Shown here: positions 1 to 64,000 of the stretch, piece by piece
How positions within the stretch are numbered: the first letter of the stretch is position 1
Layout of the letters: the number at the start of each line of letters is the position of its first letter
Source of the DNA: an uncultured Candidatus Saccharibacteria bacterium
Lineage (GTDB): Bacteria; Patescibacteriota; Minisyncoccia; Phycocordibacterales; SBAW01
Length of the DNA stretch: 64,000 nt
Assembly (NCBI GenBank): GCA_964615415.1
Contig: CAZTNI010000001.1
Coordinates: forward strand, 112,746 to 176,745
Direction: 5' to 3'
Translations under genes and position numbers: made by a program
The notes under the pieces: model-generated
Told to the model about the DNA's origin: nothing
The model's input: the letters and a program-made list of their open reading frames with translations, nothing else
Database searches by the model: none

Positions 1-384
1 AGCCAAATCCTCCTCTTGGCTCATGTGTTCCTTGCAGGTACGAGCAGCGGGATTTGCTTGGAGGCGCTCTTCTTCAATCGGCTCTCCAGAAATCTCGCAG
101 GTACCATACGTCCCTTCCTCTATCTTTGCAAGTGCCGCTTTGATTTCTTTGTGGCGTGCTTCAAGAGCGTCTGTCACTATATTGTTTTGTGTAAGCTCTT
201 CAATCTGATCTGCGGCTTCGTTCGGGTCGGCAAGTGGACTGAGGGTGTCGATACCGCCTGGAGTAGCGTCCCAATTTTCTGCTTGTGTCGGGTCTTTCTT
301 GGCAATATTGGAAAGTTCGCGTTCTATCTCTGTTGCTTCTGCCTCGAGCTTGTTTTTAAAGTGTGCAATCTGGTCGCTATTCAT
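1..384 (-). CDS. DksA/TraR-family zinc-finger protein (partial; continues past the window start)
   Basis: Minus-strand ATG at 384 translates to MNSDQIAHFKNKLEAEATEIERELSNI...GTYGTCEISGEPIEEERLQANPAARTCKEH, a DksA/TraR-like coiled-coil plus C-terminal Cys motif. No stop inside the window, so it is absent from the ORF track. Confidence 0.5.
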   Translation of the reverse strand, partial: MNSDQIAHFKNKLEAEATEIERELSNIAKKDPTQAENWDATPGGIDTLSPLADPNEAADQIEELTQNNIVTDALEARHKEIKAALAKIEEGTYGTCEISGEPIEEERLQANPAARTCKEHMSQEEDLA

Positions 385-393
385 ACCCTAATA

Positions 394-1584
394 CTACGGT
401 ACAAGCGGTATATCCGTAAAGCGGGTAATAATCTCAAGCAGGGTATGATTATTGGTCGTAATGACGACGGTCTCTCGGTCGAGGAAGGTCCAAAGGAACA
501 AAATGTCTCCAAATTGGTTTTGTACAACGCGGGCGTCACGATTTTCTACAACCTGGTCAGAAAAAGTAGTTTGCAGTACTTGTACAGGTGGCGTTGTGGT
601 TGCTGCCACTCCCCCCGCTCGCACGCTCGGGGTGCGGTTAAAGAGCGGCAAGAGGTCGTTATACATCGTGCGTTCCCAGGCAAGCATACCTGCGTAGCCA
701 GTCGCAAAGGAATCAACTTTAAAAATCAAAAATGCTTGGTTTTCATCAAATGAGTGGATGCCGAGTGTGTAGTATGTTGGATCGATTGAGCGCACAAGCT
801 CTCCCGGGACAGAGGGCGCAAGAAGCGAAAGGAGTGTGGGCAGAGTTACCAGTTGTGGCGCAGTGTCGGCTGAAGCGGCAGGCGTTGCTATATACAGTCG
901 TCCCATGAGGCCAAGCGACAGTGCAACATTTGTACGTGCGGTAAGCAACAGACTCATCACCGACTCTCGAGTGCGCGCAGTAGGTGGTAGTTCTATAAGC
1001 TGCGTCTTATCCACAAAAATAAACGGCGCTTGTGGATTGTCGGCAATGCGGGTTGTGGGAGTTGTTTGGGTTAAGAGTGCATACGCTACTGCGCCTCCTG
1101 CGCCAAGGAGCAACACTACCCCGAGTCCGATCATGCTCAGTTTTTTAAAAGAGCTTCCCTTTTGTTGCGGTGGTTCTGTTTCGGGTGTTGGTGTTGCCGC
1201 ACGTCGGTCTGCCTCTGCTGCTGCAATATGAGTAAGAGACACATTCTTGTGTTCCACTAACTGCTCTACGTCGCCTTGGTATGTCTTAAGCGGCACTACA
1301 AGTTCCGGCTCTTTTTTAGGAACGGCAGGAGTAGGCACAGGCACCGAAGCCCCCTCCTCTTTTTTAGGAAGTAGGGTCGCGTTCGTTTCTTGTTCAAGGA
1401 GTACGCTGGCGTTTACGCGTTGCGCACTTGCAGGGGAATGAATTTCTTTTTTGGGCAGCAGAATACTATCAATATCCACCTGCGCTTTAGAGGGAGGTGT
1501 TCCAGCAGGCTTATTCTCGGGGAGGTCTTTGGGTTCTTGGGGTTGCGGAGGCATTGCTTGGTTTGAGACCCTTGCGTGCTGCAA
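394..1584 (-). CDS. Hypothetical Pro/Thr-rich membrane-anchored protein
   Basis: 396-aa ORF with one hydrophobic segment (MIGLGVVLLLGAGGAVAYALL) and a low-complexity N-terminus. Overlaps the 3' end of pnp by 73 nt, so the true start may be an internal Met. Confidence 0.4.
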   Translation of the reverse strand: MQHARVSNQAMPPQPQEPKDLPENKPAGTPPSKAQVDIDSILLPKKEIHSPASAQRVNASVLLEQETNATLLPKKEEGASVPVPTPAVPKKEPELVVPLKTYQGDVEQLVEHKNVSLTHIAAAEADRRAATPTPETEPPQQKGSSFKKLSMIGLGVVLLLGAGGAVAYALLTQTTPTTRIADNPQAPFIFVDKTQLIELPPTARTRESVMSLLLTARTNVALSLGLMGRLYIATPAASADTAPQLVTLPTLLSLLAPSVPGELVRSIDPTYYTLGIHSFDENQAFLIFKVDSFATGYAGMLAWERTMYNDLLPLFNRTPSVRAGGVAATTTPPVQVLQTTFSDQVVENRDARVVQNQFGDILFLWTFLDRETVVITTNNHTLLEIITRFTDIPLVP

Positions 1585-3679
1585 AGTCCGGGTCGATCGC
1601 TTTGATAGAAAGGTTTATGCGACCTTTCTCGTCGATCTCTTTAATTATAACCCGCACCTTTTCCCCTACCGTGAGAGCGTCACCTACTTTTTCAATCCTA
1701 AATGGTGCGACTTCAGATACGTGAACCAATCCTTCTGCATCTTTGCCAGGACCAATGCGCACAAATGCACCGAAGTCCATCATGCGAGTTACTTCTCCGT
1801 CGTATGTCTCCCCTGCTTTGTACTCTTTCACAAGAGCTTCGATCATGGCTTTTGCCATCTGTGCTGCGCCGTTTTTACCGGTGATAAAGATAGAACCGTC
1901 GTCGTCGATCGTGATGTCGTCAACTTCAGACACATCCTTAATGCCGTTAATAGTTTTTCCACCGCCGCCAATAACGAGACCAATTTGGTCCGGCTTTACC
2001 TTCATGGTCACAATTTCTGGCGCACGAGGTGAGATAGTTTGGCGTGGTTGTGCGATCTCTTTTTCAATAACGTCCAAAATTTGTAACCGTGCTGTGCGGG
2101 CGCCTGCAAGTGCTTCGGTCAAAATCGCAACTGGAATGCCATCGAGTTTAATATCAAGTTGAATCGCGGTAATACCTTCGCGGGTACCGGCAACTTTAAA
2201 GTCCATGCCGCCAAATTCGTCTTCAGGACCTTGTATGTCGGTAAGCACTTTGTATCCTCCCCCGTGTGTCATGAGGCCCATCGCAATGCCGGCAACGGGA
2301 CGCTTAATCGGCACGCCGCCGTCCATGAGTGCAAGTGTTGATGCACAGACTGAACCCATCGAGGTTGAGCCGTTTGATGCGAAACACTCCGACACCAAGC
2401 GAATGGTGTATGGAAACTTGTCTTTGTCTGGAATAACTGCGACGAGTGCTTTTTCTGCAAGTGCACCGTGGCCAATTGCGCGACGGTTTTGTCCACCAAC
2501 GCGGCCGGTCTCGCCTGCAGAAAATGGTGGGAAGTTGTAGTGGTGCATGAAGCGCTTTTCTTCATCATGTGCTTCCATAGTGTCGACAATCTGTGAGTCG
2601 CCAGGGCCGCCTAACGTAAGAGCGGTAAACACGTGTGTACCGCCGCGGTAAAAGATGCCTGAGCCGTGGAGGATGTCAGAAATCCCTCCTGCTTTTGCAT
2701 AGAGCGGACGTAGCTGGTCAAACGCGCGGTTGTCAGCACGTTTGTTTTCTTCGACTGCGCCACGATGAATTTCTTCATCCACCTTGTCTTCAAGAAAACG
2801 CTTTACTAAGCCCGGATTAATTTCCTTGAGTGTTTCGTCTGCTTCGACGCGAGTTTTCCACTCTTTTTGCACAGCGTGGATAGCATCCTTACCTGGAGTG
2901 CCACAAAAGACCGCGTCTTTTACTTTTTGTGCGAACTCCGCTTCGAAGAGTGCGGTAAGTGCAGCAGGAACCTCTGGTTTTTCTGCAGACAATTTCGGCT
3001 TCCCGATCGTGCGAACAATATCGTTCTGCCAGGCAATAATTTTGTTGTGTTCCTCGACAGCGCGTGCAAGACCGCTCGCAACTTCGTCTTCATTGGCTTC
3101 GTTTGCAGCAACTTCGACCATGTTGATCGTGTTGTCTTTACCGCAGGCAAGAATGTCGAGTGTTGCGGTCTCGCGCTGTTTGTATGTTGGGTTGATGACG
3201 CTCTCTCCGCCTACGTTACCGATACGAACGCCGGCAACTGGTCCATGCCATGGAATGCTCGACGTCGCGAGTGCGAGTGATGCTGCATTCACTGCAACAG
3301 AGTCAGGATCTTCTTCGTCGAGTGCAAGTACAGTAATAATGACCTGCACTTCGTTGCGGATATGTTGTGGGAATAACGGGCGGATCGTACGGTCGACAAC
3401 GCGGCCCGAAAGTGTTGCTTGTTCGCTCGGGCGACCTTCGCGCTTAATAAAGCGGCTGCCTAAAATTTTTCCTGCAGCGTAAAAGCGTTCTTCGTAATCG
3501 ACAGTGAGTGGAAAGTAGTCAATATCGTCACGCGTTTTCTCGCTCATGACTGCGGTCGCAAGCACGGCGGTGTTGCCGTAGCGCAAAATAACCGAGCCGT
3601 TTGCATTCTCTGCAAGGTCGGTAAATTCTGCTATTAATTTTTTGCCGCCAACTTCTGTCTCAAACTTTTGTACGTTCAT
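1511..3679 (-). CDS. pnp: Polyribonucleotide nucleotidyltransferase (PNPase)
   Basis: 722 aa with two RNase PH domains plus KH and S1 domains. Typical motifs and the rpsO-pnp gene order are present. Confidence 0.95.
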   Translation of the reverse strand: MNVQKFETEVGGKKLIAEFTDLAENANGSVILRYGNTAVLATAVMSEKTRDDIDYFPLTVDYEERFYAAGKILGSRFIKREGRPSEQATLSGRVVDRTIRPLFPQHIRNEVQVIITVLALDEEDPDSVAVNAASLALATSSIPWHGPVAGVRIGNVGGESVINPTYKQRETATLDILACGKDNTINMVEVAANEANEDEVASGLARAVEEHNKIIAWQNDIVRTIGKPKLSAEKPEVPAALTALFEAEFAQKVKDAVFCGTPGKDAIHAVQKEWKTRVEADETLKEINPGLVKRFLEDKVDEEIHRGAVEENKRADNRAFDQLRPLYAKAGGISDILHGSGIFYRGGTHVFTALTLGGPGDSQIVDTMEAHDEEKRFMHHYNFPPFSAGETGRVGGQNRRAIGHGALAEKALVAVIPDKDKFPYTIRLVSECFASNGSTSMGSVCASTLALMDGGVPIKRPVAGIAMGLMTHGGGYKVLTDIQGPEDEFGGMDFKVAGTREGITAIQLDIKLDGIPVAILTEALAGARTARLQILDVIEKEIAQPRQTISPRAPEIVTMKVKPDQIGLVIGGGGKTINGIKDVSEVDDITIDDDGSIFITGKNGAAQMAKAMIEALVKEYKAGETYDGEVTRMMDFGAFVRIGPGKDAEGLVHVSEVAPFRIEKVGDALTVGEKVRVIIKEIDEKGRINLSIKAIDPDFAARKGLKPSNASATPRTQRPPRE

Positions 3680-3740
3680 TTCCTAGACTCTACCAAAAAT
3701 GCCCCTTCCCTACTAGCTTTTTCGGGTGCAAAAGAGTAAC

Positions 3741-3770
3741 TTGACATTTGTCTATTAAATATGGTATAAT
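3741..3770 (+). promoter_or_regulatory. sigma70-like promoter (TTGACA-18 nt-TGgTATAAT)
   Basis: TTGACA at 3741-3746 and an extended -10 TGgTATAAT ending at 3770, about 35 nt upstream of the 3807 ORF. Confidence 0.5.
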
Positions 3771-3806
3771 TAATACGGTAATTGAAATCAGCTCTTAGGA
3801 GTTTGC

Positions 3807-4220
3807 ATGACTCTAAAAAAGTATCTTGTTCTTAAGTGGAGCACGCTTGGCGTTGCTGCGCTGGTGATCGGGGTGGTGTGGGTTTTTCTTCCTCACCTAC
3901 TCATTACTGTTTTCGATTTCAACACCGTATGGCTCGGAGCCATCTGGAGTTGGATCGAGCCGGTACTGCCGAGCGAGGCTTCTGTGCCCATTAATGCGGT
4001 GCAGACGATCTACGCGAGTTTGATCGCTACAATCCACGGCATCTCCTCGCTGCTCTCCGACCACATGGCAGCACAAGTTGAGGCGGCTGCCCGGGGCTTC
4101 CTCGGTGAAGGATGGATTGTGGTAGTGCAACTTGCCATCGTGCTCCGCGTCCTCTGGCTTCTCCTCGTTGCCCTCTTCAGGCGTCGCGAGTATCCAGAAG
4201 TCGGACTTGTTCGACATTAA
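3807..4220 (+). CDS. Hypothetical membrane protein
   Basis: 137 aa with several hydrophobic helices, preceded by a consensus promoter. Confidence 0.5.
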   Translation: MTLKKYLVLKWSTLGVAALVIGVVWVFLPHLLITVFDFNTVWLGAIWSWIEPVLPSEASVPINAVQTIYASLIATIHGISSLLSDHMAAQVEAAARGFLGEGWIVVVQLAIVLRVLWLLLVALFRRREYPEVGLVRH

Positions 4221-4224
4221 CAAT

Positions 4225-4262
4225 CGCCGCGACCTATTGTAGGTCGCGGCGATTTCTTTTTG
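4225..4262 (+). terminator. Intrinsic terminator (stem cgccgcgacc / ggtcgcggcg plus T-run)
   Basis: GC-rich perfect hairpin followed by tttctttttg, immediately after the stop codon at 4220. Confidence 0.6.
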
Positions 4263-4317
4263 ACACAAATTGCTCTGGTGTGTATGTTTTGTATAGAGCA
4301 AAGAAAGAGGTTCTCCA

Positions 4318-4833
4318 GTGTGGAACAAGATAGAACGGATTAGTCGCAGGTTGCGCATAAGTAGCGTGTTTTGGAGCCTTGTGCTTCCACTGCTGATGTG
4401 TTTTCGACCAAGTCAAGCAATTAAATGTCGCCTTGCGCAAGATCTTGGAAACGGGCGATACAAGATTTTCGATACAGGAGAAGAATTCTCGGGACAACTT
4501 CCAGATGGTGTTGTCTGGGATGACTCTCGGTTGCGTCAAAAAGGTGTTGGCCCCGACGAAAAGTCGTTTTGTGTGTCGACCCCCGCTGGTTCGTGGTTCA
4601 TTGATGGGCGCGCGTCAAATTGTAGGAAGGCGCATACCGAACCTTATAATAATTGCTGGGTGCGCACAGGCTCAGTTGAAGATGGAACCCTCCATGTTGC
4701 GACAGCTTGTAGCGGCAACTGCTATGTTGGGTCGGGTTCAATCAAAACAAGGACCTTTCATGGTTTTTTACGACACGGCCACCTAATCCGTGTTGGAGGT
4801 AAACAACTTAAAAACCGCCGCGACCTATTGTAG
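4318..4833 (+). CDS. Hypothetical secreted cysteine-rich protein
   Basis: 171 aa with an N-terminal hydrophobic signal-like segment and six Cys. The stop codon lies in the loop of the downstream hairpin. Confidence 0.35.
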   Translation: MWNKIERISRRLRISSVFWSLVLPLLMCFRPSQAIKCRLAQDLGNGRYKIFDTGEEFSGQLPDGVVWDDSRLRQKGVGPDEKSFCVSTPAGSWFIDGRASNCRKAHTEPYNNCWVRTGSVEDGTLHVATACSGNCYVGSGSIKTRTFHGFLRHGHLIRVGGKQLKNRRDLL

Positions 4834-4852
4834 GTCGCGGCGGTTTCTTATT
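4811..4852. terminator. Bidirectional intrinsic terminator, same hairpin sequence as 4225-4262
   Basis: aaaaccgccgcgacc-tattgt-aggtcgcggcggtttctt. A-run upstream and T-run downstream; it sits between convergent genes. Confidence 0.6.
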
Positions 4853-4855
4853 CTT

Positions 4856-5491
4856 TTACTCTTCGCCCGACATTTTTATTGCCGGATCTTCACTGTCGTT
4901 ACTCTCCCCTTTCTCTGGCGGTTCAGGCATCTCGGGTTCTGGCGCGGCACTAAATCCAGGGATAGAAAATCCTTTTCCTCCGCCGCGGCCAATAAGATAG
5001 GTTCGTGGGTTGTCAGACATATCAATAAAATCATCTGCAGCTTCTTTTAGTACGCCTGCAGCGGACTTTCCAAAGGCAATAACTTCCACTTGGCAGCCCT
5101 GCGAGTAGCGCAAGTATTCAACAAGCGGTTCAAAGTCGCCGTCTCCGGTTGCAAGGACGATGGTGTCGAGCTTTTCAGACATGGCGATAGCGTCGATGGC
5201 CATACCGATGTCCCAGTCTGCTTTTTTAGCGCCGCCAGCAAAGACGCGAATGTCCTTCACCTTTGTTTCGATGCCGAGTTTGTTAAGCGCTTCAAAGAAG
5301 CCTTTTTCCTCCTCGGACTCGGTGCGGATAACGTATGCAACGGCGCGAATAAGTTGGCGCCCCGCGAGCGCTTCTTTAACGACGTTGCCAAAGTTTACCT
5401 TTGCGCGATAGAGATTTTTTGCGCTGTGGTAGAGGTTTTGCGTGTCAATAAAAATGCCGACACGCTGGCTTTTATGCTTAATGATAGCCAT
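4856..5491 (-). CDS. NYN-domain (LabA-like) protein
   Basis: 211 aa, MAIIKHKSQRVGIFIDTQNLYHSAKN...LATGDGDF, typical of the NYN/LabA nuclease fold. Confidence 0.75.
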   Translation of the reverse strand: MAIIKHKSQRVGIFIDTQNLYHSAKNLYRAKVNFGNVVKEALAGRQLIRAVAYVIRTESEEEKGFFEALNKLGIETKVKDIRVFAGGAKKADWDIGMAIDAIAMSEKLDTIVLATGDGDFEPLVEYLRYSQGCQVEVIAFGKSAAGVLKEAADDFIDMSDNPRTYLIGRGGGKGFSIPGFSAAPEPEMPEPPEKGESNDSEDPAIKMSGEE

Positions 5492-5623
5492 GAAAACTAA
5501 GAACTAAAAACTTTATAAAAATACTTCTGCTGACAAAAAACAAAAATAGGCTGTACCCTACTTTAGTATATACCACGTACAACTGGTGAAAGTATTACCA
5601 GGTGTCTAAAAAGAAAACGACCC

Positions 5624-5890
5624 TTATTTTTTAAGGCTCAATTTCTTAACAATTGCGTTGTAACGCTTCTTGTCTTTGCCCTCGAGATACTTCAGGTGGG
5701 TGCGGCGGTCTGCAACCATCTGAAGAAGACCACGGCGAGAGTGTTTGTCCTTGTCGTGCTTCTTAAGGTGAGTAGTAAGCTCGTCGATGCGCTTCGTTAA
5801 AATAGCGATTTGCACCTCAGGAGAGCCGCTATCCGTATCATGGATCGCGACTTCTTTAATAACCTTCTCCTTTTTGCGCTTTGTCAGCAT
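5624..5890 (-). CDS. rpsO: 30S ribosomal protein S15
   Basis: 88 aa, conserved S15 sequence, located upstream of pnp. Confidence 0.95.
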
Positions 5891-6019
5891 GGCACCATCG
5901 TAGCACAGCTATTAAGCTTTTGCAAGTCCTCCCTTTAGGGGCCTTGTTTTAAGCGGAAACCGGGGTATAGTGCCAGCGGTTTAAGGTACATAGATCGTTC
6001 CTCATACAATAGGTGTCCT

Positions 6020-7057
6020 ATGAAAGCTTCCGAAGTGCTTACGCACTACTTCCCTTCTGTTGAGATGGCGATTGTTGAGCCATTTGGCGACGGGCTCGTA
6101 AACGAAACGTATCGTGTGCGCGTTCCGAGTCCAATTGGTGAGCAGTCCTACATCTTACAAAGAATGAATCCTGCTTTCTCTCCCCTTCTTATGGAAGATA
6201 TTGATGCAGTGTCCTCGCATTTGCTTAGTAAAGGAGTGGGAGTTCCTCAAGTAGTTCGCTCCTTGAATGGGTCGTTGTACGTGCAAGATGGAAAAAACTG
6301 GTGGCGCATGCTTACGTTTGTTCCTGGGACTACACATGTTGTTGCCGCCGAGCAAAGCCATATATATGAAGCTGGAAGGTTAGCAGGCCAAGCGCATGCA
6401 GCACTGAGTGATTTCTCGCGTGTGTTTCTCCACGTCTTGCCTGGTTTCCACGATACAGACGGGGTTATGTCGAAGCTGGATATAATGCTCAAGCGGGAAG
6501 CGGCTTCGTCAAAGTATAAGGTGCTGGGGCCGCTTGGGTTAGCTATCCTTTCTGCCTTGGAGAGTCTGCCCCGCGTTGCAGGTGTCCCTATCCGTGTTAT
6601 CCATGGCGATCTGAAGCTCGCTAATATTCGCTTCGATGAAAGTGGCTCGCGAGCGATTGCATTGCTAGACCTCGACACATTCATGCGAGCGCCCGTTGCT
6701 ATTGAACTTGGCGATGCGCTGCGCAGCTGGTGTGCGAATAAAAACGAAGATGATGCGTCCATCAGTTTCAACCTCGACTTGTATAAAGCAGCTCTCGAAG
6801 GATACGCCTCCTTTGCATCCTTCATGGAATGGGAAGAGTGGCGCTCTATTCCTGTCGGCATAGCGCAGATCACGCTTGAGCTCGCAGCGCGGTACATCAT
6901 TGATGCGTTTGAAGAGTCGTATTTCAGATATGATTCTTCAAAATATGCCTCGCTGTTTGAACACAATCTTGCAAGAGCTCGTGCGCAACACTTGCTCTAT
7001 CTCGATCTGTGGGCAAAACGTGACAAGCTTTTTTCTTTGCTCCCTATCCCCGGCTAA
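6020..7057 (+). CDS. Phosphotransferase-family protein (APH / kinase-like fold)
   Basis: Catalytic loop HGDLKLANI and LLDLDT motifs of the aminoglycoside phosphotransferase / protein-kinase-like superfamily. Confidence 0.7.
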   Translation: MKASEVLTHYFPSVEMAIVEPFGDGLVNETYRVRVPSPIGEQSYILQRMNPAFSPLLMEDIDAVSSHLLSKGVGVPQVVRSLNGSLYVQDGKNWWRMLTFVPGTTHVVAAEQSHIYEAGRLAGQAHAALSDFSRVFLHVLPGFHDTDGVMSKLDIMLKREAASSKYKVLGPLGLAILSALESLPRVAGVPIRVIHGDLKLANIRFDESGSRAIALLDLDTFMRAPVAIELGDALRSWCANKNEDDASISFNLDLYKAALEGYASFASFMEWEEWRSIPVGIAQITLELAARYIIDAFEESYFRYDSSKYASLFEHNLARARAQHLLYLDLWAKRDKLFSLLPIPG

Positions 7058-7114
7058 CACCGGGGCTTCTTTTTATATAGGTCGCACAATATCGCGTTAC
7101 AATAGTGTGTACGT

Positions 7115-8026
7115 ATGGCTCAAAACCAGCTCCTTAACCTAAAGACCGAGTTTTTGGAGTATCTCGAGATCGAAAAAGGCCGCAGTATTAAGACGGTTGA
7201 GAATTATGACCGCTATATTACGCGGTTTATAGCTTTTGCGAAGATTTCTGCTCCAAAACATATAGAAGAGCGCACGGTACGCGAGTTCCGCCTCCACTTA
7301 AACCGTCAACCAGGCACCTCGAGCACGATGAAGCACAAGACGCAGAACTATTACATGATCTCGATCCGCGCGTTTTTAAAGTTTTTGCGCAAACGCGGCA
7401 TAGAATCCCTTAATCCTGAACGTATTGAGCTTGCAAAGGTGGGCGCACGCGACTTGGACCTTATTTCTTCGCAAGAACTCGATCGCCTGATGCAAGGACC
7501 AAAAGGCACTACGCTACGCGCCTTGCGCGACAAGGCAATAATGGAGCTGCTTTTCTCAACAGGTCTGCGCGTGTCTGAGCTTTGTTCGCTTAACCGCGAC
7601 TTAGACCTCTCGCGCGATGAATTTTCTATACGTGGTAAGGGTGAAAAGGTGCGGGTAGTGTTTTTGTCGACAGAGGCAAAGGCTGCAATTAAAGCCTACT
7701 TAGACAAACGCGGTGATGTTGATGAAGCGCTTTTTATACAAATGGGCAAAGCGTCTAAAAATGCGCATGAACTACGTCTTACTCCCCGCTCGGTGGAGCG
7801 TCTTATTAAACAGTATGCAATTAAAGCGGGCATTACGCGCAAAGTAACGCCGCACGTTATCCGCCACTCGTTTGCAACGGATCTTTTGGAAAACGGTGCC
7901 GACTTACGCTCCGTGCAAGCCTTGCTTGGCCACGCAAACATAGCGACAACACAGGTCTACACCCACATTACCGACAAACACCTGCGCGAAATCCATAAAA
8001 AATTCCACGGCCAGAGAAGGAAGTAA
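7115..8026 (+). CDS. xerC: Tyrosine recombinase XerC/XerD family
   Basis: 303 aa with the C-terminal catalytic motifs R...HxxR...Y (RHSFATDLLENGADLRSVQALLGHANIATTQVYTH). Confidence 0.9.
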   Translation: MAQNQLLNLKTEFLEYLEIEKGRSIKTVENYDRYITRFIAFAKISAPKHIEERTVREFRLHLNRQPGTSSTMKHKTQNYYMISIRAFLKFLRKRGIESLNPERIELAKVGARDLDLISSQELDRLMQGPKGTTLRALRDKAIMELLFSTGLRVSELCSLNRDLDLSRDEFSIRGKGEKVRVVFLSTEAKAAIKAYLDKRGDVDEALFIQMGKASKNAHELRLTPRSVERLIKQYAIKAGITRKVTPHVIRHSFATDLLENGADLRSVQALLGHANIATTQVYTHITDKHLREIHKKFHGQRRK

Positions 8027-8037
8027 AAGAAAAAGCC

Positions 8038-8367
8038 TCAGGATTGCTGAGGCCTCGAGTTCTTCTTCTTTGTTGCGGCAACAAGGTCTGCGACAGCTTG
8101 CGGATCTGTTTTAATCATGGAAACTAACAACCGCATCTTAGTTGAAGGCTTGATGCCTCGGGCTAGCTCAGCGGTGTGAATCTCAGCCGTGGATATGTCG
8201 TATTGTGCTGAGAATTCCTCCACTGACATACCTAATTGTTGCCGAAGTTCACGCAGTTCGTCCGCAAATTCCTGTGTTGGAAGCTTTTCTGTTTGTTTGA
8301 ACTCCAGAGCAGCTTCCTCCACCATGCGGAGTATTCGCTCCTCGATAGGTTCTCTAGGGTCTTCCAT
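8038..8367 (-). CDS. Hypothetical protein with HTH-like segment
   Basis: 109 aa, acidic N-terminus, helix-turn-helix-like LGMSVEEFSAQYDISTAEIHTAE. Confidence 0.45.
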   Translation of the reverse strand: MEDPREPIEERILRMVEEAALEFKQTEKLPTQEFADELRELRQQLGMSVEEFSAQYDISTAEIHTAELARGIKPSTKMRLLVSMIKTDPQAVADLVAATKKKNSRPQQS

Positions 8368-8410
8368 TCTTCACCTCCTGGCGTCTACCCTACCATGGTA
8401 TTCTGATCGC

Positions 8411-9202
8411 ATGAAACTAATCTCCTGGAATGTTAATGGGATCCGGGCGGTACATAAGAAGGGGCTTTTTGTGCCTTTTGTTAAGAAATACAACCCAGAT
8501 ATCATTTGTTTACAGGAAACAAAGGCCGAACAGGGCCAAAGTGAGGTGGATTTGCCAGAGTACGAAGAGTTTTGGAACTCTGCGGAAAAGAAGGGCTACA
8601 GCGGCACTGCTATCTTTACCAAGGTCAAACCAAAGAGCGTTTTCTTAGGTCTACCAGCCGACATAACTAGTAAACACAAGCTTTCTGACGATGGGTACGG
8701 TGACCCGGCAAAGGAGGGCCGGGTTGTTGCGGCAGAGTTTGACAACTACTTTGTGGTCACGGTTTATACCCCCAATGCTAAGGACGACCTTTCCCGGGTG
8801 AAGCTCCGCCACAAACAGTGGGACCCGGCCTTTTTGGAGTACGTGCAGCGGTTAGAGGAAAAGAAGCCGGTCATCTTTTGTGGCGACCTTAATGTTGCTC
8901 ATACGCCGGACGACCTCGCGCGACCTAAGGAGAACGTTGGTAAGAAGGGTTTTACCGACGAAGAGCGCGAAGGCATAGAAAACATTGTAAATGCTGGTTT
9001 TATTGATACTTTTCGCCTGTTTACCCAAGGAAATGGCCACTATACGTGGTGGAGCCACTTTGCGAACGCTCGTGCACGGAACGTCGGTTGGCGTATAGAC
9101 TACTTTTTTGTATCAAAAGCGTTGAAAAATAAGGTTAAAAAGGCAGAAATCCTTCCAGAAGTCGTTGGTTCCGATCACTGCCCTGTATTGCTAGAGCTAT
9201 AA
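8411..9202 (+). CDS. xth: Exodeoxyribonuclease III (AP endonuclease)
   Basis: MKLISWNVNGIRA...GSDHCP. The ORF-track start at 8189 is an extension overlapping the opposite-strand gene, so the ATG at 8411 was used. Confidence 0.9.
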   Translation: MKLISWNVNGIRAVHKKGLFVPFVKKYNPDIICLQETKAEQGQSEVDLPEYEEFWNSAEKKGYSGTAIFTKVKPKSVFLGLPADITSKHKLSDDGYGDPAKEGRVVAAEFDNYFVVTVYTPNAKDDLSRVKLRHKQWDPAFLEYVQRLEEKKPVIFCGDLNVAHTPDDLARPKENVGKKGFTDEEREGIENIVNAGFIDTFRLFTQGNGHYTWWSHFANARARNVGWRIDYFFVSKALKNKVKKAEILPEVVGSDHCPVLLEL

Positions 9203-9206
9203 GCAT

Positions 9207-9280
9207 AGAGACTGCAAGAATCTCCTTTGCTCCGGAGAGATATACCTCACTCCTGCACAAAGGAGATTCTTGCAGTCTCT
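9207..9280. repeat. Perfect 23-bp inverted repeat with 28-nt loop, followed by a T-run
   Basis: agagactgcaagaatctcctttg ... caaaggagattcttgcagtctct. The loop contains the palindrome ctccggag. 3' of xth. Confidence 0.8.
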
Positions 9281-9719
9281 CGGACCACACTATTTTTAAG
9301 AGGAGTGTTTACTCTGCTCCATTGATTTCATTTTTTGGGTACAAAAAACCCCTCGCGTTCTAGGAGTATGTTGCGAGGGGTTCGGACCCATTACCTATTC
9401 AGAGACTCTTTCGAAAGAACTAATGACCTAACGAACTCGAACTGTTGGGTGGAAGCGTAATACCTCTTTCCCAAAAATATTTAGACTAGTGTAGATATAC
9501 GTACACGTCCAACGTTATGAAGGGGTCTGTGAATATGGTCCAGCCGTAGCTATCGGCTTTGTGAACGGAAAGAACTATGTTGTATTGATCTTTGATACAG
9601 GGTACAAAATCAAACTCAATACGTTATCCGATATTGATAGTACGTGTCCTTTAAAAAAGAGTAAAGGACATTAAAGACAATTTATGTGGATAAGTTGCAA
9701 GTACACTGAAAAAACCTTG

Positions 9720-11192
9720 TTATACAAAGTATTTCTTACGAATGTCCTTTACGTTTTCTTCTTCAGCTTCTTCCTTTTTTTCCTTCCCTTCTTCTCCTAA
9801 TTTGCGCAATTGTGCATCGTTAAGTTGCGAAAGTTCTTGAGATTTTTTTTCTAAATACTCTGCGGAATTTTTTTTCGGGTCATCTAAAACTTCTTCCAGT
9901 AGTGCGTGGAGCATCCACCCTAGTCGAGGCCCCGGCTTCTCCCCTGTCACCTCCATGAGACGCTTCCCGTCTATCCCGAGCATACCAACAGAGATGGGGT
10001 CGCGGAGTGCCTGTTCGATCATGGACTGATAGACCCGGAGACGGAAGGGTTGCTCCTTCGGGCGGCCGGTACCTATCCGGTCGCAGATGCGGAGTTTCAC
10101 CAAGTCGTCGATACTCTCCCTCCCCACGTTGCGGATAATGCGGCGAACGGCAGAGAGTGTGATCTTGTCCGGGTCGGAGAAGAACATGTGCCAGCGGACC
10201 AGCTTTTCTATCTTGTCGACAGTTTCACGTGGAAACTTAAGGTCTTCCAGGGCCTTTTTAGCCATTTTAGCCCCTATTACCTCATGTCCATGGAAGGTCC
10301 AGTCGTGCTTGTCGTCCGACCAGCGGCGGCTTTTTGGCTTTCCTATGTCGTGAAATAAGGCTGCAATGCGTATATCTAGGCTCCATTCCTTGTCTGCGGC
10401 GTGCTGCAAGGCACGCATAGAGTGCTCAAACACATCAAATGAATGTGCCTGGTTCTGCTCCACCCCTACCCCACGCTCGATTTCAGGTGAAACGTAGCCC
10501 AAAATACCCAAACTATGCATTAAAATAAGGGCTTTCATGGGTTTGGAGGACTTCAGTGTCCGTATAAACTCATCGCGCACGCGCTCCTTAGAGATTTTGC
10601 CTAACTGCTTGGCACACTCCCCCATTGCATCCTTAGTTTGAGCCTCAATTTGGAAGTCGAGCTCTGCGGAAAGCCGTACCGCACGCATTATGCGCAAGGC
10701 ATCTTCTCCAAAGCGTTCAACCGGATTTCCCACAGCGCGAATGATCCCGTCCTTTATGTCCTTAATGCCCTCGTAAAGGTCAACCAGCTCATCAGAGCTC
10801 GGGCTATACGCCAAAGCGTTAACAGTAAAGTCGCGTCTTTTAAGGTCTTCGTCTAATTTTTGGCTAAAAGTAACGCTATCTGGCCGACGAGCGTCGCTAT
10901 ACTTCCCTTCCGTGCGATATGGCGTTACTTCCACAATTTTAAGAGTTTCATCCTCTTCCCCGTCATTAACCACCCCTACAGTGCCAAATTCGTTCGTATA
11001 GTACGTATTTTCAAATAAGCCTTGTATTTGCTCGGGTGTGGCGTTAGTTGTTACGTCCCAGTCGTTTGGTTTTTTACCTAGAAAGAGGTCGCGCACGCAG
11101 CCGCCGACAATCCAAGCTTCAAAACCAGCCTTTTCCAAGGTATTTGTTATACGTGAAACCGGGGATGGAACATCCCCTGCCCTAATCTTCAT
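9720..11192 (-). CDS. cca: CCA-adding tRNA nucleotidyltransferase with HD domain
   Basis: N-terminal GGCVRD polymerase-beta motif, HD domain (HDIGK), Lys/Glu-rich C-terminal tail. Confidence 0.9.
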   Translation of the reverse strand: MKIRAGDVPSPVSRITNTLEKAGFEAWIVGGCVRDLFLGKKPNDWDVTTNATPEQIQGLFENTYYTNEFGTVGVVNDGEEDETLKIVEVTPYRTEGKYSDARRPDSVTFSQKLDEDLKRRDFTVNALAYSPSSDELVDLYEGIKDIKDGIIRAVGNPVERFGEDALRIMRAVRLSAELDFQIEAQTKDAMGECAKQLGKISKERVRDEFIRTLKSSKPMKALILMHSLGILGYVSPEIERGVGVEQNQAHSFDVFEHSMRALQHAADKEWSLDIRIAALFHDIGKPKSRRWSDDKHDWTFHGHEVIGAKMAKKALEDLKFPRETVDKIEKLVRWHMFFSDPDKITLSAVRRIIRNVGRESIDDLVKLRICDRIGTGRPKEQPFRLRVYQSMIEQALRDPISVGMLGIDGKRLMEVTGEKPGPRLGWMLHALLEEVLDDPKKNSAEYLEKKSQELSQLNDAQLRKLGEEGKEKKEEAEEENVKDIRKKYFV

Positions 11193-11284
11193 AATGCTAA
11201 TAGTAACAGACCCTACTGCGAGTCGGTAGGATTTTGAAAAAAATGTGATTAACTGCTACACTCTGGTTGTGCTATCCGGGATTC

Positions 11285-11356
11285 GCTCCCGTGGTGAAAT
11301 GGATATCACGACTGGCTTCGAACCAGTTGTTGGGGGTTCGAGTCCCTCCGGGAGCA
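11285..11356 (+). tRNA. tRNA-Arg (anticodon TCG)
   Basis: Hand-folded cloverleaf. Acceptor GCTCCCG/CGGGAGC, D-stem GTGA/TCAC, anticodon stem ACTGG/CCAGT with loop CTTCGAA, T-arm GGGGG-TTCGAGT-CCCTC. Confidence 0.85.
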
Positions 11357-11372
11357 CAAGTTCGTACATTTT

Positions 11373-11446
11373 GCGGCCATGGTTAAGTGGTATAATGCGT
11401 CCTTGCCAAGGACGAGTTGGGAGTTCGATTCTCCCTGGCCGCACCA
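11373..11446 (+). tRNA. tRNA-Gly (anticodon GCC), CCA encoded
   Basis: Acceptor GCGGCCA/TGGCCGC, anticodon stem CGTCC/GGACG with loop TTGCCAA, T-arm GGGAG-TTCGATT-CTCCC, 3' CCA. Confidence 0.85.
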
Positions 11447-11636
11447 AAGTGTGTTTTAAGGGGCTCTAAGGTCAAAGACTTATTCCCCATCCTGTGAGTT
11501 TTAGGTTTGTTGAAAAATAAGGCTTTTTAAAGAACATCTGTGGATAAGTCTGTGGAGATGTGTATTAAAGACAAGTCTCAGATGTCTCTACATATGAGCA
11601 AAACGTTTCAATAGAAACGTTCTAACAAGGTTACAC

Positions 11637-12035
11637 GTGAACCCAGTGAAGACTGCTAAGCGGAACATAGGTGATATGGGAGAAGAAGTTGCTTGCGCCT
11701 ATCTTGAAAAGAAAGGGGATATTGTCATTGAGCGAAACTACCTCAAGCCGTGGGGAGAGATAGACATTGTGACAAAGCGGGGGAATAAGCTCGTATTTGT
11801 TGAGGTTAAGTCTGTTTCATGTGAATCAGTAGAAGATATTTCACGTGCAACAGTCCGGCCAGAGGAAAATATGCATTCCTCTAAGCTTAAACGCCTCCAT
11901 AGAGCCATACAAACGTACTTGTTGGACCATAAGGTGGGGGAGGAGGTGGAGTGGCAAATTGACCTCGCTTGTGTTTATCTAGACAGAGTACGAAAAGAGG
12001 CAAAAGTCGAATTGATAGAGAATATTGTCCTTTAG
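11637..12035 (+). CDS. yraN: YraN-family (UPF0102) endonuclease
   Basis: NIGDMGEEVACAYLEKKGDIVIERNY...GEIDIV...FVEVK, a PD-(D/E)xK fold typical of YraN. Confidence 0.8.
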   Translation: MNPVKTAKRNIGDMGEEVACAYLEKKGDIVIERNYLKPWGEIDIVTKRGNKLVFVEVKSVSCESVEDISRATVRPEENMHSSKLKRLHRAIQTYLLDHKVGEEVEWQIDLACVYLDRVRKEAKVELIENIVL

Positions 12036-12074
12036 TATGTTATTCTCGAGTCATACCGGAGGAAATCCTCCAGA

Positions 12075-12148
12075 ACGGGCTGTCGTATACCGGTAGTACG
12101 CTTGCTTTGGGAGCAAGATGACTGGGTTCGATTCCCAGCAGCCCGACC
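12075..12148 (+). tRNA. tRNA-Pro (anticodon TGG), CCA encoded
   Basis: Acceptor CGGGCTG/CAGCCCG, anticodon stem CTTGC/GCAAG with loop TTTGGGA, T-arm CTGGG-TTCGATT-CCCAG, 3' ACCA. Confidence 0.85.
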
Positions 12149-12150
12149 AG

Positions 12151-13023
12151 ATGAAACGTGTAACCTTGCAAGTGGCCTCAGGAGGAGAGTATGAACTCCT
12201 CGACTGTGGCGGTGAAGAAAAGCTTGAGAAATATAGTAATGTCGTGCTTGTACGCCCCGACCCACAGGCGCTCTGGGAAAAATCTTTACCGGAGTCAGAG
12301 TGGCACAAGGCGGACGGACGCTACGAACGCGAGGGTAGGGAGGGGAAGTGGATTACTAAAACGACGCTTCCTAAGGAATGGCCGATCCAGTTTGGCGGTT
12401 TTACCTTTATTATTCGCCCTACTTCCTTTAAGCACACCGGAGTTTTTCCGGAACAGGAAGCTAATTGGGCCTGGATCAGCGAATCTGTTACAAAAGCGGG
12501 CAGGGGAGTGAAAGTGCTTAACCTCTTTGCCTACACTGGCGGGGCTACGCTCGCTGCGGCTGCTGCGGGCGCTGAAGTGACACATGTAGATGCTTCTAAA
12601 ACAGCTGTAACGTGGGCAAGAGAAAATGCCGCAGCCTCAAACTTGAGCGAAGCTCCTATACGCTGGATTGTTGAAGATGTACGCCTATTTGTAGAGCGTG
12701 AACTGAAGCGAGGTAACAAATATGACCTTATTTTAATGGATCCGCCGGCCTTTGGTCATGGTCCTAAGGATGAATTATGGAAAATCGAGGAGCATTTGGT
12801 GGAGTTTATTAAACTTTGCAGCCAATTACTGACTGAAAAGCCGCTCGGTATCCTTATAAACGGCTACGCCGAAGGGTATTCTCCACTTGCGTTTGCGTAT
12901 AACCTAGAGCCTTTACAGGAAAAGTATGGTGGTTCGATCGAATATGGCGAGCTTACTATAGAAGACAAGGCAAAAAAGCGACTTCTCCCTGCAGGTATCT
13001 TTGCTCGGTGGCGAACAATTTAG
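12151..13023 (+). CDS. Class I SAM-dependent methyltransferase (RlmI/RlmK-like)
   Basis: LNLFAYTGGATLAAAAAGA...DPPAF motifs. The ORF-track start at 12118 overlaps tRNA-Pro, so the Met at 12151 was used. Confidence 0.8.
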   Translation: MKRVTLQVASGGEYELLDCGGEEKLEKYSNVVLVRPDPQALWEKSLPESEWHKADGRYEREGREGKWITKTTLPKEWPIQFGGFTFIIRPTSFKHTGVFPEQEANWAWISESVTKAGRGVKVLNLFAYTGGATLAAAAAGAEVTHVDASKTAVTWARENAAASNLSEAPIRWIVEDVRLFVERELKRGNKYDLILMDPPAFGHGPKDELWKIEEHLVEFIKLCSQLLTEKPLGILINGYAEGYSPLAFAYNLEPLQEKYGGSIEYGELTIEDKAKKRLLPAGIFARWRTI

Positions 13024-14177
13024 TTGTTAAGCGCAGTAATCAGCTTCTCGCGCTCTCCTGGGGCAACGTTTGTGGCAAAATCAGCCGCTGCCTCTGCTAT
13101 GTCTGTACTCAAAAGTGCTTTAATACCTCCTTTGCCTTCTGCGGCAAGGCTTCGGTTAATATGGCTCAGCATAACGGCACGTAAGTCTCGGTCGCCGGTC
13201 GTTGCACCTGCGGTTGCAGTCGAAATAAGGCTCATAACTCGACTGTCGCTACCGCGTACGACTGCGCCGCCAGAAGCTCCACCTTGCGAAAGTACGGTGC
13301 CGCCAATCGAAATAACATCAATAAAGCCTTTTTCGTCAAAGGTGAACAGTTTTTGCACGACGGTAAATGCTGAAGTGACATATAAATCGCGTTCAATTGA
13401 TGTTCCGTTAAGAAAACCGGCAGGATACCCAGCAAGAAGCACTTCTTCACCGATCTCTGGGTCGTCTGTTGTAAGGCCGACGTTAGGAAAAGAGGCAGGA
13501 AGGGGAGTGTTGAGGTCTGCAGAGGCAGTGATACGGAGGAAGGCGTAGTCGTGTTCTCCGGTACCAAGTGGCCTCTCTGCCTTTAATTGGCTCGCATTCG
13601 CATCGATCCATGCAGGTGGTAGGTAGAGTAGCTCTGCCTTGTACCGTGGCTCTGCGGGCGATCCTGTGCGAATAGTGCATTCTACACTGTTAGGCGTTGG
13701 ATAATCTTTAAGAAGAAAAAATTGGCCTATGTGAGCGTTGGTAAGAATGACTCCACGCGAGTCGACAATGATCCCTGAGCCTGAAATAGAGCCAATACCG
13801 CTTCCGCTCCGGGCAATACACAGAATATTTACAAGTGATGCTCGGGTATTTGCATTTACCGCCTCGTAGTTGATCGCTACCGGCTTAGGAGAAGTGCCAG
13901 AAGCGCTTTGTGTGGCTGTAGAAGGGGAAGAAAGGGGAGTAGAAACCGGTTTTTGAGCCGTAGAGGGTGTTTTTTTAACAGTGCTGGTGGGTATAGATAT
14001 GGCGACGGTGGTGTGTGTAATGGGTAGCTCTACTTCAAGCACCTCTCCTTCTTGAGGTACGTAGGAGGTAAGGGGAGGGAAGTCGATGTGGAGTGCTACA
14101 AGAGCGCTCCCAAGCGCTATAGTAATTGTTATAAATAGTGAGTCGATTGCCCGTAGAAGGGTAGAGAGGACTTCCAT
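13020..14177 (-). CDS. Trypsin-like serine protease (S1 family) with N-terminal TM anchor and S/T/P-rich linker
   Basis: His (TNAHI), Asp (DYAFLRI) and Ser (GGASGGAV) triad spacing typical of the S1/HtrA-like fold. No PDZ domain evident. Confidence 0.7.
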   Translation of the reverse strand: MEVLSTLLRAIDSLFITITIALGSALVALHIDFPPLTSYVPQEGEVLEVELPITHTTVAISIPTSTVKKTPSTAQKPVSTPLSSPSTATQSASGTSPKPVAINYEAVNANTRASLVNILCIARSGSGIGSISGSGIIVDSRGVILTNAHIGQFFLLKDYPTPNSVECTIRTGSPAEPRYKAELLYLPPAWIDANASQLKAERPLGTGEHDYAFLRITASADLNTPLPASFPNVGLTTDDPEIGEEVLLAGYPAGFLNGTSIERDLYVTSAFTVVQKLFTFDEKGFIDVISIGGTVLSQGGASGGAVVRGSDSRVMSLISTATAGATTGDRDLRAVMLSHINRSLAAEGKGGIKALLSTDIAEAAADFATNVAPGEREKLITALNN

Positions 14178-14210
14178 ATTGGTTTAGTATACGGTACGAT
14201 TCGAGCAAAA

Positions 14211-14281
14211 GCGGGATTAGTTTAGTGGTAAAACGACAGTTTTCCAAACTGTAGTTGGGAGTTCGATTCTCCCATCCCGCA
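14211..14281 (+). tRNA. tRNA-Gly (anticodon TCC)
   Basis: Acceptor GCGGGAT/ATCCCGC, D-stem GTTT/AAAC, anticodon stem ACAGT/ACTGT with loop TTTCCAA, T-arm GGGAG-TTCGATT-CTCCC. Confidence 0.85.
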
Positions 14282-14324
14282 CACGTTCATACCGGATTCA
14301 TTACAAGCTGATTAAGTAACGAAC

Positions 14325-15092
14325 ATGACCAGACGAGGTATTGTAGCTGTTGTATTGATTCTTATTGTGCTCATTATTGGCGGGTGGTACTTCTTTATTA
14401 ACCGAGGTCCTGCTATTTCGTATACAGTGATTGAAAGCGGGGATCGCCAACACAAAGAAGAAACGGATTTTTACACCATCCAGATGACCTATCCTGACGA
14501 GACACCTCTTGTAGAACGCGGAGGGTGGGGTGCGGAAAATAGCGCTCAAGATGCTATAGAAGAGCTCTTGCAAGATGAGATGCAGGATTTTAAAAGCATC
14601 GTCGCAGAGAATTTAACAGAGACGGAAAAAGCACGTCTGCAGGAAAACCTTATTAAATATTCTTTGAATGTCGCATACAGGCCGTATTCTTCAGGAGAGT
14701 ATGTGTCGTATGAGTTCGATGTGTTTACCGACACAGGTGGCGCACACCCGAACAACTACTATCGCACGCTCGTTTTCGACCTTGAAGGGCGTACCGTTGC
14801 GCTCGGCGACCTTTTCCAGAGTGGTAGTTCGTACCTTGAACGCATTTCCGAAGAGGCAACGCGCCAAGTAACCGAGCAGATAACACAGCGCGCAGGGGCA
14901 GATGCTGTTGCAACGCTTATGCAAGAAGGTTTGGCACCCCGTGCAGAAAACTTTGAGAACTTTGTGGTAGACAGCGACCGTTTGCGCATCTTTATCCCGC
15001 CGTATCAGGCTGCGGCGTACGCAGTAGGGTCGTTTGAAGTCCAGATTCCGCTCTACGACATCCGCGACATCCTTAAACCAGAGGTTCGTTAA
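14325..15092 (+). CDS. DUF3298/DUF4163-like (RsiV-like) membrane-anchored protein
   Basis: N-terminal TM helix and a C-terminal domain with TDTGGAHP..YY motifs, recalled as characteristic of DUF3298. Confidence 0.55.
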   Translation: MTRRGIVAVVLILIVLIIGGWYFFINRGPAISYTVIESGDRQHKEETDFYTIQMTYPDETPLVERGGWGAENSAQDAIEELLQDEMQDFKSIVAENLTETEKARLQENLIKYSLNVAYRPYSSGEYVSYEFDVFTDTGGAHPNNYYRTLVFDLEGRTVALGDLFQSGSSYLERISEEATRQVTEQITQRAGADAVATLMQEGLAPRAENFENFVVDSDRLRIFIPPYQAAAYAVGSFEVQIPLYDIRDILKPEVR

Positions 15093-15104
15093 TAAGGCCT
15101 TTCT

Positions 15105-15189
15105 CAAAACAGCTTTTTCAAAGGTCCTCGGTTCTCCCGTATCGGGCTCGAAGCCCTCTCGGGCCAGACCTTGTGAAAAAGCTGTTTTG
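15105..15189. repeat. Structured repeat element, copy 1 (long stem enclosing a conserved core)
   Basis: Arms caaaacagctttttcaaaggtc / gaccttgtgaaaaagctgttttg flank the core ctcggttctcccgtatcgggctcgaagccctctcgggcc. A homologous core occurs at 20251-20287. Confidence 0.7.
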
Positions 15190-15204
15190 CTTAGGCCACT
15201 CACA

Positions 15205-15236
15205 CGAAAAAATCCGGCAATTGCCGGATTTTTTCG
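15205..15236. terminator. Bidirectional intrinsic terminator
   Basis: aaaaaatccggcaattgccggatttttt between convergent genes (DUF3298-like gene and hup). Confidence 0.6.
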
Positions 15237-15261
15237 TGTGCACACAATTGAGGTTCTGTTA

Positions 15262-15534
15262 CTATTTAACTGCCTCTTTCAAGGCCTTTGCAGCCTGGAA
15301 CTTAGGCACTCGCATAGATGGAACCTGAACTGATTCACCCGTGCGCGGGTTGCGTGCCGTGCGAGAGGCGCGCATTTTGGTCTTAAAGATGCCCAAACCT
15401 GCAATAGAGACCTCCTCATTCTTTTTGAGGGCTGAAACAATGGTTTCAATCACTGTCTCGACTGCGCGTTCTGCGTCTGCTTTGGTTGTACCAAGGACGC
15501 CATGCACCTTTTCTGCGATATCTTGCTTATTCAT
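15262..15534 (-). CDS. hup: DNA-binding protein HU
   Basis: 90 aa. MNKQDIAEKV...GLGIFKTKMRASRTARNPRTGESVQVP is typical of HU/IHF. Confidence 0.9.
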   Translation of the reverse strand: MNKQDIAEKVHGVLGTTKADAERAVETVIETIVSALKKNEEVSIAGLGIFKTKMRASRTARNPRTGESVQVPSMRVPKFQAAKALKEAVK

Positions 15535-15645
15535 AAGGGTTTATTAACGGGTAAATGAACCGTGTACCCTGTGCTGGTAGTATACGACTGCCAAAAAACC
15601 TTGCAATAGAGCCATGGGGATACATTTTTTTGACAAAAAACAAAA

Positions 15646-17175
15646 TTATCGTGCAAATTCAATGGCACGAGTCTCGCGAATTACCGTAACTTTGATCTCT
15701 CCGGGGTATTTAAGTTCACTTTCAATGCGTACTGCGATGTTTCGTGCGAGTTCTCGAGCTGCAACGTCGGTCATTTCGTCTGGTTTTACGAATACCCGCA
15801 CTTCGCGACCTGCAGAAATGGCATACGATTTCTCAACGCCGGTGAATGAATTAGCGATTCCTTCAATATCTGCAAGGCGTTTTATGTAATTTTCAACACT
15901 GTCACGGCGTGCGCCCGGTCGGCCGCCAGAAATAGCGTCGGCAACCTGCACGATAATAGATTCCGGTGTTTCGTACGGGTATTCCTCGTGGTGCGCCTGC
16001 ATTGCTTTGATGACTTCTTCAGAGACGCCAAATTTAGCGAGCACACGACGGCCAATTTCCACATGCGTTCCTTGTACTTCGTGGTCCAAGGCTTTACCAA
16101 TGTCGTGCAAAAGTGCGCCTGCGCGTGCGACTGCTGGGTTTGCACCAAGTTCTTCCGCGATCATGCCGGCAATGTGCGCCATCTCTACCGAGTGCTGGAG
16201 CACCGACTGACCGTACGATGTGCGGAAGTAGAGGCGACCCAATATCATCAAGAGGCGAGGGTCGAGGTTAAGTACGCCCGCTTCAAATGCTGCGGCTTCA
16301 GCTTTTTCTTTAATGATTTTATTTATTTCACCTTTTGCTTTTTCTACCGTTTCTTCAATCTTTGCGGGTTGAATACGGCCGTCGATGATAAGGTTTTCGA
16401 GTGCAACACGGGCAACTGCGCGGCGAATCGGGTCGTATGAAGAAAGCACGATAGAGCCAGGGGTGTCGTCGATAATAATTTCTACACCCGTTGCACGCTC
16501 AAGAGTTTTAATATTGCGGCCTTCTTTACCGATAATCTTTCCTTTAATATCGTCATTCGGAATCGTTACTGCGGTTGCCATGGTGTCGCTCGCAACTGAA
16601 TTACCAAGGCGATGAATCGCAGTGGTAAGAATTTCCCGTGCACGGCGCTCAAGACGTTCCATACCGTCGCGCTCAAGTTTCTGAATACGCACCATCATAT
16701 CTTCTGCATGTTCGCGCTCTAACTCTGCGTGGAGTTGCTGCAGCGCAGCGTCTTTTGACATGCCTGCCACACGTGCAAGTTCTTCAGCGCGCTGGGAAAG
16801 CATAGCTTCTGCGCGTTCGCGGATCGTTTTTACTTCTTCAATTTTATTTTTAACACGCTCAATTTCTTCATCGAGTTCTGCTTGTTTTTTGTCGAGAGAT
16901 TCCTCACGTTTAAAAATACGGTCCTCTGCCCGGGTAATTTTTTCTTCTTTATCTTTGAGCTCTGCTTCGACAGCAACTGCTTTTTGACGAGCCTCTTCTT
17001 CCGCACCGGAAGTTATGCGGTTTGCTTCTTCTTTAGCAGTGAGGAGAATTTGCTTAACTTCAAGCTCGATAGAGCCTTTGCGTGCAAGAACAAGGAGCCA
17101 CCTAAAGGTGTAACCAATGACCGCTCCAAGAACGCCCGCAAGCGCGAGGAGCAAAAACACTATTTTTAATGACAT
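15646..17175 (-). CDS. rny: Ribonuclease Y
   Basis: N-terminal TM helix, coiled coil, KH domain, HD domain (LLHDIGKA). Confidence 0.9.
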   Translation of the reverse strand: MSLKIVFLLLALAGVLGAVIGYTFRWLLVLARKGSIELEVKQILLTAKEEANRITSGAEEEARQKAVAVEAELKDKEEKITRAEDRIFKREESLDKKQAELDEEIERVKNKIEEVKTIRERAEAMLSQRAEELARVAGMSKDAALQQLHAELEREHAEDMMVRIQKLERDGMERLERRAREILTTAIHRLGNSVASDTMATAVTIPNDDIKGKIIGKEGRNIKTLERATGVEIIIDDTPGSIVLSSYDPIRRAVARVALENLIIDGRIQPAKIEETVEKAKGEINKIIKEKAEAAAFEAGVLNLDPRLLMILGRLYFRTSYGQSVLQHSVEMAHIAGMIAEELGANPAVARAGALLHDIGKALDHEVQGTHVEIGRRVLAKFGVSEEVIKAMQAHHEEYPYETPESIIVQVADAISGGRPGARRDSVENYIKRLADIEGIANSFTGVEKSYAISAGREVRVFVKPDEMTDVAARELARNIAVRIESELKYPGEIKVTVIRETRAIEFAR

Positions 17176-17403
17176 AAAGAGGGGAGAACATAAAAGGTAA
17201 AAGTTGGGTGGAAACAGGAAAATCTGAACACCTCAACAATAGCAGAAAGGATGTCACTACACAACGCGAACTCAGAGTTAGCAAAAGGGCCTCGCCACGA
17301 AGTCTCGCAGGGTACGCATAATTTCTTGCTAGAAATTTGCTCAGCCTCGGCGCCGTCGCGCCTGCGGAGCCCCTGCTCAACTTGTGGTGAGGCCCTTTTT
17401 AAC

Positions 17404-18030
17404 TTATTTTGTCACCTTTGCCTTGTTAACAAAGATTTCGTCTACAACGCCGTACTTCTTAGCCTCTTCAGCCATCATAAAGTAGTCGCGGTCCACGTCT
17501 TTTTCGATCTTTTCAAGTGGTTGACCCGTTGCCTTAGAGAGAATCTTGTTAAGGCGCTCTCTGGTAGCGATGATGTGTTTAGCTGTAATTTCAATGTCGG
17601 TAGCCTGGCCTTGTGCACCGCCCCACGGCTGGTGGATCATCACCTCCGCGTTCGGCAGCGCATAGCGCTTACCCTTAGTGCCAGCTGCCAAGATAACTGC
17701 AGCAGCAGATGCGGCAATACCCACACAGACAGTTGCAACGTCTGGTTTAACAAAGTTCATGGTGTCTAAAATGGCCAAACCAGCAGAAACCGAGCCTCCA
17801 GGGGAGTTTATATAGAGCTGAATGTCCTTCTTTGGGTCCTCAGAAGCCAAGAAAAGGAGCTGAGCAATGACTAAATTGGCTGTATGGTCCTCGATCGGGC
17901 CGCTCAAAAAGACGATTCGTTCTTTAAGGAGACGTGAGTAAATGTCAAAAGCGCGCTCACCATAAGGGGATTTCTCCACCACCATAGGTACGAGCTGGTT
18001 ATATATAGGGTTTTTGTCGTTTGATTGCAT
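17404..18030 (-). CDS. clpP: ATP-dependent Clp protease proteolytic subunit
   Basis: Ser-His-Asp motifs ([16 protein letters not shown]). 208 aa. Confidence 0.95.
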
Positions 18031-18155
18031 GGGGACAGTATAGTCTTGACGGTACTAACAATCAACTGTGATACTAGAGCTACAGGGTACAGTTCTCTCA
18101 TCCGCTCTGCGGCCCGTGTTTGCGAGGGTCATCGCAACTTGCCTAGGAGGCAATC

Positions 18156-18359
18156 ATGTTTGGTCTGTTCAACAAAATGCGCCGTTCTCTCGCCGCCCGG
18201 CGGGAGGCAGCGTACGCCCGACAGATTGCGGAGCTCAGCTCCGAATTGCACGACCTCCTTGAGAGGTCGAAGGCAACGACTCGTCAGGCGGAGAAGGTCG
18301 CGGCAGAAGCAGGAGAGCTTCGCCGTAAGGTGATGACTCTTCTTCTCTCTGCTGCCTGA
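18156..18359 (+). CDS. Small coiled-coil hypothetical protein
   Basis: 67 aa, RBS aggagg 5 nt upstream, followed by the tandem hairpins. Confidence 0.45.
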   Translation: MFGLFNKMRRSLAARREAAYARQIAELSSELHDLLERSKATTRQAEKVAAEAGELRRKVMTLLLSAA

Positions 18360-18369
18360 TTTGTTCTTT

Positions 18370-18438
18370 GAACGGGACCGAGGCCCCGTTCACAGACGTT
18401 CTGTTAGTTAGTTAAAGTGCGGGACCGAGGCCCCGCAC
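18370..18438 (+). repeat. Two adjacent hairpins with identical 8-nt loop ACCGAGGC and covarying stems
   Basis: gaacggg-accgaggc-cccgttc (18370-18391) and gtgcggg-accgaggc-cccgcac (18417-18438). Confidence 0.7.
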
Positions 18439-18554
18439 TCAAAGGATCCAGCTCTGTCGCAAGACATCTGGGTCCTTTTTCATTACTTGCGTGTTTTTAT
18501 ATTTTGTTTTATAGTGGTGTCCAGAATTGGTCATCCTACGAACAGGGGCACACA

Positions 18555-18878
18555 ATGACGCTCACGAGACGAGACTTTTTGTACTTGGTGGCAGCGACAT
18601 TCGTTGCGCTGACATGGACTCTATTCTTTGAAGCAGGTGTTGCAACCTCTATGTACCTGCTCTGTACTGCACAAGCAGCTGCGGACGAGTGTACAGGGGT
18701 GTGGCACGCCACAACCCGATTGTATTTCAGTGGCGGAATTTGTCTCGCGGTCGTACTCCTATTTCTCAATCTCGTTGTTAAAGATGCGAGGCAAGTACTA
18801 AAGCCGGCAAGCAGTTCTGCTCTGGCGGTAGTAGCAGGAGTTGCTACGCACTTGTTCGTCTATATGATTTCGAATTAA
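18555..18878 (+). CDS. Hypothetical membrane protein (N-terminus MTLTRRDFLYLVAATFVAL)
   Basis: Internal Met at 18555 chosen because the upstream part of ORF 18417.. reads through the hairpin. Hydrophobic helices and an RRDFL twin-arginine-like motif. Confidence 0.4.
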   Translation: MTLTRRDFLYLVAATFVALTWTLFFEAGVATSMYLLCTAQAAADECTGVWHATTRLYFSGGICLAVVLLFLNLVVKDARQVLKPASSSALAVVAGVATHLFVYMISN

Positions 18879-18913
18879 CAAAAAGGCAGGGATATCCCTG
18901 CCTTTTCTTTTTA
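18879..18913. terminator. Bidirectional intrinsic terminator
   Basis: aaaaaggcagggatatccctgccttttcttttt between convergent genes. Confidence 0.6.
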
Positions 18914-18914
18914 C

Positions 18915-19982
18915 TTATTCTTTTTTAGATTCAATCTCTTTTCCCTCGAGGAGTTGCAAGGTTTTTTCGTTGCGCATCACGGTTTCAATGTGGATGCGGA
19001 CTAACTCTGGCCGAGCGTCGGGGAAGTGCTCCAGCGCGTGTGTCATTTCTGTCGCAACTTCTGCCTGGTCTGCCTCTACTTTTTCTTCGGCAGCGATTTT
19101 GTTAAGTGCCAACTGGAGCTTTGCGCGCTTTTTAGCTTGCTCGCGGAAGTCGTTACGAACATCTTCTTCAGTTTTATTCGTTTGCTGCAAGTATCCCTCG
19201 AGGGTAAGGCCGAAGCGTGATACGTCTTCGCGCATCTGATTTAAAATTTTCTCGAGTTCAGACTCTATGAATACTTTCGGAATTTCTACCTCAGTTTTTT
19301 CAAGAAGTGCGTCGACGATTTTGCCGCGGCGTGCGTCCTTTGCTTGGCGCTGCTTTTCCTCGGTAATGCCTTTTTTAATCTGCTCTTTCAAAGCGTCTGC
19401 AGATTCAAATGCGCCGATAGACTTTGCAAATTCATCAGTGAGTTCTGGAACTACTTCAGTGCCGTCTTCTGCTTTTGTTTTGCGGCTTTGGCGGAGTTGC
19501 TCAATTGTTTTCTCAACCTCTTCGTCTGTTGCAGGAAGTGCGGTTTCAAGCACTATAGGCTCGCCAATTTTTTTATAATTCTTCGGGAGTTTTACTTCAG
19601 GGTACAGTGCAGTGCGGATAACCAAAGAGACTGGGTTTCCTGGAGCAAGTTTCGTGATGTGGATGTCTGGACGCGACACAACATCGAGCTTATTTGCCTC
19701 GACAATTTCTGGGTAGAGGTCGCCCATAAGGTGCTCAACCGCTTCTTCAAGTACGGCAATTTCGCCCACTTTTTTAAGCGCCATCTCTGGCGGAACCTTT
19801 CCTTTGCGGAAGCCAGGGAGCTCGAGCGACTCTGCAATTTCAATAAGAGAGTGTTCGCGGTAGGGAGTAAGGACGTCAAAAGGCACGTCGCCAGTAATTT
19901 CTACCTCTGAGTCAGGGAGATGTTTTACTGCAAAAGCTTTGGCGAGCTCTGCGAGGTTTGTAGGCACATTTGTTACTTTCAT
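18915..19982 (-). CDS. tig: Trigger factor (short form)
   Basis: N-terminal ribosome-binding signature GFRKGKVP and C-terminal chaperone arm. 355 aa only, so the PPIase domain appears reduced or absent. Confidence 0.65.
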   Translation of the reverse strand: MKVTNVPTNLAELAKAFAVKHLPDSEVEITGDVPFDVLTPYREHSLIEIAESLELPGFRKGKVPPEMALKKVGEIAVLEEAVEHLMGDLYPEIVEANKLDVVSRPDIHITKLAPGNPVSLVIRTALYPEVKLPKNYKKIGEPIVLETALPATDEEVEKTIEQLRQSRKTKAEDGTEVVPELTDEFAKSIGAFESADALKEQIKKGITEEKQRQAKDARRGKIVDALLEKTEVEIPKVFIESELEKILNQMREDVSRFGLTLEGYLQQTNKTEEDVRNDFREQAKKRAKLQLALNKIAAEEKVEADQAEVATEMTHALEHFPDARPELVRIHIETVMRNEKTLQLLEGKEIESKKE

Positions 19983-20022
19983 GACTATGGGATACTACCA
20001 AGTTGACAGAGTTCTGGCAATG

Positions 20023-20190
20023 TTATGCCTGATTATAGTACTCAAGCGGTTCTGCACGCTCGAGCTCGTTTTGTGCACTCAAAAAGAAATAAATTGCGCC
20101 TCCTAAAAGAAGCATAACCACCAAAACAATTCCAAAAAATGGACCGATCGGCGCATCTTTTTGTTTTTGTGGCACAGGAGTCTGTTCCAT
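20023..20190 (-). CDS. Small hypothetical membrane protein
   Basis: MEQTPVPQKQKDAPIGPFFGIVLVVMLLLGGAIYFFL..., with a TATAAT 7 nt upstream of the ATG (possible leaderless start). The longer ORF-track version begins at 20244. Confidence 0.35.
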   Translation of the reverse strand: MEQTPVPQKQKDAPIGPFFGIVLVVMLLLGGAIYFFLSAQNELERAEPLEYYNQA

Positions 20191-20225
20191 GTGGGTGATT
20201 ATAGCACTTGGCGTATACCACCTAC

Positions 20226-20314
20226 GCAAAACACTCCCTTGCAAATGGTCCTCGGTTCCCCCGTATCGGCTAGAAGCCTCTCGGGCCAGACCATTTGCAA
20301 GGGAGTGTGTTTGC
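20226..20314. repeat. Structured repeat element, copy 2
   Basis: Arms gcaaaacactcccttgcaaatggtc / gaccatttgcaagggagtgtgtttgc flank the core ctcggttcccccgtatcggctagaagcctctcgggcc. Confidence 0.7.
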
Positions 20315-20321
20315 TCCGCTC

Positions 20322-20858
20322 TTACTTAGAAAACTCTTTCTTATATAACTCTACTGACTTCTGTACTGCGGCAAGAGCTTCTGCTTTGCCCATAATGCCC
20401 TTAATTTCTACTGGGGCTGGTTTACCCTTAAGTGCTTTGTAGGTTTCAAAGAAGTGTTGAAACTCCTTGAGTGAGTGTTTGTTAACATCCATGAGGTCTT
20501 GTACGTCTTCCCAGCGCTTGTCTTCAACCGGTACAGCAATAATTTTGTAGTCTGACTCACCGCCGTCTACCATGTCTATAACAGCAACAGGGCGAACCGC
20601 TACAAGTACACCAGGGTGGAGTGGGAAGGTGGTAAGCACAAGCACATCAAGAGGGTCGGCGTCGTCCCAGAGCGTTTGTGGCGCAAAGCCATAGTCAAAC
20701 GGGTAGGGAGCTGACGAGTAGTTTGCGCGGTCGAGTTTAATAAGACCAGTCTTTTTATCTACTTCGTATTTATTTGCAGAGCCCTTTGGGATCTCAATGA
20801 TGACATTAATCTCTTCTGGAGCATTGTCACCGAGCGGAACATCGTGCCACAAGTTCAT
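20322..20858 (-). CDS. ppa: Inorganic pyrophosphatase
   Basis: Family I PPase motifs (DxDPxD...). 178 aa. Confidence 0.95.
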   Translation of the reverse strand: MNLWHDVPLGDNAPEEINVIIEIPKGSANKYEVDKKTGLIKLDRANYSSAPYPFDYGFAPQTLWDDADPLDVLVLTTFPLHPGVLVAVRPVAVIDMVDGGESDYKIIAVPVEDKRWEDVQDLMDVNKHSLKEFQHFFETYKALKGKPAPVEIKGIMGKAEALAAVQKSVELYKKEFSK

Positions 20859-20884
20859 ACGCTTTAGTATACGTTAGTAACTAA

Positions 20885-22072
20885 TTAATTTGTTTCTTCG
20901 GGTGTTGATTCAGTTGCAGGAGTTGCAGTTTCTTCGCCGTTTTCAGTTGCGGCGGCAATGCTTTCGCCTTTCGTTGACTGGATATCGATTCTCCAGCCGG
21001 TTAGTTTTGCTGCGAGGCGTACGTTTTGTCCGCCGCGGCCGATAGCGAGGGACTGCTGGTCCTCGGCAACTTTAATAGTCGCCTTGTGTTCTGTCTCGTC
21101 GAGGTCAACAGAGAGTACACGTGCAGGGGAAAGTGCTTCCTCAATAAATGCTTTCGGGTCCTCGTTCCACTCAATAATGTCGATCTTCTCGCCACCAAGT
21201 TCTGAGGTAACGGTCGAGACGCGAACGCCGCGCTGACCAACAAGAGAACCTACTGGGTCAACATGTGGGTCGGTCGATGCAACGGCAACCTTTGAGCGTG
21301 AGCCTGCTTCGCGAGCAATTGCTTTAAAGACAACTGTGCCGTGCGCAGCTTCTGGCGCCTCCATTTCAAACAGCTTCGCGAGGAATTGAGGATGTGCGCG
21401 AGAAAGGCGGAGATAAATACCGCGAGGAGATTCCTCTACTTGGTAGAGGAGTGCGCGCAGGCGTTCGCCCTGACGGTAGCGCTCGCCCGGAATCTGCGCT
21501 TCGTAGGGGAGGATGCCTGTTGCGCGACCAAGGTCGATGTAAATATTGCCGCGTTCCATGCGCTGTACGGTGCCTGACACAATTTCGCCTTGGCGTGCGC
21601 CGTATTCTGCAACAACAGACACTTTCTCTGCTTCGCGGATTTTCTGGATGATCACCTGCTTTGCGGTCTGTGCAGCGATGCGGCCGTAGTCATCTTTCAT
21701 TTCAAGAGGGAAGACAATTTCGTCGCCGACTTTTGCATCGCGCTTAATAAACTTCGCGTCATCAAGGAGAATGTGCTGCTCTGGGTTGTAGAGCGGCTTC
21801 TCTTCTTCGCCTTCTGCTGGTTCTGGTTCGTTGTCGAGGTCTTCCTCGAAGACAACAGTCGACTTGTCTACCACGGTCTTAACCTGCGAGAACTCAGTCG
21901 TGCCGGTATTCATATCCAAATGGGCGCGGATAATCTGGCCTTTCTTTGCGTATTCCTTTTTATATGCAGTCGCGAGCGCAGCCTCAATAGCCTCGAGTAC
22001 TTTTGCACGCGGAATACCGCGCTCTTCCTCGAGTTCGCCCAAGACTGAATTCATTACTTTAAGGTCAAACAT
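20885..22072 (-). CDS. nusA: Transcription termination/antitermination factor NusA
   Basis: N-terminal domain, S1 domain and two KH domains. 395 aa. Confidence 0.95.
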   Translation of the reverse strand: MFDLKVMNSVLGELEEERGIPRAKVLEAIEAALATAYKKEYAKKGQIIRAHLDMNTGTTEFSQVKTVVDKSTVVFEEDLDNEPEPAEGEEEKPLYNPEQHILLDDAKFIKRDAKVGDEIVFPLEMKDDYGRIAAQTAKQVIIQKIREAEKVSVVAEYGARQGEIVSGTVQRMERGNIYIDLGRATGILPYEAQIPGERYRQGERLRALLYQVEESPRGIYLRLSRAHPQFLAKLFEMEAPEAAHGTVVFKAIAREAGSRSKVAVASTDPHVDPVGSLVGQRGVRVSTVTSELGGEKIDIIEWNEDPKAFIEEALSPARVLSVDLDETEHKATIKVAEDQQSLAIGRGGQNVRLAAKLTGWRIDIQSTKGESIAAATENGEETATPATESTPEETN

Positions 22073-22091
22073 ATATGATGTTGGTTGGTTT

Positions 22092-22124
22092 CTTAAAAAT
22101 CGAACCGCCCTTTCGGGGCGGTTT
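22092..22124 (-). terminator. Intrinsic terminator (minus strand)
   Basis: Reverse complement reads aaccgccccgaaagggcggttcgatttttaag, a hairpin plus U-run downstream of the 22222-22413 gene. Confidence 0.6.
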
Positions 22125-22221
22125 CAGATACTGAAGATAGTACCGAAACCGGCCCCATCTGTCAAATACCCTTCTATTATATATGAAAAGGCGCCTCGCA
22201 TACACGCGAGGCGCCTATTTT

Positions 22222-22413
22222 CTAAAGGTGGTATGCCAGGTGGAGGCTGATCGGCACCACAGAACATACGAGCGCTGCAAAGCCAAACACGCGAACAACG
22301 ATACTGACCCTCTTCTTGTTTCGCTTGTAGCGCGAGAAAAAATTCTCCCACGGCAGCACCATTGCAATGACGCCGACAATCAGGAGGGTAATACCCAGAA
22401 CCAGAAGCGGCAT
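22222..22413 (-). CDS. Small hypothetical membrane protein
   Basis: 63 aa with two hydrophobic helices, terminator downstream. Confidence 0.4.
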   Translation of the reverse strand: MPLLVLGITLLIVGVIAMVLPWENFFSRYKRNKKRVSIVVRVFGFAALVCSVVPISLHLAYHL

Positions 22414-22428
22414 GTTCGCAACCTTGTT

Positions 22429-22758
22429 CTAGTGGCCAAGCAGCAATGGTATCACAAACTCCCGCAGTACTCCGCCCGAAGGGTTGGCAACCTCAAAGTA
22501 AACTGAGACCAAGAATATAATCCCTGACGCAAGGAACAGATACATTGCGAGGAGCGGTGGGCCGACATGCGACACATCATTTCCAGCAAGTCGTGCCTTC
22601 TGGAGTTGCATGCTCTTCCGCATGATGAGGAAGCAAAAGCCAACGAAACAGAGTATTTCCGCAAGGAACAATACCAGGCTTACCCAAAAGACTGTGTTAG
22701 GAGACATCGCTATTCCTCCGGTTTGTGTGAATTCGTCCGCCGTGACTATACCACTCAA
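22429..22758 (-). CDS. Hypothetical membrane protein
   Basis: 109 aa (start may be the internal Met at 22707). Three hydrophobic helices. Confidence 0.4.
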   Translation of the reverse strand: MSGIVTADEFTQTGGIAMSPNTVFWVSLVLFLAEILCFVGFCFLIMRKSMQLQKARLAGNDVSHVGPPLLAMYLFLASGIIFLVSVYFEVANPSGGVLREFVIPLLLGH

Positions 22759-22773
22759 TGTATACTATGGCTA

Positions 22774-24444
22774 ATGCACGTTGATGAACGCGTCCTCGCG
22801 GATTTTCTTATTGATAGCGGACTTATCTCCCGCGGCACGCTTGCTGACGCGCGTTCGCGAGCAAGCGAACAAGGAGAAACGTTTTATGATGCGCTGTTAA
22901 GTGGTGGATTTGTTAGCGGCGACCACTTGCGTCGTGCGGCGGCGCACACACTTGGTGTGCCGTTTGTGATGCTTGAAGAAAGCGACATCGCACCGGAGGC
23001 ACTCGTGCTTATTCCGGAACCGCTTTCGCGTACGCACAACATAGTTGCATTTCGGGTGCACGACACAACTTTGGAAGTGGCGCTCCTGAACCTTGATGAT
23101 CTGAAATTACTCGAGTCGCTCCCTGTTGCAACAAGCTACAAACTCGCGCCGCGACTTACCACCCAACACTCTATAAAAAAGGCTCTGCTTGGCTATCAAA
23201 AGCACCTCAAGGAGAAGTTTGGCTCCTTTGCACAGCACGGCTTCCATGTTGTGGAAGGCCTTATAAAACACGCTATTTATAGTCGTGCAGGCGGCGTGCA
23301 TATAGAACCATCTACGACGGGCTTTCTTATCCGCTACCGCATCGGCGAGATGCTGCACGAAGCTATGCAGCTTCCTGAACACGTTGGCAAACTCCTGGTC
23401 GACCAACTAAAGGCGGCAGCAAAACTATTTCCCGTTGCAAGTGCGCAAGAAGGACACTTTACTATCGAACACGATAATGAAACACACACGGTGCACCTCT
23501 CCACTATGCCGATCCATAAAGGAGAGAAGTTAGTACTTCGTCTCGCAAAACAAGATGTGCATGCAAAAATAGGAAGCTTAGAGTCCCGAGGGTTTCATGG
23601 CGAAGCGCTTGAGGCGTTACACAAAGCCCTCGCGCTGCGTTCTGGACTCATTCTGGTTGCAAGCGAAGACGCAAAACACTTGCAGTCGCTGCTCTATACA
23701 CTCCTTGCTACTGCAGCACATCCGTATCGTGCCCTTGCGAGCGTGGAAGAGGGTGTGACGTTGCATTTGCCACATGTTGCACAGGGGAGCACTACCGTCT
23801 CGAAGCTTTCCTACGCAACACTCTTGCGCACGACGCTGAAACACGACCCGGATGTGGTTATGGTCAGTCGTGTGGATGAAACAGAGGTAGCGCTCCTGGT
23901 AAGCGAGGCTGCATCAAACGGCAAACTGATCATTGCGGGTATAGAAGCTCCGTCCGCGGGCAGGGCTATAGAAAAAATGCGCAACTTCGGTGTTTCACCC
24001 CTCCTTCTAGCGTCAGTAGTAAAAGTCGCAGTTGCTTCAACGATACTACGCAAGCTGTGTCCGCACTGTCGCAGTACGCACCGGCTCTCGCGCGCGGAAG
24101 GCGCCATTTTGGAAGAGCGGGCAGACTTCGGGCGCGTCTTTACTGCATTAAAAGAAGAGGGGGTGATAGACCGCGCCGCAAGCTGGAAAGAACTCGACTT
24201 TTACTGGCCGGAGGGCTGTAGCAAATGCGAGGGGGGATATATGGGCGGGGTAGGGGTAGGAGAGGCCTTGCCTATATCTCAGGTCCAAAAAGAGCTTATT
24301 TTACGAGAGATGTCGGGGGAAGACATGGCAAACCAGGCCCGGGTAGAGGGGGGTCTAAACCTCCCGGAAGACGCCCTTTTTAAGGCTGCGAGGGGGGATA
24401 CCTCTCTAGAAGAGGTGGTAGCCCTTGTGAAACGCCCGAACTAA
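22774..24444 (+). CDS. GspE/PilB-family (type II secretion / type IV pilus ATPase-like) protein with degenerate ATPase motifs
   Basis: N-terminal T2SSE_N/MshEN-like domain (LADFLIDSGLISRGTLADARSRASEQ...) and a C-terminal tetracysteine motif (CPHC...CSKC). The Walker A position reads GLILVASEDAKHLQS instead of GPTGSGKT, Walker B reads DPDVVMVSRVDE, and the His-box reads GKLIIAGIEAPSA. Confidence 0.75.
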   Translation: MHVDERVLADFLIDSGLISRGTLADARSRASEQGETFYDALLSGGFVSGDHLRRAAAHTLGVPFVMLEESDIAPEALVLIPEPLSRTHNIVAFRVHDTTLEVALLNLDDLKLLESLPVATSYKLAPRLTTQHSIKKALLGYQKHLKEKFGSFAQHGFHVVEGLIKHAIYSRAGGVHIEPSTTGFLIRYRIGEMLHEAMQLPEHVGKLLVDQLKAAAKLFPVASAQEGHFTIEHDNETHTVHLSTMPIHKGEKLVLRLAKQDVHAKIGSLESRGFHGEALEALHKALALRSGLILVASEDAKHLQSLLYTLLATAAHPYRALASVEEGVTLHLPHVAQGSTTVSKLSYATLLRTTLKHDPDVVMVSRVDETEVALLVSEAASNGKLIIAGIEAPSAGRAIEKMRNFGVSPLLLASVVKVAVASTILRKLCPHCRSTHRLSRAEGAILEERADFGRVFTALKEEGVIDRAASWKELDFYWPEGCSKCEGGYMGGVGVGEALPISQVQKELILREMSGEDMANQARVEGGLNLPEDALFKAARGDTSLEEVVALVKRPN

Positions 24445-24498
24445 CTAGGTTTTAAGCCAAATATCGGCTCTATAGAGCCATTTTTTATATGGAAATGC

Positions 24499-24527
24499 TT
24501 GACAAAAGCCTCCTTTGGGTGTATACT
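24499..24527 (+). promoter_or_regulatory. Consensus sigma70 promoter (TTGACA-17-TATACT)
   Basis: TTGACA 24499-24504, 17-nt spacer, TATACT 24522-24527. Confidence 0.55.
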
Positions 24528-24573
24528 TAATGGGTAATAGTGTTCCTTCTATATATGTAGCTTCCGGTAGTGC

Positions 24574-24602
24574 TTGACAAAATGCGCCACCTATGATACA
24601 AT
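24574..24602 (+). promoter_or_regulatory. Consensus sigma70 promoter with extended -10 (TTGACA-17-TGaTACAAT)
   Basis: TTGACA 24574-24579, 17-nt spacer, TGaTACAAT ending at 24602. Confidence 0.55.
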
Positions 24603-24731
24603 AGAAAGGTAACAGTGCAGTACGGGTTCGCTTGTACAGCAACAACTCAATAGCAAGACAATCTGAGGAGAGAGTCTTAAGGGAAGTCCAGTCTAGTAAT
24701 AGATAGGGCTCCTTAATCAATCAATTGCTTT

Positions 24732-24776
24732 AAACAAAGGCGATTGGCTCCTCAAACAAGGGCCAGTCGCCTTTGT
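24732..24776 (+). repeat. 16-bp stem hairpin
   Basis: aacaaaggcgattggc ... gccagtcgcctttgtt (one G-U pair), 13-nt loop. Confidence 0.7.
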
Positions 24777-24784
24777 TCGTTAGT

Positions 24785-24848
24785 AGGGACACTTCTGGAG
24801 GTAGGTCAAAAATTTTAAACCAAACCAGCCTGATCTCCAGAAGTGTCC
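24785..24848 (+). repeat. Perfect 14-bp stem hairpin with 34-nt A/T-rich loop
   Basis: ggacacttctggag ... ctccagaagtgtcc. Loop gtaggtcaaaaattttaaaccaaaccagcctgat. Confidence 0.7.
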
Positions 24849-25016
24849 TCGCTACGACAGTATGTGCAGTCGGTGAGTGGAGGATGGGTCTCTGACAACA
24901 AAATAGCGAATTAAGTTCAACAGGAGAAAAACTGTTGCGTAAGCAACGACTCCATATTGTTGTTCTTCTTCGCCGAGCTGACCTCACATAGGTCGGAGCG
25001 GCAAGAAGGATCGCAA

Positions 25017-25262
25017 ATGATCCTGAAGTTCTTTTTCAACCCGCCGCTCAATGCGGCAGAGGAGATTCAGATGAACAAGGCAGAGCGTGCAGTGAAGGTC
25101 CAGCTTGCGCTGGAGCTTCTCAAGAAGACTTCCATTCCGAAGGTCCGGAGAAATCCGGACCTAAACGCCTGGGTCAACACGGCTTCGCAGCTGCTCGGTC
25201 TCCGTGGCGACTCTGCCGCGGACTTCGAGAATGAGCTCGAAGTTGCGTACATTCGCAGCTAG
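25017..25262 (+). CDS. Hypothetical protein
   Basis: 81 aa from the ATG at 25017 (RBS aagga). The ORF track starts at TTG 24957. Confidence 0.3.
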   Translation: MILKFFFNPPLNAAEEIQMNKAERAVKVQLALELLKKTSIPKVRRNPDLNAWVNTASQLLGLRGDSAADFENELEVAYIRS

Positions 25263-25267
25263 GGCTC

Positions 25268-25316
25268 CCGGGCGACGCGAAAACTATCCCGCGTCGTCCA
25301 CCCATTCAAATTTTTG
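25268..25316 (+). terminator. Putative terminator hairpin
   Basis: gggcgacgcg-aaaactatcc-cgcgtcgtcc, then ...atttttgg. The T-run is displaced 8-9 nt, hence weak. Confidence 0.35.
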
Positions 25317-25382
25317 GACAATCGAAAATTTGAACGGGTCGCAATCAGGCGATTCCGAAACCCTCAAGGGGAGGTACGTGTC

Positions 25383-25793
25383 ATGGGCTATAACGAAACC
25401 GGACGCCTCTTCGAGAGGCGAGTAATCGGTGAGTGCACGGTGTCCTACCAAGGTCACCTGTGCTGGAAGGAAGCTGCCGCGCAGGTTCGCAAGAATCAGC
25501 CGAAGCAGCTTCCGAAGAATGCCACGGACCTTCTCGCGGAGGTTCGCCGGCAGACCAAGGCCGATGTGCAGTTCTACACTGCGATCGGCAGCGCCCTGGA
25601 TTACTTTCACGGCGTTGACGGATTCTTTGAGTTTGCGGGCTTTGTGGTGACGATCGACGTTACCAAGAACCCGCACAAGGATTGTGGGAAGGCCAACATG
25701 GTCGTCTGCGAAGACGATCTTGAAGATCTTCCTGCGCTTGCGGGCCGCGTGGTCCGCGAGTTTGTAACGCAAGCGAGGAGAGCAGGAATATAA
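25383..25793 (+). CDS. Hypothetical protein
   Basis: 136 aa from the ATG preceded by RBS aggggagg. GC3-rich codon usage. No family recognised. Confidence 0.45.
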   Translation: MGYNETGRLFERRVIGECTVSYQGHLCWKEAAAQVRKNQPKQLPKNATDLLAEVRRQTKADVQFYTAIGSALDYFHGVDGFFEFAGFVVTIDVTKNPHKDCGKANMVVCEDDLEDLPALAGRVVREFVTQARRAGI

Positions 25794-25795
25794 AA

Positions 25796-26047
25796 ATGAA
25801 AAACCGCAAACCTCGCGCGGCGTTTCTGTTTGAATGCCGACGATGCGGGGGGCAGTACCCCGTCTCCAAAAAGACGGCGGAGCAGTTCCTCTCCAAGGAA
25901 TTGCGAAAAAAGCTCAAACACGCTCTTGGTCATGAAGGAGCTGTGGGAGCCGTTCTAACGTTTAAGAACGGATGTCCCCAGTGCGTCCCGGAAAATCTTG
26001 AGGCAGTAGTTGAGCTTTCGGTCCTAGAGCCGAAACAAACGCACTAA
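25796..26047 (+). CDS. Small zinc-ribbon-like protein (CxxC...CxxC)
   Basis: 83 aa: FECRRCGG...NGCPQC. Confidence 0.4.
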   Translation: MKNRKPRAAFLFECRRCGGQYPVSKKTAEQFLSKELRKKLKHALGHEGAVGAVLTFKNGCPQCVPENLEAVVELSVLEPKQTH

Positions 26048-26395
26048 CGAGGCGAGCAGCAATGCTCGCCTCCTCTATAACCCAGCTGACACCCTGTTGG
26101 CTGGATTTCGAGGAGACTGCCAGACATGATCATGACCGAGGTTCTCATTCTGAACCCCCGCCGCTGCAAGTGCCGCTGGCACCGTTTCAAGACGGTGTAC
26201 TGCCACGAGGCGCCGGCGTTGGCCCAGCTCCTGCGGGAGATGGGCTACCAGGCCAGGCTTCGCCTCGCTTAGTACACAAATGGTTTGGATGGGACGAGCG
26301 CGTAATTGCTCGCCCCACCAATTAAGTTTTTTACACAGGTAGAAAATTTAATTGGTCATCATTCGATGGCTGATTGTTCAAACGGAGGAAGTGTA

Positions 26396-26797
26396 ATGAT
26401 CAAGTTTCTTGGAATTTTGATTCTCGCGCTCAGTGCCAACATGTTCTTCGTCCTCGTGTTCGACCCGCAGGGCATGTCGGCCGAGGGCTACATCCTCGGC
26501 TGGGGCATGACCCTGGCGGCGATTTTCGCTGGCCCGGCGACCTGGCGCATGGCTGGGGGACACGCTCCTGTAGAGGGGTGGGGAGTCGCGTTCCTCGCTA
26601 TCTCCCTCTGCGTCACCGCAATCAGTGTCTACCTGTTCGTGGATGTCGCGATGCTTGCGAGGACTGCCGAGACTGAGGCTTCCATCGTCCTCGGCGTGTT
26701 CGCCGCCATGCTGGCGGGCCTCGGACTGCTCATGGCCCATCTGGCTCAGAAGCTCATGGCGGACAGCATCAACGAGCCCGCCACTTCCAACACGTAA
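26396..26797 (+). CDS. Hypothetical multi-pass membrane protein
   Basis: 133 aa from the ATG at 26396 (RBS ggagg), four hydrophobic helices, strong GC3 bias. Confidence 0.5.
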   Translation: MIKFLGILILALSANMFFVLVFDPQGMSAEGYILGWGMTLAAIFAGPATWRMAGGHAPVEGWGVAFLAISLCVTAISVYLFVDVAMLARTAETEASIVLGVFAAMLAGLGLLMAHLAQKLMADSINEPATSNT

Positions 26798-26884
26798 CGG
26801 CAACAAGCCGTTCAAGAGGCAAGCGTTCGCGCTTGCCTCACTATCTAAGTTCTTATCTCGTCATCAAGACGGATGAGAGTTTAG

Positions 26885-26910
26885 ATAGGACCGCAAATCA
26901 GTTGTGGTCC
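26885..26910 (+). promoter_or_regulatory. Operator-like palindrome ATAGGACCGCAAATCAgTTGTGGTCC
   Basis: GGACC-N13-GGTCC dyad immediately upstream of the RBS/ATG of the 26935 gene. A near-identical copy lies at 27171-27196. Confidence 0.5.
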
Positions 26911-26934
26911 TGAAGTTCAACAAGGAGAGAAGCG

Positions 26935-27102
26935 ATGTGGATTCTTCTTACGCTCGCAGCTTGCGTGTTTGCCTACGCGGGCAAGCATCCGGATACCTTC
27001 GGACTGGCGCATGACGACTCTTTTCTGATGTATGTGATCGCAGTCGTTTTCGTCCTCTGGGCGATCATGGCTGCCATCACCGCTTCCGTACGGAAGTGGT
27101 GA
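26935..27102 (+). CDS. Small hydrophobic protein (55 aa, two predicted helices)
   Basis: MWILLTLAACVFAYAGKHPDTFGLAHDDSFLMYVIAVVFVLWAIMAAITASVRKW. RBS aaggagag 6 nt upstream. Below the ORF-track length cutoff. The opposite-strand ORF 26917-27123 is considered spurious. Confidence 0.4.
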   Translation: MWILLTLAACVFAYAGKHPDTFGLAHDDSFLMYVIAVVFVLWAIMAAITASVRKW

Positions 27103-27170
27103 CCAACCAAGGAGCAAGCGCAAATGCTTGCTCCACTATTTAAGTTTTTCAGTGAATGGAAAATTTAAAT

Positions 27171-27196
27171 AGGACCGCAAATCATTTGTGGTCCGA
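27171..27196 (+). promoter_or_regulatory. Operator-like palindrome ATAGGACCGCAAATCAtTTGTGGTCC (copy 2)
   Basis: Same dyad as 26885-26910, upstream of the 27219 gene. Confidence 0.5.
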
Positions 27197-27218
27197 TGGT
27201 TCAACCAAGGAGAGTGCA

Positions 27219-27560
27219 ATGACTGTTCTGAAGATTGTTGTTCTGTTCATCCTGCAGGCCGTCGCTTTTGTTGCGTATGTGGCGGCGGGGTTTGCTGCTG
27301 TGTTTCTCGTTCTGGCGGCTATCGGGTCTGTCGTTCATCTGATCGGCAACCAGGACCAGATCGACGAGCTGCAGGCATGGCTCGTGTTCTTCGCCTACAT
27401 CGGCGCGTTCGCGGTGATCGCGACCGTCGGGAACTTCCTCGACGCGCTGTTTTCCGCTTGCGATGCCGAGCGCAAGGCGATCATCGTTCGGTGGAAGTAC
27501 GACCGTCAGACGCGGCGGCTCTACCCGAACGCTGGCAAGCCGAGCCTCGACTTCCGCTAA
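27219..27560 (+). CDS. Hypothetical membrane protein
   Basis: 113 aa from the ATG at 27219 (RBS aaggagag), three hydrophobic helices. Confidence 0.5.
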   Translation: MTVLKIVVLFILQAVAFVAYVAAGFAAVFLVLAAIGSVVHLIGNQDQIDELQAWLVFFAYIGAFAVIATVGNFLDALFSACDAERKAIIVRWKYDRQTRRLYPNAGKPSLDFR

Positions 27561-27657
27561 CTACAAGCGGGAGTACAATTGGAGCAAGCTCAAGCAGCTT
27601 GCTCCCTCTACAAAGCTAATAAGCAATCCCGCTTACTAGCTTTCGGAGGGAACGAAG

Positions 27658-27825
27658 ATGATTCTCCAGTACCTTCAGAAGGGTCTTCGTCTGGCCAACG
27701 ACGCCTTCACGGCGTACACGGCCAAAGACCCGAATTACATCGCACTTAAAACTGCGGTGTTCACAGGCGTTCCCATTCTTTGGATGAAGATCCAGGAGTG
27801 GCGACGCAAACTCGCGGCGAAGTAA
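27658..27825 (+). CDS. Small hypothetical protein (55 aa)
   Basis: MILQYLQKGLRLANDAFTAYTAKDPNYIALKTAVFTGVPILWMKIQEWRRKLAAK. RBS ggaggg. Below the ORF-track cutoff. Confidence 0.35.
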   Translation: MILQYLQKGLRLANDAFTAYTAKDPNYIALKTAVFTGVPILWMKIQEWRRKLAAK

Positions 27826-27858
27826 TCTTACGATTCCTTCGCCGCTCCTTCTAAATAT

Positions 27859-28191
27859 TCAATCGATTCCTCTACAAGCGAAAGTTTGTACGGTTGAATG
27901 TTTAGAAGGGGCGATAATATCAACCCTATACAAGGCCGAGGGCGCACAGATTTTTGTTGCGTACAGCTGTTCTCCCGGTAGCACCAGGAGTTCTCGCATG
28001 TCTCGCGAGGTGAAATAACGAGCCCGGTGTTTTCCCCACCGGCCTACCTGCTCCCGCTTTGTGCGGTAAAGGGGTTCAAGAAAAAGGGAGGTGAAGACGA
28101 TGGTTGCGACCGCCTTTAGCGACAGCGACTCGTCTTGCACTAACACAATGTGTTTTGTAGAGCGCGCATTTTGAGCGCAGCTCCAAAGCAC
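27859..28191 (-). CDS. Hypothetical protein
   Basis: 110-aa ORF on the opposite strand inside the island, no recognisable family. Confidence 0.25.
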   Translation of the reverse strand: MLWSCAQNARSTKHIVLVQDESLSLKAVATIVFTSLFLEPLYRTKREQVGRWGKHRARYFTSRDMRELLVLPGEQLYATKICAPSALYRVDIIAPSKHSTVQTFACRGID

Positions 28192-28304
28192 TTTCCGACC
28201 GTTCGTATTGCATGAGTGGTCGGCTTTGTACTGTCTATACTCGAGTGGGCAATTTTTGTTCCCACTCGTTTTTCATGGGTCGCAGAAATGTTTAAACTGC
28301 GGCC

Positions 28305-28365
28305 CCGTTTCAAGATTTTTTCACAAGAAGAAATTTTGAAACGGGGATCGAAAATGTTCCCCTGC
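28305..28365 (+). promoter_or_regulatory. Conserved 5' leader, copy 1 (ccYtttcaagat..ttttgaaaSgggga-tcgaaaATGtt-cccc)
   Basis: About 85% identical to 29075-29135. A hairpin (gggga/tcccc) encloses the ATG of the uORF at 28354-28425 (MFPCVQVQVQPAPIDMGQHRRVE), whose stop overlaps the ATG at 28422. Confidence 0.5.
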
Positions 28366-28421
28366 GTGCAAGTTCAAGTTCAACCCGCTCCCATTGATAT
28401 GGGGCAACACAGGAGAGTGGA

Positions 28422-29033
28422 ATGATTCTCATCAAGGTGACCCCGAAGCAGGACGACATCTTCATCGTCGGCCCGCTCGGCCTCGCCGTGCACATGACCG
28501 CCATCACCCTCGAGGTGGAGGTGGTCATGGTGCCGACGCCGGCGACAGCGCTCGAGATGTACGAGCTGGCTATGCAGGTCAACGCGCTCGGCTTCGGCTG
28601 GGCCGGCGACCTGCTCCTTCGGGAGGCTATTCGCCTCGCGGAGAAGGAGCTCAACGAGTGGTTCACTGCTGCCGCTCTCGACATGGGCGACCTCGACGAG
28701 GCATTCCAGCTCCCGCCGGACCTCGAGGAGATTTACGGCCGCCCGCAGCCGCAGGTGTCGCGTCGTGCGACCAACCCCGGCTACGGCGGCTTCGCCGACA
28801 TGTTCGACGAGATCTTCGGTTCGGCCGATGCCTTCCGCTATCGCGGCGGCCTCGACGCCGGCCAGGATCCGTTCGTCGACGATCGGCCGTTCAACCATCG
28901 CGACTTCGGTCGGGGTCTCGGGCTCGATCACGAGGGTTCTCGGCACTTCGGCGCCGACCTCGCTGCGCGTCTCGCCAACCATGTCGGCTCGTTCGGCAAC
29001 GGCCACTATCGCGGCCACCAGCCGCATCGTTAG
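28422..29033 (+). CDS. Hypothetical protein: structured N-terminal ~100 aa plus G/R/D/F-rich low-complexity C-terminus
   Basis: 203 aa with extreme GC3 bias identifying the frame. The overlapping ORFs 28394-29197 (+) and 28380-29027 (-) are alternative-frame artefacts of the high-GC DNA. Confidence 0.5.
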   Translation: MILIKVTPKQDDIFIVGPLGLAVHMTAITLEVEVVMVPTPATALEMYELAMQVNALGFGWAGDLLLREAIRLAEKELNEWFTAAALDMGDLDEAFQLPPDLEEIYGRPQPQVSRRATNPGYGGFADMFDEIFGSADAFRYRGGLDAGQDPFVDDRPFNHRDFGRGLGLDHEGSRHFGADLAARLANHVGSFGNGHYRGHQPHR

Positions 29034-29074
29034 TACTGTCTACAACATTGGCGAACGCGCTTACGCGTTCGCCA

Positions 29075-29135
29075 CCCTTTCAAGATCTTTTTTCGAAAGA
29101 GATTTTGAAAGGGGATTCGAAAATGTTTCCCTGGA
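29075..29135 (+). promoter_or_regulatory. Conserved 5' leader, copy 2
   Basis: The uORF 29123-29197 (MFPWNVCNRPVGNGANKEEVHEQP) overlaps the downstream ATG at 29184, and the hairpin around its start codon is conserved. Confidence 0.5.
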
Positions 29136-29183
29136 ATGTGTGTAACCGCCCCGTCGGAAATGGGGCAAACAAGGAGGAAGTGC

Positions 29184-29342
29184 ATGAGCAACCGTGACAT
29201 CGAGCGCGTCGCCGCCGCCCGCGGCATCTCGAACAACGCGGCGAAGAAGATGATGCGGCGCCGCAAGGGCGGCACCAAGTCGCCCGCCGTCCCGGTCCGC
29301 GGGATGCCCGTTGCCGGCACCGGCAAGCCCAAGGGCGAATAG
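29184..29342 (+). CDS. Small basic protein (52 aa)
   Basis: MSNRDIERVAAARGISNNAAKKMMRRRKGGTKSPAVPVRGMPVAGTGKPKGE. RBS aaggagga 7 nt upstream. Confidence 0.35.
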   Translation: MSNRDIERVAAARGISNNAAKKMMRRRKGGTKSPAVPVRGMPVAGTGKPKGE

Positions 29343-29463
29343 TCTGATCTTTTCCTGGGCGGACGCAAATGTCCGCCCTCTACTTAAGTTCGCCACGGTG
29401 TATAGTGGTGGTGGACTTAACGGGAGTTCTAACCGCGGAGGAAATCCGCAGAAAGGAGGGAAG

Positions 29464-29658
29464 GTGAGTATTGAAAGGTACTTGTGGACCATCTGGGCGG
29501 TGATCGCTGTTGTGGCGGTTGCTGCTGCGGAGGGCCATTGGGTCATGGTGGCTGTCGTACTTCTGGTCACTGCGCTCATGGCTAAGGCCTTTGGGCCGTG
29601 GCCGCGTCCTTGGAAGCGGCATTCAGTTTCGGAGGTCCGGCATGGACCTGCGGAATGA
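29464..29658 (+). CDS. Small hydrophobic protein (GTG start)
   Basis: RBS aaaggaggg, then GTG. VSIERYLWTIWAVIAVVAVAAAEGHWVMVAVVLLVTALMAKAF... Confidence 0.3.
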   Translation: MSIERYLWTIWAVIAVVAVAAAEGHWVMVAVVLLVTALMAKAFGPWPRPWKRHSVSEVRHGPAE

Positions 29659-29782
29659 GCGGCCTATTCCCGAAGACGAGGAGAATCCGAACCGAGGCAT
29701 GTGGGTATTCGTACTCAGCATGATACTCGGGGTGGCGCTCGTACTTGGGCTCGCTACGTGGCGAGGTGTCCTTGTACTCTGA
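29642..29782 (+). CDS. Small hydrophobic protein (46 aa)
   Basis: MDLRNERPIPEDEENPNRGMWVFVLSMILGVALVLGLATWRGVLVL. RBS ggagg. Overlaps the previous gene by 17 nt. Confidence 0.3.
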   Translation: MDLRNERPIPEDEENPNRGMWVFVLSMILGVALVLGLATWRGVLVL

Positions 29783-29805
29783 TCGTCTGCTTCGGGAGCG
29801 AAAAC

Positions 29806-29838
29806 GGACGAACGCGAAATTATGTCTCGCGTTCGTCC
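29806..29838 (+). terminator. GC hairpin (perfect 12-bp stem) followed by 'ctctattcagtt'
   Basis: ggacgaacgcga-aattatgtc-tcgcgttcgtcc. Confidence 0.45.
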
Positions 29839-30026
29839 ACTCTATTCAGTTCGCCTTATATAAGGTGAACTGATCGAGTCTTTGTAAAACTGTTTCGTAC
29901 TCGGCGTGCCCAGTGTCATGGCAGCAAAAACTCTCTCCTCGAGAAATTTTTCTTCGCTTCTATGATGCTTGGCACGCCGAGTATGTATTTCGGTTTTACT
30001 GTGTAACTGAAACAAAGGAGACTTGA

Positions 30027-30524
30027 ATGTCTGCACCTTCAACACCTGCTCCTGCGAATGCTGGCATGTCGTGGAAGCTGAAGGTTTTGATCGCCGTCGC
30101 CGTCGCCGGGCTCATCGCTTGGTGGGGCATCGACAGCAACCTTCGCTTCGGATTGTGGGGATGGGCGGCTGGTGCCGCCTTCCTCATCACACTGTTCTTC
30201 CTGAGTGGTGTGATCGGTTGGACGATGAAGCACCCGGTCGCTACTCTCATCGGTCTCGTAGCCTTCCTCTACGGAGGCGTCTACCTTTGGCAGACGCTCT
30301 CGGAAGGTCGGCCGCCGTTCGGTAGCTGGATGACGCCCGAAACCCAGGCGAAGTTCGGCGAAACGGGCGAGCTGATGGATCCGTTCAACCTCGCTCTGAT
30401 CCTCGTCGCTGGCGCTGGCGGACTGTTCTTCTTGTGGAAGGCCTGGGAAAATGGCCGCAAGAATCGCGAAGAAGCCAAGAAGAAGAAGGCAGAAGCTGCC
30501 AAACACAAGGGCAGTGGCCACTAG
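30027..30524 (+). CDS. Hypothetical membrane protein with Lys-rich C-terminus
   Basis: 165 aa, four hydrophobic helices. RBS aaaggag. Confidence 0.5.
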   Translation: MSAPSTPAPANAGMSWKLKVLIAVAVAGLIAWWGIDSNLRFGLWGWAAGAAFLITLFFLSGVIGWTMKHPVATLIGLVAFLYGGVYLWQTLSEGRPPFGSWMTPETQAKFGETGELMDPFNLALILVAGAGGLFFLWKAWENGRKNREEAKKKKAEAAKHKGSGH

Positions 30525-30555
30525 TACCTTGCGGCAAGTGCCGCACAACAATATC

Positions 30556-30594
30556 GGGCCCCCGACGCTTCGCGCGTCGGGGGCCTTTTCTGTT
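30556..30594 (+). terminator. Intrinsic terminator (right edge of the high-GC block)
   Basis: gggcccccgacg-cttcgcg-cgtcgggggcc-ttttctgtt. Confidence 0.6.
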
Positions 30595-30599
30595 ATTAT

Positions 30600-31367
30600 G
30601 TGCACATGGCAAAAAAGCGTCTCGTGGTTGGTAACTGGAAAATGTATATTACTTCGCCTGAGGACGCATCAAAGTTTACAGTCGCGCTTCGCCGCAAGGT
30701 GCGCGGAGTCTCCGGTGTCGATGTATTTCTTGCTCCTCCGTTTACTATCCTTCCTAAAGTAGCGGACACACTCAGTAGTTCTCCTATACAGGTCGGCGCG
30801 CAAACTATCTCTGCTTTTATGGACGAAAAGCACACAGGAGATATTTCAGGAGTGATGCTTAAAAAAGCTGGTGCCTCGTTTGTTATTATTGGCCACTCCG
30901 AGCGCCGTTCACTCGGCGAAACGAACGAGCTCGTGCACGACCAAGTACTTCGCGCAGTTGAGTCGGGCCTTACGCCTATTCTTTGTATTGGCGAAAAAGA
31001 ACATGAAGAAGGCGGCGCACATTTTAATTTTATTGAACAGCAACTTTCGTCGGCTCTCAAAGACCTTCCACCAAAAGCTGTAAAGAAATTAATTATTGCC
31101 TACGAACCCGTGTGGGCGATAGGGAAAGCGGCAGCCGATGCTATGAAGCCGCAGGACCTTGAGCAGATGGTTATCTTCATTAAAAAAGTGCTCGCCGACT
31201 CGCTCGACCGCAAGGTGGCGCTCAGCGTGCCGATCCTGTACGGAGGTTCAGTAGAAGCAGAGAATGCGCCGAGTTTGTTGGAAACAGGGATCTCGGGCTT
31301 CCTTGTGGGGCGCGCAAGTACCGACGTTGATTCATTTACGCAGATAATCACTCTATGCAAAAAATAA
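30600..31367 (+). CDS. tpiA: Triosephosphate isomerase
   Basis: VVGNWKM, IIGHSERR, AYEPVWAIG motifs. Confidence 0.95.
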   Translation: MHMAKKRLVVGNWKMYITSPEDASKFTVALRRKVRGVSGVDVFLAPPFTILPKVADTLSSSPIQVGAQTISAFMDEKHTGDISGVMLKKAGASFVIIGHSERRSLGETNELVHDQVLRAVESGLTPILCIGEKEHEEGGAHFNFIEQQLSSALKDLPPKAVKKLIIAYEPVWAIGKAAADAMKPQDLEQMVIFIKKVLADSLDRKVALSVPILYGGSVEAENAPSLLETGISGFLVGRASTDVDSFTQIITLCKK

Positions 31368-32512
31368 AATCGGTTCGCGACGCGGATGTTGCAGGGAAGC
31401 GCGTGCTCTTACGTGTCGACTTTAATGTGCCACTTAAAAACGGAGAGGTAACGGACGATACGCGCATTACATCTGCGCTGCCGACTATCCAGTTGTTACA
31501 AGAAAAAGGTGCGGCACACATTACACTCCTTACCCATGTTGGTCGTCCGGAAGGGAAGGTGGTGGAAGAGTTACGCGTTGCGCCAATTGAAAAACATCTG
31601 CGAACGTTGTTGGCGGAGGCAAAACTTGGCCAGCAAAATGGTCTGGCCGAGCAAAGCGAGGAGAACCGGGGACCTTTTGCTGGGCATGTTTTGCCGGAGA
31701 TTACGCTGGAAGAAAACGTGCGGTTTAATCCAGGCGAAGATTCCAATGACGCAGCTTTTGCGGCAGAACTTGCAAAGCTTGGTGATGTGTTTGTAAACGA
31801 TGCGTTTGCAGACTCGCACCGCGCGCATGCATCTATCGTGGGCGTTGCAAAACTCTTGCCGTCCTATGCAGGGCTTTTGATGGAAAAAGAGGTGGAGCAT
31901 TTAGAGGCCGCACTCACACCACCGCCACACGCAATTGCAATTATTGGCGGTGCAAAGTTTGAAACAAAGCAGCCACTTATTGAAAAACTGCTTACGGTGT
32001 ATGAAAAAGTGCTGCTTGGTGGTGCACTTGGTAACGATGTTGTAAAGAGTCGCGGACTTCCGGTGGGTGCCTCGCTTATTTCAAATGTGCCGGTGCCCAC
32101 CTCGCTTGCAGGTAATGAAAACCTCGTGGTCGCAAAAGACTTTATTGTTAGCAATAGCGCTACTCAGGAAGTGCGCTCGATTGTGGAAAGCGATACTCGT
32201 AAGGAAGAAAAGATCGTTGATATTGGTCCCGTAAGTGCAAAGACGTGGGCAGGCATTGTTGCGGCTGCGCCGTTTGTGCTTTGGAACGGTCCGCTCGGTA
32301 TGTATGAAGATGGCTTTGCAGGCGGCACTGATACTGTTGCGGCTGCACTTGCATCCTCGGGAGTGCAGGCTGTCGTAGGTGGTGGCGACACTATTGCTGC
32401 CGTAGCGAAAGCGAACTTTAATCCAGACAAAGTATTTCTCTCAACTGGTGGAGGTGCAATGCTCGAGTTTTTAGCGAACGGCACACTCCCAGGAATTGAA
32501 GTGCTTAAATAG
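31355..32512 (+). CDS. pgk: Phosphoglycerate kinase
   Basis: 385 aa with conserved PGK N- and C-domain motifs. Overlaps tpiA by 13 nt. Confidence 0.95.
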   Translation: MQKIKSVRDADVAGKRVLLRVDFNVPLKNGEVTDDTRITSALPTIQLLQEKGAAHITLLTHVGRPEGKVVEELRVAPIEKHLRTLLAEAKLGQQNGLAEQSEENRGPFAGHVLPEITLEENVRFNPGEDSNDAAFAAELAKLGDVFVNDAFADSHRAHASIVGVAKLLPSYAGLLMEKEVEHLEAALTPPPHAIAIIGGAKFETKQPLIEKLLTVYEKVLLGGALGNDVVKSRGLPVGASLISNVPVPTSLAGNENLVVAKDFIVSNSATQEVRSIVESDTRKEEKIVDIGPVSAKTWAGIVAAAPFVLWNGPLGMYEDGFAGGTDTVAAALASSGVQAVVGGGDTIAAVAKANFNPDKVFLSTGGGAMLEFLANGTLPGIEVLK

Positions 32513-32831
32513 AAACCTTGTCTTTGAGATAGAAGGGGATGAGGTGAATATGTACGTGCGGTACGTCTGTCCCTACAATAGAAAGTTTTACGACATCAGT
32601 CCCTGTCTCTTGTTTTAATTGTTGAGCAAGTTTTTTTGCGACACGGAAGAGGTGGTCTGAAAGGTCATCAGGTAATTCAAAAAACCATTGATGATGTTCG
32701 CGAGGGATAACCAGTGTATGCTTCGGGCCTTTTGGATGGATATCTAAAAAAGCTACCGCTTTGTCGTCTTCATATATTTTTTCTGCAGGGATTTCTCCCT
32801 GAGCAATCTTGCAAAAAATGCAGTTTTCCAT
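32505..32831 (-). CDS. HIT-family (histidine triad) protein
   Basis: HVHIHLIP histidine-triad motif. 108 aa. Confidence 0.85.
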   Translation of the reverse strand: MENCIFCKIAQGEIPAEKIYEDDKAVAFLDIHPKGPKHTLVIPREHHQWFFELPDDLSDHLFRVAKKLAQQLKQETGTDVVKLSIVGTDVPHVHIHLIPFYLKDKVSI

Positions 32832-32845
32832 GCGTCGATTATACT

Positions 32846-34510
32846 ATGTGGATGCAAAAATCCTATCGCGTACGCGAACGTGCACACGATGAACTGCTGT
32901 ACGACCTTCTTGCTGCGCGCGGTGTTGTTGGCGACGAAGCGGTGCAAACATTTCTTGAGCCGGAGTTCGAGCGCGACTCGCACGATCCGTTTTTATTGCC
33001 GGACATGGACAAGGCGGTCGATAGAATTTTATTTGCAAAAGAAAAGGGAGAGAAAATTTGTGTGTGGAGCGACTACGACTGCGACGGCATCCCAGGGGGT
33101 GTCATGCTCACGCAATTTTTGCGAAGTATCGGACTCGATGTGACACACTACATTCCACATCGTCACAAAGAAGGATACGGTTTAAATAAAGAAGGTATCG
33201 ACACGCTCAAAAGTGCAGGCATACAACTGATCATCACGATCGACCTTGGTACAGTCGAAGTGGAGAATATTGCCTACGCACAAAGTATCGGGGTCGACAT
33301 TATCGTCACTGATCATCACCTGGTCCAACACGAACTGCCCAACGCTCTTGCAATTCTTAATCCAAAGCGCCCAGACAGTCCGTATCCGTTTGATGGTTTG
33401 TGTGGGGCTGGCGTTGCATGGAAGTTGGTGCAGGGAATTCTTGCGCGCGATCGAGGTGGTATGAAAGAAGGACAAGAAAAGTGGCTGCTCGACCTTGTAG
33501 GGCTCGCAACACTTTCCGACATGGTACCGCTGGTGGGGGAAAACAGGATGCTCGCACGCTATGGGCTGGTGGTGATGCGTCGCGGCAGGCGCCCTGGCCT
33601 TGCGGCACTGCTGTCGGTACTCAAAATAAAACCCTCAACGCTTACCGAAGACGATATTGGGTTTATGGTTGCGCCGCGTATCAATGCTGCGTCACGCATG
33701 GATTCCCCGGAAGCTGCATCAAAGTTGCTTGCAAGTACCGACGAGGCAGAAGCGAAAGTGTTAGCGCAAGAACTGAATCGTATTAACGACGTGCGCAAAG
33801 GAGTTGTAGCCTCGATCGCAAAAGAAGCAAACAAACGCCTTGTGGAAATCGGTACTGATGCCCCGGTCATTGTGATGGGCAACCCGAACTGGCGTCCTGG
33901 TGTGCTTGGTCTTGTGGCGAACACGCTTGTTGAGGCGCATGGTAAGCCGGTCTTTTTGTGGGGTCGGGAGGGTGGCGAAACGATTAAAGGCTCGTGCCGC
34001 TCCGACGGCGTGATTAACGTGGTGGAGTTAATGCAGGAAGCGAAGGATGTGTTTCTTGGTTTCGGTGGACACCATGCGTCAGGCGGCTTTTCATTATCGG
34101 AAGACAAAGTGCACGAACTACTTAATCATCTTTCACGAGCGTATGAAACGGTGCGTGCACATGGAACAGCGGAAAAAGAAATTAGTATTGACCGCGAGTT
34201 AACGCTACCGGAAATTTCATTTGCGATGCAGGATCTTTCGAAGCTCGCTCCTTTTGGCGAAGGGAATAAGAAGCCGTTATTTATATTTCCACATGTTTCT
34301 GTCGGTACCGTACGCACGTTTGGTAAAGCGAACGACCATGTTGATGCACAACTTATTGCGCATGAAACTCAAGTGGGTGGCATTGCATTTTTTTCTACAC
34401 CAGAATCGTTTCAGAAGCCGCTTGTGCGTGGAACGCGTGTCGACATAGTTGGTCATGTAGAAAAAGACTGGAAGGGGAGCCCGCGCATCCGCATTGTCGA
34501 TGTCCTCTAA
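32846..34510 (+). CDS. recJ: Single-stranded-DNA-specific exonuclease RecJ
   Basis: DHH (DYDCDG, DHH) and DHHA1 domains. The ATG at 32846 is used instead of the ORF-track start at 32714, which overlaps the HIT gene. Confidence 0.9.
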   Translation: MWMQKSYRVRERAHDELLYDLLAARGVVGDEAVQTFLEPEFERDSHDPFLLPDMDKAVDRILFAKEKGEKICVWSDYDCDGIPGGVMLTQFLRSIGLDVTHYIPHRHKEGYGLNKEGIDTLKSAGIQLIITIDLGTVEVENIAYAQSIGVDIIVTDHHLVQHELPNALAILNPKRPDSPYPFDGLCGAGVAWKLVQGILARDRGGMKEGQEKWLLDLVGLATLSDMVPLVGENRMLARYGLVVMRRGRRPGLAALLSVLKIKPSTLTEDDIGFMVAPRINAASRMDSPEAASKLLASTDEAEAKVLAQELNRINDVRKGVVASIAKEANKRLVEIGTDAPVIVMGNPNWRPGVLGLVANTLVEAHGKPVFLWGREGGETIKGSCRSDGVINVVELMQEAKDVFLGFGGHHASGGFSLSEDKVHELLNHLSRAYETVRAHGTAEKEISIDRELTLPEISFAMQDLSKLAPFGEGNKKPLFIFPHVSVGTVRTFGKANDHVDAQLIAHETQVGGIAFFSTPESFQKPLVRGTRVDIVGHVEKDWKGSPRIRIVDVL

Positions 34511-35246
34511 AGTAGTTTCACGCTATACTGCTCTTGTGGAAAAAATTCTTATCTTTACTGATGGGTCGTCGCGCGGGAACCCGGGTCCGGGAGGATGGGG
34601 TGCAATTGTCGTAACTGAAACAACTGCGGAAGAGTTAGGCGGCTACGAAGCAAACACGACGAACAATCGCATGGAGCTCACTGCGGTATTTGAAGCGTTG
34701 CGGCATGTTTCATCACTACCGCCAGCCGCAATTTCTTTGTACACCGATTCTGCCTACGTTATGAATGGTGCGCTGAAGTGGGGGAAGGGATGGAGAGCGC
34801 GTAGTTGGATGACGATAGAAAATAAAGAAGTATTAAATAGAGATTTATGGGAACCATTTCTTACTTTACTCGACTCACTGCCCCACACTCTTGAGTGGCA
34901 CAACGTCGGTGGACACATAGGCATTGCAGGTAACGAACGTGTTGATGCGATTGCCACTTCGTATGCGTTACAGGAAAATGTGGAACTGTATAAAGGTTCG
35001 CGCGGTTCGTACAGTGTCGATGTAACAAACCTAAGCATCGACCATGAGCTGCATGCAAAAAAGAAAGAAGCTCGTTCGCGCTCAAAACTCCCTGCATATT
35101 CATACGTGAGTTTAGTAGATGGCGAAATAAAAACTCATAAAACCTGGGCCGAGTGCGAAGCTCGTACAAAAGGTAAAAAAGCTCGCTACAAAAAAGCTAC
35201 GTCTCCATCCGAAGAGGCAGAGATCATTCAAGAGTTTTCACGCTAG
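34494..35246 (+). CDS. rnhA: Ribonuclease HI with C-terminal extension
   Basis: TDGSSRGNPGPGGWGAIV...HNVGGHIGIAGNERVD motifs. Confidence 0.85.
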   Translation: MSMSSKVVSRYTALVEKILIFTDGSSRGNPGPGGWGAIVVTETTAEELGGYEANTTNNRMELTAVFEALRHVSSLPPAAISLYTDSAYVMNGALKWGKGWRARSWMTIENKEVLNRDLWEPFLTLLDSLPHTLEWHNVGGHIGIAGNERVDAIATSYALQENVELYKGSRGSYSVDVTNLSIDHELHAKKKEARSRSKLPAYSYVSLVDGEIKTHKTWAECEARTKGKKARYKKATSPSEEAEIIQEFSR

Positions 35247-35264
35247 ATTGCATAAGAGGTAAAT

Positions 35265-36647
35265 GTGCGGTACACCAAGGGCGCTGTGAGACCCTGGTCA
35301 CTCAAGACTTTTTATATTCGTGCAGCCATACTACTCGCTTTTTTGAGTGTATTTCTTTTCCGGTTACACGCGACCTTGGAGGCAGAACAAGTACAGGAAC
35401 TAACGCAATTTGCTGGTGAAACAGTGCAAGTTGCGGGGGTGGTTACGGAGGAGCCTGAACGCCGAGAAACATCCTTGCATGTATATCTTGCGGCGAGGGA
35501 AGTGGGTGGCGAGTCTCAAACAGGTAAGGCGCTCGTCGTCCTTCCACGCGATACGAGCGTTTCATATGGAGATAGTGTGGTCGTGCGTGGAAAGATTTCT
35601 TTGCCGGAAAATTTTGAAACGAGTACAGGTCGCGAATTCGATTATAAAAATTATTTGCGTGTGCGCGGAGTGTCTGTGTTGATGCGATATGCAGACGTTG
35701 TTGCGATAGAAGAAGGAGGGTGGTCAGTTACAAAAAGTTTATACGAACTGAAACATGCGTTTGAAACATCGATCGAACGGGTGTTTATCGAGCCGCATGC
35801 ATCGCTCGTCGAAGGGATGCTGCTTGGTGCACGGCGTGGGATTCCCGATGATCTGACGCAAGCATTCGTGCTCGCCGGGCTCATCCATGTACTGGTACTC
35901 TCGGGCTACAACATTTCGATTGTTGCAGAAGCCATGCTGCGCGCGTTGTCATTTTTACCGCGGAAGTATGGGTTTGTGGTTGGAGGCGTCATGATGATTT
36001 TGTTTGCACTCATGACCGGCGCAGGTGCGGCAACGGTGCGCGCAACTATTATGGGACTGATCGCAATTCTTGCACGCTATCTTAACCGGCCCGCCGCCGC
36101 ACTTCGTGCGCTTGGTGTAGCTGCGGCGGCGATGGTGTTGTGGAACCCGCTTGCGCCTGTGTACGACATTTCTTTTATTTTGAGTGTGATTGCAACATTC
36201 GGGCTCATTACGCTATCGCCATGGGTCGAGAAAAAGTTACCGAAGTTTTTTGATCGGCTGCCGAATATAAAATCTATAGCAGCATCAACAATCGCAGTCC
36301 AGATTTTTATTCTGCCTGCACTTTTATATTTCACCGGGGTCCTCTCGTTCCTTTCGGTGTTTGCAAACATTCTCGCCCTGCCGGTTGTGCCACTTATTAT
36401 GTTGTTAGGATTTGTTGCAGGCTTACTTGGGTTGCTGCACCCACTTCTTGCGCTTTTGCCAGCGTTTGGAGCGCAGGTGTTGGTCGAGTGGATACTTGTA
36501 GTTACAACAACTACTGCAGCACTTCCGTTCTCTGCAACCACCGTCGCAGCATTTCCAGTTTGGATCGCAGTAGCGGCGTACATACCCCTAACTTGGTTTG
36601 CAATTACTGCATACCGACGAAACGCTCCTCAATCTTTTTCCAATTAA
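35265..36647 (+). CDS. comEC: ComEC/Rec2 competence protein, N-terminal DUF4131 plus integral-membrane competence domain (no lactamase domain)
   Basis: 460 aa, many TM helices, ComEC-like conserved membrane core. Confidence 0.7.
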   Translation: MRYTKGAVRPWSLKTFYIRAAILLAFLSVFLFRLHATLEAEQVQELTQFAGETVQVAGVVTEEPERRETSLHVYLAAREVGGESQTGKALVVLPRDTSVSYGDSVVVRGKISLPENFETSTGREFDYKNYLRVRGVSVLMRYADVVAIEEGGWSVTKSLYELKHAFETSIERVFIEPHASLVEGMLLGARRGIPDDLTQAFVLAGLIHVLVLSGYNISIVAEAMLRALSFLPRKYGFVVGGVMMILFALMTGAGAATVRATIMGLIAILARYLNRPAAALRALGVAAAAMVLWNPLAPVYDISFILSVIATFGLITLSPWVEKKLPKFFDRLPNIKSIAASTIAVQIFILPALLYFTGVLSFLSVFANILALPVVPLIMLLGFVAGLLGLLHPLLALLPAFGAQVLVEWILVVTTTTAALPFSATTVAAFPVWIAVAAYIPLTWFAITAYRRNAPQSFSN

Positions 36648-37194
36648 GATTTTTGAAAAACGCGTCAACGTATTTTGCTTTGCCTTGTGCACCGTAGTCT
36701 AGAAGGTATGCGTGTTCCCACACATCGAGCGCAACGACAATAGGGAGGGTGGCGAGGTGACCGTTGTGCTGTTCGCCAACAAAGCTCATATGGAACGCTT
36801 TATTTTCCGGATTGTAGTAGAGGTTAGACCAGCCCGGTCCGCGCATCATCGCTGTTTGGCGAAGGCGTGCGACTGCAGCATCGGGACTGCCCCAATGTTT
36901 TGTAATAGCTTGTGCAAGTGCAGAGTTTTGGTCGAGCGCTTGTGCGCCACCTTCAAACTGGGGGAAATAGAGCTCGTGTAACTTCATGCCGTCGAACTCA
37001 AACGAGTGACGACGACGCAGTTCGCCAATAGCGAGCGCATTTTTCTCCGGGTCTGCGAGTAAACTTTCTATAGCAGCGCTAATAGTATTGAAATTTTTGA
37101 CGTACCCTGCGTATAGACCAAGGTGCTCCTCAACCGATTTCTCTGAAATGCCTTCAAGGGCAGGGATGCTAAATTTTTTCTCTTCGTAGTGCAT
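36604..37194 (-). CDS. sodA: Fe/Mn superoxide dismutase
   Basis: DVWEHAY signature and conserved His/Asp metal ligands. Confidence 0.9.
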   Translation of the reverse strand: MHYEEKKFSIPALEGISEKSVEEHLGLYAGYVKNFNTISAAIESLLADPEKNALAIGELRRRHSFEFDGMKLHELYFPQFEGGAQALDQNSALAQAITKHWGSPDAAVARLRQTAMMRGPGWSNLYYNPENKAFHMSFVGEQHNGHLATLPIVVALDVWEHAYLLDYGAQGKAKYVDAFFKNLNWKKIEERFVGMQ

Positions 37195-37211
37195 AAGATT
37201 ATTATATACCT

Positions 37212-37589
37212 TTGCTTATTTCCGCTCGAATAGTTCACCTTGTCAAAGAAGACACTTGTGGCATAATTAATGCAGATGCAACCTGGGCCTGGAGGTTCCC
37301 AATGGTAGATGCAAGTAATGTGGTGTTATTTCCGACACCTGCGCGCAAGTTGCGCAAATCCCGCCAAGATATGCTGCATAAGCTTGGAAGGGAAGCAATG
37401 CTGGGTCTAGAGAGGGTGGTTCGACAAACTATCCCAGAGACATACGACGCTTTGTCCCGAGATGAGCAAGTGCTGTTGGTGGCGACTTACGCGACACAGC
37501 TGCTGCGAGACACGGCGGACAGGTTGGAAACCAAAGTCATACTCCCGCGTTTGGAAGCGGAAAAGGAACGTCTTGAACAAGTGGTGTAG
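37212..37589 (+). CDS. Hypothetical protein
   Basis: 125-aa ORF with no recognisable motifs. Confidence 0.3.
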   Translation: MLISARIVHLVKEDTCGIINADATWAWRFPMVDASNVVLFPTPARKLRKSRQDMLHKLGREAMLGLERVVRQTIPETYDALSRDEQVLLVATYATQLLRDTADRLETKVILPRLEAEKERLEQVV

Positions 37590-37660
37590 TGAGAATAAAG
37601 GGCGGACAACTGAAACAGTGTCCGCCCTTTTGCTTTTCTCTGTAGTTCTACTAGTCTTAC

Positions 37661-38536
37661 GTGTGTATGCAAAACTTGTGGCGCTATCGATCGTACGTGG
37701 TTGTGGGCGCTCTGGCGTTTGTGGTTGGAGTCATTTGGTGGGCGGCATATACAGAAGCGCAGCCGGGCAAGCTTACGGTGGCGGTCTTAGATGTCGGACA
37801 AGGCGACTCAATATATATTGAGTCGCCCACGGGCACAGAGCTTATTATCGACGGCGGGCCCGATAGTTCCATTTTGCGCGACTTGCCGAAAGTTATGAAT
37901 CCATTCGATAAAACCATTGACGCGCTTATCGAAACGCATCCGGACGCAGACCATATTGGTGGGTTTGTCGACGTGCTGCGTCGCTACAATGTTGGTGCAT
38001 TTATCGAGCCAGGTATTCCGAAAAATACTGCGACTGCGCAAACATTACTCGAAGAGGTGGGTGAAGAGCGGGCGACGCATGTTATTGCGCGGCGTGGCAT
38101 GTACATGGAGCTTGGTGGGGGAGCAGAGCTTCATATTTTATTTCCAGACTTCGATGTGTCGACACTTTCAGAAAGCAAATCGAACGAAGGGGGGATTGTT
38201 GCACGGCTTGTATATGGAGATACTTCAATGCTTTTTATGGCAGACGTTTCAAAAAAGGTTGAAGAGCGACTGATTGTGTTGGAGGGAGAAAAACTACAAA
38301 GTGATATTTTAAAAGTGGGGCACCATGGTTCAAAAAACTCTACGAGCGAAGAATTTCTAAAAACAGTGCTTCCTGCAGCGGCACTTATTTCCGTGGGAGA
38401 GAAAAATCGCTACGGCCACCCAACTGAAGAAGTGCTTACGGAGCTTTCTCTTCAAAATATAAAAACCCTTCGTACCGACGAAGAGGGGACAATCATCTTT
38501 GAATCAGACGGAAAAGAGTTTGTGCAGAAGCGTTAG
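37661..38536 (+). CDS. ComEC-type metallo-beta-lactamase-fold protein (separate C-terminal ComEC domain)
   Basis: N-terminal TM helix, VLDVGQGDS, HPDADHIGG, GHHGS motifs of the ComEC lactamase_B domain. Confidence 0.7.
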   Translation: MCMQNLWRYRSYVVVGALAFVVGVIWWAAYTEAQPGKLTVAVLDVGQGDSIYIESPTGTELIIDGGPDSSILRDLPKVMNPFDKTIDALIETHPDADHIGGFVDVLRRYNVGAFIEPGIPKNTATAQTLLEEVGEERATHVIARRGMYMELGGGAELHILFPDFDVSTLSESKSNEGGIVARLVYGDTSMLFMADVSKKVEERLIVLEGEKLQSDILKVGHHGSKNSTSEEFLKTVLPAAALISVGEKNRYGHPTEEVLTELSLQNIKTLRTDEEGTIIFESDGKEFVQKR

Positions 38537-38538
38537 GT

Positions 38539-39009
38539 TTGATATCTTCTGTGTTGGTAGTTTCTCAATGTAAGGAGGAAGACGTGTCCAATCGTGCTGA
38601 CTCACTCACTGGAGCGCTTGTGATAGTGCTGCTGTCGTTCCTGTTTGGATATCCAGTGCTCGTGTATCTATCTCCAATTACGGGAGAGTGGTTTGCGAGC
38701 CTTCTGCTTGTCCATGTGGGTACGTTGGTGGGAGTGTGCGTCGCCTATGCGGTTGCAAAAACTGCCAAAGCTGCACTCCGATTCTTTTTGTTCAGACCCG
38801 GCATCTTGCCGATAGTCTATGCCTTTTTTCTTACCAATGTCGCGACTGTCCAAGCATATTTGGAAGAGGCAGGAATGCTAAGAGAGACTGCAGGTATTCC
38901 GTATCTCCTCATCTCTGTCGCGTTTGTGCTTGGCTGGTACGGTCTGGTGCGAAAGAACTTCGGCCTCCTTTCGGACTGGGTGCTTCGCAAGAAGGTGCCG
39001 CAGCTCTAA
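38539..39009 (+). CDS. Hypothetical membrane protein
   Basis: 156 aa, four hydrophobic helices. Confidence 0.4.
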   Translation: MISSVLVVSQCKEEDVSNRADSLTGALVIVLLSFLFGYPVLVYLSPITGEWFASLLLVHVGTLVGVCVAYAVAKTAKAALRFFLFRPGILPIVYAFFLTNVATVQAYLEEAGMLRETAGIPYLLISVAFVLGWYGLVRKNFGLLSDWVLRKKVPQL

Positions 39010-39012
39010 ACT

Positions 39013-39052
39013 AAAAACCGCCTCGGGGTAACCGAGGCGGTTTTCTTTTTCT
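39013..39052. terminator. Bidirectional intrinsic terminator
   Basis: aaaaaccgcctcggggtaaccgaggcggttttcttttt between convergent genes. Confidence 0.65.
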
Positions 39053-39054
39053 GG

Positions 39055-39297
39055 TTAGATGAGACCGGCTTCCTTAAGAGTTTTGTAGGCACCGTTCTTG
39101 GCGATAGTGCGGAGGCCTTGGGTAGAGACGTTAATCGTAACGGTACGATTAAGTTCCGGCACAAAAATGCGCTTCTTTTGAATATTCGGCTGCTTGCGGA
39201 CAGCACCCGTCGGGTTGAACTTCGTTGCGCGGACACGGTTAGAGTAGCCGCCTGCAACCTTTGAACCCTTGCCAGTTATTGCACAAATTTTTGCCAT
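39055..39297 (-). CDS. rpmB: 50S ribosomal protein L28
   Basis: MAKICAITGK... conserved L28 sequence. Confidence 0.9.
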   Translation of the reverse strand: MAKICAITGKGSKVAGGYSNRVRATKFNPTGAVRKQPNIQKKRIFVPELNRTVTINVSTQGLRTIAKNGAYKTLKEAGLI

Positions 39298-39336
39298 ATT
39301 TTTTAAGCTCCGTTATGGTATCATGACTTCATAAAT

Positions 39337-39972
39337 ATGCAAATAGACCTTATTTTCGGCCTCGCAGTTCTTGCCTTTTCGGCCATTTTACACGAAGTTG
39401 CGCACGGCTATATGGCCAACTACCTGGGCGACCCGACTGCGCGCCTTATGGGCCGTCTTACCCTAAATCCTGTTAAGCATATCGACCCGATCGGTTCGAT
39501 TTTGCTCCCGGGTATCCTTATTTTGACTCACGCACCGCTCTTTATTGGCTATGCAAAGCCGGTCCCATACAACCCGTACAACCTGCGGGGCAAGTATGGC
39601 GAGACGCTCGTTGCTGCTGCGGGCCCTGCAACTAACGTGTTAATTGCGGTTATTTTTGGCCTCCTGATGCGCTTTGGGGGAGTATCTATGACGCAGTCGA
39701 TGCTCGAGGCATTTGCAGTTATTGTGTTTATCAATATTTTGCTTGCGCTATTTAACCTTATTCCGGTGCCGCCACTTGATGGTTCAAAGGTACTATCGGG
39801 CATTTTGCCACGAGGACTCGCACGGGGGTACGACGTCTTTCGTATTAACTTCGAGCGCCTCGGCATTCTCTCGGGCACCCTGCTGCTCCTTATTTTGCTC
39901 TATATATTCTCGCCCGTATTCTTTGGTTTTATCTCTACTGTCTTCAATCTTTTGACGGGGTACACGCTCTAG
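39337..39972 (+). CDS. Site-2 protease family (peptidase M50) membrane metalloprotease
   Basis: HEVAH zinc-binding motif in a TM helix and an LDG motif later. Confidence 0.7.
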   Translation: MQIDLIFGLAVLAFSAILHEVAHGYMANYLGDPTARLMGRLTLNPVKHIDPIGSILLPGILILTHAPLFIGYAKPVPYNPYNLRGKYGETLVAAAGPATNVLIAVIFGLLMRFGGVSMTQSMLEAFAVIVFINILLALFNLIPVPPLDGSKVLSGILPRGLARGYDVFRINFERLGILSGTLLLLILLYIFSPVFFGFISTVFNLLTGYTL

Positions 39973-40036
39973 GTTGCGATAAATATAAGCCTATAGTATA
40001 TTGTCCTCAACGCGCAGGGCGCGTTTTTCATTACAG

Positions 40037-40444
40037 ATGGCACGTATTTCACAACTCGTCCGCAAGGGACGCAAAAAGCAAACCAGCAAATCTAAAGCGC
40101 CGGCACTCCAGCGCGGCTTTAACGTGATCCAAAACCGCCCTATCTTCTACTCGTCACCATTTAAGCGTGGCGTATGCACCAAGGTAACGACTACCACTCC
40201 TCGTAAGCCTAACTCAGCTATCCGTAAGATCGCTCGCGTTCGCTTGACCAACGGTCAGGAAATTACTGCCTACATCCCAGGCGAGGGTCACAACCTCCAG
40301 GAGCACTCAGTGGTGCTTGTACGCGCAGGCCGCGTGAAGGACATTAACGTTCGCTACCAAGTGGTGCGCGGCAAGCTCGATGCTGCTCCGGTAGAGAAGC
40401 GTAACGTGTCTCGCTCACGCTACGGTGTGAAGGGTAAGAAATAA
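40037..40444 (+). CDS. rpsL: 30S ribosomal protein S12
   Basis: Conserved S12 (PNSAIRK...). Internal ATG at 40037 used. Confidence 0.95.
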
Positions 40445-40449
40445 TTTAT

Positions 40450-40920
40450 ATGCGTCGACCAGTAAAGAATCGTAACCAAGTTACTCCAGATCTGAAGTTC
40501 AACTCACTCCGCGTTGAGAAGTTTATTAACTCTGTAATGTGGGATGGAAAGAAGTCTACTGCTCGCAAGGTGGTATACGATGCTTTCGACATTATTAAAG
40601 AGAAGACAAAGACCGACGCTCCACTTGAAGTCTTTGAGACAGCACTCCGCAACGTTGGTCCTGCAATGGAAATTCGCTCACGTCGCGTTGGTGGTGCTAA
40701 CTACCAGGTGCCGCGCGAGGTTCGTCCAGAGCGCAAACAGGCACTCGCATTCCGCTGGATCCTTCTTGCAGCTCGCGGTGGTAAGGGTAAGCCTATGGCA
40801 GAGAAGCTCGCTACTGAAATTATTGCAGCAGCAAACAACGAAGGTTCTGCAGTGAAGAAGCGCGAAGACACCCACAAGATGGCAGAAGCAAACAAGGCAT
40901 TCGCACACTTCGCTTGGTAA
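40450..40920 (+). CDS. rpsG: 30S ribosomal protein S7
   Basis: Conserved S7 sequence. 156 aa. Confidence 0.95.
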
Positions 40921-40939
40921 TTCAAAAAACTCCAAAGAA

Positions 40940-40968
40940 AAAGGCCCGCGTAATCGCGGGCCTTTTGT
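40940..40968 (+). terminator. Intrinsic terminator after rpsG
   Basis: aaggcccgcg-taat-cgcgggcc-ttttg. Confidence 0.55.
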
Positions 40969-40976
40969 AATCTGCG

Positions 40977-41396
40977 CTAGCCGGTGATTGTTATGGTGCT
41001 GTTGGGTCCCCAATCGTATTCAATCACTCGGCACTCTTCATCCACCAACACAGGCTCTCTTCCTTCAAGAAATAGGTATCGGCCACCTGCGCCCTGCTGC
41101 CACCCACCTTCCACTAAGTAGGGGATAGGTGCGCACCCAGGGGTGTAGAAGTACGCCGCTCCGGTCACAGTCTCGCCGGAGATGGTGCCGGTAAACATGA
41201 TGGACGCGGGTTGTACTCCCGCTGCAGCCAAGTCTGCTCGGGGTGTGCGGTAGATGATGTACATCCGCATCTGCCCGTCGTATTCTTCCTCGAAAATTTC
41301 CATACGGGAGCCGTTGTAGTTCATAAAGAACGACTGGGCTGCTCCAGGACTAACAAGGAAGGCAAGTGCACATATGCAAAGAACAAGGCGTCTCAT
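40977..41396 (-). CDS. Hypothetical secreted protein
   Basis: Signal peptide MRRLVLCICALAFLVSPGAAQ. 139 aa. Confidence 0.45.
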   Translation of the reverse strand: MRRLVLCICALAFLVSPGAAQSFFMNYNGSRMEIFEEEYDGQMRMYIIYRTPRADLAAAGVQPASIMFTGTISGETVTGAAYFYTPGCAPIPYLVEGGWQQGAGGRYLFLEGREPVLVDEECRVIEYDWGPNSTITITG

Positions 41397-41548
41397 CTTT
41401 TCTCTCCGTTGTGAGGCAAAGCGCCGCTGCTACGGTATCGCGACTGTAAAATAGTTGTCAAACGACCGTCTTCATTGACAGGATTACTCAGGGCACATAC
41501 GCTCTTCGGTAGTCGTACGTTCTTCATACATGAAAGGATGCAAAGTAG

Positions 41549-42679
41549 ATGGACCACGCACTTAAACGTGTCGGTCCGCTTGGGGCCGATCCTATTATGC
41601 AGCGCATCCAAGCGTTGCATGATGCACAGCTTCCGCTGACTCCCGAAGCGCCAAAGGATCTACAGAAAATCGTCTGTGTGGGCGGTGGTACAGGGTCGCC
41701 CATGGTGGTCGAGGGGTTGCTACACTTTCCGGTGTATCCGATCTCTATAACCACCATGTTCGACAGTGGGGGAAACAGTGGTGAGTTGCGCGACGTGCAC
41801 GGCATTCTCCCTCCGGGAGACTTCCGTCGCGCGGTGCTTGCACATAGTGGCGACGACGAGTCGTCGCTCGAGCTGCGTAAACTCTTCAGGTACCGTTATT
41901 CAAAAGACGAAGCATCGCCACTCTCGGGACACGTGGGGGGTAACCTCATATTCCTTATGTGTGAGATCGCTTTTGGTCGCGAAGAAGCGGTGCGTATTTT
42001 CCCGAAGCTTTTCAAAATTCGCGGGGAAGTGCTACCGGTTTCTCTTACTGATGCAACGCTGTGTCTGCAGTACTCTGATGGCACAGTGGTGCGAGGAGAA
42101 GGAAACATTGCCCACCAGAAGCTCGGAAGGAATGTGTATGTGGTTAAGGCTTGGCTAGAACCAAGACTTCCAACCGCTACCGTTGTTCCGTACTCTCGTG
42201 CGCTGCAAAGTTTGGGGGAAGCGGGAGCGATCGTTCTTGGGCCGGGGAGCTTGTTCTCCTCTGTCATACCGAACATGATCGTTCCGAATTTCGTCGATGC
42301 TATCAATGTGGCAGAGCAAGCTAAGCTTGTGTTCGTTGTTAACTTGATGAACGAGCCTGCCGAGACGCGCGGCTATACGGTGGCAGATTTTGTCGATGTG
42401 TTGTATCGACATGGTTTGAAGCGACCCATCGACGCGTTGCTCGTGAACGAAGGCGGCATCTCTCCGCAGTTGGCGCGCAAGTATCAGCGTAAAGGGAGTG
42501 CAAAAGTCCGTCTCACGCTGTCTGCCGAGAAAAGACTCAAAGGACGGGTGAGAGACATAGTCTTGGAAGACTTGGTGAGCGAAGAAGGTTTTTCGGAAAA
42601 CCTCATTCGCCACGATCCTCTCAAGGTTGCCGCACAGATCGTCTCGCTGTTACCTCCCGAGGAGCGGATGCGTGCATAA
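41549..42679 (+). CDS. YvcK/CofD-like (UPF0052) family protein
   Basis: VCVGGGTGS P-loop-like motif and conserved fold signature of the gluconeogenesis-factor / LPPG:FO transferase family. Confidence 0.7.
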   Translation: MDHALKRVGPLGADPIMQRIQALHDAQLPLTPEAPKDLQKIVCVGGGTGSPMVVEGLLHFPVYPISITTMFDSGGNSGELRDVHGILPPGDFRRAVLAHSGDDESSLELRKLFRYRYSKDEASPLSGHVGGNLIFLMCEIAFGREEAVRIFPKLFKIRGEVLPVSLTDATLCLQYSDGTVVRGEGNIAHQKLGRNVYVVKAWLEPRLPTATVVPYSRALQSLGEAGAIVLGPGSLFSSVIPNMIVPNFVDAINVAEQAKLVFVVNLMNEPAETRGYTVADFVDVLYRHGLKRPIDALLVNEGGISPQLARKYQRKGSAKVRLTLSAEKRLKGRVRDIVLEDLVSEEGFSENLIRHDPLKVAAQIVSLLPPEERMRA

Positions 42680-42809
42680 TCCCGTCGCGTCCATGGACGC
42701 GACGGGATTCTTTTTATCAGGCTGATGTCTGACATCTTCATGTGCAATACAGAAAGGAAGGTATACAGTGGGAAAGGAAGTTCTGGCGGAAGAAACAGGG
42801 GATACATAG

Positions 42810-43307
42810 GTGGAGAAACAAGGAAATGTTCGATTCATAACCGATTGCGACGACACGCTGATTCAGACGTATGTGCCAAATCAGCCCCCGGTCCCTGGAG
42901 CTGAAGAATTTTTACGGCGATGGGGGCCAGAAACAGTGCTTCTTTCTGTGGGAGAGAAGGATACGCAGATCGAAAAGCTTACACGGGCGAACCTGACCCA
43001 CTTCCACACCTGGCTTATTGTGAGTTCTCCTAAGGATAAGGCGGACAGAATTCACGACGTGGCGCGTGTGTGGAGGAGGGAAGGGAACCCCGTTATCATG
43101 ATCGGCGATCGTCTGGACTACGACATTGCTCCGGCGAAAAAAGCTGGACTAGTCGCGGTTCGCATGCGGCACCCCTACGGAAAAGAAGAGTACCGCCTCC
43201 GAGAACCTCGTACAGAGAGGCCGGAGGAGTGGCCCGACCTAACGGTAACGAACTTTAACGAGTTCTTGGAAAAATTGCCCTTACTTATATACCCGTCGTC
43301 TCTCTAG
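42810..43307 (+). CDS. HAD-superfamily hydrolase
   Basis: Motif I DCDDT and motif IV GDRLDYD. Confidence 0.55.
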   Translation: MEKQGNVRFITDCDDTLIQTYVPNQPPVPGAEEFLRRWGPETVLLSVGEKDTQIEKLTRANLTHFHTWLIVSSPKDKADRIHDVARVWRREGNPVIMIGDRLDYDIAPAKKAGLVAVRMRHPYGKEEYRLREPRTERPEEWPDLTVTNFNEFLEKLPLLIYPSSL

Positions 43308-43400
43308 GCGCCGGGTATTTTTTTGTCTTGCCTTTTTGCAAATTTTCGTTATTCTTATGCGTAATGCCGCCATTGGCGGATTTTATTTTAAAAAACCCTT

Positions 43401-45551
43401 ATGTCTACTAGAGATTATCCACTCGAGCGAGTTCGTAACTTCGGTATCATCGCCCACATCGACGCAGGAAAAACAACTACGTCTGAACGCGTGCTCTACT
43501 ACACCGGTGCTCAGCACAAGATCGGCGAAGTGCATGATGGTGCGACCACGACCGACTGGATGGAGCAGGAGCGTGAGCGCGGCATCACTATTACTGCCGC
43601 TGCTATTACCTGTTTCTGGTCCCGCACAAGTGAGCCAGATAAAAAGGACGCATCTAAGAAATTCCGCTTCAATATTATCGACACTCCAGGCCACATCGAC
43701 TTTACCGTTGAAGTAAAGCGCTCACTCCGCGTGCTCGACGGTGCAGTGGTGGTGTTCGACGGTGTTGCTGGTGTAGAACCACAATCAGAAACGAACTGGC
43801 GTTACGCAGACGAGGCTATGGTGCCGCGCATCTGTTTCATCAACAAGCTCGATCGTACCGGCGCATCGTTTGAAAAGTCTTACCACTCTATTCTTGATCG
43901 TTTGAGCAAGAATGCAGTTCGTATGCAGCTTCCAATTGGATCAGAAGGCGACTTTGAAGGTGTTGTCGATCTTCTTGCTATGAAGAGCTACCGCCAAGAG
44001 GGCAACATGGGCGACATTGTTATCGAAGGCGAGATTCCTGAAAACATGGTTGCTGATGCAAAGAAGTACCGTGCAGAACTTGTTGAGAAAATTGTTGAGA
44101 CTGACGAGGCTTTGATGACTGCGTATCTCGATGGTAAAGAGCCTTCTCTTGAGGATCTTAAAATTGCACTTCGTAAGGCGGTTATTGCAAACAAGATTTT
44201 CCCTGTATATACCGGTTCTGCGTTGAAAAATAAGGGTGTACAGTTGGTGCTCGACGCCGTTGTTGACTACCTTCCGTCTCCACTCGACATGCCGGCTGTT
44301 AAGGGTATTGATCCTAAGACAGGCGAGACTATTGAACGTCACGCTTCTGACAGTGAGCCATTCTGTGCGCTTGCATTCAAACTCCAGGCAGACCCATTCG
44401 TTGGTCAGCTTACCTTCTTCCGTGTGTACTCAGGTACTATCGAGGCAGGTTCATATATCTACAACTCGACCACTGGTACAAAGGAGCGCTTGGGTCGCAT
44501 TGTGCGTCTTCAGGCAAATGAACGGGAAGAAGTGAAGAAGGTGTATGCAGGAGAAATTGCTGCAGCCGTAGGTTTGAAAGACACCAAGACCTCTCATACG
44601 CTCTGCGACGACACAAATCCAATTATTCTCGAGCAGATCAAATTCCCAGAGCCAGTTATTTCTCTCCGTATTGAGCCGAAGACAAAGGCCGACCAAGAGA
44701 AAATGGGTATGGCAATGAAGAAACTTGCCGACGAAGACCCAACCTTCAAGGTTACGACCGACACGGAGACCATGGAGACCCTTATCTCGGGCATGGGTGA
44801 ACTCCACCTCGAAATTATCGTTGACCGTATGAAGCGCGAGTTCGGCGTTGAAGCAAACGTTGGTAAGCCACAAGTTGCATATCGCGAGACTATTCAGAAA
44901 GAAGCAGAAGCGGAAGGTAAGTACATCAAGCAAACCGGAGGTAAAGGTCAGTACGGTCACGTGCGCCTTCGCCTGAAGCCACTTGAGAAGCTTGAAGAGG
45001 GTGCAAAAATTTCTAAGAACACCACTCGTGAGGATCACTTCGAGTTCATTAACAGTATTAAGGGAGGCGTTGTGCCGATTGAATTCATCCCGCCAGTTGA
45101 AAAAGGTGTTCGCGAAGCTATGGAGCGCGGTATTGTTGCTGGCTTCAAGATGGTAGATATCTCTGCCGAGCTTTACGACGGTTCCTACCACGACGTGGAC
45201 TCATCAGAAATCGCCTTTAAAATCGCGGCTTCTATGGCCTTCCAGGATGCCGCTAAGGCTGCTAAGCCAGTGCTCCTTGAGCCTATTATGAAAGTTGAGG
45301 TAGTGGTGCCAGAGAAGTTCATGGGTGACATCACCGGTTCTCTTAACTCAAAGCGCGGCCAGATTGAAGGCATGGAGGAGCGCGGTATGGCACGTGCAAT
45401 TAAGGCTAAGGTGCCGCTTTCCGAGATGTTCGGCTACACCACAGCGCTTCGTTCTATGACGGAAGGCCGTGCAAGCTTCACCATGGAATTCGACCATTAC
45501 GAAGTTGTGCCGCCAAACGTAGCAGCAACTATCGTCGCCGCTCGTAAATAG
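43401..45551 (+). CDS. fusA: Elongation factor G
   Basis: [10 protein letters not shown]-domain and full five-domain length (716 aa). Confidence 0.95.
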
Positions 45552-45686
45552 TTATCCCCACATATCCCCACAACCTACTTGCGGGGAATCGAAAAAGAGA
45601 GAGAATGATGACTACAGGGTATCCAGCGAAAGCTGGGTGCCCCTTTTTCGTTTTACATTATTTATTTTTAGTTTCTCTTTATCACC

Positions 45687-46685
45687 ATGAAAGTTCTCGC
45701 GCACGTGCTTCCTCGTCAGATTGGTCTTGGCTCATTGATGGCTACGCTTGTCGTTGCGTGCTGTCTGTTTTCATTTGCAATGCCTCGAGCTCATGCGGCT
45801 GCTCTTACAGAGTCGCAAAAGGAGGCCATTGTTAACCTGCTTGCATCTTTTAATGCAGACGCGGAAGTGGTTTCAAATGTGCGCGGGGCGCTTGATGGCG
45901 TAAAGACTCGGGTGTCTGGCAGTGATACGTACATGCCAGAAAAGCGAGATGATAAGCCGATGCTGGGTGAAAAGCGTGCCTTGCCAGCAGTGTGTGCTGT
46001 GCTGACACGCGCCTTGAAAAAAGGCTCGTCAGGGGATGACGTGACCGCGCTCCAAGCCTTTTTGCAACAAACAGGCGATTTGCGCGCTACGTCAACCACC
46101 AACTACTTCGGTGCAGTAACCGAGCGTGCACTCCAAATGTGGCAAACACGCATGGGTATTGTTGGTCAAGGTGATGCAGATTCAACAGGTTTTGGTGCTT
46201 TTGGTCCAAAGACACGCGACATGCTCGTTGGACAGTGCAGAACGATATTCGGAGGCGCTACAACGACTCCGGGGTATCCACTGCCACCAACTGCTCGTGC
46301 AAGCGAGCCGATAGATCCTACTGTTTCTCCTACTTGTACGCTTGTTTCCAACAAGCAGACAATAAAAGCTGGGGAAGTAGTGGTCCTTACGTGGAATAGT
46401 AAAAATGCTACGTACGCAGGCAGTCCAAGTGGCCAAAAAGACTCTGTCTATGGCTCACGCAAAGTGATGCCAGGCGAGACAACGACCTACGTGAAAAAGG
46501 TCTATGGTCCCGCAGGCGAGGGACAGTGTACGGTCACGGTTACCGTCGAGGGTACTGTGCCTGCTGCAGAACAAAAAGTGGTAGTAGCACCTTCTCCTGT
46601 AGGTGTCGGCCGAGTTCTCTCGCTTATGGGCTCGGGTGTCGCAGCGGTGTTTGAGGGCTACGTCAGCCTCTTCGACTTCCAATAA
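45687..46685 (+). CDS. Secreted protein with peptidoglycan-binding (PG_binding_1-like) domain
   Basis: Signal peptide, then GDDVTALQAFLQQ...FGAVTERALQMWQ repeat typical of the PG-binding domain. Confidence 0.55.
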   Translation: MKVLAHVLPRQIGLGSLMATLVVACCLFSFAMPRAHAAALTESQKEAIVNLLASFNADAEVVSNVRGALDGVKTRVSGSDTYMPEKRDDKPMLGEKRALPAVCAVLTRALKKGSSGDDVTALQAFLQQTGDLRATSTTNYFGAVTERALQMWQTRMGIVGQGDADSTGFGAFGPKTRDMLVGQCRTIFGGATTTPGYPLPPTARASEPIDPTVSPTCTLVSNKQTIKAGEVVVLTWNSKNATYAGSPSGQKDSVYGSRKVMPGETTTYVKKVYGPAGEGQCTVTVTVEGTVPAAEQKVVVAPSPVGVGRVLSLMGSGVAAVFEGYVSLFDFQ

Positions 46686-46756
46686 AAGTTGCACCGTGTC
46701 TACGGTAGTGCTTCAATAGCAGCTGGGAGTTCCTCTTGTAAAAAGGAGCACTACAG

Positions 46757-47194
46757 ATGTCTCTTGATCAGCTTGCAGAAATGCTTGCTGAGCGGCAGCA
46801 AGTGTTTGTTAAAGAGCCTGACGGATCTTTAACGCTCTCAGTCAAAGCCGGCAACTTTTGCTACGAGGTGACTGTCTCCCAGACAGACTTGCTCTGGGCA
46901 CGAGCGTTAATAATGATTCCTATGCAAGTCGTAGAGATCGCCGATTTTCAAGGTCTTGATGACTTGGTGGGGCATTGGTCACGGGGACGGCTGCAGCTTG
47001 CAGTCGCGAGAGAGGGCAAGGAACAGCAGTTGTGGCTCTATGGGTCACTTTTGGTAACTGCGCTTGAGCCAGAGCTCGACTACGTGATCGAAACGTCGCG
47101 CACCCTCGCCCCTTTTTTGTTAAAGGTGGGCGAAGATGGTGAATGGAAGAGAGTCGCCAACCTGGCTTTTACTCCCTCGAAGGGGTTAGCCTGA
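46757..47194 (+). CDS. Hypothetical protein
   Basis: 145 aa, no motifs recognised. Confidence 0.35.
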   Translation: MSLDQLAEMLAERQQVFVKEPDGSLTLSVKAGNFCYEVTVSQTDLLWARALIMIPMQVVEIADFQGLDDLVGHWSRGRLQLAVAREGKEQQLWLYGSLLVTALEPELDYVIETSRTLAPFLLKVGEDGEWKRVANLAFTPSKGLA

Positions 47195-47204
47195 CACCAC
47201 ATAA

Positions 47205-47248
47205 CAACCGCCGGCACTTTATGAAGTGCCGGCGGTTGACTCTTTTAA
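47205..47248 (+). terminator. Terminator hairpin
   Basis: aaccgccggcactt-tatg-aagtgccggcggtt, then a weak T-run. Confidence 0.45.
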
Positions 47249-47332
47249 AGGGTTTGTTAGTATGGCCATAACGCATACGTGCGTGGCTTTTTATTATCGT
47301 TTGTTCATTAATCGTTAGATTAGGTATTAAGT

Positions 47333-48529
47333 ATGGCAGACAATTTTGACCGACAGAAGCCGCACCTCAACATTGGCACCATTGGCCACGTTGACCACGG
47401 CAAGACGACATTGACCGCGTCTATTCTCCATGTCCTCGACATGGCGAAGGGCGAGGGGTATGGTGCTCGTGTAGAAGGTGTTGATGGTATCGACAACGCT
47501 CCAGAAGAGAAGGCTCGCGGTATTACTATCGCGCTCCACCACTCTGAGTACTGGACGCCAACTCGTCACTACGCTCACATCGACGCTCCGGGCCACGCAG
47601 ACTACATTAAGAACATGATCACCGGTGCCGCACAGATGGACGGCGCAATCCTCGTGGTTGCTGCTACCGACGGTGCCATGCCACAGACTCGTGAACACAT
47701 CCTCCTTGCTCGCCAAGTTGGTGTGCCGAAGATCGTTGTCTTCCTTAACAAGGCAGACATGGTTGATGACCAGGACATGCTCGACCTCGTTGAGGCCGAA
47801 GTAAAGGACCTCCTTGCAAAACAGGGCTACGGTGACTCTCCAGTAGTAAAGGGTTCAGGCCTTAAGGCTCTTGAGTCTAAGGATCTTAATGACCCATGGG
47901 CACAGAAAGTACTTGAGCTTATTAAGACGGTAGATAGCTACATCCCGCTTCCGCAGCGCGAAACTGACAAGCCGTTCCTCATGCCGATCGAAGACATCTT
48001 CTCAATTGAAGGTCGCGGTACGGTAGTTACGGGCCGCATTGACCGCGGTATCGTGAAGGTAGGTGAGGACGTTGAGATCGTTGGTCTTACTCCAACCCAA
48101 AAGACGACTATTACTGGTATCGAAATGTTCAACAAGCAGCTCGACCAGGGTCAGGCAGGCGACAACGCAGGTATTCTCCTCCGCGGTACTAAGAAGGAAG
48201 ACATTCATCGCGGTCAGGTGCTTGCTAAGGCAGGTTCTATCACTCCTCACACAGACTTCGAGGCAGAAGTATACGTCCTTAACAAGGAAGAAGGAGGCCG
48301 CCACACGCCATTCTTCTCTGGCTACAAGCCACAGTTCTACATCGGTACAACCGACGTAACTGGCGAGGTTACCCTCCCAGCAGGAACTGAAATGGTTATG
48401 CCAGGTGACACCATTACCTTTAAGGTAAAGTTGGTAGCACCAGTCGCACTTGAAGAGAAGCGCCGCTTCGCAGTTCGCGAAGGAGGCAAGACCGTAGGTG
48501 CAGGTGTTGTAACTAAGATCAACGCGTAA
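47333..48529 (+). CDS. tuf: Elongation factor Tu
   Basis: [21 protein letters not shown] motifs. 398 aa. Confidence 0.97.
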
Positions 48530-48628
48530 TAAGTATTTAAGAGTTAGCTAATTTGGGTGTAGGTTACTTTACCAGAATCCTTCGATGGGACTCAGGATAA
48601 AGAGAACTAGACCCCTCAACAAAAGAGT

Positions 48629-48994
48629 ATGGCAACCGAAGAAAAGAAAGTAGCAAAGCCTCGCGCTAAAAAGGCGACCGCAGAGCCAGAGCAGCGCTTG
48701 CGCATCAAGGTGCGTGCATACGAGCACAAGGTGCTTGATGCATCAGTAAAGCAAATTATGGAGACTGCTATTCGCTACGATGCGAAGATCGCAGGTCCTA
48801 TCCCGCTTCCAACTGAGATCAAGAAATACACCGTTAACCGCTCGACCTTCGTGTATAAAAATGCACGCGAGCAGTTTGAGATGCGAGTCCACAAGCGCAT
48901 CATCGACATCCTTAACCCAACGGCAAAGGTGATCGAGGCTCTCACGAACCTCTCGCTTCCTTCCGGAGTAACAATCGATGTAAAGATGGCCTAA
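48629..48994 (+). CDS. rpsJ: 30S ribosomal protein S10 (with basic N-terminal extension)
   Basis: Conserved S10 core (RLRIKVRAYEHKVLD...). Confidence 0.9.
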   Translation: MATEEKKVAKPRAKKATAEPEQRLRIKVRAYEHKVLDASVKQIMETAIRYDAKIAGPIPLPTEIKKYTVNRSTFVYKNAREQFEMRVHKRIIDILNPTAKVIEALTNLSLPSGVTIDVKMA

Positions 48995-49004
48995 GGGCCT
49001 CGGA

Positions 49005-49037
49005 AAAAGCCCCTCCTTGCGAGGGGCTTTTTCTTTG
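49005..49037 (+). terminator. Intrinsic terminator after rpsJ
   Basis: aaagcccctc-cttgc-gaggggctttttctttgg. Confidence 0.6.
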
Positions 49038-49071
49038 GTAATGTAGGCGGCGGAAACAACAGGAGAGACTG

Positions 49072-49275
49072 ATGGCTAAGGACTCGAAGGTGATTGAGGA
49101 GCTGCAAGAAGCGCGGAGGCGTATGCTGAAGCGAGCAGCAGGAATTGGTGAGCCTGCAATTGCAATACCTGCCCACATGCTCGGCATTATTGGGCTCGAG
49201 GAAGGGCGCCCTCAGGTGCTCATTCAGGTAGACAAACTAATCTCTTTGGTTAAAGAGGTGATAGCAACAAAATAA
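49072..49275 (+). CDS. Small hypothetical protein
   Basis: 67 aa, RBS aggagag, own terminator. Confidence 0.4.
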   Translation: MAKDSKVIEELQEARRRMLKRAAGIGEPAIAIPAHMLGIIGLEEGRPQVLIQVDKLISLVKEVIATK

Positions 49276-49281
49276 TGTCAG

Positions 49282-49310
49282 GCCTCTCGCAAGAGGGGCT
49301 TTTTCTTTGG
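49282..49310 (+). terminator. Intrinsic terminator (3' half identical to 49021-49037)
   Basis: cctct-cgca-agaggggctttttctttgg. Confidence 0.55.
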
Positions 49311-49591
49311 ATAACTTTGTTTGACTAATTCTGTGCATTTCATATACTTAAAAAAAGGTGCTCATTGTTTTGTTCCTGTTCACGAATAGGTACATGATTT
49401 CGGTCCGATGACTTAAGAATCGGATTTTTTATTTGGCACACAGTCAGGGTATTGATGCAGGCCGAGTAAAGAAATTGACGAAAAAATCCCCAGCGCTGGG
49501 GATTTTTTCGTATCGCAGGAGTTATTGACAAATATGTGTATGTACGGTTATGTAGTGACGGACAATTCAGTCCATAGGAGGACTAGCATAC

Positions 49592-50227
49592 ATGCATAAT
49601 GCACAAGCAGCTGCGGAAATGCCGGAAAGCGATCGGCAGAGCTCTGAGGCTCATCCTCGGCAGAAGACGCTGCACGTCGTGCCCCTGATCGAACAGATCA
49701 TGGCCGGTGTCGCTGCGATCCAGGTTGGCGACTATGAACTGCCAGCCGCGGAACTGCAAGAGAGTGACGAGATTGTCGGTCAGGCCGACGAGTATCTTAT
49801 GCGACTCTTCACGTATCGTTCGCGGAAGCTCGGCGAACGTCAGAAGCTTGCTACGGAGGGGCAAACGATCGTTGATGAGCTTGATGGAGCCATCTTTGGT
49901 AGCCGAGAGGAGACCAGAGCGTCTTCAGTTTCGGCCCTTCTCAAGGGGTTGTTCGGCAAGAATTCTTCGGAAATGGAAGCCAAGGCAATCCGGCTTGAAG
50001 AGATCGAATCGGCTCTTACGACCCTTAGGTCCGAAACCGATATTCTCGAGGGTCTATTTTGGGCAGAAGTCCGCCAGCGGCATCCGTCGATCAAGGATCA
50101 TTCTGCGATCGGGATCCGTAGCGGTTGGGAGATCGTCAAGATAACAAAGGTTGATTCGACCGATCTTCTCGAAAGTATCTTCGAGAAGGTCTTCGGTAGG
50201 GCTCGGCGGGCGCATTCGTCGCCGTAG
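49592..50227 (+). CDS. Hypothetical acidic protein
   Basis: 211 aa, about 58% GC. Located between rpsJ and rplC with its own promoter-like sequence and terminators. Confidence 0.45.
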   Translation: MHNAQAAAEMPESDRQSSEAHPRQKTLHVVPLIEQIMAGVAAIQVGDYELPAAELQESDEIVGQADEYLMRLFTYRSRKLGERQKLATEGQTIVDELDGAIFGSREETRASSVSALLKGLFGKNSSEMEAKAIRLEEIESALTTLRSETDILEGLFWAEVRQRHPSIKDHSAIGIRSGWEIVKITKVDSTDLLESIFEKVFGRARRAHSSP

Positions 50228-50262
50228 TTCGTTCGAGTTTGGTTCACAAACCTAGTGTTTTT

Positions 50263-50290
50263 AGGCCCGACGTACAGTCGGGCCTTTTAT
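50263..50290 (+). terminator. Intrinsic terminator
   Basis: aggcccgacgtacagtcgggcctttta. Confidence 0.55.
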
Positions 50291-50319
50291 TTGCATATTT
50301 AAAAGACCTGATGTATATT
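50291..50319 (+). promoter_or_regulatory. Putative promoter of the rplC operon (TTGCAT-17-TATATT)
   Basis: TTGCAT 50291-50296 and TATATT 50314-50319. A hairpin (gtccccca...tggggac) lies in the 5' leader. Confidence 0.4.
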
Positions 50320-50396
50320 GCTGTGTACGTTAGAAATAACGGCGTTCCACGTCCCCCAAGAGCCCTAACCAAGGGTGGGGACCAATAGACACCACT

Positions 50397-51020
50397 ATGA
50401 AATTTATCCTCGGCACAAAGGGCCGGATGACAACTATATTTACTGAAGACGGCCGCTCATACGCAGCGACTGTTGTTACTGCTACTCCAGGCGCTATTAC
50501 CCAGATCAAGACTGCTGAAAAGGAGGGTTACAACGCTGTGCAGATTGGCGGTATTGCTACTACTGAAAAGCGCTCTAATAAGGCACAGCTCGGCCACACG
50601 AAGGGCAAGGCGTTTAAAGCTTTCCGCGAGTTCCGCGCCTTTGACGGCAAGCTCCCTGAAGGAGTTGAAGTAGGGAAGACTATCGACCTTACGCAATTTA
50701 CCGTAGGCGATATGGTAACTGTCTCGGCCGTCTCAAAGGGTAAGGGTTTTGCAGGTGTTGTGAAGCGTCATGGCTTCCATGGCGGTCCTCGCACACACGG
50801 TCAGAAGCACTCTGAGCGTGCGCCAGGTTCATTGGGTGGTGGCGGTGGTCGCGCCGGTGGTCGTGTTGCTCGTGGTAAACGCATGGCGGGCCGTCTTGGT
50901 TCTGACCAGGTTACCGTTCGCAATTTGGCAGTATTGCAGGTCCTTCCGGAAACGGGCGAACTTGTTATTGCAGGTGCGATCCCGGGCAAGCCAGGTACGC
51001 TTGTCGAAATCCGCGGCTAA
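50397..51020 (+). CDS. rplC: 50S ribosomal protein L3
   Basis: Conserved L3. 207 aa. Confidence 0.95.
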   Translation: MKFILGTKGRMTTIFTEDGRSYAATVVTATPGAITQIKTAEKEGYNAVQIGGIATTEKRSNKAQLGHTKGKAFKAFREFRAFDGKLPEGVEVGKTIDLTQFTVGDMVTVSAVSKGKGFAGVVKRHGFHGGPRTHGQKHSERAPGSLGGGGGRAGGRVARGKRMAGRLGSDQVTVRNLAVLQVLPETGELVIAGAIPGKPGTLVEIRG

Positions 51021-51034
51021 TTTTGAATATTTTT

Positions 51035-51703
51035 ATGGACGCAACACTTTATAACATCAAGGGAGAGAAAGCAGGCAAGGTAGCAGTACCTGAAGCGCTC
51101 TTCGGCTTGCAGTGGAATGCAGACTTGGTGCACCAGGTGGTTACCTCTATGCAGGCAAATGCCCGTGGTCCTATTGCACACACGAAAGATCGTGGCGAAG
51201 TACGCGGCGGCGGTCGCAAGCCATGGCAGCAGAAGGGTACTGGTCGCGCACGCCACGGTTCGTCTCGCTCTCCAATTTGGGTAGGCGGCGGTGTTGCACA
51301 TGGTCCTCGCAATGAAAAGTCTTTTGCAAAGAAGATCAATCGCCAGATGAAGCAGAAGGCGCTCTTTGTTGCACTTTCTCGCAAGATGAAAGACGGCGAA
51401 GTTATCTTTGTTGACACTATCGAGATGGCAGCTCCAAAAACAAAGGAGGCGAAAGCAGTATTGGGTGCACTCTCACGCGAGTTCCCAGCACTCGGTACTA
51501 AGAAAACTCGCACTGCGCTTATTGCGCTTCCACAGGCGCACAAGCCAACGATGAAGAGCTTCGCAAACTTCGGCAATATTACGATCGAGGATGTTCGCAA
51601 CCTTAACCCGATGTCTGTTCTTGCAAGCAAATACCTCGTTATTGCTAATCCGACTGCCGCATTTGAGACACTCTCAAAAAAGAAGGTCGCACAAACTAAC
51701 TAA
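51035..51703 (+). CDS. rplD: 50S ribosomal protein L4
   Basis: Conserved L4. ATG at 51035 (the ORF-track TTG start is at 51023). Confidence 0.93.
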   Translation: MDATLYNIKGEKAGKVAVPEALFGLQWNADLVHQVVTSMQANARGPIAHTKDRGEVRGGGRKPWQQKGTGRARHGSSRSPIWVGGGVAHGPRNEKSFAKKINRQMKQKALFVALSRKMKDGEVIFVDTIEMAAPKTKEAKAVLGALSREFPALGTKKTRTALIALPQAHKPTMKSFANFGNITIEDVRNLNPMSVLASKYLVIANPTAAFETLSKKKVAQTN

Positions 51704-51705
51704 GT

Positions 51706-51990
51706 ATGAAGACGAACTCACACATACTCCTTAGTCCGCGCGTTACTGAAAAGGGCGCATACCTTGCACAAGACAATGTGTATGTCTTTATGGTTGCCGG
51801 TGATGCAAACAAGAAGGAAATTGCAGAAGCAGTTCGTGCGACGTTTAAGGTAACGCCACGCAAGGTGACTATCGTCCCAGTGCCTCGCAAGAAGGTACAG
51901 ACTCGCGGCACTAACCGCTGGGGCAAGACTGCGACTGGCAAGAAGGCCTATGTCTACCTTAAAAAGGGTGAGACTATCGAGCTCGTATAA
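51706..51990 (+). CDS. rplW: 50S ribosomal protein L23
   Basis: Conserved L23. Confidence 0.93.
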   Translation: MKTNSHILLSPRVTEKGAYLAQDNVYVFMVAGDANKKEIAEAVRATFKVTPRKVTIVPVPRKKVQTRGTNRWGKTATGKKAYVYLKKGETIELV

Positions 51991-52005
51991 AGATAGAGAA
52001 ATTTT

Positions 52006-52857
52006 ATGAAACATTATCGCCCATACACAAAATCACGTCGCCACATGACCACACTGCCATTCCGGCAGTTGCTCACAACGAATGAGCCGCACAAAGCGCT
52101 CATTGGTGGTGGTAAGCGCCATGTTGGCCGCAACTCTGCGGGCCGCATTACCGTGCGCCACAAGGGCGGCGGACACAAGCGCCTTATGCGCGACGTAGAC
52201 TTCTCGTACACAAAGCAGGTTCCTGCTGTGGTAGAGACTATCGAATACGATCCAAACCGCTCGGGCTTCATCGGTGTGCTTCTTTACAAAGATGGTGAAC
52301 GCCGCTACGCACTTCTTCCGCAGTCTGTAAAAGTTGGCAGCACTATTGATGCTGGTGAGAAGGTAGAAGCACGTCCAGGTAACCGCATGGCACTTAAAAA
52401 CATGCCGATCGGCGCCTTTGTATACAACGTAGAAGTAAAGCCAGGTCAGGGTGGTAAACTCGGCCGTGCAGCAGGTACGCATATTGAAGTTGTTGCCCGC
52501 GACCAGGGGTATGTAGACCTTAAGATGCCGTCATCGGAAGTCCGCAAGGTGCTTGAAACTTGCTGGGCAACGATGGGCGAAGTGTCTAACCCAGAAAGCA
52601 AACTCGTAAACTTTGGTAAGGCAGGTCGCTCACGCTGGAAGGGTATCCGCCCAACAGTCCGCGGTACTGCTATGAACCCAGTAGACCACCCACACGGCGG
52701 CGGTGAAGGTCGCCAGGGTCGCGGTTTGCGCCGTGCAAAGAGTATGTGGGGTAAGCCAACCGGCAAGGGTCAGAAATCTCGCACTCCAAAGAAATACTCG
52801 AACTATCTCATTGTGTCTCGCCGCAAGGTAGGCAAGCGCAACTCTACTCAGGGCTAA
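52006..52857 (+). CDS. rplB: 50S ribosomal protein L2
   Basis: Conserved L2 (GGGHKR...). 283 aa. Confidence 0.95.
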   Translation: MKHYRPYTKSRRHMTTLPFRQLLTTNEPHKALIGGGKRHVGRNSAGRITVRHKGGGHKRLMRDVDFSYTKQVPAVVETIEYDPNRSGFIGVLLYKDGERRYALLPQSVKVGSTIDAGEKVEARPGNRMALKNMPIGAFVYNVEVKPGQGGKLGRAAGTHIEVVARDQGYVDLKMPSSEVRKVLETCWATMGEVSNPESKLVNFGKAGRSRWKGIRPTVRGTAMNPVDHPHGGGEGRQGRGLRRAKSMWGKPTGKGQKSRTPKKYSNYLIVSRRKVGKRNSTQG

Positions 52858-52902
52858 TAAAATTAGACAAAAGAAATCCCCGCCGTATGGCGGGGATTTT
52901 AG

Positions 52903-53379
52903 TTATGCAACGTAGCGCTGGGAAGAGCTTCCCATACGCGGATGCCATTCCAGTTCGCTCAACACCTGTGCCCATGCATGGTCGAGCAGTTGCCCATCGA
53001 TCTGCTTGTCGACGTATACATGACTAGTCGGGTCTGTGTAATACGTTTCGAGGAACCCGTGCTCTTGTGCGTGGTGGTCGCGCTTGAACTCGGTCACTTG
53101 CGTAAGGATAGAAGCCCAGGTAACTCGACCACTGATACGGGAAAGTGGACCAGTGTCGCGGTAGGCAAGCGCAAGTGGGTTTTCATCATCTCGGCAGATG
53201 CGCACATGAGAGGTAACCTTGCCGTCGTGTATGGAAATCATATTGAGTCGCCAGTGAGGTGGCGCATGCTTGTCTAGCCACACTGCGCCTCTGCGGGCCC
53301 GCTCGAGCGCTCGGTCTACGAGTTTTAGTGCGGTAATCGCTTCCTGTACATGCGGAGGATAGTCTTCAAGTTTGAACAC
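52903..53379 (-). CDS. Hypothetical protein (opposite strand inside the ribosomal cluster)
   Basis: 158-aa ORF, no family recognised. Confidence 0.4.
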   Translation of the reverse strand: MFKLEDYPPHVQEAITALKLVDRALERARRGAVWLDKHAPPHWRLNMISIHDGKVTSHVRICRDDENPLALAYRDTGPLSRISGRVTWASILTQVTEFKRDHHAQEHGFLETYYTDPTSHVYVDKQIDGQLLDHAWAQVLSELEWHPRMGSSSQRYVA

Positions 53380-53682
53380 GATCTGTTCTCCTGTGGCCGG
53401 TTCTTCCGGTAGGGACTATATACCGTATAGGTAAAAAAGAAAACGCCTCGGAGAATTCCGGGGCGTTTTTGTAAATCTGTTACCTAGTAATCAGACTCAG
53501 ATGAAGCATTTCTCTCGCGACCTCTTCCGGGTCGTCGTCAATTGCATACGGGTAAGCCCGGTACGGTCGTTCCCTGGACTCCTGGCTAGGTTCAGGAGGA
53601 GGTTTGGCAGAAGGTTCATCTGTGGCCATAAAGGTTCTCCGTGTCTGCTTTTTAATCCAAACTTTGTTGAGTTGGAATGCAC

Positions 53683-53988
53683 TTAATGCATCTGCTCGGG
53701 GCTGATCTGCGGCGGGGTATTTTCTCCTTGCTGAAGCTGCCCAGCATCCTTCATGGCGCTGCTCCAGTGCGGTCGGGGTAGGTGGGAAACGACAGACGCG
53801 GCCATCTGCTTGATGCTGCCCGCAGCGCGTAGAATCGGGGAAGGCTTCTTTGCCTTCTTGCCGTAATAAGCTACCTCGCACACTTCTGCACAGAAGAACA
53901 GTCCTGTGCTGCTGCGGCGAGACGTAAGGTGGCTGCAGCCCGGCGCCTTGCACGGCCCGAGCATTTTTTCGTTTTTATAGGCAGGCAC
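53683..53988 (-). CDS. Small Cys-rich zinc-finger-like protein (C-x4-C ... F-C-x3-C)
   Basis: GTG start with AAGGAG 6 nt upstream. Contains CKAPGCSHLTSRRSSTGLFFCAEVC, which is FCS/TRASH-like. The overlapping ORF 53480-53953 is in a different frame and is less supported. Confidence 0.4.
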   Translation of the reverse strand: MPAYKNEKMLGPCKAPGCSHLTSRRSSTGLFFCAEVCEVAYYGKKAKKPSPILRAAGSIKQMAASVVSHLPRPHWSSAMKDAGQLQQGENTPPQISPEQMH

Positions 53989-54167
53989 GAAATACTCCTT
54001 TGGTGGGATGTTTAGTTGAAACGCAAGAACAGACTAAAGCCCATCCTATGCCTCATATGTCAAATTGGCAAGAAATGGAAGGGGAAAAGAAAAGCCCCCG
54101 GATTTCGGGGGCTCTTATAACTTAGGACTTAGGCGGAATGTTGATTGCACGCCCTTCTTGTATTGAT

Positions 54168-54425
54168 TTAGCTGCTCGTCTGATCATGTCTCGACCCTCC
54201 CTGGATAGTTACGTGGTCGAGGTAGTCCATAATGTTCGAAGGGTCGGCGACCTTACGCTCCTCCGTCATCGAAATCGAGCGGGGAACAAGCTCGTAGCCC
54301 GGATTATCCCGCAGAAACTTCGCGATCTCCTTGAACGCATGCTGATCGTTTTCCATGCGGTTCAATTGCTTGAGGCGAGGTCTGCCGTTCTTCCGCTCCG
54401 TGTACCTAAATAGATACGTACGCAT
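54168..54425 (-). CDS. Hypothetical protein
   Basis: 85-aa ORF, opposite strand within the ribosomal cluster. Confidence 0.35.
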   Translation of the reverse strand: MRTYLFRYTERKNGRPRLKQLNRMENDQHAFKEIAKFLRDNPGYELVPRSISMTEERKVADPSNIMDYLDHVTIQGGSRHDQTSS

Positions 54426-54572
54426 CGCCGGCTCCTTTCTAGGGTTACTTCCGAGGCTTAAAGTAGCATATATTTGACTCTTTTACCCTTATCCTGTAGT
54501 ATCTCACTACTTCCGTGCCACAAGGCCTAGACGCTCTCTGTCTACGGCGGGCATGGGTTTTTATTTAAAAAT

Positions 54573-54935
54573 ATGAGTAGATCGCTCAAAAAAGGCCCAT
54601 ACGTAGACGAGAAGCTCCTCAAGAAGATTGAGGGGAAGAAGCCCCAGACAACTGAGGTAATTAAGACGTGGGCACGCCGCTCACAGATCGCTCCAGAAAT
54701 GGTCGGCTTTAAGTTTGGTGTACACAATGGCAAGCAGCATGTAGAGGTCTTGGTAAGCGAGGACATGGTCGGGCACCGCCTGGGCGAGTTCTCTCCTACG
54801 AAGAAGTTTACCCGCCACGGCGGTAAAATGCAGAAGGAAATGGAGGCTAAGGCTAAGGAGGCCGAGATGGCTGCAGCAGCAGCTGCTAAGGCTGCGGCAG
54901 ATGCTTCTGCTAATAAGAACCCAGCTAAGAAATAA
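54573..54935 (+). CDS. rpsS: 30S ribosomal protein S19 with Ala/Lys-rich C-terminal extension
   Basis: Conserved S19 core. Confidence 0.93.
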
Positions 54936-54940
54936 TCTTT

Positions 54941-55273
54941 ATGGCAGACGCAACCGCAACACTTTCAAACTATCGTCAGGCCCCTCGAAAGGTGCGTCTT
55001 GTTGCTGACCTTATCCGTGGTAAGTCTGTGACGCGTGCGCTCATGCTCCTCCAAACGCTTCCAAAGCGTGCAGCAGAGCCGGTTGAGAAGTTGCTTCGCT
55101 CAGCAGTTGCAAACGCATCTGCAAAAGGAATCAATGCAGATGACCTCGTAGTTGCCTCGATCGAAGTGAACGGCGGTATGGTCTTTAAGCGCCACATGCC
55201 TCGCGCACGCGGTCGCGCATCCGCTATCCGCAAGAAGTCGAGCCATATTACGCTTGCTCTCAAGAAGAAATAA
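54941..55273 (+). CDS. rplV: 50S ribosomal protein L22
   Basis: Conserved L22. Confidence 0.93.
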   Translation: MADATATLSNYRQAPRKVRLVADLIRGKSVTRALMLLQTLPKRAAEPVEKLLRSAVANASAKGINADDLVVASIEVNGGMVFKRHMPRARGRASAIRKKSSHITLALKKK

Positions 55274-55277
55274 TTTT

Positions 55278-55946
55278 ATGTCTAAAGTAGTTAACCCATT
55301 TGCACATCGTCTTGGTATCTTGCGTGACTGGCGTCATCGCTGGTTTGCTCAGGGCCCAAAGTATCAGCAATACTTGAAGAGCGACATTCTCCTTCGCGAA
55401 TTTTTGCAGCGCGAACTTCGCGGTATGTACATCGGCGCTATTGAATTTGAGCGCAATGAAAAAGCACTCCGTGTCATCATCAAGACATCTCGCCCGGGAG
55501 TTATCATCGGCCGCTCTGGCGAAGGTTCAGTAAAGCTCCGCAACAGCATCGCCTCTTTCCTTGCAAAGAAGGGTCTTCCAACTCCTGAAATCAAGCTCGA
55601 TATCGAAGAGATCCGCTCTCCAGAATCAAATGCAGCTATCGTTGCATACATGGTTGCTGAGGGTCTCGAGAAGCGCCTTCCATTCCGCCGCGTATTGAAG
55701 CAGACGATCGAAAAAGTTATGGCAAACCGCGACGTAAAGGGTGTACGCATTGCTATCGCAGGCATGTTGGGCGGCGGCTCTATGTCTCGCACTGAGGAAT
55801 TGAAGAAGGGTCAGGTGCCGCTCCAGACCTTCCGTTCAGACATCGACTTTGCTCGCGAACGCGCAAACCTCCCGCTTGGCGTTATCGGTATCAAGGTATG
55901 GATCTACCGCGGCGAAGTCTTCGAGAAAGATATTGAGAAGAAGTAA
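55278..55946 (+). CDS. rpsC: 30S ribosomal protein S3
   Basis: KH and S3-C domains. ATG at 55278. Confidence 0.93.
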   Translation: MSKVVNPFAHRLGILRDWRHRWFAQGPKYQQYLKSDILLREFLQRELRGMYIGAIEFERNEKALRVIIKTSRPGVIIGRSGEGSVKLRNSIASFLAKKGLPTPEIKLDIEEIRSPESNAAIVAYMVAEGLEKRLPFRRVLKQTIEKVMANRDVKGVRIAIAGMLGGGSMSRTEELKKGQVPLQTFRSDIDFARERANLPLGVIGIKVWIYRGEVFEKDIEKK

Positions 55947-55955
55947 AACACGTAT

Positions 55956-56375
55956 ATGTTATTCCCTAAGAAAGTTAAATATCGCAAGTGGCATACCATG
56001 CGCCGTAACCCAAAGCGTGCACTCGTTGCATCGCGCGGTATTACTGTTGCCTTTGGTAGTCATGGTCTTAAGGCGGTAGAGCATGCACGCATCCGCTCTA
56101 ACCAGCTCGAGTCTGCTCGTAAGGTTATCGCTCGTTCGCTCGGCAAGACCGGCAAGATGTGGCTCCGCGTCTTCCCAGACAAACCATTTACCCAGAAGCC
56201 ACCGGAAGTGAAGCTTGGTAAGGGTAAGGGCGACCCGGTAGGGTACGAGGTTGAAGTGTGGCCAGGCCGCATGCTCTTCGAAGTGGATGGTGTCACCGAG
56301 GCGCTTGCTATCGAGACCCTCATTAAGGCGGGCAAGAAGCTTCCAGTTAAAACTAAGGCTGTTGCACGCCACTAA
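55956..56375 (+). CDS. rplP: 50S ribosomal protein L16
   Basis: Conserved L16. Confidence 0.95.
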   Translation: MLFPKKVKYRKWHTMRRNPKRALVASRGITVAFGSHGLKAVEHARIRSNQLESARKVIARSLGKTGKMWLRVFPDKPFTQKPPEVKLGKGKGDPVGYEVEVWPGRMLFEVDGVTEALAIETLIKAGKKLPVKTKAVARH

Positions 56376-56383
56376 TTATTTGT

Positions 56384-56575
56384 ATGGCAAAGAAACACTC
56401 ACTCAAGGATCATTCAGTGGCAGACCTTACGAAGCTTGTACAAGACAAGCGTGAGGAGTTGCGCAGCTTGCGTTTTTCTGTCGCAGGTAGTAAAAATCGT
56501 AACGTAAAGCTTGGCAAGACTCTTAAGAAGGAGGTGGCACGAGCGCTTACGGAGCTTAACGCCCGCAAGGCATAA
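56384..56575 (+). CDS. rpmC: 50S ribosomal protein L29
   Basis: Conserved L29. Confidence 0.9.
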   Translation: MAKKHSLKDHSVADLTKLVQDKREELRSLRFSVAGSKNRNVKLGKTLKKEVARALTELNARKA

Positions 56576-56582
56576 ATAGCGT

Positions 56583-56825
56583 ATGGAACAAACTGTAAAC
56601 AAAAAGACACTTCGCGGGGTAGTTACCTCGGACAAAATGCAGGACACTGCGGTTGTTACGGTGTCTCGCTATGTGAAGCACCCAAAGTACAAGAAGTACA
56701 TGAAGATCACCAAGAAGTACCATGCGCACAACCCAGGCAACCGTGCCAAGGCAGGGGAGACGGTGACGATCCGCTCATGCAACCCTATTTCAAAAACCAA
56801 GTCATTCGAAATTGTTTTCGCATAA
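56583..56825 (+). CDS. rpsQ: 30S ribosomal protein S17
   Basis: Conserved S17. Confidence 0.93.
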   Translation: MEQTVNKKTLRGVVTSDKMQDTAVVTVSRYVKHPKYKKYMKITKKYHAHNPGNRAKAGETVTIRSCNPISKTKSFEIVFA

Positions 56826-56831
56826 ACCTTT

Positions 56832-57212
56832 ATGATTCAACCACGCTCAATCGTACAAATTGCAGATAACTCTGGCGCAAAAGTCGGACGCATCTTCAAA
56901 GTGCTTGGCTCGGCACACAAGCGCTACGCATCTATTGGTGAGGTGGTGGTGCTTTCTGTACAAACAGCAGAGCCTCGCAAGGCTATAAAGAAAAAGGATG
57001 TGCTTAAGGCTGTTGTGGTTCGCCAAAAGGCCGCACTCCGCCGCAAGGATGGCTCATACATCCGTTTTGATGAAAATGCAGTGGTGATTATTGAAGGTAC
57101 AGGTAAGAACGCAAAGGAACCAAAGGCGGGCCGCATCTTCGGTCCTATCCCACGCGAGCTTGCAGAGCTTGGCTACCAAACGATTATTTCTCGCGCGCCT
57201 GAAGTAGTGTAA
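56832..57212 (+). CDS. rplN: 50S ribosomal protein L14
   Basis: Conserved L14. Confidence 0.95.
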   Translation: MIQPRSIVQIADNSGAKVGRIFKVLGSAHKRYASIGEVVVLSVQTAEPRKAIKKKDVLKAVVVRQKAALRRKDGSYIRFDENAVVIIEGTGKNAKEPKAGRIFGPIPRELAELGYQTIISRAPEVV

Positions 57213-57218
57213 ACCTCT

Positions 57219-57491
57219 ATGAATAAACTCCACGTTAAAAAAGGCGACACGGTAGTAGTTCTCGCCGGTAATGACAAAGGAAAGTCAGGCAAGGTTACGA
57301 AGACCTTCCCGAAACTCGGTCTCGTCCTTGTTGAGGGTGTTGGGATGCGTAAGAAGCATCAGAAGCCTCGCCGCGAAGGTCAGAAGGGTCAGATCATCGA
57401 TAAGCAGTTTCCAATACACGTAAGTAACGTGAAGAGTACTGCTGCAGAAAAGAAAGAGGCTAAGAAACCTCGCGCAACTAAGAAGAAGTAG
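57219..57491 (+). CDS. rplX: 50S ribosomal protein L24
   Basis: KOW motif, conserved L24. Confidence 0.93.
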
Positions 57492-57519
57492 TTCGACAAG
57501 CTCACTATAAATACACACC

Positions 57520-58080
57520 ATGCCAAGTCTCATCCAAGAAAAACAAAAAACAGCATTTGAAAGCCTGAAGAATACTTTTGGCTGGAAGAATGTGATGCAA
57601 ACTCCTCGTGTCGAGAAGGTTGTTGTCGCTGTTGGTGTTGGCAAGATGGCAAAAGACAAGGGCAAGGTTGAGCTCGTTGCAGACCGCCTTGCAAAAATTA
57701 CTGGTCAGAAGCCAGCACATCGCGGCGCAAAGAAAGCTATCGCAACCTTTAAGACTCGCGTTGGCGACAAAGTAGGCTACCAGGTAACCCTCCGCGGTAA
57801 GCGCGCAGAAGACTTTCTTAACCGCCTCGTACACGTTGCGCTTCCTCGTACCAAGGACTTTAAGGGCATCCCAGGTAACTCAGTAGACGAGATGGGTAAC
57901 TACAGCCTTGGTATCAAAGAGCACACCGTGTTCCCAGAAACTGTAGACGAAGAATTGAAAGACGTCTTCGGTATGGCAGTAACGGTAGTGACCTCAGCAA
58001 AAGATAAAAAAATAGCGAAGGCTTACCTCGAACACCTCGGTTTCCCATTTAAAAAGACCGACGACTCAAAGAAGAAGTAA
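57520..58080 (+). CDS. rplE: 50S ribosomal protein L5
   Basis: Conserved L5. Confidence 0.95.
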   Translation: MPSLIQEKQKTAFESLKNTFGWKNVMQTPRVEKVVVAVGVGKMAKDKGKVELVADRLAKITGQKPAHRGAKKAIATFKTRVGDKVGYQVTLRGKRAEDFLNRLVHVALPRTKDFKGIPGNSVDEMGNYSLGIKEHTVFPETVDEELKDVFGMAVTVVTSAKDKKIAKAYLEHLGFPFKKTDDSKKK

Positions 58081-58084
58081 AAAG

Positions 58085-58116
58085 AAAGCCGCCTGAGTAG
58101 AGGCGGTTTTTCTTTT
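58085..58116 (+). terminator. Intrinsic terminator after rplE
   Basis: aagccgcct-gagtag-aggcggtttttcttttg. Confidence 0.55.
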
Positions 58117-58190
58117 GTTCAACACAACCTGCCAGGAACTGATGTATATTTATTTCAGTATCTGATCTTAAGATCCACCAGGAGGTACAA

Positions 58191-58391
58191 ATGGGCAATC
58201 GGATCATTCTTGGTTTTGGAGGGAATTTTAAGGAAGCTCGGATTCCTTCAAATATCCCGCTTTCTTCTGTGTCTCCTCATGTGCATCGGCTTCTAGGCAA
58301 TAAGTCGAAGCTGGGGCGTAAAGAACGCCGTCGGCAGAGAGAAGAAGAGGAAAGGCGGCGCGCTCGAGAATTCGATTCTTCCACTATGTAA
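58191..58391 (+). CDS. Small hypothetical protein with Arg/Glu-rich C-terminus
   Basis: 66 aa, RBS aggagg. Flanked by terminators, between rplE and the S14 gene. Confidence 0.35.
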   Translation: MGNRIILGFGGNFKEARIPSNIPLSSVSPHVHRLLGNKSKLGRKERRRQREEEERRRAREFDSSTM

Positions 58392-58420
58392 TGCCTCCGA
58401 AATAAGTAATAAAAGGCCGC

Positions 58421-58452
58421 CTCATTGAGGCGGCCTTTAAATTTGCGCTTTC
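58421..58452 (+). terminator. Intrinsic terminator
   Basis: aaaggccgcctc-attg-aggcggcctttaaattt. Confidence 0.55.
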
Positions 58453-58602
58453 AGATGGCCTATGTTAGTATCTTTGCACGCCCGTTTGGGCTCCTTTTTT
58501 CTGATAGGTGCCGCTTAGTGGAAACGCGAGGCAAACCGCAGAATCGTAACTCTCTAGGTAAGGGGAGTAAACCGGCCTAGTCCGGCGTATCGATTACAAA
58601 AT

Positions 58603-58788
58603 ATGGCTAAAAAGTCCACAGTTGCACGCTCAAACCGCACCCCGAAGTTTAAATCTCGGGTGGTTCGTCGTTGCTTCCGTTGCGGCCGTAAGCGTGCGTT
58701 TATGCGTGACTTTGGTCTCTGTCGCGCATGCTTCCGCGAAGCAGCAAATGAAGGCCTTATTCCAGGCGTTCGCAAATCATCATGGTAA
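58603..58788 (+). CDS. rpsN: 30S ribosomal protein S14 (zinc-binding type Z)
   Basis: 61 aa with CxxC...CxxC. Confidence 0.93.
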
Positions 58789-59171
58789 CAGACCCTATTG
58801 CAGACTATTTGATCCGTCTTCAAAACGCGCTTCGTGCACGCAAGGAGACTGTGTCTATCCCAAGCTCGAAGATGACCCGCGCTCTTTCAGAAGTGCTCGC
58901 GCGCGAGGGCTACATCGGTGAAGTAGATGATCAGTCAAAGAAGACCCGCTCTCTTTCAATTGCTCTTACCTACAAAAATGGCCGCCCAGCAATTAACGGT
59001 GCAAAGCGCATTTCAAAGCCGTCACGCCGCCTGTACATGGGTGTGCGCGATATTAAGCCAGTCAAGCGCGGTCATGGTCTCCTCGTGCTCTCGACTCCTG
59101 CTGGTATCGTTACCGGCAAAGAGGCACGTCAGAAGCGTGTTGGTGGTGAAGTCTTGTTCGAAATCTGGTAA
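58782..59171 (+). CDS. rpsH: 30S ribosomal protein S8
   Basis: Conserved S8. Confidence 0.93.
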
Positions 59172-59179
59172 AAATTTTT

Positions 59180-59713
59180 ATGTCACGTCTTGCTAAACGA
59201 CCAATTACAATTCCTGCTAAAACTGAAGTCAGCGTTTCAGGCGGTGATCTCGTGGTTAAAGGTCCTAAAGGAACACTCACACGCAAAGGCAATCGCTTTG
59301 TTACTATCGAAGTAGGTAGCGAGGGCGTGCAGGTTGCTCCAAAAGGCGAGACGCTCGAGGCTCGTGCAGCAGTTGGAACCTACGCATCACATGTCCGCAA
59401 CATGATCGAGGGCGTGAACGCTGGTTTTGTTAAAAAGCTTCTCATTGAAGGCGTTGGTTACAAGTGGGATGTGCAAGGCAAGACGGTTGTGTTGGCACTT
59501 GGCTTCTCGCATCCTGTTAAAGTTGCTATTCCAGAAGGCATTACTGTCTCTATCGACAAGGGCGTCTTTTCTGTCTCAGGTGCCGACAAAGAAGCAGTTG
59601 GCCAGTTTGCTGCAAACATCCGCGCCCTCAAGAAGCCAGAACCATACAAAGGGAAAGGCATTCGCTATGACAGCGAGGTGATCCGCCGCAAGCAGGGTAA
59701 GAAGGCTGCATAA
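59180..59713 (+). CDS. rplF: 50S ribosomal protein L6
   Basis: Conserved L6. Confidence 0.93.
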   Translation: MSRLAKRPITIPAKTEVSVSGGDLVVKGPKGTLTRKGNRFVTIEVGSEGVQVAPKGETLEARAAVGTYASHVRNMIEGVNAGFVKKLLIEGVGYKWDVQGKTVVLALGFSHPVKVAIPEGITVSIDKGVFSVSGADKEAVGQFAANIRALKKPEPYKGKGIRYDSEVIRRKQGKKAA

Positions 59714-59722
59714 CATACGACT

Positions 59723-60079
59723 ATGGCTACTACTTCAACTACAAAACGCATAGGCCGCATCCGCCGACACAACCGCATCCGCGCACGTGTTATTGGCTCT
59801 GCTGCACGTCCTCGCCTTTCGGTCTACAAATCGAACCGCTATCTCCATGCGCAGATTATTGACGATGCTTCAGGCAAGACGCTTGTTGCAGGCAGCACAA
59901 AGACATTTGCAGCAAAGGCAAAGAAAATGGATGCAGCAGAGATGCTCGGTACCGACATTGCAAAGCGCGCAAAGGATGCAGGTATCACTAAGGTCGTATT
60001 TGACCGCGGTGGTTTCCGCTACATTGGCCGCATCGCAACGCTTGCAGAAGCTGTTCGCAAGGGAGGTTTGGAACTATAA
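59723..60079 (+). CDS. rplR: 50S ribosomal protein L18
   Basis: Conserved L18. Confidence 0.93.
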   Translation: MATTSTTKRIGRIRRHNRIRARVIGSAARPRLSVYKSNRYLHAQIIDDASGKTLVAGSTKTFAAKAKKMDAAEMLGTDIAKRAKDAGITKVVFDRGGFRYIGRIATLAEAVRKGGLEL

Positions 60080-60085
60080 TTTTTT

Positions 60086-60703
60086 ATGACTGACAAGACT
60101 ACTATCGAAGAGAAGAATGTACCTACAGAAGGCGCGCCAGTTGCGGAAGCTACTGCTGCACCTGCTGACACGAAAGGTCCTCGCGGCCGTGGTGGCCGTG
60201 GCCGTGGCGAACGCGGTCCAGGAGGCCGTGGCCAAGGTCCTCGCGGTGGTAACCGCCCTGAGCGCCAAAAGAGTGAGTTTGATCAGAAGATGATCAACAT
60301 TCGCCGCGTTACTCGCGTGGTTTCTGGTGGCCGTCGCTTCTCATTCTCAGTTGCGATCATCCTTGGTAACAAAAAGGGCAAGGTTGGTGTTGGTATTGGT
60401 AAGGCCGGTGACACAACGCTCGCTATCGACAAAGCAGTTCGTGATGCAAAGAAGAATATGATCACCGTAGCGCTCACAAAGGACAACTCTATTCCGCATG
60501 ATGTGTCTGCTAAGTACACCGCGTCTCGTGTAACACTCATTCCAGCAGCAGGTCGCGGTCTTGTGGCAGGTTCGTCTGTACGCCCACTCCTTGAGCTTGC
60601 AGGCATCACCAACGTGATCGCAAAGATGCACTCAGGCAGCAAGAACGGCCTTAACAACGCTCGCGCGGCTATCGAGGCTTTGAAGACGATCAAGAATGCG
60701 TAG
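60086..60703 (+). CDS. rpsE: 30S ribosomal protein S5 with RG-rich N-terminal extension
   Basis: Conserved S5 domains. Confidence 0.93.
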   Translation: MTDKTTIEEKNVPTEGAPVAEATAAPADTKGPRGRGGRGRGERGPGGRGQGPRGGNRPERQKSEFDQKMINIRRVTRVVSGGRRFSFSVAIILGNKKGKVGVGIGKAGDTTLAIDKAVRDAKKNMITVALTKDNSIPHDVSAKYTASRVTLIPAAGRGLVAGSSVRPLLELAGITNVIAKMHSGSKNGLNNARAAIEALKTIKNA

Positions 60704-60723
60704 CCCGATTTAATTAAACCAGT

Positions 60724-61164
60724 ATGCAACTCAACGAACTTAAACGCACAACTGAAAATAAGACTAAAAAGCGCGTTGGCCGTGGCGGTAAGCGCGGTAA
60801 GACCTCTGGTCGTGGTACCAAGGGCCAGAAAGCGCGCGCAGGTCACCGCATCATGCCGGCTATCCGCGAGCAGCTCAAAAAACTTCCGAAGATGCGCGGT
60901 CGCGGTATCCATGGTTTGCGCAGTATCCAAGACAAGCCATTTGCAATTAACGTTTCTCAGCTCGAGACTTTCTTCTCAGCAGGTGATGTCGTAAATCCAA
61001 AAACTCTCGTAGAGCGTGGAGTTATGAATGCAACGAACAGCTCTGTGCGCCGCATTAAGATTCTTGGCGATGGCGAGCTTTCAAAAAAGCTTACTGTTTC
61101 TGGTTGTGCGGTGTCAGCAAGTGCAAAGGAAAAGATCGAGAAAGCAGGCGGCTCTGTAGCGTAA
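60724..61164 (+). CDS. rplO: 50S ribosomal protein L15
   Basis: Conserved L15. Follows rpsE directly, with no L30 gene between them. Confidence 0.93.
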   Translation: MQLNELKRTTENKTKKRVGRGGKRGKTSGRGTKGQKARAGHRIMPAIREQLKKLPKMRGRGIHGLRSIQDKPFAINVSQLETFFSAGDVVNPKTLVERGVMNATNSSVRRIKILGDGELSKKLTVSGCAVSASAKEKIEKAGGSVA

Positions 61165-61175
61165 GCGTGGATTGA

Positions 61176-62480
61176 GTGGCGGTGCTGGGTTATACTTCAT
61201 TTCATACTATGTCGTCATTCCTACAAAAACTCACACTTCTTTTTTCGGACAAAACACTTCGTAATCGTGTCTTTTTCGTTATTGGCGCCCTTGCAGTCTT
61301 TCGTGTGCTTGCAACTATCCCGATCCCAGGTGTCAATGCGGCTGCGCTTGCTACCTTTTTTGCAAACAATCAATTTTTCGGTCTCCTGAACCTCTTCTCT
61401 GGCGGCGGACTTTCAAGTCTTTCTATCATGATGCTTGGTGTTGGTCCGTACATCACAGCGTCTATCATCATGCAGCTGCTTACGCTCATGGTCCCTCGCA
61501 TGAAGGCTATGTACCAAGAGGAAGGGGAGATTGGTCGAAAGAAATTTAGCCAGTACTCGCGCATGTTGACCCTACCGCTCGCTATTGTGCAGGGTATTAG
61601 TTTCTTGCTTATCCTCCAGCAGGCAGGAATTATTTCATTCCTTTCACCATTCCAGTTTGCAGTGAATCTCATCGTGATTACTGCTGGTTCGATGCTCCTT
61701 ATGTGGATCGGCGAACTTATTTCTGAGTACGGTATTGGCAACGGTGTTTCGCTCATCATCTTCGGCGGCATTGTTGCAAGCTTGCCTCAGACGGTAAGCC
61801 AGCTTGTCTTTACCTACGACCCATCGCTCTTGCCAGTCTATCTTGCGGCGATCGCGGTCGGTCTCTTTGTGATAGCAGCAATTGTGTTTATTACTGAAGC
61901 AGAGCGTCCAGTGCCGGTAACGTACGCAAAGCGTGTCCGCGGTATGAAATTCTTTGGCGGCGCATCGACCTACCTTCCGCTCCGCCTTAATCAGGCAGGT
62001 GTTATCCCGATCATCTTTGCGCTCTCGTTCCTCTTGTTGCCGCAAATGTTTGCAAGCTTCTTTGTAACGTCCTCAAACGCAATGCTTGCAGGTATTTCAG
62101 CATCTATCCTCGGCGCATTCCAGAACCTGACACTCTACGGCGTGCTCTACTTTATCTTCGTGTTCTTCTTCACCTACTTCTATACTGCGGTGACGTTCGA
62201 TCCAAAGATGATCGCAGACAACTTGCAGAAAAATGGTGCATTTATTCCAGGTGTACGTCCGGGTGAGTTCACTGCAGAGTACTTGGGTAAAATTATTACC
62301 CGCATTACGCTTGTGGGCGCACTCTTCCTTGGCTTGGTTGCCGTCTTGCCAATAGTCATGCAGTCATTAACGGGCATTTCAACACTTGCTATCGGTGGTA
62401 CCGCACTCCTTATCGTTGTGTCGGTGATTCTCGACCTTACTCGCCGCGTGGACGCGCAACTCTCGATCCGCGAATATTAA
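61176..62480 (+). CDS. secY: Preprotein translocase subunit SecY
   Basis: Ten TM helices and conserved SecY motifs. The start could be the ATG at 61209. Confidence 0.93.
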   Translation: MAVLGYTSFHTMSSFLQKLTLLFSDKTLRNRVFFVIGALAVFRVLATIPIPGVNAAALATFFANNQFFGLLNLFSGGGLSSLSIMMLGVGPYITASIIMQLLTLMVPRMKAMYQEEGEIGRKKFSQYSRMLTLPLAIVQGISFLLILQQAGIISFLSPFQFAVNLIVITAGSMLLMWIGELISEYGIGNGVSLIIFGGIVASLPQTVSQLVFTYDPSLLPVYLAAIAVGLFVIAAIVFITEAERPVPVTYAKRVRGMKFFGGASTYLPLRLNQAGVIPIIFALSFLLLPQMFASFFVTSSNAMLAGISASILGAFQNLTLYGVLYFIFVFFFTYFYTAVTFDPKMIADNLQKNGAFIPGVRPGEFTAEYLGKIITRITLVGALFLGLVAVLPIVMQSLTGISTLAIGGTALLIVVSVILDLTRRVDAQLSIREY

Positions 62481-62483
62481 TCT

Positions 62484-63059
62484 ATGGAGGATATCCGCAC
62501 GTTTATTACTATGGGTCGCCTCGGATCAGGGAAGGGCACTCAGGCTAAACTGCTTGCGGAAAAAATTGGCGCTCGTGTATATTCGTCGGGTAAAGAGTTT
62601 CGTGACTTGGCAGCAAGCGAGCAATTTGTTGGACGCCGTCTTAAAAAAGCACTCGACTCTGGCGAACTGATGCCTACCTGGCTCGCTTCCTACTTGCACG
62701 AAAAAACGCTTTTTACGCTGGAACCAGAAGACAAAATAATTTTTGAAGGTGCGTGCCGTATTGAACCAGAGGCGCACTTGTTTAATGAAGTAACGGAGTG
62801 GCTTGGCCGACCGTATAAAGTTATATATCTGGAGATCGACGAAGAAGAGATGGTGAAGCGGTTACGCAAGCGCTACGAAATTGAAGGTCGTGCAGACGAT
62901 GCGGATGAAGCCATCACGATTCGTATCCAGGAATTTAATACAAAAACCATTCCTGCTGCAAATTTTTTCCGCTCTCAAGGAAAACTCATTACAGTAAATG
63001 GGCAGCAGACGGTAGAAAAGGTCCACGAAGACATACTAAAAGCTCTAAGCCTTTCGTGA
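62484..63059 (+). CDS. adk: Adenylate kinase (paralog 1)
   Basis: P-loop GRLGSGKGTQ and LID-region GRADD. Confidence 0.8.
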   Translation: MEDIRTFITMGRLGSGKGTQAKLLAEKIGARVYSSGKEFRDLAASEQFVGRRLKKALDSGELMPTWLASYLHEKTLFTLEPEDKIIFEGACRIEPEAHLFNEVTEWLGRPYKVIYLEIDEEEMVKRLRKRYEIEGRADDADEAITIRIQEFNTKTIPAANFFRSQGKLITVNGQQTVEKVHEDILKALSLS

Positions 63060-63071
63060 TACCATAGCACT

Positions 63072-63662
63072 GTGGATCAAATAACCGCTATATTTTTAGG
63101 GCCGCAAGGGTGTGGAAAAGGGACGCAAGCGTCCCTTTTTGAAGCGCATCTACAGACGCTCGATGCTCGACCGATCGTACATTTTGAGATGGGTAAGAAT
63201 TTGCGTGAGATGGCCGCGCAGGAAAACTACACTTCAAAACTCATGCGCGACGTAATTGCTCGTGGTGACTTGGTGCCGTTTACGATAAGCTCGTCTGTGT
63301 TTTCTCAATACTTGATCAACCACCTTGCAGGCAACGAGCATTTATTTATAGACGGCTTTCCTCGGAGCGAGTCCCAAGTGGATATTCTGGACTCTGCTAT
63401 GGAGTTTTATCAGCGAAAAAATCCGACCTTTGTGCACATCACTATCTCTGACGATGAAAGTATTTCACGCCTCCTTCAGCGAGGTCGCGCAGATGATACA
63501 GAAGAGACTATCCGTAACCGCCTTCGCTGGACCCGAGAAGAGTGGGGGAACATACGTGCTCGACTTGAAAAGAACCCCGCGTACCGGATTATCGAAATTA
63601 ATGGTGAGCGTCCGATAGAAGAAGTGCAGGCAGATATTCGATCGCAGCTTCTTTCCTCTTAA
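63072..63662 (+). CDS. adk: Adenylate kinase (paralog 2)
   Basis: P-loop GPQGCGKGTQ, GFPRSESQ, RGRADD. Confidence 0.8.
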   Translation: MDQITAIFLGPQGCGKGTQASLFEAHLQTLDARPIVHFEMGKNLREMAAQENYTSKLMRDVIARGDLVPFTISSSVFSQYLINHLAGNEHLFIDGFPRSESQVDILDSAMEFYQRKNPTFVHITISDDESISRLLQRGRADDTEETIRNRLRWTREEWGNIRARLEKNPAYRIIEINGERPIEEVQADIRSQLLSS

Positions 63663-63665
63663 CAC

Positions 63666-64000
63666 ATGATCGCGACTAACCAAAACGACATACAAGGACT
63701 GCGTGAAGCAGGAAAAATTCTGAGTGCAGTACGCACGGAAGTCGCCGGCTTGGTGCGCCCAGGCATTTCCACTGCAGACCTTGATATTGCAGCGGAGAAA
63801 GCAATTGAACGGCACGGAGCGCGAGCAGCCTTTTTGGGATATAAACAACAAGACAGTACATACCCGTTTCCTGCGGTGGGATGTATTTCAGTGAATGATG
63901 AAGTGGTGCACGGAATTCCTCGGGAAGACCGTATTCTTAAAGAGGGAGACGTCGTGTCTGTCGACTTAGGGCTTGAGTATAAAGGCTTCTTTATGGATTC
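63666..64000 (+). CDS. map: Methionine aminopeptidase (partial; continues past the window end)
   Basis: MIATNQNDIQGLREAGKIL...GDVVSVDLG, the N-terminal part of type I MetAP. Confidence 0.8.
   Translation, partial: MIATNQNDIQGLREAGKILSAVRTEVAGLVRPGISTADLDIAAEKAIERHGARAAFLGYKQQDSTYPFPAVGCISVNDEVVHGIPREDRILKEGDVVSVDLGLEYKGFFMD

Follow-up and report, generated by a model that had tools for sequence, protein, structure and literature searches.

A short palindromic element with a conserved asymmetric core, found between genes and in frame within genes of Patescibacteria

The 64,000-nucleotide stretch of an uncultured Candidatus Saccharibacteria genome that was analysed (the window) contains three copies of a hairpin-forming element that is also present in other Patescibacteria. 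The copies belong to one family, occur in frame within genes as well as between them, occupy sites that are empty in relatives, lie in both orientations at a single site, have covarying arms and are depleted of stop codons. The element is probably a short non-autonomous palindromic repeat of the RPE/MITE kind that spreads as DNA through the genomes of Patescibacteria. Copies measure 62-107 nt and consist of two arms of 20-29 nt, which as a whole are inverted repeats and whose middle part is freely variable provided that the arms stay complementary, enclosing an asymmetric apical core (GUC-CUC-GG-NUCU-variable hairpin-CC-A-GAC) whose unpaired nucleotides are nearly invariant. In the lineage of the window the element is bounded by terminal inverted repeats CAAAAC...GTTTTG.

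Copies 1 (15105-15189, + strand, 85 nt) and 2 (20226-20314, + strand, 89 nt) are present where a preliminary description had placed them, and are recognizable by their sequence, their fold and their scores (80.1 bits with E 1e-23, and 70.6 bits, respectively) against a covariance model that was built from copies of the element and used to find more. Copy 1, with a predicted fold of -43.8 kcal/mol (z -6.8), is intergenic: it starts 12 nt past the TAATAA stop of a DUF3298/PdaC-like gene (14325-15092, +), and a bidirectional terminator (15201-15240) begins 11 nt beyond it. By sequence and fold, its left arm is CAAAACAGCTTTTTCAAAGGTC (15105-15126, +) and its right arm GACCTTGTGAAAAAGCTGTTTTG (15167-15189, +), in which a single G is bulged; the core between them (15127-15166, +), delimited by the fold and by conserved alignment columns, consists of CTC (the 5' side of an internal loop), GG, a TTCT bulge, CCCG, TATC, the apical hairpin GGGCT-CGA-AGCCC, TCT, CGGG, CC and A. 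Copy 2 is intergenic too, antisense to the gene string nusA-ppa-orf-tig, and is flanked by the ppa stop (20322) and by a TGCTATAAT box upstream of a small membrane ORF. Sequence and fold again define its left arm, GCAAAACACTCCCTTGCAAATGGTC (20226-20250, +), its core (20251-20288, +; CTC, GG, TTCC, CCCG, TATC, GGCT-AGA-AGCC, TCT, CGGG, CC, A) and its right arm, GACCATTTGCAAGGGAGTGTGTTTGC (20289-20314, +).

The two copies share the asymmetric core GTC-CTC-GG-TTCY-hairpin-CC-A-GAC, with an apical hairpin that shortens symmetrically (GGGCU-CGA-AGCCC versus GGCU-AGA-AGCC) as had been described, and the conserved block extends to about 46 nt (GTC...GAC) instead of the approximately 38 nt first assigned to it. 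The arms had been said to differ completely; in fact both begin with CAAAACA, finish with GTTTTG and reach the core as GGTC/GACC. They do covary as claimed: 9 pairs are changed on both sides with pairing kept, and 2-3 pairs are broken. Within the window, the 5' half of the core, CTCGGTTCYCCCGTATCGG (19 nt), has exactly two matches with up to 3 mismatches versus 0.03 expected, and the 3' half, GCCTCTCGGGCCAGACC, has two matches versus 0.11 expected. That the two loci arose by recent segmental duplication, or resemble each other by chance, could account for a common core and nothing else, and is refuted by 0.03-0.11 matches expected by chance, flanks without relation to each other, arm differences that are compensated changes, and homologous copies in other genomes; the preliminary description had already considered duplication unlikely, and the unrelated flanks, compensated arms and extra copies agree with it.

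What had been presented as a two-copy element has a third copy (31619-31693, with the top strand of the element on the minus strand; 75 nt, or 25 codons), identified by the covariance model (58 bits, E 2e-16), sequence and fold inside the phosphoglycerate kinase gene pgk (31355-32512, +; 385 aa; Pfam PGK, 7.7e-101). The gene-3' or intergenic placement originally reported thus applies to copies 1 and 2, and in-frame insertion in ORFs had been missed. Copy 3 has an abridged core (GTC CCC GG TTCT CC-11 nt-GG CC A GAC) and the termini CAAAACA...GTTTTG. The outer CAAAACA is a terminal repeat common to copies 1, 2 and 3, and terminal inverted repeats CAAAAC(A)...(T)GTTTTG are found in all three window copies and in a pgk copy of another genome (L037, below); the contexts of the three window copies are unrelated, yet the core and termini are held in common. 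The insertion into pgk is exactly 75 nt, includes both arms, and is read as AKLGQQNGLAEQSEENRGPFAGHVL. An alignment to 120 homologues assigns it to residues 89-113 and indicates that it is missing in most of them, which measure 357-365 aa versus 385 aa; a homologue with 68% identity (P0122) is among those that lack it. In the AlphaFold model of this PGK (mean pLDDT 91.9), block means are 71, 48 and 77 across residues 91-120; the predicted fold is confident except at the insertion, which forms a surface segment of low confidence. The CGGAG repeat that flanks the pgk copy is accounted for by native codons.

Comparison with L037, a syntenic relative that is colinear with the window and has a nucleotide identity of 66-77% to it, revealed filled and empty sites in both directions. 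L037 pgk carries a forward copy at the same site as in the window, opposite in orientation and minimal, with most of the core gone. L037 recJ contains an in-frame copy, a 36-aa insertion in the loop after the RecJ DHH motif that window RecJ does not have, and an intergenic copy lies upstream of recJ (9843-9925 of L037); the window is empty at the sites of both. Conversely, the site of copy 2 is empty in L037, where the ppa-orf spacer is only 21 nt. In principle, deletion could account for such differences as well as insertion. Copy number is modest, at 3 per 64 kb in the window and 3 per 17 kb in L037; in about 20 kb of seven other loci the polA copy is the only one.

In the PolA proteins of Patescibacteria, of which 120 were listed, the element recurs at one position, in the linker that joins the 5'-3' exonuclease domain to the polymerase domain; about 19 of these copies are forward and 5 are reverse. 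Eight loci with polA copies were confirmed in DNA. The core is on the opposite strand in polA of L034, the linker is empty in L033, and the closest relatives of L001 among the listed proteins have no linker insertion. Forward copies give rise to the peptide motif KVLGSP...SGQTIF and reverse copies to the signature GQNSLA...ENRGLF. The reading frame is kept in every coding copy, and 20-36 residues are added to each protein if the copy is translated. That KVLGSP...SGQTIF recurs at one position in many PolA proteins would be expected of a protein-level module selected in PolA, with the likeness in DNA as a by-product. This reading has next to no probability, and the copies that are intergenic or in reverse orientation effectively refute it: two of the window copies are non-coding, the pgk, recJ and polA copies are in differing frames and orientations and specify unrelated peptides, synonymous positions are conserved also, and the PGK segment is modelled as disordered.

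The conserved core within covarying stems, proposed from two copies, is strengthened by family analyses of 12-15 copies from several genomes. In the set of 12 copies used for covariation, 88.7% of stem cells are paired versus 69.9% in shuffles, and 19 of 29 stem pairs are changed on both sides; 0 of 500 shuffles do as well, and slid controls yield 32-50%. The sister polA copies of L023 and L030 differ by 4 compensated double changes versus 1 single change. Stop codons are depleted in all six frames of the element, such that 59 of 90 reading frames are open versus about 29 expected (0 of 1000 shuffles reach 59). The long hairpin forms on both strands of copies 1 and 2 (z -6.8 to -8.5 versus dinucleotide shuffles; -3.8 to -8.5 over copies of the element), and the bottom strand is the better-folding strand in every copy.

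This preference for the bottom strand would suit a strand-specific structured RNA, which might be a small non-coding RNA, a cis-regulatory motif or a self-cleaving ribozyme with a variable closing stem; a covarying stem that closes a conserved core with an internal loop is typical of such RNAs. Selection on a bottom-strand RNA would also be expected to leave A·C mismatches on the top strand, equivalent to G·U on the bottom strand, and in forward coding copies these number 22 against 3. Such an RNA is nevertheless very unlikely. Essential ORFs hold the element in both orientations, so that in many cases the strand with the function would be antisense or not transcribed at all; a self-cleaving pgk or polA mRNA would be harmful; and covarying pairs are nearly without G·U intermediates. 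Read on the sense strand, nearly every stem mismatch of the coding copies is A·C, and among reverse coding copies the only one to have a transition mismatch (L034, n=1) has it on the other strand of the element, which fits a link to the sense strand and not to the element strand. No promoter for the element was detected by a scan around copies 1 and 2, where the element also forms no canonical terminator. At gathering threshold Rfam matched four tRNAs and nothing else in the window, and at E<=10 the element matched only generic hairpins, miRNAs or leaders, all far under their thresholds. Of the three candidates put forward in the preliminary description, the REP/MITE-like element with an internal recognition site is supported, and the other two are disfavoured: a protein-binding RNA motif is at odds with both orientations to transcription and with in-frame insertions in unrelated essential genes, and a self-cleaving ribozyme with the L037 pgk copy that lacks most of the core and with the absence of a relevant Rfam family at E<=10. 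The K-turn, T-loop, SRP domain IV and group II intron domain 5 were also rejected; the G·A pairs or order that define them are absent by eye, and Rfam lends no support.

In seven polA genes the third-codon base of the core is unchanged at 5 of 6 four-fold sites, versus 13.6% elsewhere in the gene. A dead, selfish, vertically inherited copy should decay, yet the core and pairing in polA persist, so some further force acts on these copies: host-level function, conversion or re-insertion. Host-level function could take the form of a nucleic-acid structure selected in either orientation, whatever its origin, such as a cruciform or hairpin to which a nucleoid, replication or repair protein binds, or a site of transcript processing or stabilization by RNase III or RNase Y. 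RNase III typically acts on long perfect stems like those of the element, which measure 22-25 bp; the intergenic copies are situated at operon junctions or at 3' ends of genes; and, besides the synonymous fixation of the polA core, compensated changes keep the arms paired in a vertically inherited polA lineage. Retention for host use is all the same unlikely, considering that the closest relatives lack the element at the corresponding sites and have nothing in its place (L033 polA, P0122 PGK, window RecJ and the L037 ppa spacer), that the genes and spacers carrying copies are unrelated, that a strongly asymmetric core is found in both orientations to transcription, and that the minimal L037 pgk copy is without most of the core.

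As copies of the mobile palindromic repeat that the element probably is, they would persist where they do little harm, in intergenic spacers and in in-frame surface loops or linkers, and a copy landing in a permissive loop or linker of a protein would be translated, which the marked scarcity of stop codons in each of the six frames would ease. The conserved core may be the recognition site of a structure-specific enzyme (a recombinase, transposase or nuclease) acting on the folded hairpin; recognition of the folded hairpin would explain why pairing and core are kept while arm sequence is free. Resident copies might be renewed by conversion, re-insertion or flipping instead of decaying, and such renewal could explain synonymous-site conservation inside polA. 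The bolder proposition, that a putative enzyme with the core as its substrate acts time and again on the resident copies at the same sites in proteins, re-targeting, flipping or converting them, is doubtful. Were it true, core and pairing would have been long maintained inside essential genes of reduced-genome episymbionts, fresh peptide segments would continually be written into those genes, and the mechanism of transposition or conversion would be one undescribed for MITEs, REPs or RPEs.

Two origins of the arms were rejected. Insertion of the core into a pre-existing host hairpin and inverted duplication of the target both conflict with the empty L033 polA linker, which has no hairpin, and with the 75-nt pgk insertion, which spans both arms; the arms are, moreover, homologous across genes (copy 3 versus L026 and L034), contrary to inverted target duplication. 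No enzyme that would mobilize the element was identified: the window encodes only a Xer-type tyrosine recombinase, and no transposase was found among the scanned window ORFs or the Pfam marks of fetched loci. The flanks of five copies, inspected by eye, contain no convincing target-site duplication, only a loose TNC on both sides, and no near-identical full-length pair, which would have proved recent transposition, was seen among the copies compared. An initial genome scan with a pattern tied to one core subtype (CCCGTATCGG) found one true locus, L001; a metagenome scan with CCCGTATCGG-type patterns returned 18 loci, all chance, with neither CTC/CCAGAC flanks nor arms; and a broader pattern matched viral contigs at two GC-rich sites without complementary arms, judged to be chance. 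A concatenated 1083-aa query of translations in non-polA frames matched nothing at E<=10 among 5.8 billion sequences, a result that is uninformative because short matches cannot be significant against so many sequences, and that is silent on other host genes.

Insertions of the element inflate and diversify linkers and loops of CPR proteins, and can mislead alignments, ortholog calling and screens for non-coding RNA. The covariance model and the forward and reverse PolA peptide signatures provide a handle for a phylum-wide census.

Several known systems resemble the element in part. Integron attC sites are likewise imperfect hairpins of variable sequence and conserved structure with asymmetric unpaired bases, and a tyrosine recombinase recombines them in folded, single-stranded form; however, the attC boxes RYYYAAC (R'') and GTTRRRY (R') are at the base of the hairpin and the apex is variable, the opposite of the arrangement here, and the termini CAAAAC and GTTTTG do not fit these defining boxes, nor does a cassette array surround the element, so attC membership was rejected. 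REP/REPIN (RAYT, HUH) and IS200/IS605 hairpins, for which recognition of a folded single-strand hairpin, and not of duplex sequence, is likewise presumed and target-site duplication is absent, are the closest analogy for how the element may work. It is not itself a REP: its termini are CAAAAC or GGCAAC and lack the defining tag (GTAG or CGTC), neither a RAYT nor a Y1 transposase domain was seen in the window or the fetched loci, and the element often lies within genes, in contrast to the extragenic REPs. MITEs such as Correia/NEMIS, ERIC, RUP and Nezha are also small, with terminal inverted repeats, long stem-loop potential and dispersed multiple copies at sites filled or empty between relatives, and some fuse to ORFs. 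Classic MITEs, however, keep the terminal repeats bound by transposase and vary inside, whereas here the internal part is conserved, and they usually have a target-site duplication and a parent IS, neither of which is evident in the loci examined.

The Rickettsia RPEs are a documented case of such repeats lying in frame within genes (PMC2229807, PMC3184786); the same two papers summarize RPE-1 to RPE-8 together with their protein-coding palindromic counterparts in Wolbachia (Ogata et al. 2000, 2002, 2005). The present element differs from RPEs in its host phylum, and with no Rfam hit either, homology to the RPE-1 to RPE-8 consensus sequences is not to be expected, the likeness being one of functional class; in its size (62-107 nt versus 105-146 nt for RPEs); in that the asymmetric apical core is most conserved and arm sequence is free; and in its occurrence in both orientations at one protein site in different lineages. 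As far as those summaries describe the Rickettsia and Wolbachia repeats, both systems consist of short (about 100 nt) hairpin-forming repeats that encode no enzyme, lie both between genes and as in-frame fusions within conserved housekeeping genes, where they are, or in the present case would be, translated, are uncertain as to target-site duplication and mobilizing enzyme, and reside in hosts whose genomes are small and whose life depends on other cells. Until now, in-frame protein-coding palindromes have been presented as peculiar to Rickettsia and Wolbachia; the existence of an unrelated family that behaves alike in Patescibacteria, also a host-dependent lineage with tiny genomes, suggests that the phenomenon recurs in reduced genomes, and offers a second, independent system for studying how such elements move and why essential enzymes tolerate them.

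The preliminary description placed two copies of the palindromic element at 15105-15189 (copy 1) and 20226-20314 (copy 2), and both were read there; each half of the core has exactly two matches in the 64-kb window at up to three mismatches, where 0.03 and 0.11 are expected by chance. Both strands of both copies are predicted to form a long hairpin (z from -6.8 to -8.5 against dinucleotide shuffles), consisting of a basal stem of 22-25 bp that closes on GUC/GAC, an internal loop formed by 5' CUC and a lone 3' A, a GG/CC helix of 2 bp, a 4-nt UUCY bulge, a CCCG/CGGG helix, a UAUC/UCU internal loop and a short apical hairpin, which is symmetrically shortened in copy 2 relative to copy 1. The arms had been described as wholly different between copies yet self-complementary. 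This holds for their middle 8-12 nt, which differ and are matched on the partner arm (9 compensated pairs versus 2-3 broken), but the termini CAAAACA/GTTTTG and the core-proximal GGTC/GACC are common to both copies.

The housekeeping genes of the window are of Patescibacteria type, and database relatives of the window are annotated as Patescibacteria. Copy 1 is flanked on one side by the stop codon of a DUF3298/PdaC-like gene and on the other by a perfect bidirectional terminator (15201-15240), beyond which lies a convergent HU gene; as this terminator is only 11 nt away, copy 1 is not needed as one. Copy 2 is on the strand opposite the gene string nusA-ppa-small ORF-tig, between the ppa stop codon and a TGCTATAAT box immediately upstream of the next ORF, and thus the two copies have opposite orientations relative to local transcription. 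TGCTATAAT is an extended -10 box (20185-20215, minus strand); the small membrane ORF that follows downstream of copy 2 has its ATG only 6 nt beyond the box, a spacing that suggests a leaderless or near-leaderless mRNA. The terminator-like palindrome at 15201-15240 shares its outer sequence, ACGAAAAAATCC...GGATTTTTTCGT, with another perfect bidirectional one at 49478-49511. Three more long imperfect palindromes (9207-9280, 29898-29983 and 27843-27913, with arms of 34, 31 and 23 nt) have loops unrelated to the element core; they may represent further families of palindromic repeats, or terminators of unusual length.

The number of copies proved larger than the two originally counted, both in the window and in relatives. 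A covariance model built from 11 copies, run unfiltered over the window, detected a third copy (copy 3) at 31619-31693 on the minus strand (58 bits, E 2e-16), which begins with CAAAACA and ends with GTTTTG as copies 1 and 2 do. It is located inside the phosphoglycerate kinase (PGK) gene and is exactly 75 nt long, encoding 25 extra residues; most homologues have no insertion (357-365 aa versus 385 aa in the window), including P0122, which is 68% identical to the window PGK. The AlphaFold model of the window PGK has high confidence as a whole (mean pLDDT of 91.9) but not at the insertion, with block means of 71, 48 and 77 across residues 91-120, which fits a predicted surface loop; the predicted Arg-bounded peptide across the 3' junction of the insertion is GLAEQSEENRGPFAGHVLPEITLEENVR. 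Three other PGKs have an insertion at the same site, with peptides that fit the element in other frames or the other orientation. One of these lies on contig L037, which runs colinear with the window (66-77% nucleotide identity) and has in pgk, at the position of the reversed window copy, a minimal copy in forward orientation. The recJ gene of L037 contains an in-frame copy, a 36-residue insertion directly after the DHH motif that the window RecJ lacks, and the spacer upstream of recJ contains a diverged copy where the window has none; conversely, the ppa-small ORF spacer, occupied by copy 2 in the window, is 21 nt long and devoid of a copy in L037. Thus, filled and empty sites occur in both directions between two syntenic genomes. 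The recJ copy (L037 10432-10538) is further distinguished by a 5' core block duplicated in tandem (GTCCTCGGGGGTCCTCGG) and by arms of 29 nt whose start is not CAAAAC.

A first search for copies elsewhere, with a core-based pattern and one genome per species, returned one true locus, L001 of a Patescibacteria MAG, and a metagenome scan with a similar pattern gave chance matches only; the patterns of both scans were too specific, representing one core subtype. In L001 the element is in-frame in polA, within the linker joining the 5'-3' exonuclease and polymerase domains. The translated element (KKVLGSP...SGQTIF) is present at the same linker position in about 19 of the 120 best homologues of L001 PolA, and a second linker motif (ETSGQNSL...ENRGLF) in 5 of the 120; the closest relatives (72-75% identity) have neither. 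The element was confirmed at the DNA level in eight polA genes, VLGSPVSGEDALSGQTIF being an example of a predicted peptide that spans the insertion, and in L034 the second motif proved to be the element in opposite orientation. Within the L034 linker (1938-2105), an orphan left arm in forward orientation, GGCGAAACCTCCCAGAAAAAAGTC, lies directly upstream of a complete element in reverse orientation, an arrangement that indicates a double insertion, nested or rearranged. The element-free polA linker of L033 contains no hairpin, and thus the arms are brought in with the element. Near polA in L024 (10606-14537), L031 (20808-22424) and L033 (16060-17373) there are phage-like genes (N6/N4 methyltransferases, terminase) or large serine recombinases, with no established link to the element.

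The claim of a conserved core within covarying stems was borne out by an alignment of 12 copies. In this model-guided alignment, standard pairs occupy 88.7% of stem cells versus 69.9% in column shuffles and 32-50% when partners are shifted by 1-3 columns; both sides have changed in 19 of 29 pairs, and 0 of 500 shuffles reached any of five covariation measures. These figures overstate independence, since the copies are related to one another and were aligned to fit the structure. Pairwise comparison gives robust evidence: between the sister polA copies L023 and L030 there are four compensated double changes to one single change, and between L023 and L026 there are five to one. Covariation extends to the inner hairpin, which reads AUGGGUCC/GGACCCAU in L023, AUGAAUCC/GGAUUCAU in L030 and ACGAGUCU/AGACUCGU in L022. 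GUCC.CGG, the bulge UC and CCAGAC are invariant in all 12 copies, and the minimal copies (L037 pgk and L031) retain the invariant blocks only. Stop codons are also strongly depleted in the element, with 59 of 90 frames open in 15 copies versus about 29 expected, a number reached by none of 1000 shuffles; all six frames are open in copy 3 and the L034 copy. This depletion helps explain survival within ORFs in either orientation.

The combined observations fit a small non-autonomous mobile palindromic element: copies are dispersed in unrelated contexts and in both orientations, with each of two syntenic relatives having filled sites that are empty in the other, and are in-frame in three unrelated essential genes, and the element has short terminal inverted repeats, hairpin potential and no match to a known RNA family. 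Of the candidates initially proposed, the REP/MITE-like element is the right reading. A protein-binding RNA motif or a ribozyme, and likewise any cis-regulatory RNA or peptide module, is a misfit with the dispersed copies, both orientations, in-frame insertions and empty sites, and Rfam contains no match to the element at curated thresholds or at E<=10. Conservation of pairing and of the asymmetric core, in contrast to the arm sequence, would most simply be explained by a mobilising activity that recognises a folded hairpin bearing this apical core, in the way that HUH transposases, RAYTs and integron integrases bind single strands in folded form. Tyrosine recombinases can act on folded hairpins. 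In the window and the individual loci covered, no candidate mobilising enzyme was found, and there is no transposase within the window. The window enzymes of note are an exonuclease III and a single Xer-type tyrosine recombinase (7115-8026), which passes the cut-off of the NCBIfam XerA/integron-integrase model (238.6 versus 220 bits), falls below those for XerC and XerD, and is probably responsible for resolving chromosome dimers.

Vertical inheritance of the polA copies is suggested by their shared position and frame and by core subtypes that track PolA subclades. Nevertheless, these copies have not decayed: among invariant four-fold-degenerate codons, only 24 of 176 sites (13.6%) have an identical third base in all seven polA genes, versus 5 of 6 sites within the core (binomial p about 3e-4), the exception being the variable first bulge base. 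A copy already in place cannot be kept intact by selection on the mobility of the element, so that another force is required, be it use at the host level, conversion from other copies, or re-insertion or flipping that recurs at one site. The nested L034 arrangement, and the occurrence of both orientations at one site in polA and at one in pgk, speak for the last two. Stem transition mismatches in forward coding copies (polA loci L001, L022, L023, L026, L028, L030 and L031) are A·C on the sense strand in 22 cases and G·U in 3. Seven of the eight forward polA copies have at least one such transition mismatch (L024 has none), and consequently the antisense strand folds better, by 2.6-19 kcal/mol, in those seven. 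This bias could reflect selection weakening the mRNA hairpin, or a functional bottom strand; the sole reverse coding copy with a transition mismatch (L034, n=1) obeys the sense-strand rule. G·U intermediates are nearly absent from the covarying pairs, a hint of arm-to-arm copying at the DNA level instead of RNA-type compensation step by step.

Among known systems, three families have defining features that the element does not show: REP/REPIN sequences differ in having a GTAG or CGTC tag, which is missing in the element, and no RAYT gene was seen in the sequences covered; attC sites differ in their boxes, absent here, and in an opposite arrangement of conserved and variable parts; and classic MITEs differ in that the element has no convincing target-site duplication and no parent IS was found for it in those sequences. 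The closest described likeness is to the Rickettsia palindromic elements, stem-loops of 105-146 bp found in intergenic regions and in-frame in 19 protein genes, with at least one host protein still active (PMC2229807, PMC3184786). The element is filed as a new, presumably unrelated family of the Rickettsia-palindromic-element kind. The finding is real and larger than first reported; it represents a known type of element in a new lineage, and is unusual in its conserved core with free arms and its signs of maintenance in situ.

Follow-up and report, generated by a model that had tools for sequence, protein, structure and literature searches.

In CPR bacteria, type IV pili are seen as a key element of the episymbiotic lifestyle, and a 'pilB' match is taken in genome surveys as evidence for a pilus. 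The protein analysed here resembles PilB/PilF and GspE in its N1-N2-CTD domain order, its C-terminal tetracysteine and its predicted fold. Its gene occupies the same chromosomal slot as canonical pilB, which in sister lineages heads a pilB-pilC-prepilin operon. The protein differs from PilB, PilF and GspE in that substitutions have removed the Walker A motif, the catalytic Glu, the Arg of Walker B and the two His-box histidines; its gene has neither pilC nor pilin genes next to it, and its scores fall under the NCBIfam equivalog cut-offs. MshE carries an N-terminal domain of the same Pfam family; unlike in MshE, the c-di-GMP motif is absent here and the score for it is below the cut-off.

Other known proteins offer more distant parallels. 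In K-state cells of B. subtilis, ComGA of the Gram-positive competence pseudopilus (comGA-comGB-pseudopilins) also acts as a regulator, outside assembly, and may serve, by analogy, as a precedent for a second role in an ATPase of this family. The ancestral operon at our locus would resemble that of ComGA in encoding an ATPase, a platform and prepilin-like proteins without pilMNO or pilT; it lies a few kb from comEC. Unlike the protein studied here, ComGA is not known to have an N1 domain and is an active ATPase, and the NCBIfam ComGA model matches our protein (9.8e-29) with a score of 100, below its cut-off of 300. Two further proteins likewise keep a nucleotide-binding fold for binding, regulation or localisation and not for work: archaeal ArlH/FlaH, a KaiC-like modulator of ArlI that lacks a canonical Walker B, and TadZ/CpaE of Tad pili, which is an atypical ParA/MinD-type protein. 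These belong to unrelated families, however, and are encoded within their own pilus or archaellum operons, whereas here the motor itself is dead and the operon is gone. No description of a degenerate, pseudo- or inactive PilB/GspE family in CPR was found in the searchable literature.

Domain structure and active-site motifs

The gene lies in a 64-kb stretch of DNA, referred to as the window, and the features of the locus are collected in Table 1. Its start agrees with all homologues, which begin with M[QH]VD (here MHVDE) and are 480-590 aa long; an in-frame ATG further upstream, at 22567, would give a longer ORF and finds no support. Pfam T2SSE (PF00437) matches residues 159-549 at 8.8e-50 (169.8 bits against a cut-off of 24.9) and Pfam MshEN (PF05157, MshEN/T2SSE_N) matches residues 60-144 at 2.8e-10. 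Sequence matches to solved PilF, PilB and GspE range from 1e-35 to 1e-49, the closest solved relative being PilF of T. thermophilus (6f8l, 1.5e-49). The AlphaFold model has a mean pLDDT of 93.4 and a pTM of 0.78, and its top Foldseek matches are GspE 4pht (3.5e-34), PilF 5oiu and PilB 5tsh, with a probability of 1.00 to GspE, PilF and PilB and target-normalised TM-scores of 0.62-0.66. By profile and predicted fold, the protein is thus a member of the GspE/PilB secretion-ATPase superfamily, and an earlier sequence-only reading, which had described a full-length protein of this type with an N-terminal MshEN-family domain and a CxxC...CxxC tetracysteine, is correct on all three points: the tetracysteine is intact as C429-P-H-C432 ... 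C482-S-K-C485. Against the equivalog models the scores are about one third of the NCBIfam cut-offs or lower, namely 211.5 versus 675.65 for PilB (TIGR02538) and 188.8 versus 630.25 and 215.2 versus 617 for GspE (TIGR02533 and NF007755).

Table 1. Features of the PilB-like gene and its surroundings, in positions of the window
Feature	Position	Strand	Remarks
nusA, left syntenic anchor	20885..22072	-	divergent from the PilB-like gene
PilB-like gene (predicted pseudo-ATPase)	22774..24444	+	556 aa, identical to NCBI protein P0001; orphaned pilB orthologue
N1 domain (MshEN / T2SSE_N family)	22774..23208	+	residues 1-145
N2 domain	23254..23628	+	residues 161-285; secondary structure in AlphaFold model
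Former Walker A (P-loop)	23662..23685	+	residues 297-304, SEDAKHLQ; canonical GPTGSGK[ST]
Asp box remnant	23740..23760	+	residues 323-329, SVEEGVT; canonical TIEDPIE
Former Walker B	23845..23880	+	residues 358-369, DPDVVMVSRVDE; canonical DPDIIMVGEIRD
Former His box	23920..23955	+	residues 383-394, GKLIIAGIEAPS; canonical GHLVLSTLHTNS
Zn-finger / C2 subdomain	24058..24228	+	C429xxC432 ... C482xxC485
Terminator-like hairpin and T run	24466..24479	+	22 nt past the stop codon; consensus scan only
Slot of canonical pilC and three prepilin-like genes	24445..30605		here a non-coding element, then high-G+C ORFs
tpiA (TIM), right syntenic anchor	30606..31367	+	

The motif positions were taken from a residue-by-residue alignment with PilF together with family alignments. 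In this alignment, the loss of Walker A that had been read from the sequence is confirmed: L303 and Q304 stand where Lys and Thr would be, and the segment does not fit [AG]xxxxGK[ST]. Walker B and the His box were also rightly called degenerate. In the former, R366 stands in place of the catalytic Glu and D368 in place of the Arg (VVMVSRVDE versus hhhhGEIRD), with the Walker B Asp (DPD) retained; in the latter, the first His is K384 and the second E391, so that the two-histidine GHLVLSTLHTN is absent. In the Asp box, which had been called degenerate as well, the canonical sequence is replaced; E325 and E326 remain and the third acidic position is T329. As had been proposed, hydrolysis of ATP by the canonical mechanism is predicted to be excluded, because Walker A, the catalytic Glu and the His box are all ablated. 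Judged by these residues, the protein should be incapable of canonical ATP binding as well as hydrolysis.

Synteny, the orphan clade and the order of loss

In sister lineages (Kaiserbacteria-like), the slot after nusA holds a canonical pilB, pilC and three prepilin-like genes, followed by tpiA-pgk-recJ-comEC. The canonical order nusA|pilB-pilC-pilins-tpiA-pgk-recJ recurs in many GTDB loci, and in locus L008 a canonical PilB (P0119) follows TF-PPase-nusA and precedes PilC (T2SSF) and prepilin-like genes. The degenerate copies are found as nusA|pilB*-tpiA-pgk-recJ-comEC, with pilB alone and the pilC-pilin block missing, and this holds for the Adlerbacteria-like clade that includes the present genome, where pilB has no adjacent pilC or pilins. 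Where a related locus reaches far enough, nusA and the PilB-like gene are, with few exceptions, divergently oriented. Motif state could be set against pilC at 85 testable loci: 62 were canonical with pilC, 23 degenerate without it and none mixed. The Fisher p of 2.9e-21 for this table overstates independence because the table represents one evolutionary event. The closest canonical matches to the protein, in searches that included a locus scan with a 10-sequence alignment, are nusA-linked pilB genes, at 34-36% identity. Shared synteny and its branching beside them identify the PilB-like gene as a positional orthologue of the pilB that is linked to nusA in Paceibacteria.

In the window, tpiA is followed by pgk, HIT (on the minus strand), recJ, RNase H and comEC, the last reading through without interruption in a single frame (about 35286-36647) and lying 11 kb downstream of the PilB-like gene. 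An inserted island lies between the PilB-like gene and tpiA, which in many relatives are only 13-45 bp apart. The slot holds a conserved non-coding element (24570-25024), for which no Rfam identity was found, followed by a G+C-rich stretch of about 6 kb (about 25.0-30.6 kb; 55-59% versus about 49%) with ORFs without assigned function. That the gene borders an island had been noticed before and agrees with this composition. A phage origin of the island was considered and rejected, as there were no PHROG or Pfam matches. Small membrane-protein genes had been reported on both sides of the gene. Upstream this stands to the extent that two weak, short hydrophobic ORFs are present on the opposite strand (22222-22413 and 22429-22710), which have no significant Pfam match and are not conserved in the nearest relative (locus L005); downstream it does not stand, the hairpin and the conserved non-coding element being found there instead.

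No remnants of pilC or pilin genes could be detected in the slot by tblastn (41 queries, 6.4-kb database). The best E-value, 0.003, came from three homologous PilC queries on one hydrophobic stretch and was judged not significant. The 64-kb window contains no second PilB or pilin motif, Pfam revealed no pilus genes among 20 further window proteins, and no other pilus gene turned up either there or across 487 kb of flanking sequence of clade members. Neither a platform gene nor prepilin genes were seen in the flanks of 23 clade members. Among the 120 matches listed, the PilC homologues are all close orthologues from canonical lineages.

In a neighbour-joining tree, the 24 degenerate proteins form one clade without any canonical intruder. 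NusA identity to that of the window is 80-96% in genomes bearing the orphan gene versus 58-72% in those bearing the canonical one. The orphan ORF is intact in 24/24 clade species, with 487-588 aa. Neither His-box histidine is present in any of the 24 members, the catalytic Glu is gone in most of them, and loss of the Walker A Lys has occurred independently in six branches or more. Both histidines are absent in 109 of 151 library representatives, each representing a cluster at 50% identity, so that His-box loss is common to more than 100 such clusters. Among the 113 representatives without the first His, 73 retain the Walker A Lys and 31 the catalytic Glu. The active site decays in a set sequence, with the His box first, the catalytic Glu next and the P-loop repeatedly last. 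The orthology to pilB, the deletion of its pilC and pilin partners and the degeneration shared across the clade and a large family, which is not a one-off, go beyond the earlier reading of this DNA. Since most family members keep the P-loop, nucleotide binding may be part of the ancestral retained function of the family and be lost in this copy. This copy could therefore serve another function than its relatives do, or one that is weakening.

Selection on the orphan gene and alternative explanations

Compared with L005, the gene has a pN of 0.23 and a pS of 0.77, the latter saturated. Evolution is 3-4 times faster in orphan than in canonical PilB: d(PilB)/d(TIM) reaches 1.40 among the orphans versus 0.48 in the canonical clade, and d(PilB)/d(NusA) is 4.4 versus 1.03. 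The orphan rate is only 1.4 times that of TIM and PGK. Against a reading as a retained gene, a 3-4-fold rise in rate is also what would be expected early in a slowly dying gene. Relaxation relative to the canonical clade is strongest from Walker B to the His box (7.9-fold) and in the P-loop and Asp box (5.3-fold), followed by N2 (4.1-fold), the C-terminus (2.4-fold), N1 (2.2-fold) and the Zn/C2 segment (1.1-fold). N1 is therefore among the least relaxed domains, with only the Zn/C2 segment lower; the latter is equally constrained in orphan and canonical PilB and has acquired the clade-specific conserved residues R440, E447, K460, W471 and K472. Taken together, the motif loss, the low pN/pS, the 24 intact ORFs out of 24 and a rate 1.4 times that of TIM indicate that orphan PilB is under purifying selection, as far as comparison of the sequences can tell. 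The observed identity, motif loss, position, clade-wide retention and pattern of rates over the domains are best explained by an orphaned, catalytically dead pilB orthologue that is retained by selection, a reading we hold with good, though not full, confidence.

The gene might instead be a functionless relic, a pilB left by the operon deletion that is slowly decaying and not yet removed, without a present role. Such a relic would fit the disappearance of both partners and catalytic residues and the faster evolution relative to canonical PilB. It would also fit two peculiarities of this copy, namely the island between the gene and tpiA and the changes G266I, G297S, G302H and D312A at positions kept by 94-98% of the degenerate family. 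Yet the ORF is full-length and intact in all 24 species despite saturated synonymous sites, the rate exceeds that of TIM and PGK by so little, the relaxation is focused on the active site, with N1, the C-terminus and Zn/C2 staying constrained, Zn/C2 gains conserved residues of its own, and the fold is modelled with confidence (mean pLDDT 93). Moreover, CPR genomes are small and deletion-prone, so that a 1.7-kb gene of no use would not be expected to survive in more than 100 clusters at 50% identity. We consider a relic improbable.

It is very unlikely that the protein is still an NTPase working by non-canonical residues, for example with K301 or K384 standing in for the Walker A Lys or the His-box His. 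K301 lies two residues ahead of the Lys position, K384 occupies the first His-box position, and E325 of the Asp box and the Walker B Asp are kept, all of which would suit such an enzyme. Nevertheless, the glycine-rich loop is replaced by an acidic S-E-D, the strand-to-helix loop at this place is only three residues long in the AlphaFold model, an Arg takes the place of the catalytic Glu, and several Arg positions invariant in canonical PilB are replaced (H334, D368, K401, T423 and G492). A conserved alternative site is also unlikely because no 40-residue block differs more between the two closest orthologues than that of the P-loop region, with 38% identity to L005.

A further proposal was that the protein acts as a receptor for c-di-GMP (or another nucleotide second messenger) through its MshEN-type N-domain, as MshE does. 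The domain does match the MshEN family, N1 ranks with the best-preserved regions, with the family-invariant P81-E82-P83 and R86 kept, and there are weak matches to NfrB and MshE-related c-di-GMP-motif models (18 bits, E about 1e-3). MshEN domains that bind c-di-GMP are defined by the 24-residue motif RLGxx[LVI][LVI]xxG[LVI][LVI]xxxxLxxxLxxQ. Neither a strict nor a loose match to it exists in this protein, the orphan clade or the canonical relatives, and the NCBIfam model of the motif (NF053729) gives 18 bits against a cut-off of 38. The absence of the motif thus leaves the receptor idea unsupported. Canonical PilB likewise shows conservation of N1, which therefore reflects ordinary N1 function, and a receptor role of this kind seems highly doubtful.

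Finally, an assembly or sequencing artefact, in which a frameshift or chimera masks an intact P-loop, can safely be dismissed and was rejected after an all-frame motif scan and a comparison of independent assemblies: [AG]xxxxGK[ST] is absent from every frame of the gene, a public NCBI record holds the identical protein P0001, and degeneration of the same kind occurs in independent assemblies of 23 related species, including L005 (65% identity), where Walker A reads GAELRKKT.

A possible history and role of the protein

The orphaned, catalytically dead orthologue described above would have begun as an assembly ATPase, encoded in a compact operon for a type IV filament in which pilB, divergent from nusA, was followed by pilC, three prepilin-like genes and tpiA. 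In the ancestor of the Adlerbacteria-like clade of Paceibacteria (CPR), the pilC-pilin block would then have been deleted and pilB left behind. Since then, the His box has been lost clade-wide, the catalytic Glu in most members and the Walker A Lys several times independently, with the copy in the window losing all three plus the P-loop glycines; the protein is nonetheless kept in an intact, confidently foldable, PilB-shaped form. A dead motor that is kept intact by selection therefore probably has a non-motor job, and from its residues the protein is probably a pseudo-enzyme with a non-catalytic function.

The cellular role, like the oligomeric state and the partner, is inferred here. A nucleotide-independent scaffold or regulator that docks to a membrane-associated partner is our tentative suggestion. 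The decay of the active site next to constrained N1, C-terminal and Zn/C2 parts points to the surfaces carrying the non-catalytic function, and docking would use these best-preserved parts, i.e. N1, the C-terminal helices and the Zn/C2 surface with its newly fixed residues. The most plausible target would be the platform of another, assumed type IV filament or DNA-uptake system encoded elsewhere; comEC is retained downstream. In its boldest form, which is conceivable and which we would not yet call probable, the pilus motor outlived its machine: re-purposed as a nucleotide-independent pseudo-enzyme, it would bind a new partner through the new Zn/C2 surface and would stand at the origin of a large family specific to CPR (more than 100 clusters at 50% identity) with a function outside pilus assembly.

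In a whole clade and more than 100 sequence clusters, the pilB product would thus be unable to work as a motor, and neither platform nor pilin genes lie next to its gene; piliation or competence may therefore be wrongly deduced from annotation in these lineages. The family can also be seen as a natural experiment on the fate of a hexameric secretion ATPase after the loss of its machine, and its members form a graded series of natural variants for biochemistry. The Zn site is itself variable among the relatives shown, with at most two Cys in canonical proteins and 0 to 4 in the orphan clade.

A PilB-fold protein without the canonical ATPase mechanism

The start of the PilB-like gene is correctly placed, as all homologues begin with M[QH]VD and have similar lengths. 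Its 556-aa product is identical to the public NCBI protein P0001, encoded on a 316-kb contig. Pfam detects T2SSE at residues 159–549 (8.8e-50) and MshEN at residues 60–144 (2.8e-10), which, together with the PilF alignment, confirms the sequence-only reading of a PilB/GspE-type protein with an N-terminal MshEN domain. Each of the GspE, PilB, TfpB and ComGA models of NCBIfam gives a match, scoring at most one third of its equivalog cut-off. The nearest solved structures are T. thermophilus PilF (1.5e-49), Geobacter PilB, Myxococcus PilB and Vibrio GspE. An AlphaFold model built with a 120-sequence family alignment has a mean pLDDT of 93.4, a pTM of 0.78 and no disordered segments, and Foldseek matches it to GspE 4pht, PilF 5oiu and PilB 5tsh (1e-33 to 1e-34).

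Motif positions were taken from a residue-level alignment to PilF plus family alignments, and the degeneration of Walker A, Walker B and the His box claimed earlier is borne out by both. Walker A (GPTGSGK[ST]) has become S297-E-D-A-K-H-L303-Q304, Walker B (GEIRD) S-R366-V-D368-E and the His box (GHLVLSTLHTNS) G-K384-LIIAGI-E391-APS. The Asp box, also described as degenerate, is only partly so, with its final Glu gone but E325 retained. Several arginines invariant in canonical relatives are substituted as well (H334, D368, K401, T423 and G492), while the C429xxC432...C482xxC485 tetracysteine is complete, as had been noted. A frameshift or sequencing error hiding an intact P-loop, an objection raised by the sequence-only reading itself, is excluded, because [AG]xxxxGK[ST] is absent from every reading frame of the gene and the same kind of motif loss is found in related species from independent assemblies.

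Among the homologues listed, all 120 originate from Parcubacteria/Paceibacterota MAGs. In the non-canonical members (n=109), a histidine never stands at the first His-box position and stands at the second in 1%. Of these members, 11% retain the catalytic Glu and 45% have Asp instead; 72% keep the Walker A Lys, the replacements being Arg (n=15), Val (n=7), Thr (n=4) and, only in the window copy, Leu. This copy also carries G266I, G297S, G302H and D312A at positions retained by 94–98% of the family, and is an extreme member. A profile of close relatives was then run with HMMER exhaustively against 1.84 billion cluster representatives; of the 151 representatives scored, 109 miss both His-box histidines, 30 have fully canonical motifs and 12 are intermediate. 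At 50% identity, the degenerate family thus comprises more than 100 clusters. Close representatives also include proteins of about 980–1050 aa with canonical PilB motifs (among them P0254, P0257, P0271, P0272, P0280, P0291 and P0309), a size compatible with PilB-PilC fusions or with gene calls that read through.

In public records, members of the family appear as 'PilB', 'ATPase, T2SS/T4P/T4SS family' or 'hypothetical protein'. The literature searched contained no account of PilB/GspE homologues with degenerate catalytic motifs, whether in CPR or beyond. According to a 2024 preprint (PMC11623550), the Walker boxes are well conserved in PilB and PilT of Saccharibacteria. The present family constitutes a subfamily of PilB pseudo-ATPases whose origin through loss of an operon is documented.

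Loss of the pilC-pilin block

Every degenerate homologue with a readable contig lies in one syntenic slot, with the layout of the window: RNase Y, clpP, tig, ppa and nusA (all minus strand), diverging from the PilB-like gene (+), followed by a variable stretch of 0 to 6 kb and then by tpiA, pgk, HIT (−), recJ, RNase H, comEC and sodA (−). The canonical PilB P0119 occupies the same place behind tig-ppa-nusA at locus L008, with PilC (T2SSF) next to it and then three genes whose products have prepilin-type N-termini (about 578, 206 and 477 aa).

A GTDB scan with one genome per species returned 80 loci, which were annotated by tblastn along with ten loci fetched earlier. The full order nusA | pilB-pilC-prepilins-tpiA-pgk-recJ is present in many of them. 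Leaving out four loci too short to judge, 62 combine canonical motifs with pilC, 23 combine degenerate motifs with its absence, and none is mixed. The Fisher p value of 2.9e-21 overstates the case, since all 24 degenerate proteins belong to one clade, without canonical intruders in a neighbour-joining tree. The genomes carrying them group together as well: NusA is 80–96% identical to that of the window in these Adlerbacteria-like genomes (the orphan clade) versus 58–72% in the others, the canonical-bearing genomes being Kaiserbacteria-like. The simplest history is that the pilC-pilin block was deleted once, in the ancestor of the orphan clade, and the PilB-like protein derives from the motor of the deleted filament operon. 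No pilC or pilin remnants are detectable in the slot of the window, and the prepilin motif occurs 0 times in 487 kb of clade flanks versus 45 times in 1.1 Mb of canonical loci. This operon-loss history is clean and matters for inferring piliation in CPR.

The nusA-linked ancestral operon was minimal. Besides pilB and pilC, it had three prepilin-like genes, of which two encode unusually large proteins (about 578 aa, weakly matching CarboxypepD_reg, and about 477 aa), and no pilM/N/O, pilT or pilD. Located a few kb before recJ and comEC, it resembles a comG-type competence pseudopilus operon in layout.

Uneven relaxation and a proposed role

The open reading frame is intact in all 24 orthologues (487–588 aa). 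Compared with L005, the nearest relative, the protein is of equal length and 66% identical, with a pN of 0.23 and a pS of 0.77 (synonymous sites saturated). Rates were normalised to the housekeeping neighbours TIM and NusA in identical genome pairs: d(PilB)/d(TIM) is 1.40 in the orphan clade versus 0.48 in the canonical clade, and d(PilB)/d(NusA) 4.4 versus 1.03. Constraint is therefore 3–4-fold relaxed, yet remains similar to the constraint on glycolytic enzymes. Rather than simply dying, the gene has been selectively retained across a deep clade.

Relaxation is strongest from Walker B to the His box (7.9x), followed by the P-loop and Asp box (5.3x), the N2 domain (4.1x), the C-terminal helices (2.4x), the N1 domain (2.2x) and the Zn/C2 segment (residues 429–490; 1.1x). 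In the latter, R440, E447, K460, W471 and K472 are at least 90% conserved only in the orphan clade. Between L005 and the window protein, conservation is lowest in the block of the former P-loop (38% identity). Losses of the Walker A Lys are spread across at least six branches, so nucleotide binding looks repeatedly dispensable. The tetracysteine is complete in the window protein and a few clade members (L005, L016 and L089) and absent from other clade members, while the active canonical PilB of sister lineages shown in the alignment have at most two Cys in this region; having the Zn site is thus no indicator of catalytic competence here.

Tentatively, the protein might act as a nucleotide-independent scaffold or regulator through its still-constrained N1, C-terminus and Zn/C2 surface. 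It would most plausibly dock on the platform of a different type IV filament or DNA-uptake system. In GspE, the N1 domain binds the cytoplasmic partner of GspL/PilM type, and such a filament is normally required for DNA uptake; comEC is intact in a single frame in the window, and also intact in relatives. Exaptation to a role outside pili is equally plausible. In many relatives, 13–45 bp separate the end of the gene from tpiA, which suggests constitutive co-expression with the glycolytic genes there; the window copy has a terminator-like hairpin of its own. The further proposal of a c-di-GMP receptor acting through MshEN is not supported: the 24-residue c-di-GMP motif of MshEN domains has no strict or loose match in the protein, the orphan clade or canonical relatives, and the NCBIfam model of the motif scores 18 bits (cut-off 38). 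Canonical PilB shares the conservation of N1, which is therefore no argument for a new ligand.

A candidate non-coding RNA and the neighbouring DNA

The structured element directly downstream of the gene is 81% nucleotide-identical to L005 over 24570-25016, versus 67% for the coding region, and tblastx gives similar scores in all six frames. Its 3' core recurs in clade members. The predicted structure comprises a hairpin with a GNRA-like loop and a long 3' hairpin, and compensatory changes are found in two hairpins (7/28 predicted pairs). Two sigma-70-like promoters (11/12 each) precede the element and a terminator-like hairpin closes it. As the covariance model places it elsewhere in L065 and in the canonical-clade genome L074, it is not linked to the PilB-like gene and is a candidate independent ncRNA gene of Paceibacteria (about 150–420 nt), without an Rfam match and probably undescribed.

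Coordinates of the features in the window and in related loci
Feature	Locus	Position	Strand	Remark
PilB-like gene	window	22774-24444	+	556 aa
Tetracysteine region	window	24058-24228		residues 429-485
Terminator-like hairpin of PilB-like gene	window	24466-24479		
Promoters before non-coding element	window	24499-24527; 24574-24602		
Non-coding element	window	24570-25024	+	covariance-model match 24868-25024
Terminator-like hairpin of element	window	25007-25024		
Non-coding element	L005	4395-4822		
Non-coding element	L089	12650-12798		
Non-coding element	L011	7944-8091		
Non-coding element	L001	12020-12171		
Non-coding element	L023	12137-12285		
Non-coding element	L012	11941-12085		
Non-coding element	L065	4803-4988		
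Non-coding element	L016	10046-10223		
Non-coding element	L074	6341-6541	-	
Short hydrophobic ORFs, nusA to PilB-like gene	window	22222-22413; 22429-22710	-	
Higher-G+C stretch	window	about 25017-30605		
Small hydrophobic ORFs in stretch	window	26366-26797; 27156-27560		
ORF conserved in L005 and L011	window	25383-25793		
comEC	window	about 35286-36647		
Canonical operon	L008	9831-14958		many further loci alike
Canonical operon	L024	11759-17120		
Canonical operon	L021	11755-15264		

The small membrane-protein genes said to flank the gene on both sides are only partly recovered. Two short hydrophobic ORFs do lie upstream, but their Pfam matches are sub-threshold (DUF5671, 19 bits versus a cut-off of 28), they are not conserved in L005 and it is doubtful that they are real genes; downstream lies the non-coding element. 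The island which the gene was said to border is present as a stretch of 55–59% G+C, versus about 49% elsewhere in the window. It occupies the slot holding pilC and pilins in canonical relatives, and since the gap in this slot varies between 13 bp and 6 kb among clade relatives, it is a variable insertion hotspot. The stretch contains small ORFs, several of them hydrophobic, none with a Pfam or PHROG match; one is conserved in two relatives.

Follow-up and report, generated by a model that had tools for sequence, protein, structure and literature searches.

The window, i.e., the whole stretch of 64,000 nucleotides of DNA that was analysed, contains a 6.16-kb insert at 24445-30605, which is hereafter called the island. 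The segment under study is the left end of this insert. It contains tandem promoters and a non-coding leader, which are followed by a small first gene, a conserved pair of genes, a series of small cargo genes and a closing terminator. The features are summarized in Table 1.

Table 1. Features of the island and its 5' region, with positions in the window
Feature	Position	Strand	Description
Terminator-like site	24466-24486	+	Short GC hairpin GGCTCTATAGAGCC, then T run
Promoter P1	24499-24527	+	TTGACA-17-TATACT, TGGGTG just before; 11/12 sigma-70 match
Promoter P2	24574-24602	+	TTGACA-17-TACAAT, TG upstream; 11/12 sigma-70 match
Leader 5' hairpin	24616-24641	+	UUCG loop; in MFE and centroid structures
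Small hairpin	24655-24678	+	AAGAC-AAUCUGAGGAGAGA-GUCUU; bears conserved purine-rich motif, consensus AUCUUUAGAGGAGAGAGUC
T1 (hairpin 1)	24733-24786	+	Intrinsic-terminator-like hairpin and U tract, UUUGUUCGUU
Long variable helix (hairpin 2)	24787-24848	+	Arms 24787-24800 and 24835-24848
Single-stranded motif	24888-24910	+	GUCUCUGACAAC-AAAAUAGCGAA; family consensus UCUUUGACAA; resembles boxA
GNRA element	24923-24953	+	GGAG/CUCC helix, A-rich internal loop, 5-bp hairpin with GUAA (GNRA) loop
H4	24958-25015	+	22-bp helix UGUUGUUCUUCUUCGCC...GGCAAGAAGGAUCGCA; covariance model R1; most conserved part of leader
H5	25007-25024	+	Local hairpin AGGAUCGCAAAUGAUCCU; 25017 ATG in loop
Gene 1	25071-25262	+	63 aa from 25071, or 81 aa from 25017
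Genes 2 and 3	25383-26047	+	136 aa and 83 aa (CxxC...CxxC); conserved island core
Variable cargo	26062-30524	+	About 10 small genes, several membrane proteins
Island-closing terminator	30556-30586	+	13-bp stem, 11 GC pairs, T run; directly 5' of tpiA

The insertion can be recognised by comparison with a distant relative, the metagenomic locus L147, which keeps the same pilB-like/tpiA/pgk backbone (42% identity for T2SSE and 51% for TIM) and has a pilB-tpiA spacer of 16 nt. In L147, an island copy instead separates tpiA from pgk, two genes that overlap in the window. These reciprocal empty sites (pilB/tpiA for the window, tpiA/pgk for L147) indicate that the island moves, and the comparison bears out the sequence-only reading, made earlier on this DNA, in its placing of an island's left boundary here. 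In other loci, the leader together with genes 2 and 3 adjoins other host genes, namely clpP (L003) and malic enzyme/recG (L011 and L132). Integrative elements are recognised by an integrase and attL/attR sites; in the scanned island ORFs no integrase or recombinase domain was found, and a search for att-type direct repeats at the island ends gave a longest shared exact string of 8 nt. Since no integrase is recognisable, an unusual mobility mechanism would be needed.

The promoters P1 and P2 carry hexamers of the sigma-70 type (TTGACA/TATAAT, spacer of 16-18 nt), both with a spacer of 17 nt, and they are offset by 75 bp on the + strand, as the sequence-only reading had described. Its further statement that they surpass the typical promoters of the genome agrees with the counts: on both strands of the 64-kb window, only one other site reaches at least 11/12 (at 3741, 12/12), and P1 and P2 rank second and third among all promoter-like sites, so that two 11/12 sites less than 100 bp apart are far beyond chance. 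A stretch of 17 nt of the P1 -35 region is duplicated in P2 (repeat family D1). A consensus promoter is kept at the equivalent position across homologous islands; for example, P1-type promoters head L003, L007 and L011, and L134 has three tandem promoters with a spacing of 73-77 bp. Promoter and terminator activities are here predictions, for which E. coli-type consensus rules were applied to an uncultured organism. The hairpin at 24466 probably terminates the pilB-like gene and insulates P1, which lies directly downstream. Motifs composed of an A run, a hairpin and a T run (AAAAAGCCCTTATTTTAGGGC...) lie 30-50 nt 5' of the promoter in L003, L011, L132, L147 and L007. The promoter string CTTGACAA-N10-TGGGTGTATA was tried as a probe for the family and rejected, as it matched at least 120 unrelated viral contigs and is a generic phage-type promoter. 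The GC content of 24445-25016 is 43.7%, slightly above the 42% first given and, as was claimed, below that of the flanks (51% and 56%).

A common order of elements was read in the window, L135, L003, L011, L132, L147, L137 and L181. It consists of a 5' hairpin, a hairpin exposing UUAGAGGAG, a variable hairpin, T1 and an optional long helix (hairpin 2), followed by the UCUUUGACAA motif, a GNRA-capped hairpin within a covarying helix, H4 (or H5), the SD and gene 1. At the position of the 5' hairpin, the other leaders have hairpins of unlike sequence. The purine-rich motif of the second hairpin is found in the window, L135 (three copies), L011, L132, L003, L147, L181 and L134, and its closing stem varies among loci (GAC/GUC, GCGCC/GGCGC, GAUC/GAUC).

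T1 has the anatomy of an intrinsic terminator, i.e., a GC-rich stem-loop followed by a U-rich tract (UUUGUUCGU, 6 U in 9 nt). Its 13-nt loop exceeds the typical size, and for this reason it was missed by a simple terminator scan. The two hairpins that follow the promoters had both been described as large and perfect. For hairpin 1, the place and the arms of 16 nt (24733-24748 and 24762-24777) are as described, but the arms are 94% complementary, with one mismatch; for hairpin 2, the description holds in full, with perfect arms of 14 nt and 34 nt between them. Because MAFFT and RNAalifold on T1 alone, and MAFFT on the full leader, were defeated by insertions and unrelated stem sequences, T1 was assessed sequence by sequence. 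In all six leaders tested (window, L135, L003, L011, L132 and L147), a strong hairpin of unlike sequence with 6-7 U in 9 nt occupies this position. A T1-like hairpin with a U tract was also noticed by eye at the equivalent site of L181. No alternative pairing for the T1 arms, that is, no antiterminator, is visible in the MFE or centroid folds. Hairpin 2 has its base GGACAY/RUGUCC and its loop AAACCAGC in common with L135, and the inner stem is wholly replaced between the two by another pair of complementary arms. L132 and L011 have comparable long helices; L147, L003 and L181 have none.

Base pairs covary in the 3' part of the leader. In the GNRA element, the outer helix occurs as GGAG/CUCC, GCAG/CUGC and GUGA/UCAC, all inner stems differ, the loops among leaders are GUAA, GCAA, GAAA and GCAA, and 4 of the 5 pairs of helix 1 are changed on both sides. 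H4 is 98.9% paired, with 10 pairs changed on both sides and three invariant U.G pairs; half of its pairs are invariant across the eight leaders, which are the only independent ones. H4 and H5 are alternative pairings, since the 3' arm of H4 also takes part in H5, and a local hairpin from the GGGNYCGCA segment (H5) folds in 8/8 leaders. Copies resembling H5 were also seen in intergenic regions of the island.

The leader recurs in eight independent metagenomic loci from uncultured bacteria. Covariance model R1, searched against 54 loci of the family, scored 72-102 bits in leader loci only, and then recovered L181/L182, which lie outside the seed, with 75.6 bits. Over the H4 domain of the eight leaders, 95.8% of the cells are paired and 14 pairs are changed on both sides; this pairing was reached by 0 of 500 shuffles, and slid controls gave at most 49%. 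A search for the H4 pattern in viral contigs gave four matches, which were rejected as chance (all inside ORFs, 11-15 bits by covariance model). The comparison with Rfam that the sequence-only reading had proposed returned no family for the region: with Rfam 15 at the gathering threshold, only four tRNAs were found in the whole window, the best match in 24300-25300 at E up to 10 had 23 bits against cut-offs of 34-140, and in the eight homologous loci every match was to tRNA or tmRNA and fell outside the leaders. Searches of phage and plasmid records by blastn with the region and by tblastn with gene 2 gave no match, and a scan of GTDB genomes with the pilB-like protein gave no close relative. 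The leader is a new structured RNA family, supported by covariation and not represented in Rfam.

The RNA is assigned to the + strand because of the three invariant U.G pairs and because the minus strand scores only about 20 bits with the covariance model, compared with 72-102 bits for the + strand. The fold of 24609-25016 against shuffles likewise gives z = -9.7 on the + strand and z = -5.5 on the minus strand. These results bear on a DNA-level reading, in which the hairpins serve a mobile island in recombination, attachment or replication initiation, or are the integration scar that the sequence-only reading had suggested. We consider this very improbable, although the region lies at the exact left edge of the insert, an unusual mobility mechanism is called for, and conserved palindromic modules also occur between the cargo genes. 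The invariant U.G and the variable G.U pairs would become A.C mismatches if read from the opposite strand, which makes sense only for RNA, and the elements are framed by promoters and a U-tract terminator. Moreover, no terminal direct repeat is longer than 8 nt, and promoters and hairpins accompany the island at its various host loci. Minus-strand ORFs at 24445-24720 and 24730-24987 had been named as another explanation of the region, and coding by them can be regarded as refuted for practical purposes. Open frames of 91 and 85 codons do exist there, but both start with TTG or GTG, have no Pfam or PHROG match and are not conserved; tblastn against seven homologous leaders gave a single weak match, which reflects nucleotide homology to L135. 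Among the homologous regions there are numerous indels, besides large insertions (289 to 1015 nt), and their variation consists of compensatory base-pair changes rather than codon-wise ones. It is very probable that the leader is a conserved structured RNA of the + strand that belongs to the island.

As for the first gene, the sequence-only reading had its ORF begin at 25017. This in-frame start is possible, but 25071 appears likelier, with an SD (GAGGAG) and a 'GGCAGAGGAGAUU..AUG' context as in L135, and with the 25017 ATG lying in the loop of a conserved hairpin. Gene 1 varies between islands, and no homologue of it was found in the others. Genes 2 and 3 form the island core, whose protein family comprises 994 cluster representatives (about 1000 clusters at 50% identity). 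The predicted model of gene 2 has a pLDDT of 94.6; its best Foldseek matches in the PDB are weak (E at least 0.4) and include many PD-(D/E)xK nucleases, such as AvaII, VRR-NUC, I-Ssp6803I, Hjc and XisH. By sequence, gene 2 has no match in the PDB, and the PADLOC model REase_II matches weakly (E = 0.004, 13.9 bits). Its invariant residues are E11, D73, H76, D79, D92, K99 and K103. No Pfam match was obtained for genes 1 and 2, no significant PADLOC or NCBIfam match for genes 1-3, and no Pfam, PHROG, PADLOC or NCBIfam assignment for the cargo.

The weak similarity of gene 2 to PD-(D/E)xK proteins and restriction enzymes raises the question of whether the locus resembles a type III toxin-antitoxin system, in which an antitoxin RNA ending at T1 would neutralise the putative nuclease, itself made by read-through only. 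The layout of strong promoter, structured RNA, terminator and small putative nuclease is like that of ToxIN. However, type III systems are defined by a tandem-repeat antitoxin and a toxin of the ToxN/AbiQ, CptN or TenpN type, and neither is present: tandem RNA repeats are absent from 24300-25300, where only the duplicated -35 region and chance 10-14-mers recur, and gene 2 is unrelated to ToxN, CptN and TenpN, with PADLOC reporting nothing above noise. Many gene 2 loci also lack the leader, and the variable gene 1 usually intervenes. The probability of this reading is very low.

The cargo genes are spaced by repeated intergenic modules of three hairpins, which were compared by direct pairwise alignment (blastn-short was barely above control). 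The island has no other strong promoters: no promoter-like site of at least 10/12 was found between 24602 and 37240, and there is one 9/12 site inside the island, compared with 2.2 expected. Terminator-like sites number 19 against 6.8 expected; most of the intergenic hairpins are not flanked by a U tract and hence may have no terminator role. Loci with a leader tend to have long cargo (5.5 kb in the window, at least 4.4 kb in L003, 4.7 kb in L011, 3.1 kb in L132 and 3.8 kb in L181), and the leaderless L004, L007 and L183 consist essentially of genes 2 and 3 after a bare promoter, yet L147 has the leader and only about 2 kb of cargo; this association was seen over about 10 loci, of which several are truncated where their contig ends.

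In our reading, to which we give a probability of roughly 60%, 24445-25070 is the 5' control region of the 6.16-kb island, the whole being one + strand unit headed by the structured leader. The most likely function of the leader would be control, by attenuation or antitermination, of read-through into the small-cargo operon. The gating mechanism is proposed more tentatively, at somewhat less than even odds, and from sequence features. The tandem near-consensus promoters would fire into a non-coding structured leader that is the island's own and not the host's. Most transcripts would stop at T1, yielding an abundant RNA with a predicted length of about 175 nt if started at P2 and about 250 nt if started at P1. 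Some transcripts, through regulation or leakage, would pass T1 as a leader of about 470/540 nt, running on into the island genes, and the conserved 3' domain of this read-through RNA would condition the expression of the long cargo operon. It may render RNA polymerase resistant to termination or, through the choice between H4 and H5, determine how the mRNA is processed, how stable it is or how well it is translated. The most conserved domain cannot control T1 itself, because it is located downstream of T1.

The sequence-only reading had envisaged a structured sRNA of 300-400 nt. A structured + strand RNA is indeed present, but it is not a simple sRNA, as it contains the conserved T1. The idea can be recast as two functions, such that the part from the promoters to T1 is a free-standing, abundant, trans-acting sRNA and the remainder is an ordinary 5' UTR. 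The exposed UUAGAGGAG would then titrate a protein or base-pair with CU-rich sequences, among them the UUCCUC arm of H4 or an anti-SD. Strong tandem promoters, a conserved terminator and a near-invariant loop motif are what one classically finds in an sRNA gene, and the purine motif occurs three times in the expanded leader of L135 and also in L134. Nevertheless, we regard this as unlikely: no promoter lies between T1 and the 3' domain, so the latter can be made only by read-through, and, apart from L134 and the truncated L137, every locus with one of the 5' and 3' domains also has the other, in unchanged order. GAGGAG is complementary to the conserved UUCCUC of H4, although over 6 nt only and with no covariation.

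Quite unlikely, in our view, is a specific version of antitermination, in which the leader would work processively, in the manner of lambda nut sites and rrn leaders. Here NusB/NusE would bind UCUUUGACAA as a boxA, a protein would recognise the GNRA hairpin much like a boxB, and RNA polymerase could then pass the intergenic hairpins. The boxA consensus of gamma-proteobacteria is GYTCTTTAANA (PMC5725501), and the motif matches this consensus, which may not be that of the host, at 8/11 positions in the window, L135 and L132, at 9/11 in L011 and L147, and at 10/11 in L181. A 5-bp GNRA hairpin follows the motif at 25-45 nt in six leaders, and the tandem strong promoters, the long operon rich in terminator-like hairpins and the link of the leader to long cargo all fit. 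Against this, position 8 is G in every copy where the consensus has A, and the window copy has C at position 6, equivalent to T6C, a change that, combined with C4T, served to inactivate the boxA of E. coli suhB (PMC5725501). The motif is wholly absent from L003, it cannot explain T1 because it is located after it, and no N-like or Q-like protein was identified in the island. The hosts' own boxA was sought through rRNA genes, of which the collected loci contain none. Another boxA-like string, at 37249 on the minus strand, was set aside as merely the upstream region of a superoxide dismutase gene.

At the scale of the whole insert, the leader, genes 2 and 3 and the three-hairpin modules might constitute an unrecognised type of gene-cassette island, found in bacteria that are uncultured and probably ultra-small. 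According to this highly speculative proposal, a promoter-leader 'head' would drive an exchangeable array of small genes, and the array would move among intergenic sites by means of the nuclease-like protein of gene 2, with no tyrosine or serine recombinase. The leader and the inter-cassette modules would be cis-acting signals, making the island an analogue of the integron built from different parts. TIGR-Tas arrays (PMC12045711) were considered and dropped, as a Nop-domain protein and an array of short interspaced repeats are both missing from the island.

The leader is linked with a large and uncharacterised family of proteins, from bacteria that only metagenomes have revealed, and provides a handle on the expression of horizontally acquired gene arrays in such organisms. 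If the leader acts as a signal for antitermination or processing, transcription control of the phage or rrn type would be extended to a chromosomal cassette island, and the covariance model would also be a searchable marker for such islands.

Several known systems share parts of this organisation. Like integron arrays (Pc, attC), the island has a strong promoter at one end, small variable genes in one direction, a deviant GC content and conserved imperfect palindromes between genes. Unlike integrons, it has no IntI tyrosine recombinase among its scanned ORFs, and each module consists of three hairpins and not of one attC; reading the modules for attC cores (RYYYAAC/GTTRRRY) gave GTTCAAC before the SD and no paired GTTRRRY at the junctions. 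With riboswitch and attenuation leaders it shares a long conserved structured 5' leader, an intrinsic terminator and an alternative (H4/H5) near the start codon. It differs in that the terminator is upstream of the best-conserved domain, that no antiterminator of T1 was found and that Rfam gives no match; as the downstream genes are variable and of unknown function, no riboswitch ligand is suggested.

The early region of phage T7 has tandem host promoters (A1-A2-A3), RNase III hairpins between genes and the single terminator TE. The island likewise has tandem consensus promoters of host type at its left end, a polycistronic array of small genes with conserved hairpins before each gene, and one strong terminator at the end. 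However, it is chromosomal, has no sequence or protein similarity to T7-like phages, and has a leader terminator that T7 lacks. In the leader of rrn operons, tandem P1/P2 promoters are followed by boxB-boxA-boxC, which direct antitermination by Nus factors. Two strong tandem promoters, a structured non-coding leader and a long downstream transcription unit are found in both, and the boxA-like UCUUUGACAA beside a small hairpin may be a further parallel. Unlike the rrn leader, that of the island has no rRNA downstream, its intrinsic terminator precedes the boxA-like motif, and the motif deviates from the gamma-proteobacterial consensus at 1-3 positions, of which one in the window copy is critical. 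Lambdoid phages use pR'-tR' with the 6S RNA and Q, and nut sites at pL/pR with N. The island has no recognised Q-like or N-like protein, no phage structural or replication genes and no match in phage databases, and its nut-like elements come after the first terminator. What the two would share, by analogy, is a strong promoter with an intrinsic terminator within about 200 nt that yields a short abundant RNA, downstream genes reached through terminator read-through only, and a GNRA-type hairpin near a boxA-like motif.

The leader, i.e., the non-coding + strand RNA between the tandem sigma-70 promoters P1 and P2 and the first gene of the island, represents a new family of RNAs, though its general type is familiar: a structured leader of an operon, with a terminator inside it. 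The island to which it belongs is mobile and resembles a cassette.

Homologues of the gene 2 product were found in metagenomes, and their contigs were fetched for locus comparison. The only genes common to these loci are gene 2 and gene 3, which encodes a zinc ribbon; the remaining genes differ, and so do the host neighbours: clpP (L003), mreB (L004), a glutaredoxin gene (L007) and recG/malic enzyme (L011, L132). L147 has orthologous T2SSE (42% identity), TIM (51%) and PGK; 16 nt separate T2SSE from tpiA in that locus, whose island is placed between tpiA and pgk, two genes that overlap in the window. Judged by gene order, the window and L147 are reciprocal empty sites, and it follows that 24445-30605, promoters and hairpins included, is inserted DNA. 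This junction comparison, proposed in the earlier sequence-only reading, confirms the left boundary it had placed here. Direct repeats longer than 8 nt flanking the island and an integrase among the island ORFs scanned were sought and not found, and an integron was rejected, there being neither IntI nor, on reading the sequence, an attC core arrangement. The 3' end of the pilB-like gene holds an exact 14-nt direct repeat, TGCGAGGGGGGATA (24226-24239 and 24387-24400, 161 nt apart). Four ordinary + strand tRNA genes within 3 kb (11285-14282; Arg-TCG, Gly-GCC, Pro-TGG, Gly-TCC) are unrelated to the island.

Features of the flagged region, the island and related loci (window coordinates unless a locus is named)
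Feature	Position	Strand	Remarks
pilB-like T2SSE ATPase gene	22567-24444		upstream of flagged region; nusA and ppa precede
P1	24499-24527	+	TTGACA-17-TATACT, 11/12 consensus positions
P2	24574-24602	+	TTGACA-17-TACAAT, TG upstream, 11/12 consensus positions
Hairpin 1	24733-24748 / 24762-24777	+	16-nt arms, one mismatch
Hairpin 2	24787-24800 / 24835-24848	+	perfect 14-mer, 34 nt between arms
Leader element 1			short insulating hairpin
Leader element 2			one to three consensus promoters
Leader element 3			5' hairpin
Leader element 4			small hairpin, almost invariant AUCUUUAGAGGAGAGAGUC
Leader element 5			variable hairpin
Leader element 6			T1 (hairpin 1): strong hairpin, then 6-7 U in 9 nt
Leader element 7			hairpin 2: long helix, some lineages only
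Leader element 8			motif UCUUUGACAA(C)..AAUAGCGAA
Leader element 9			helix enclosing A-rich loop and 5-bp GNRA-capped hairpin
Leader element 10	24958-25015		H4, 22-bp helix
Leader element 11	25007-25024		H5, local hairpin reusing 3' arm of H4
Leader end			SD, then start codon
~13 small ORFs	25017-30524	+	GC 56%
Gene 2	25383-25793	+	136 aa, conserved core
Module copies	25263-25382, 26272-26395, 26798-26934, 27103-27218, 28280-28421, 29034-29183, 29343-29465
Module part 1			GC-rich perfect hairpin
Module part 2			CCAC-ATTTAAGTTTTT
Module part 3			AT-rich inverted repeat, e.g., CCCTTTCAAG...TTTGAAAGGGG
Module part 4			UTR hairpin GGAYCGCAAAU...GRUCC
Module parts 5, 6			GAAGTTCAAC, then SD
Strong terminator	30556-30586		closes island
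tpiA	30600		after island ORFs
pgk	31355		after tpiA
Sigma-70/DUF5667 stretches	L011 13136-14913; L132 12397-14147; L181 4305-4829

The two promoters, 75 bp apart and described from sequence as better than is typical of this genome, are present as stated; a 17-nt duplication makes up their -35 regions, and a scan of the 64 kb on both strands gave a single further site at 11/12 or better. Inside the island the scan returned no site at 10/12 or better and one at 9/12 (2.2 expected), and terminator-like hairpins are enriched (19 vs 6.8 expected). P1 and P2 are therefore the sole plausible promoters for the entire island, whose small ORFs received no Pfam, PHROG, PADLOC or NCBIfam assignment. The string CTTGACAA-N10-TGGGTGTATA, derived from P1 (24498-24525) and its homologues, recurs before unrelated phage genes and tRNAs in IMG/VR viral contigs, at least 120 of them (L012-L131), where by our own estimate chance would give a handful at most; it appears to be a widespread strong promoter of phage type, in which a GGGTG element directly adjoins the -10.

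Both predicted hairpins exist, although hairpin 1, called perfect, has a mismatch, and the GC content of 24445-25016 is 43.7% rather than about 42%, lower, as claimed, than the left flank (51%) and the island (56%). As RNA, 24609-25016 folds 9.7 SD better than shuffles on the + strand and 5.5 SD better on the minus strand. The window's element order recurs, whole or in part, in seven independent loci (L135, L003, L011, L132, L147, L137 and L181, with L133 a near-duplicate of L132 and L182 of L181), in leaders of 289 to 1015 nt that differ by large insertions. T1, i.e., hairpin 1 with its U tract, has what reads as intrinsic-terminator anatomy. In L135, the base (GGACAY/RUGUCC) and the loop (AAACCAGC) of hairpin 2 are retained, while its inner stem is swapped for different complementary arms. 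The outer helix of element 9 appears as GGAG/CUCC, GCAG/CUGC or GUGA/UCAC, and the GNRA-capped hairpin has a different stem in each lineage. The distant relative L134 (7530-9840) has three tandem consensus promoters 73-77 bp apart, the GAGGAGAGAGUC motif and a non-coding stretch of over 1 kb that is rich in hairpins; the H4 model gave no match on it, and a Csx3-like gene (PF09620) lies directly 5' of its gene 2 homologue.

Across the eight leaders, standard pairs fill 95.8% of cells and 14 of 27 pairs are changed on both sides, values attained by none of 500 column shuffles; sliding the partners by 1-3 columns lowers pairing to 36-49%, and a MAFFT alignment gave a similar result. A covariance model of the GNRA-hairpin and H4 domain, searched against 54 family loci (387 kb), scored 72-102 bits (E 1e-14 to 1e-21) in the seed loci and matched nothing outside them; it also found L181/L182, fetched later and outside the seed, at 75.6 bits. 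With three invariant U.G pairs, one further pair that alternates between G.U and G-C, and only ~20 bits on the reverse strand, the structure is that of a + strand RNA and not a DNA cruciform. The proposed Rfam scan matched no family to any of the leaders.

A recombination or attachment scar, suggested in the sequence-only reading, conflicts with pairs that form on one strand only, with the framing by promoters and a terminator, and with the missing terminal repeats. Minus-strand coding was also rejected: the two ORFs have no family matches and no conserved counterpart in homologous leaders. The suggested structured sRNA holds in so far as a structured RNA sits at the island boundary, but a simple sRNA does not fit a terminator internal to an operon leader. 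A free-standing sRNA followed by an ordinary UTR is possible; against it, the conserved 3' domain is promoterless, and hence would have to be made by T1 read-through. A type III toxin-antitoxin was rejected, as tandem RNA repeats and a ToxN-type toxin are absent.

H5 can form in all eight leaders, and H4 and H5 are mutually exclusive, which suggests a two-state switch just 5' of the first start codon. The reading frame reported from 25017 is present, but its ATG sits within the H5 loop, and gene 1 probably starts at 25071, by analogy with 'GGCAGAGGAGAUU..AUG' in L135. Upstream of the last island gene, an inverted repeat (29898-29983; 31-nt arms, 81% complementary) holds in its spacer AAAACTCTCTCCTC, complementary at 13/14 positions, possibly by chance, to the leader motif GAGGAGAGAGTCTT (24665-24678).

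The conserved core of the island (25383-26047) is the pair of gene 2 and gene 3 (83 aa, zinc-ribbon-like). Clustering at 50% leaves 994 representatives of the gene 2 family, which lacks a Pfam domain; the AF2 model of gene 2 is confident (pLDDT 94.6), with only weak structural neighbours, many of them PD-(D/E)xK nucleases, and a marginal REase_II profile match. Many gene 2 copies directly follow a consensus promoter, without a leader. One module, in repeated copies, makes up the intergenic regions of the island; the copy at 29050-29116 is ~80% identical to L147 5840-5907 (score 61 vs 12.8 +/- 2.3 for shuffles), although the backbone proteins are just 42-51% identical. In the L011/L132/L181 lineage an ECF-type sigma-70 gene directly follows the island, then a DUF5667 gene in L011 and L132 (the L181 contig ends there); these genes are either part of the element or a syntenic host locus. 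The source organism is known from metagenomes only, and several relatives were recovered from groundwater in 0.1-0.2 µm filter fractions, which suggests ultra-small, possibly Patescibacteria-like hosts.

Compared with the boxA consensus GYTCTTTAANA (PMC5725501), the UCUUUGACAA motif agrees at 8-10 of 11 positions, though this consensus is gamma-proteobacterial and may not be that of the hosts, and a GNRA hairpin lies downstream. Both favour Nus-factor antitermination, but a strict boxA is opposed by the absence of the motif from L003 and by T6C in the window copy, which was combined with C4T to inactivate the suhB boxA of E. coli (PMC5725501). Two very strong promoters come first, a conserved terminator follows early, and after it lie a conserved RNA domain and a long operon with GC-rich hairpins between its genes; this layout would constitute an attenuated or antiterminated design. 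The boxA-like motif with its GNRA hairpin, the exclusivity of H4 and H5, and the association of leaders with 3-5.5 kb of cargo (loci with gene 2 and gene 3 only have a bare promoter) add weight to it. On balance, we infer a cis-acting leader that would gate and condition P1/P2 transcription into the island, with Nus antitermination as a sub-hypothesis; the short T1-terminated RNA would be a probable abundant by-product or co-regulator. Attenuated or antiterminated designs are known from the lambdoid pR'-tR' and nut sites, rrn leaders and the T7 early region, and the leader with its operon appears to share the design of all three.
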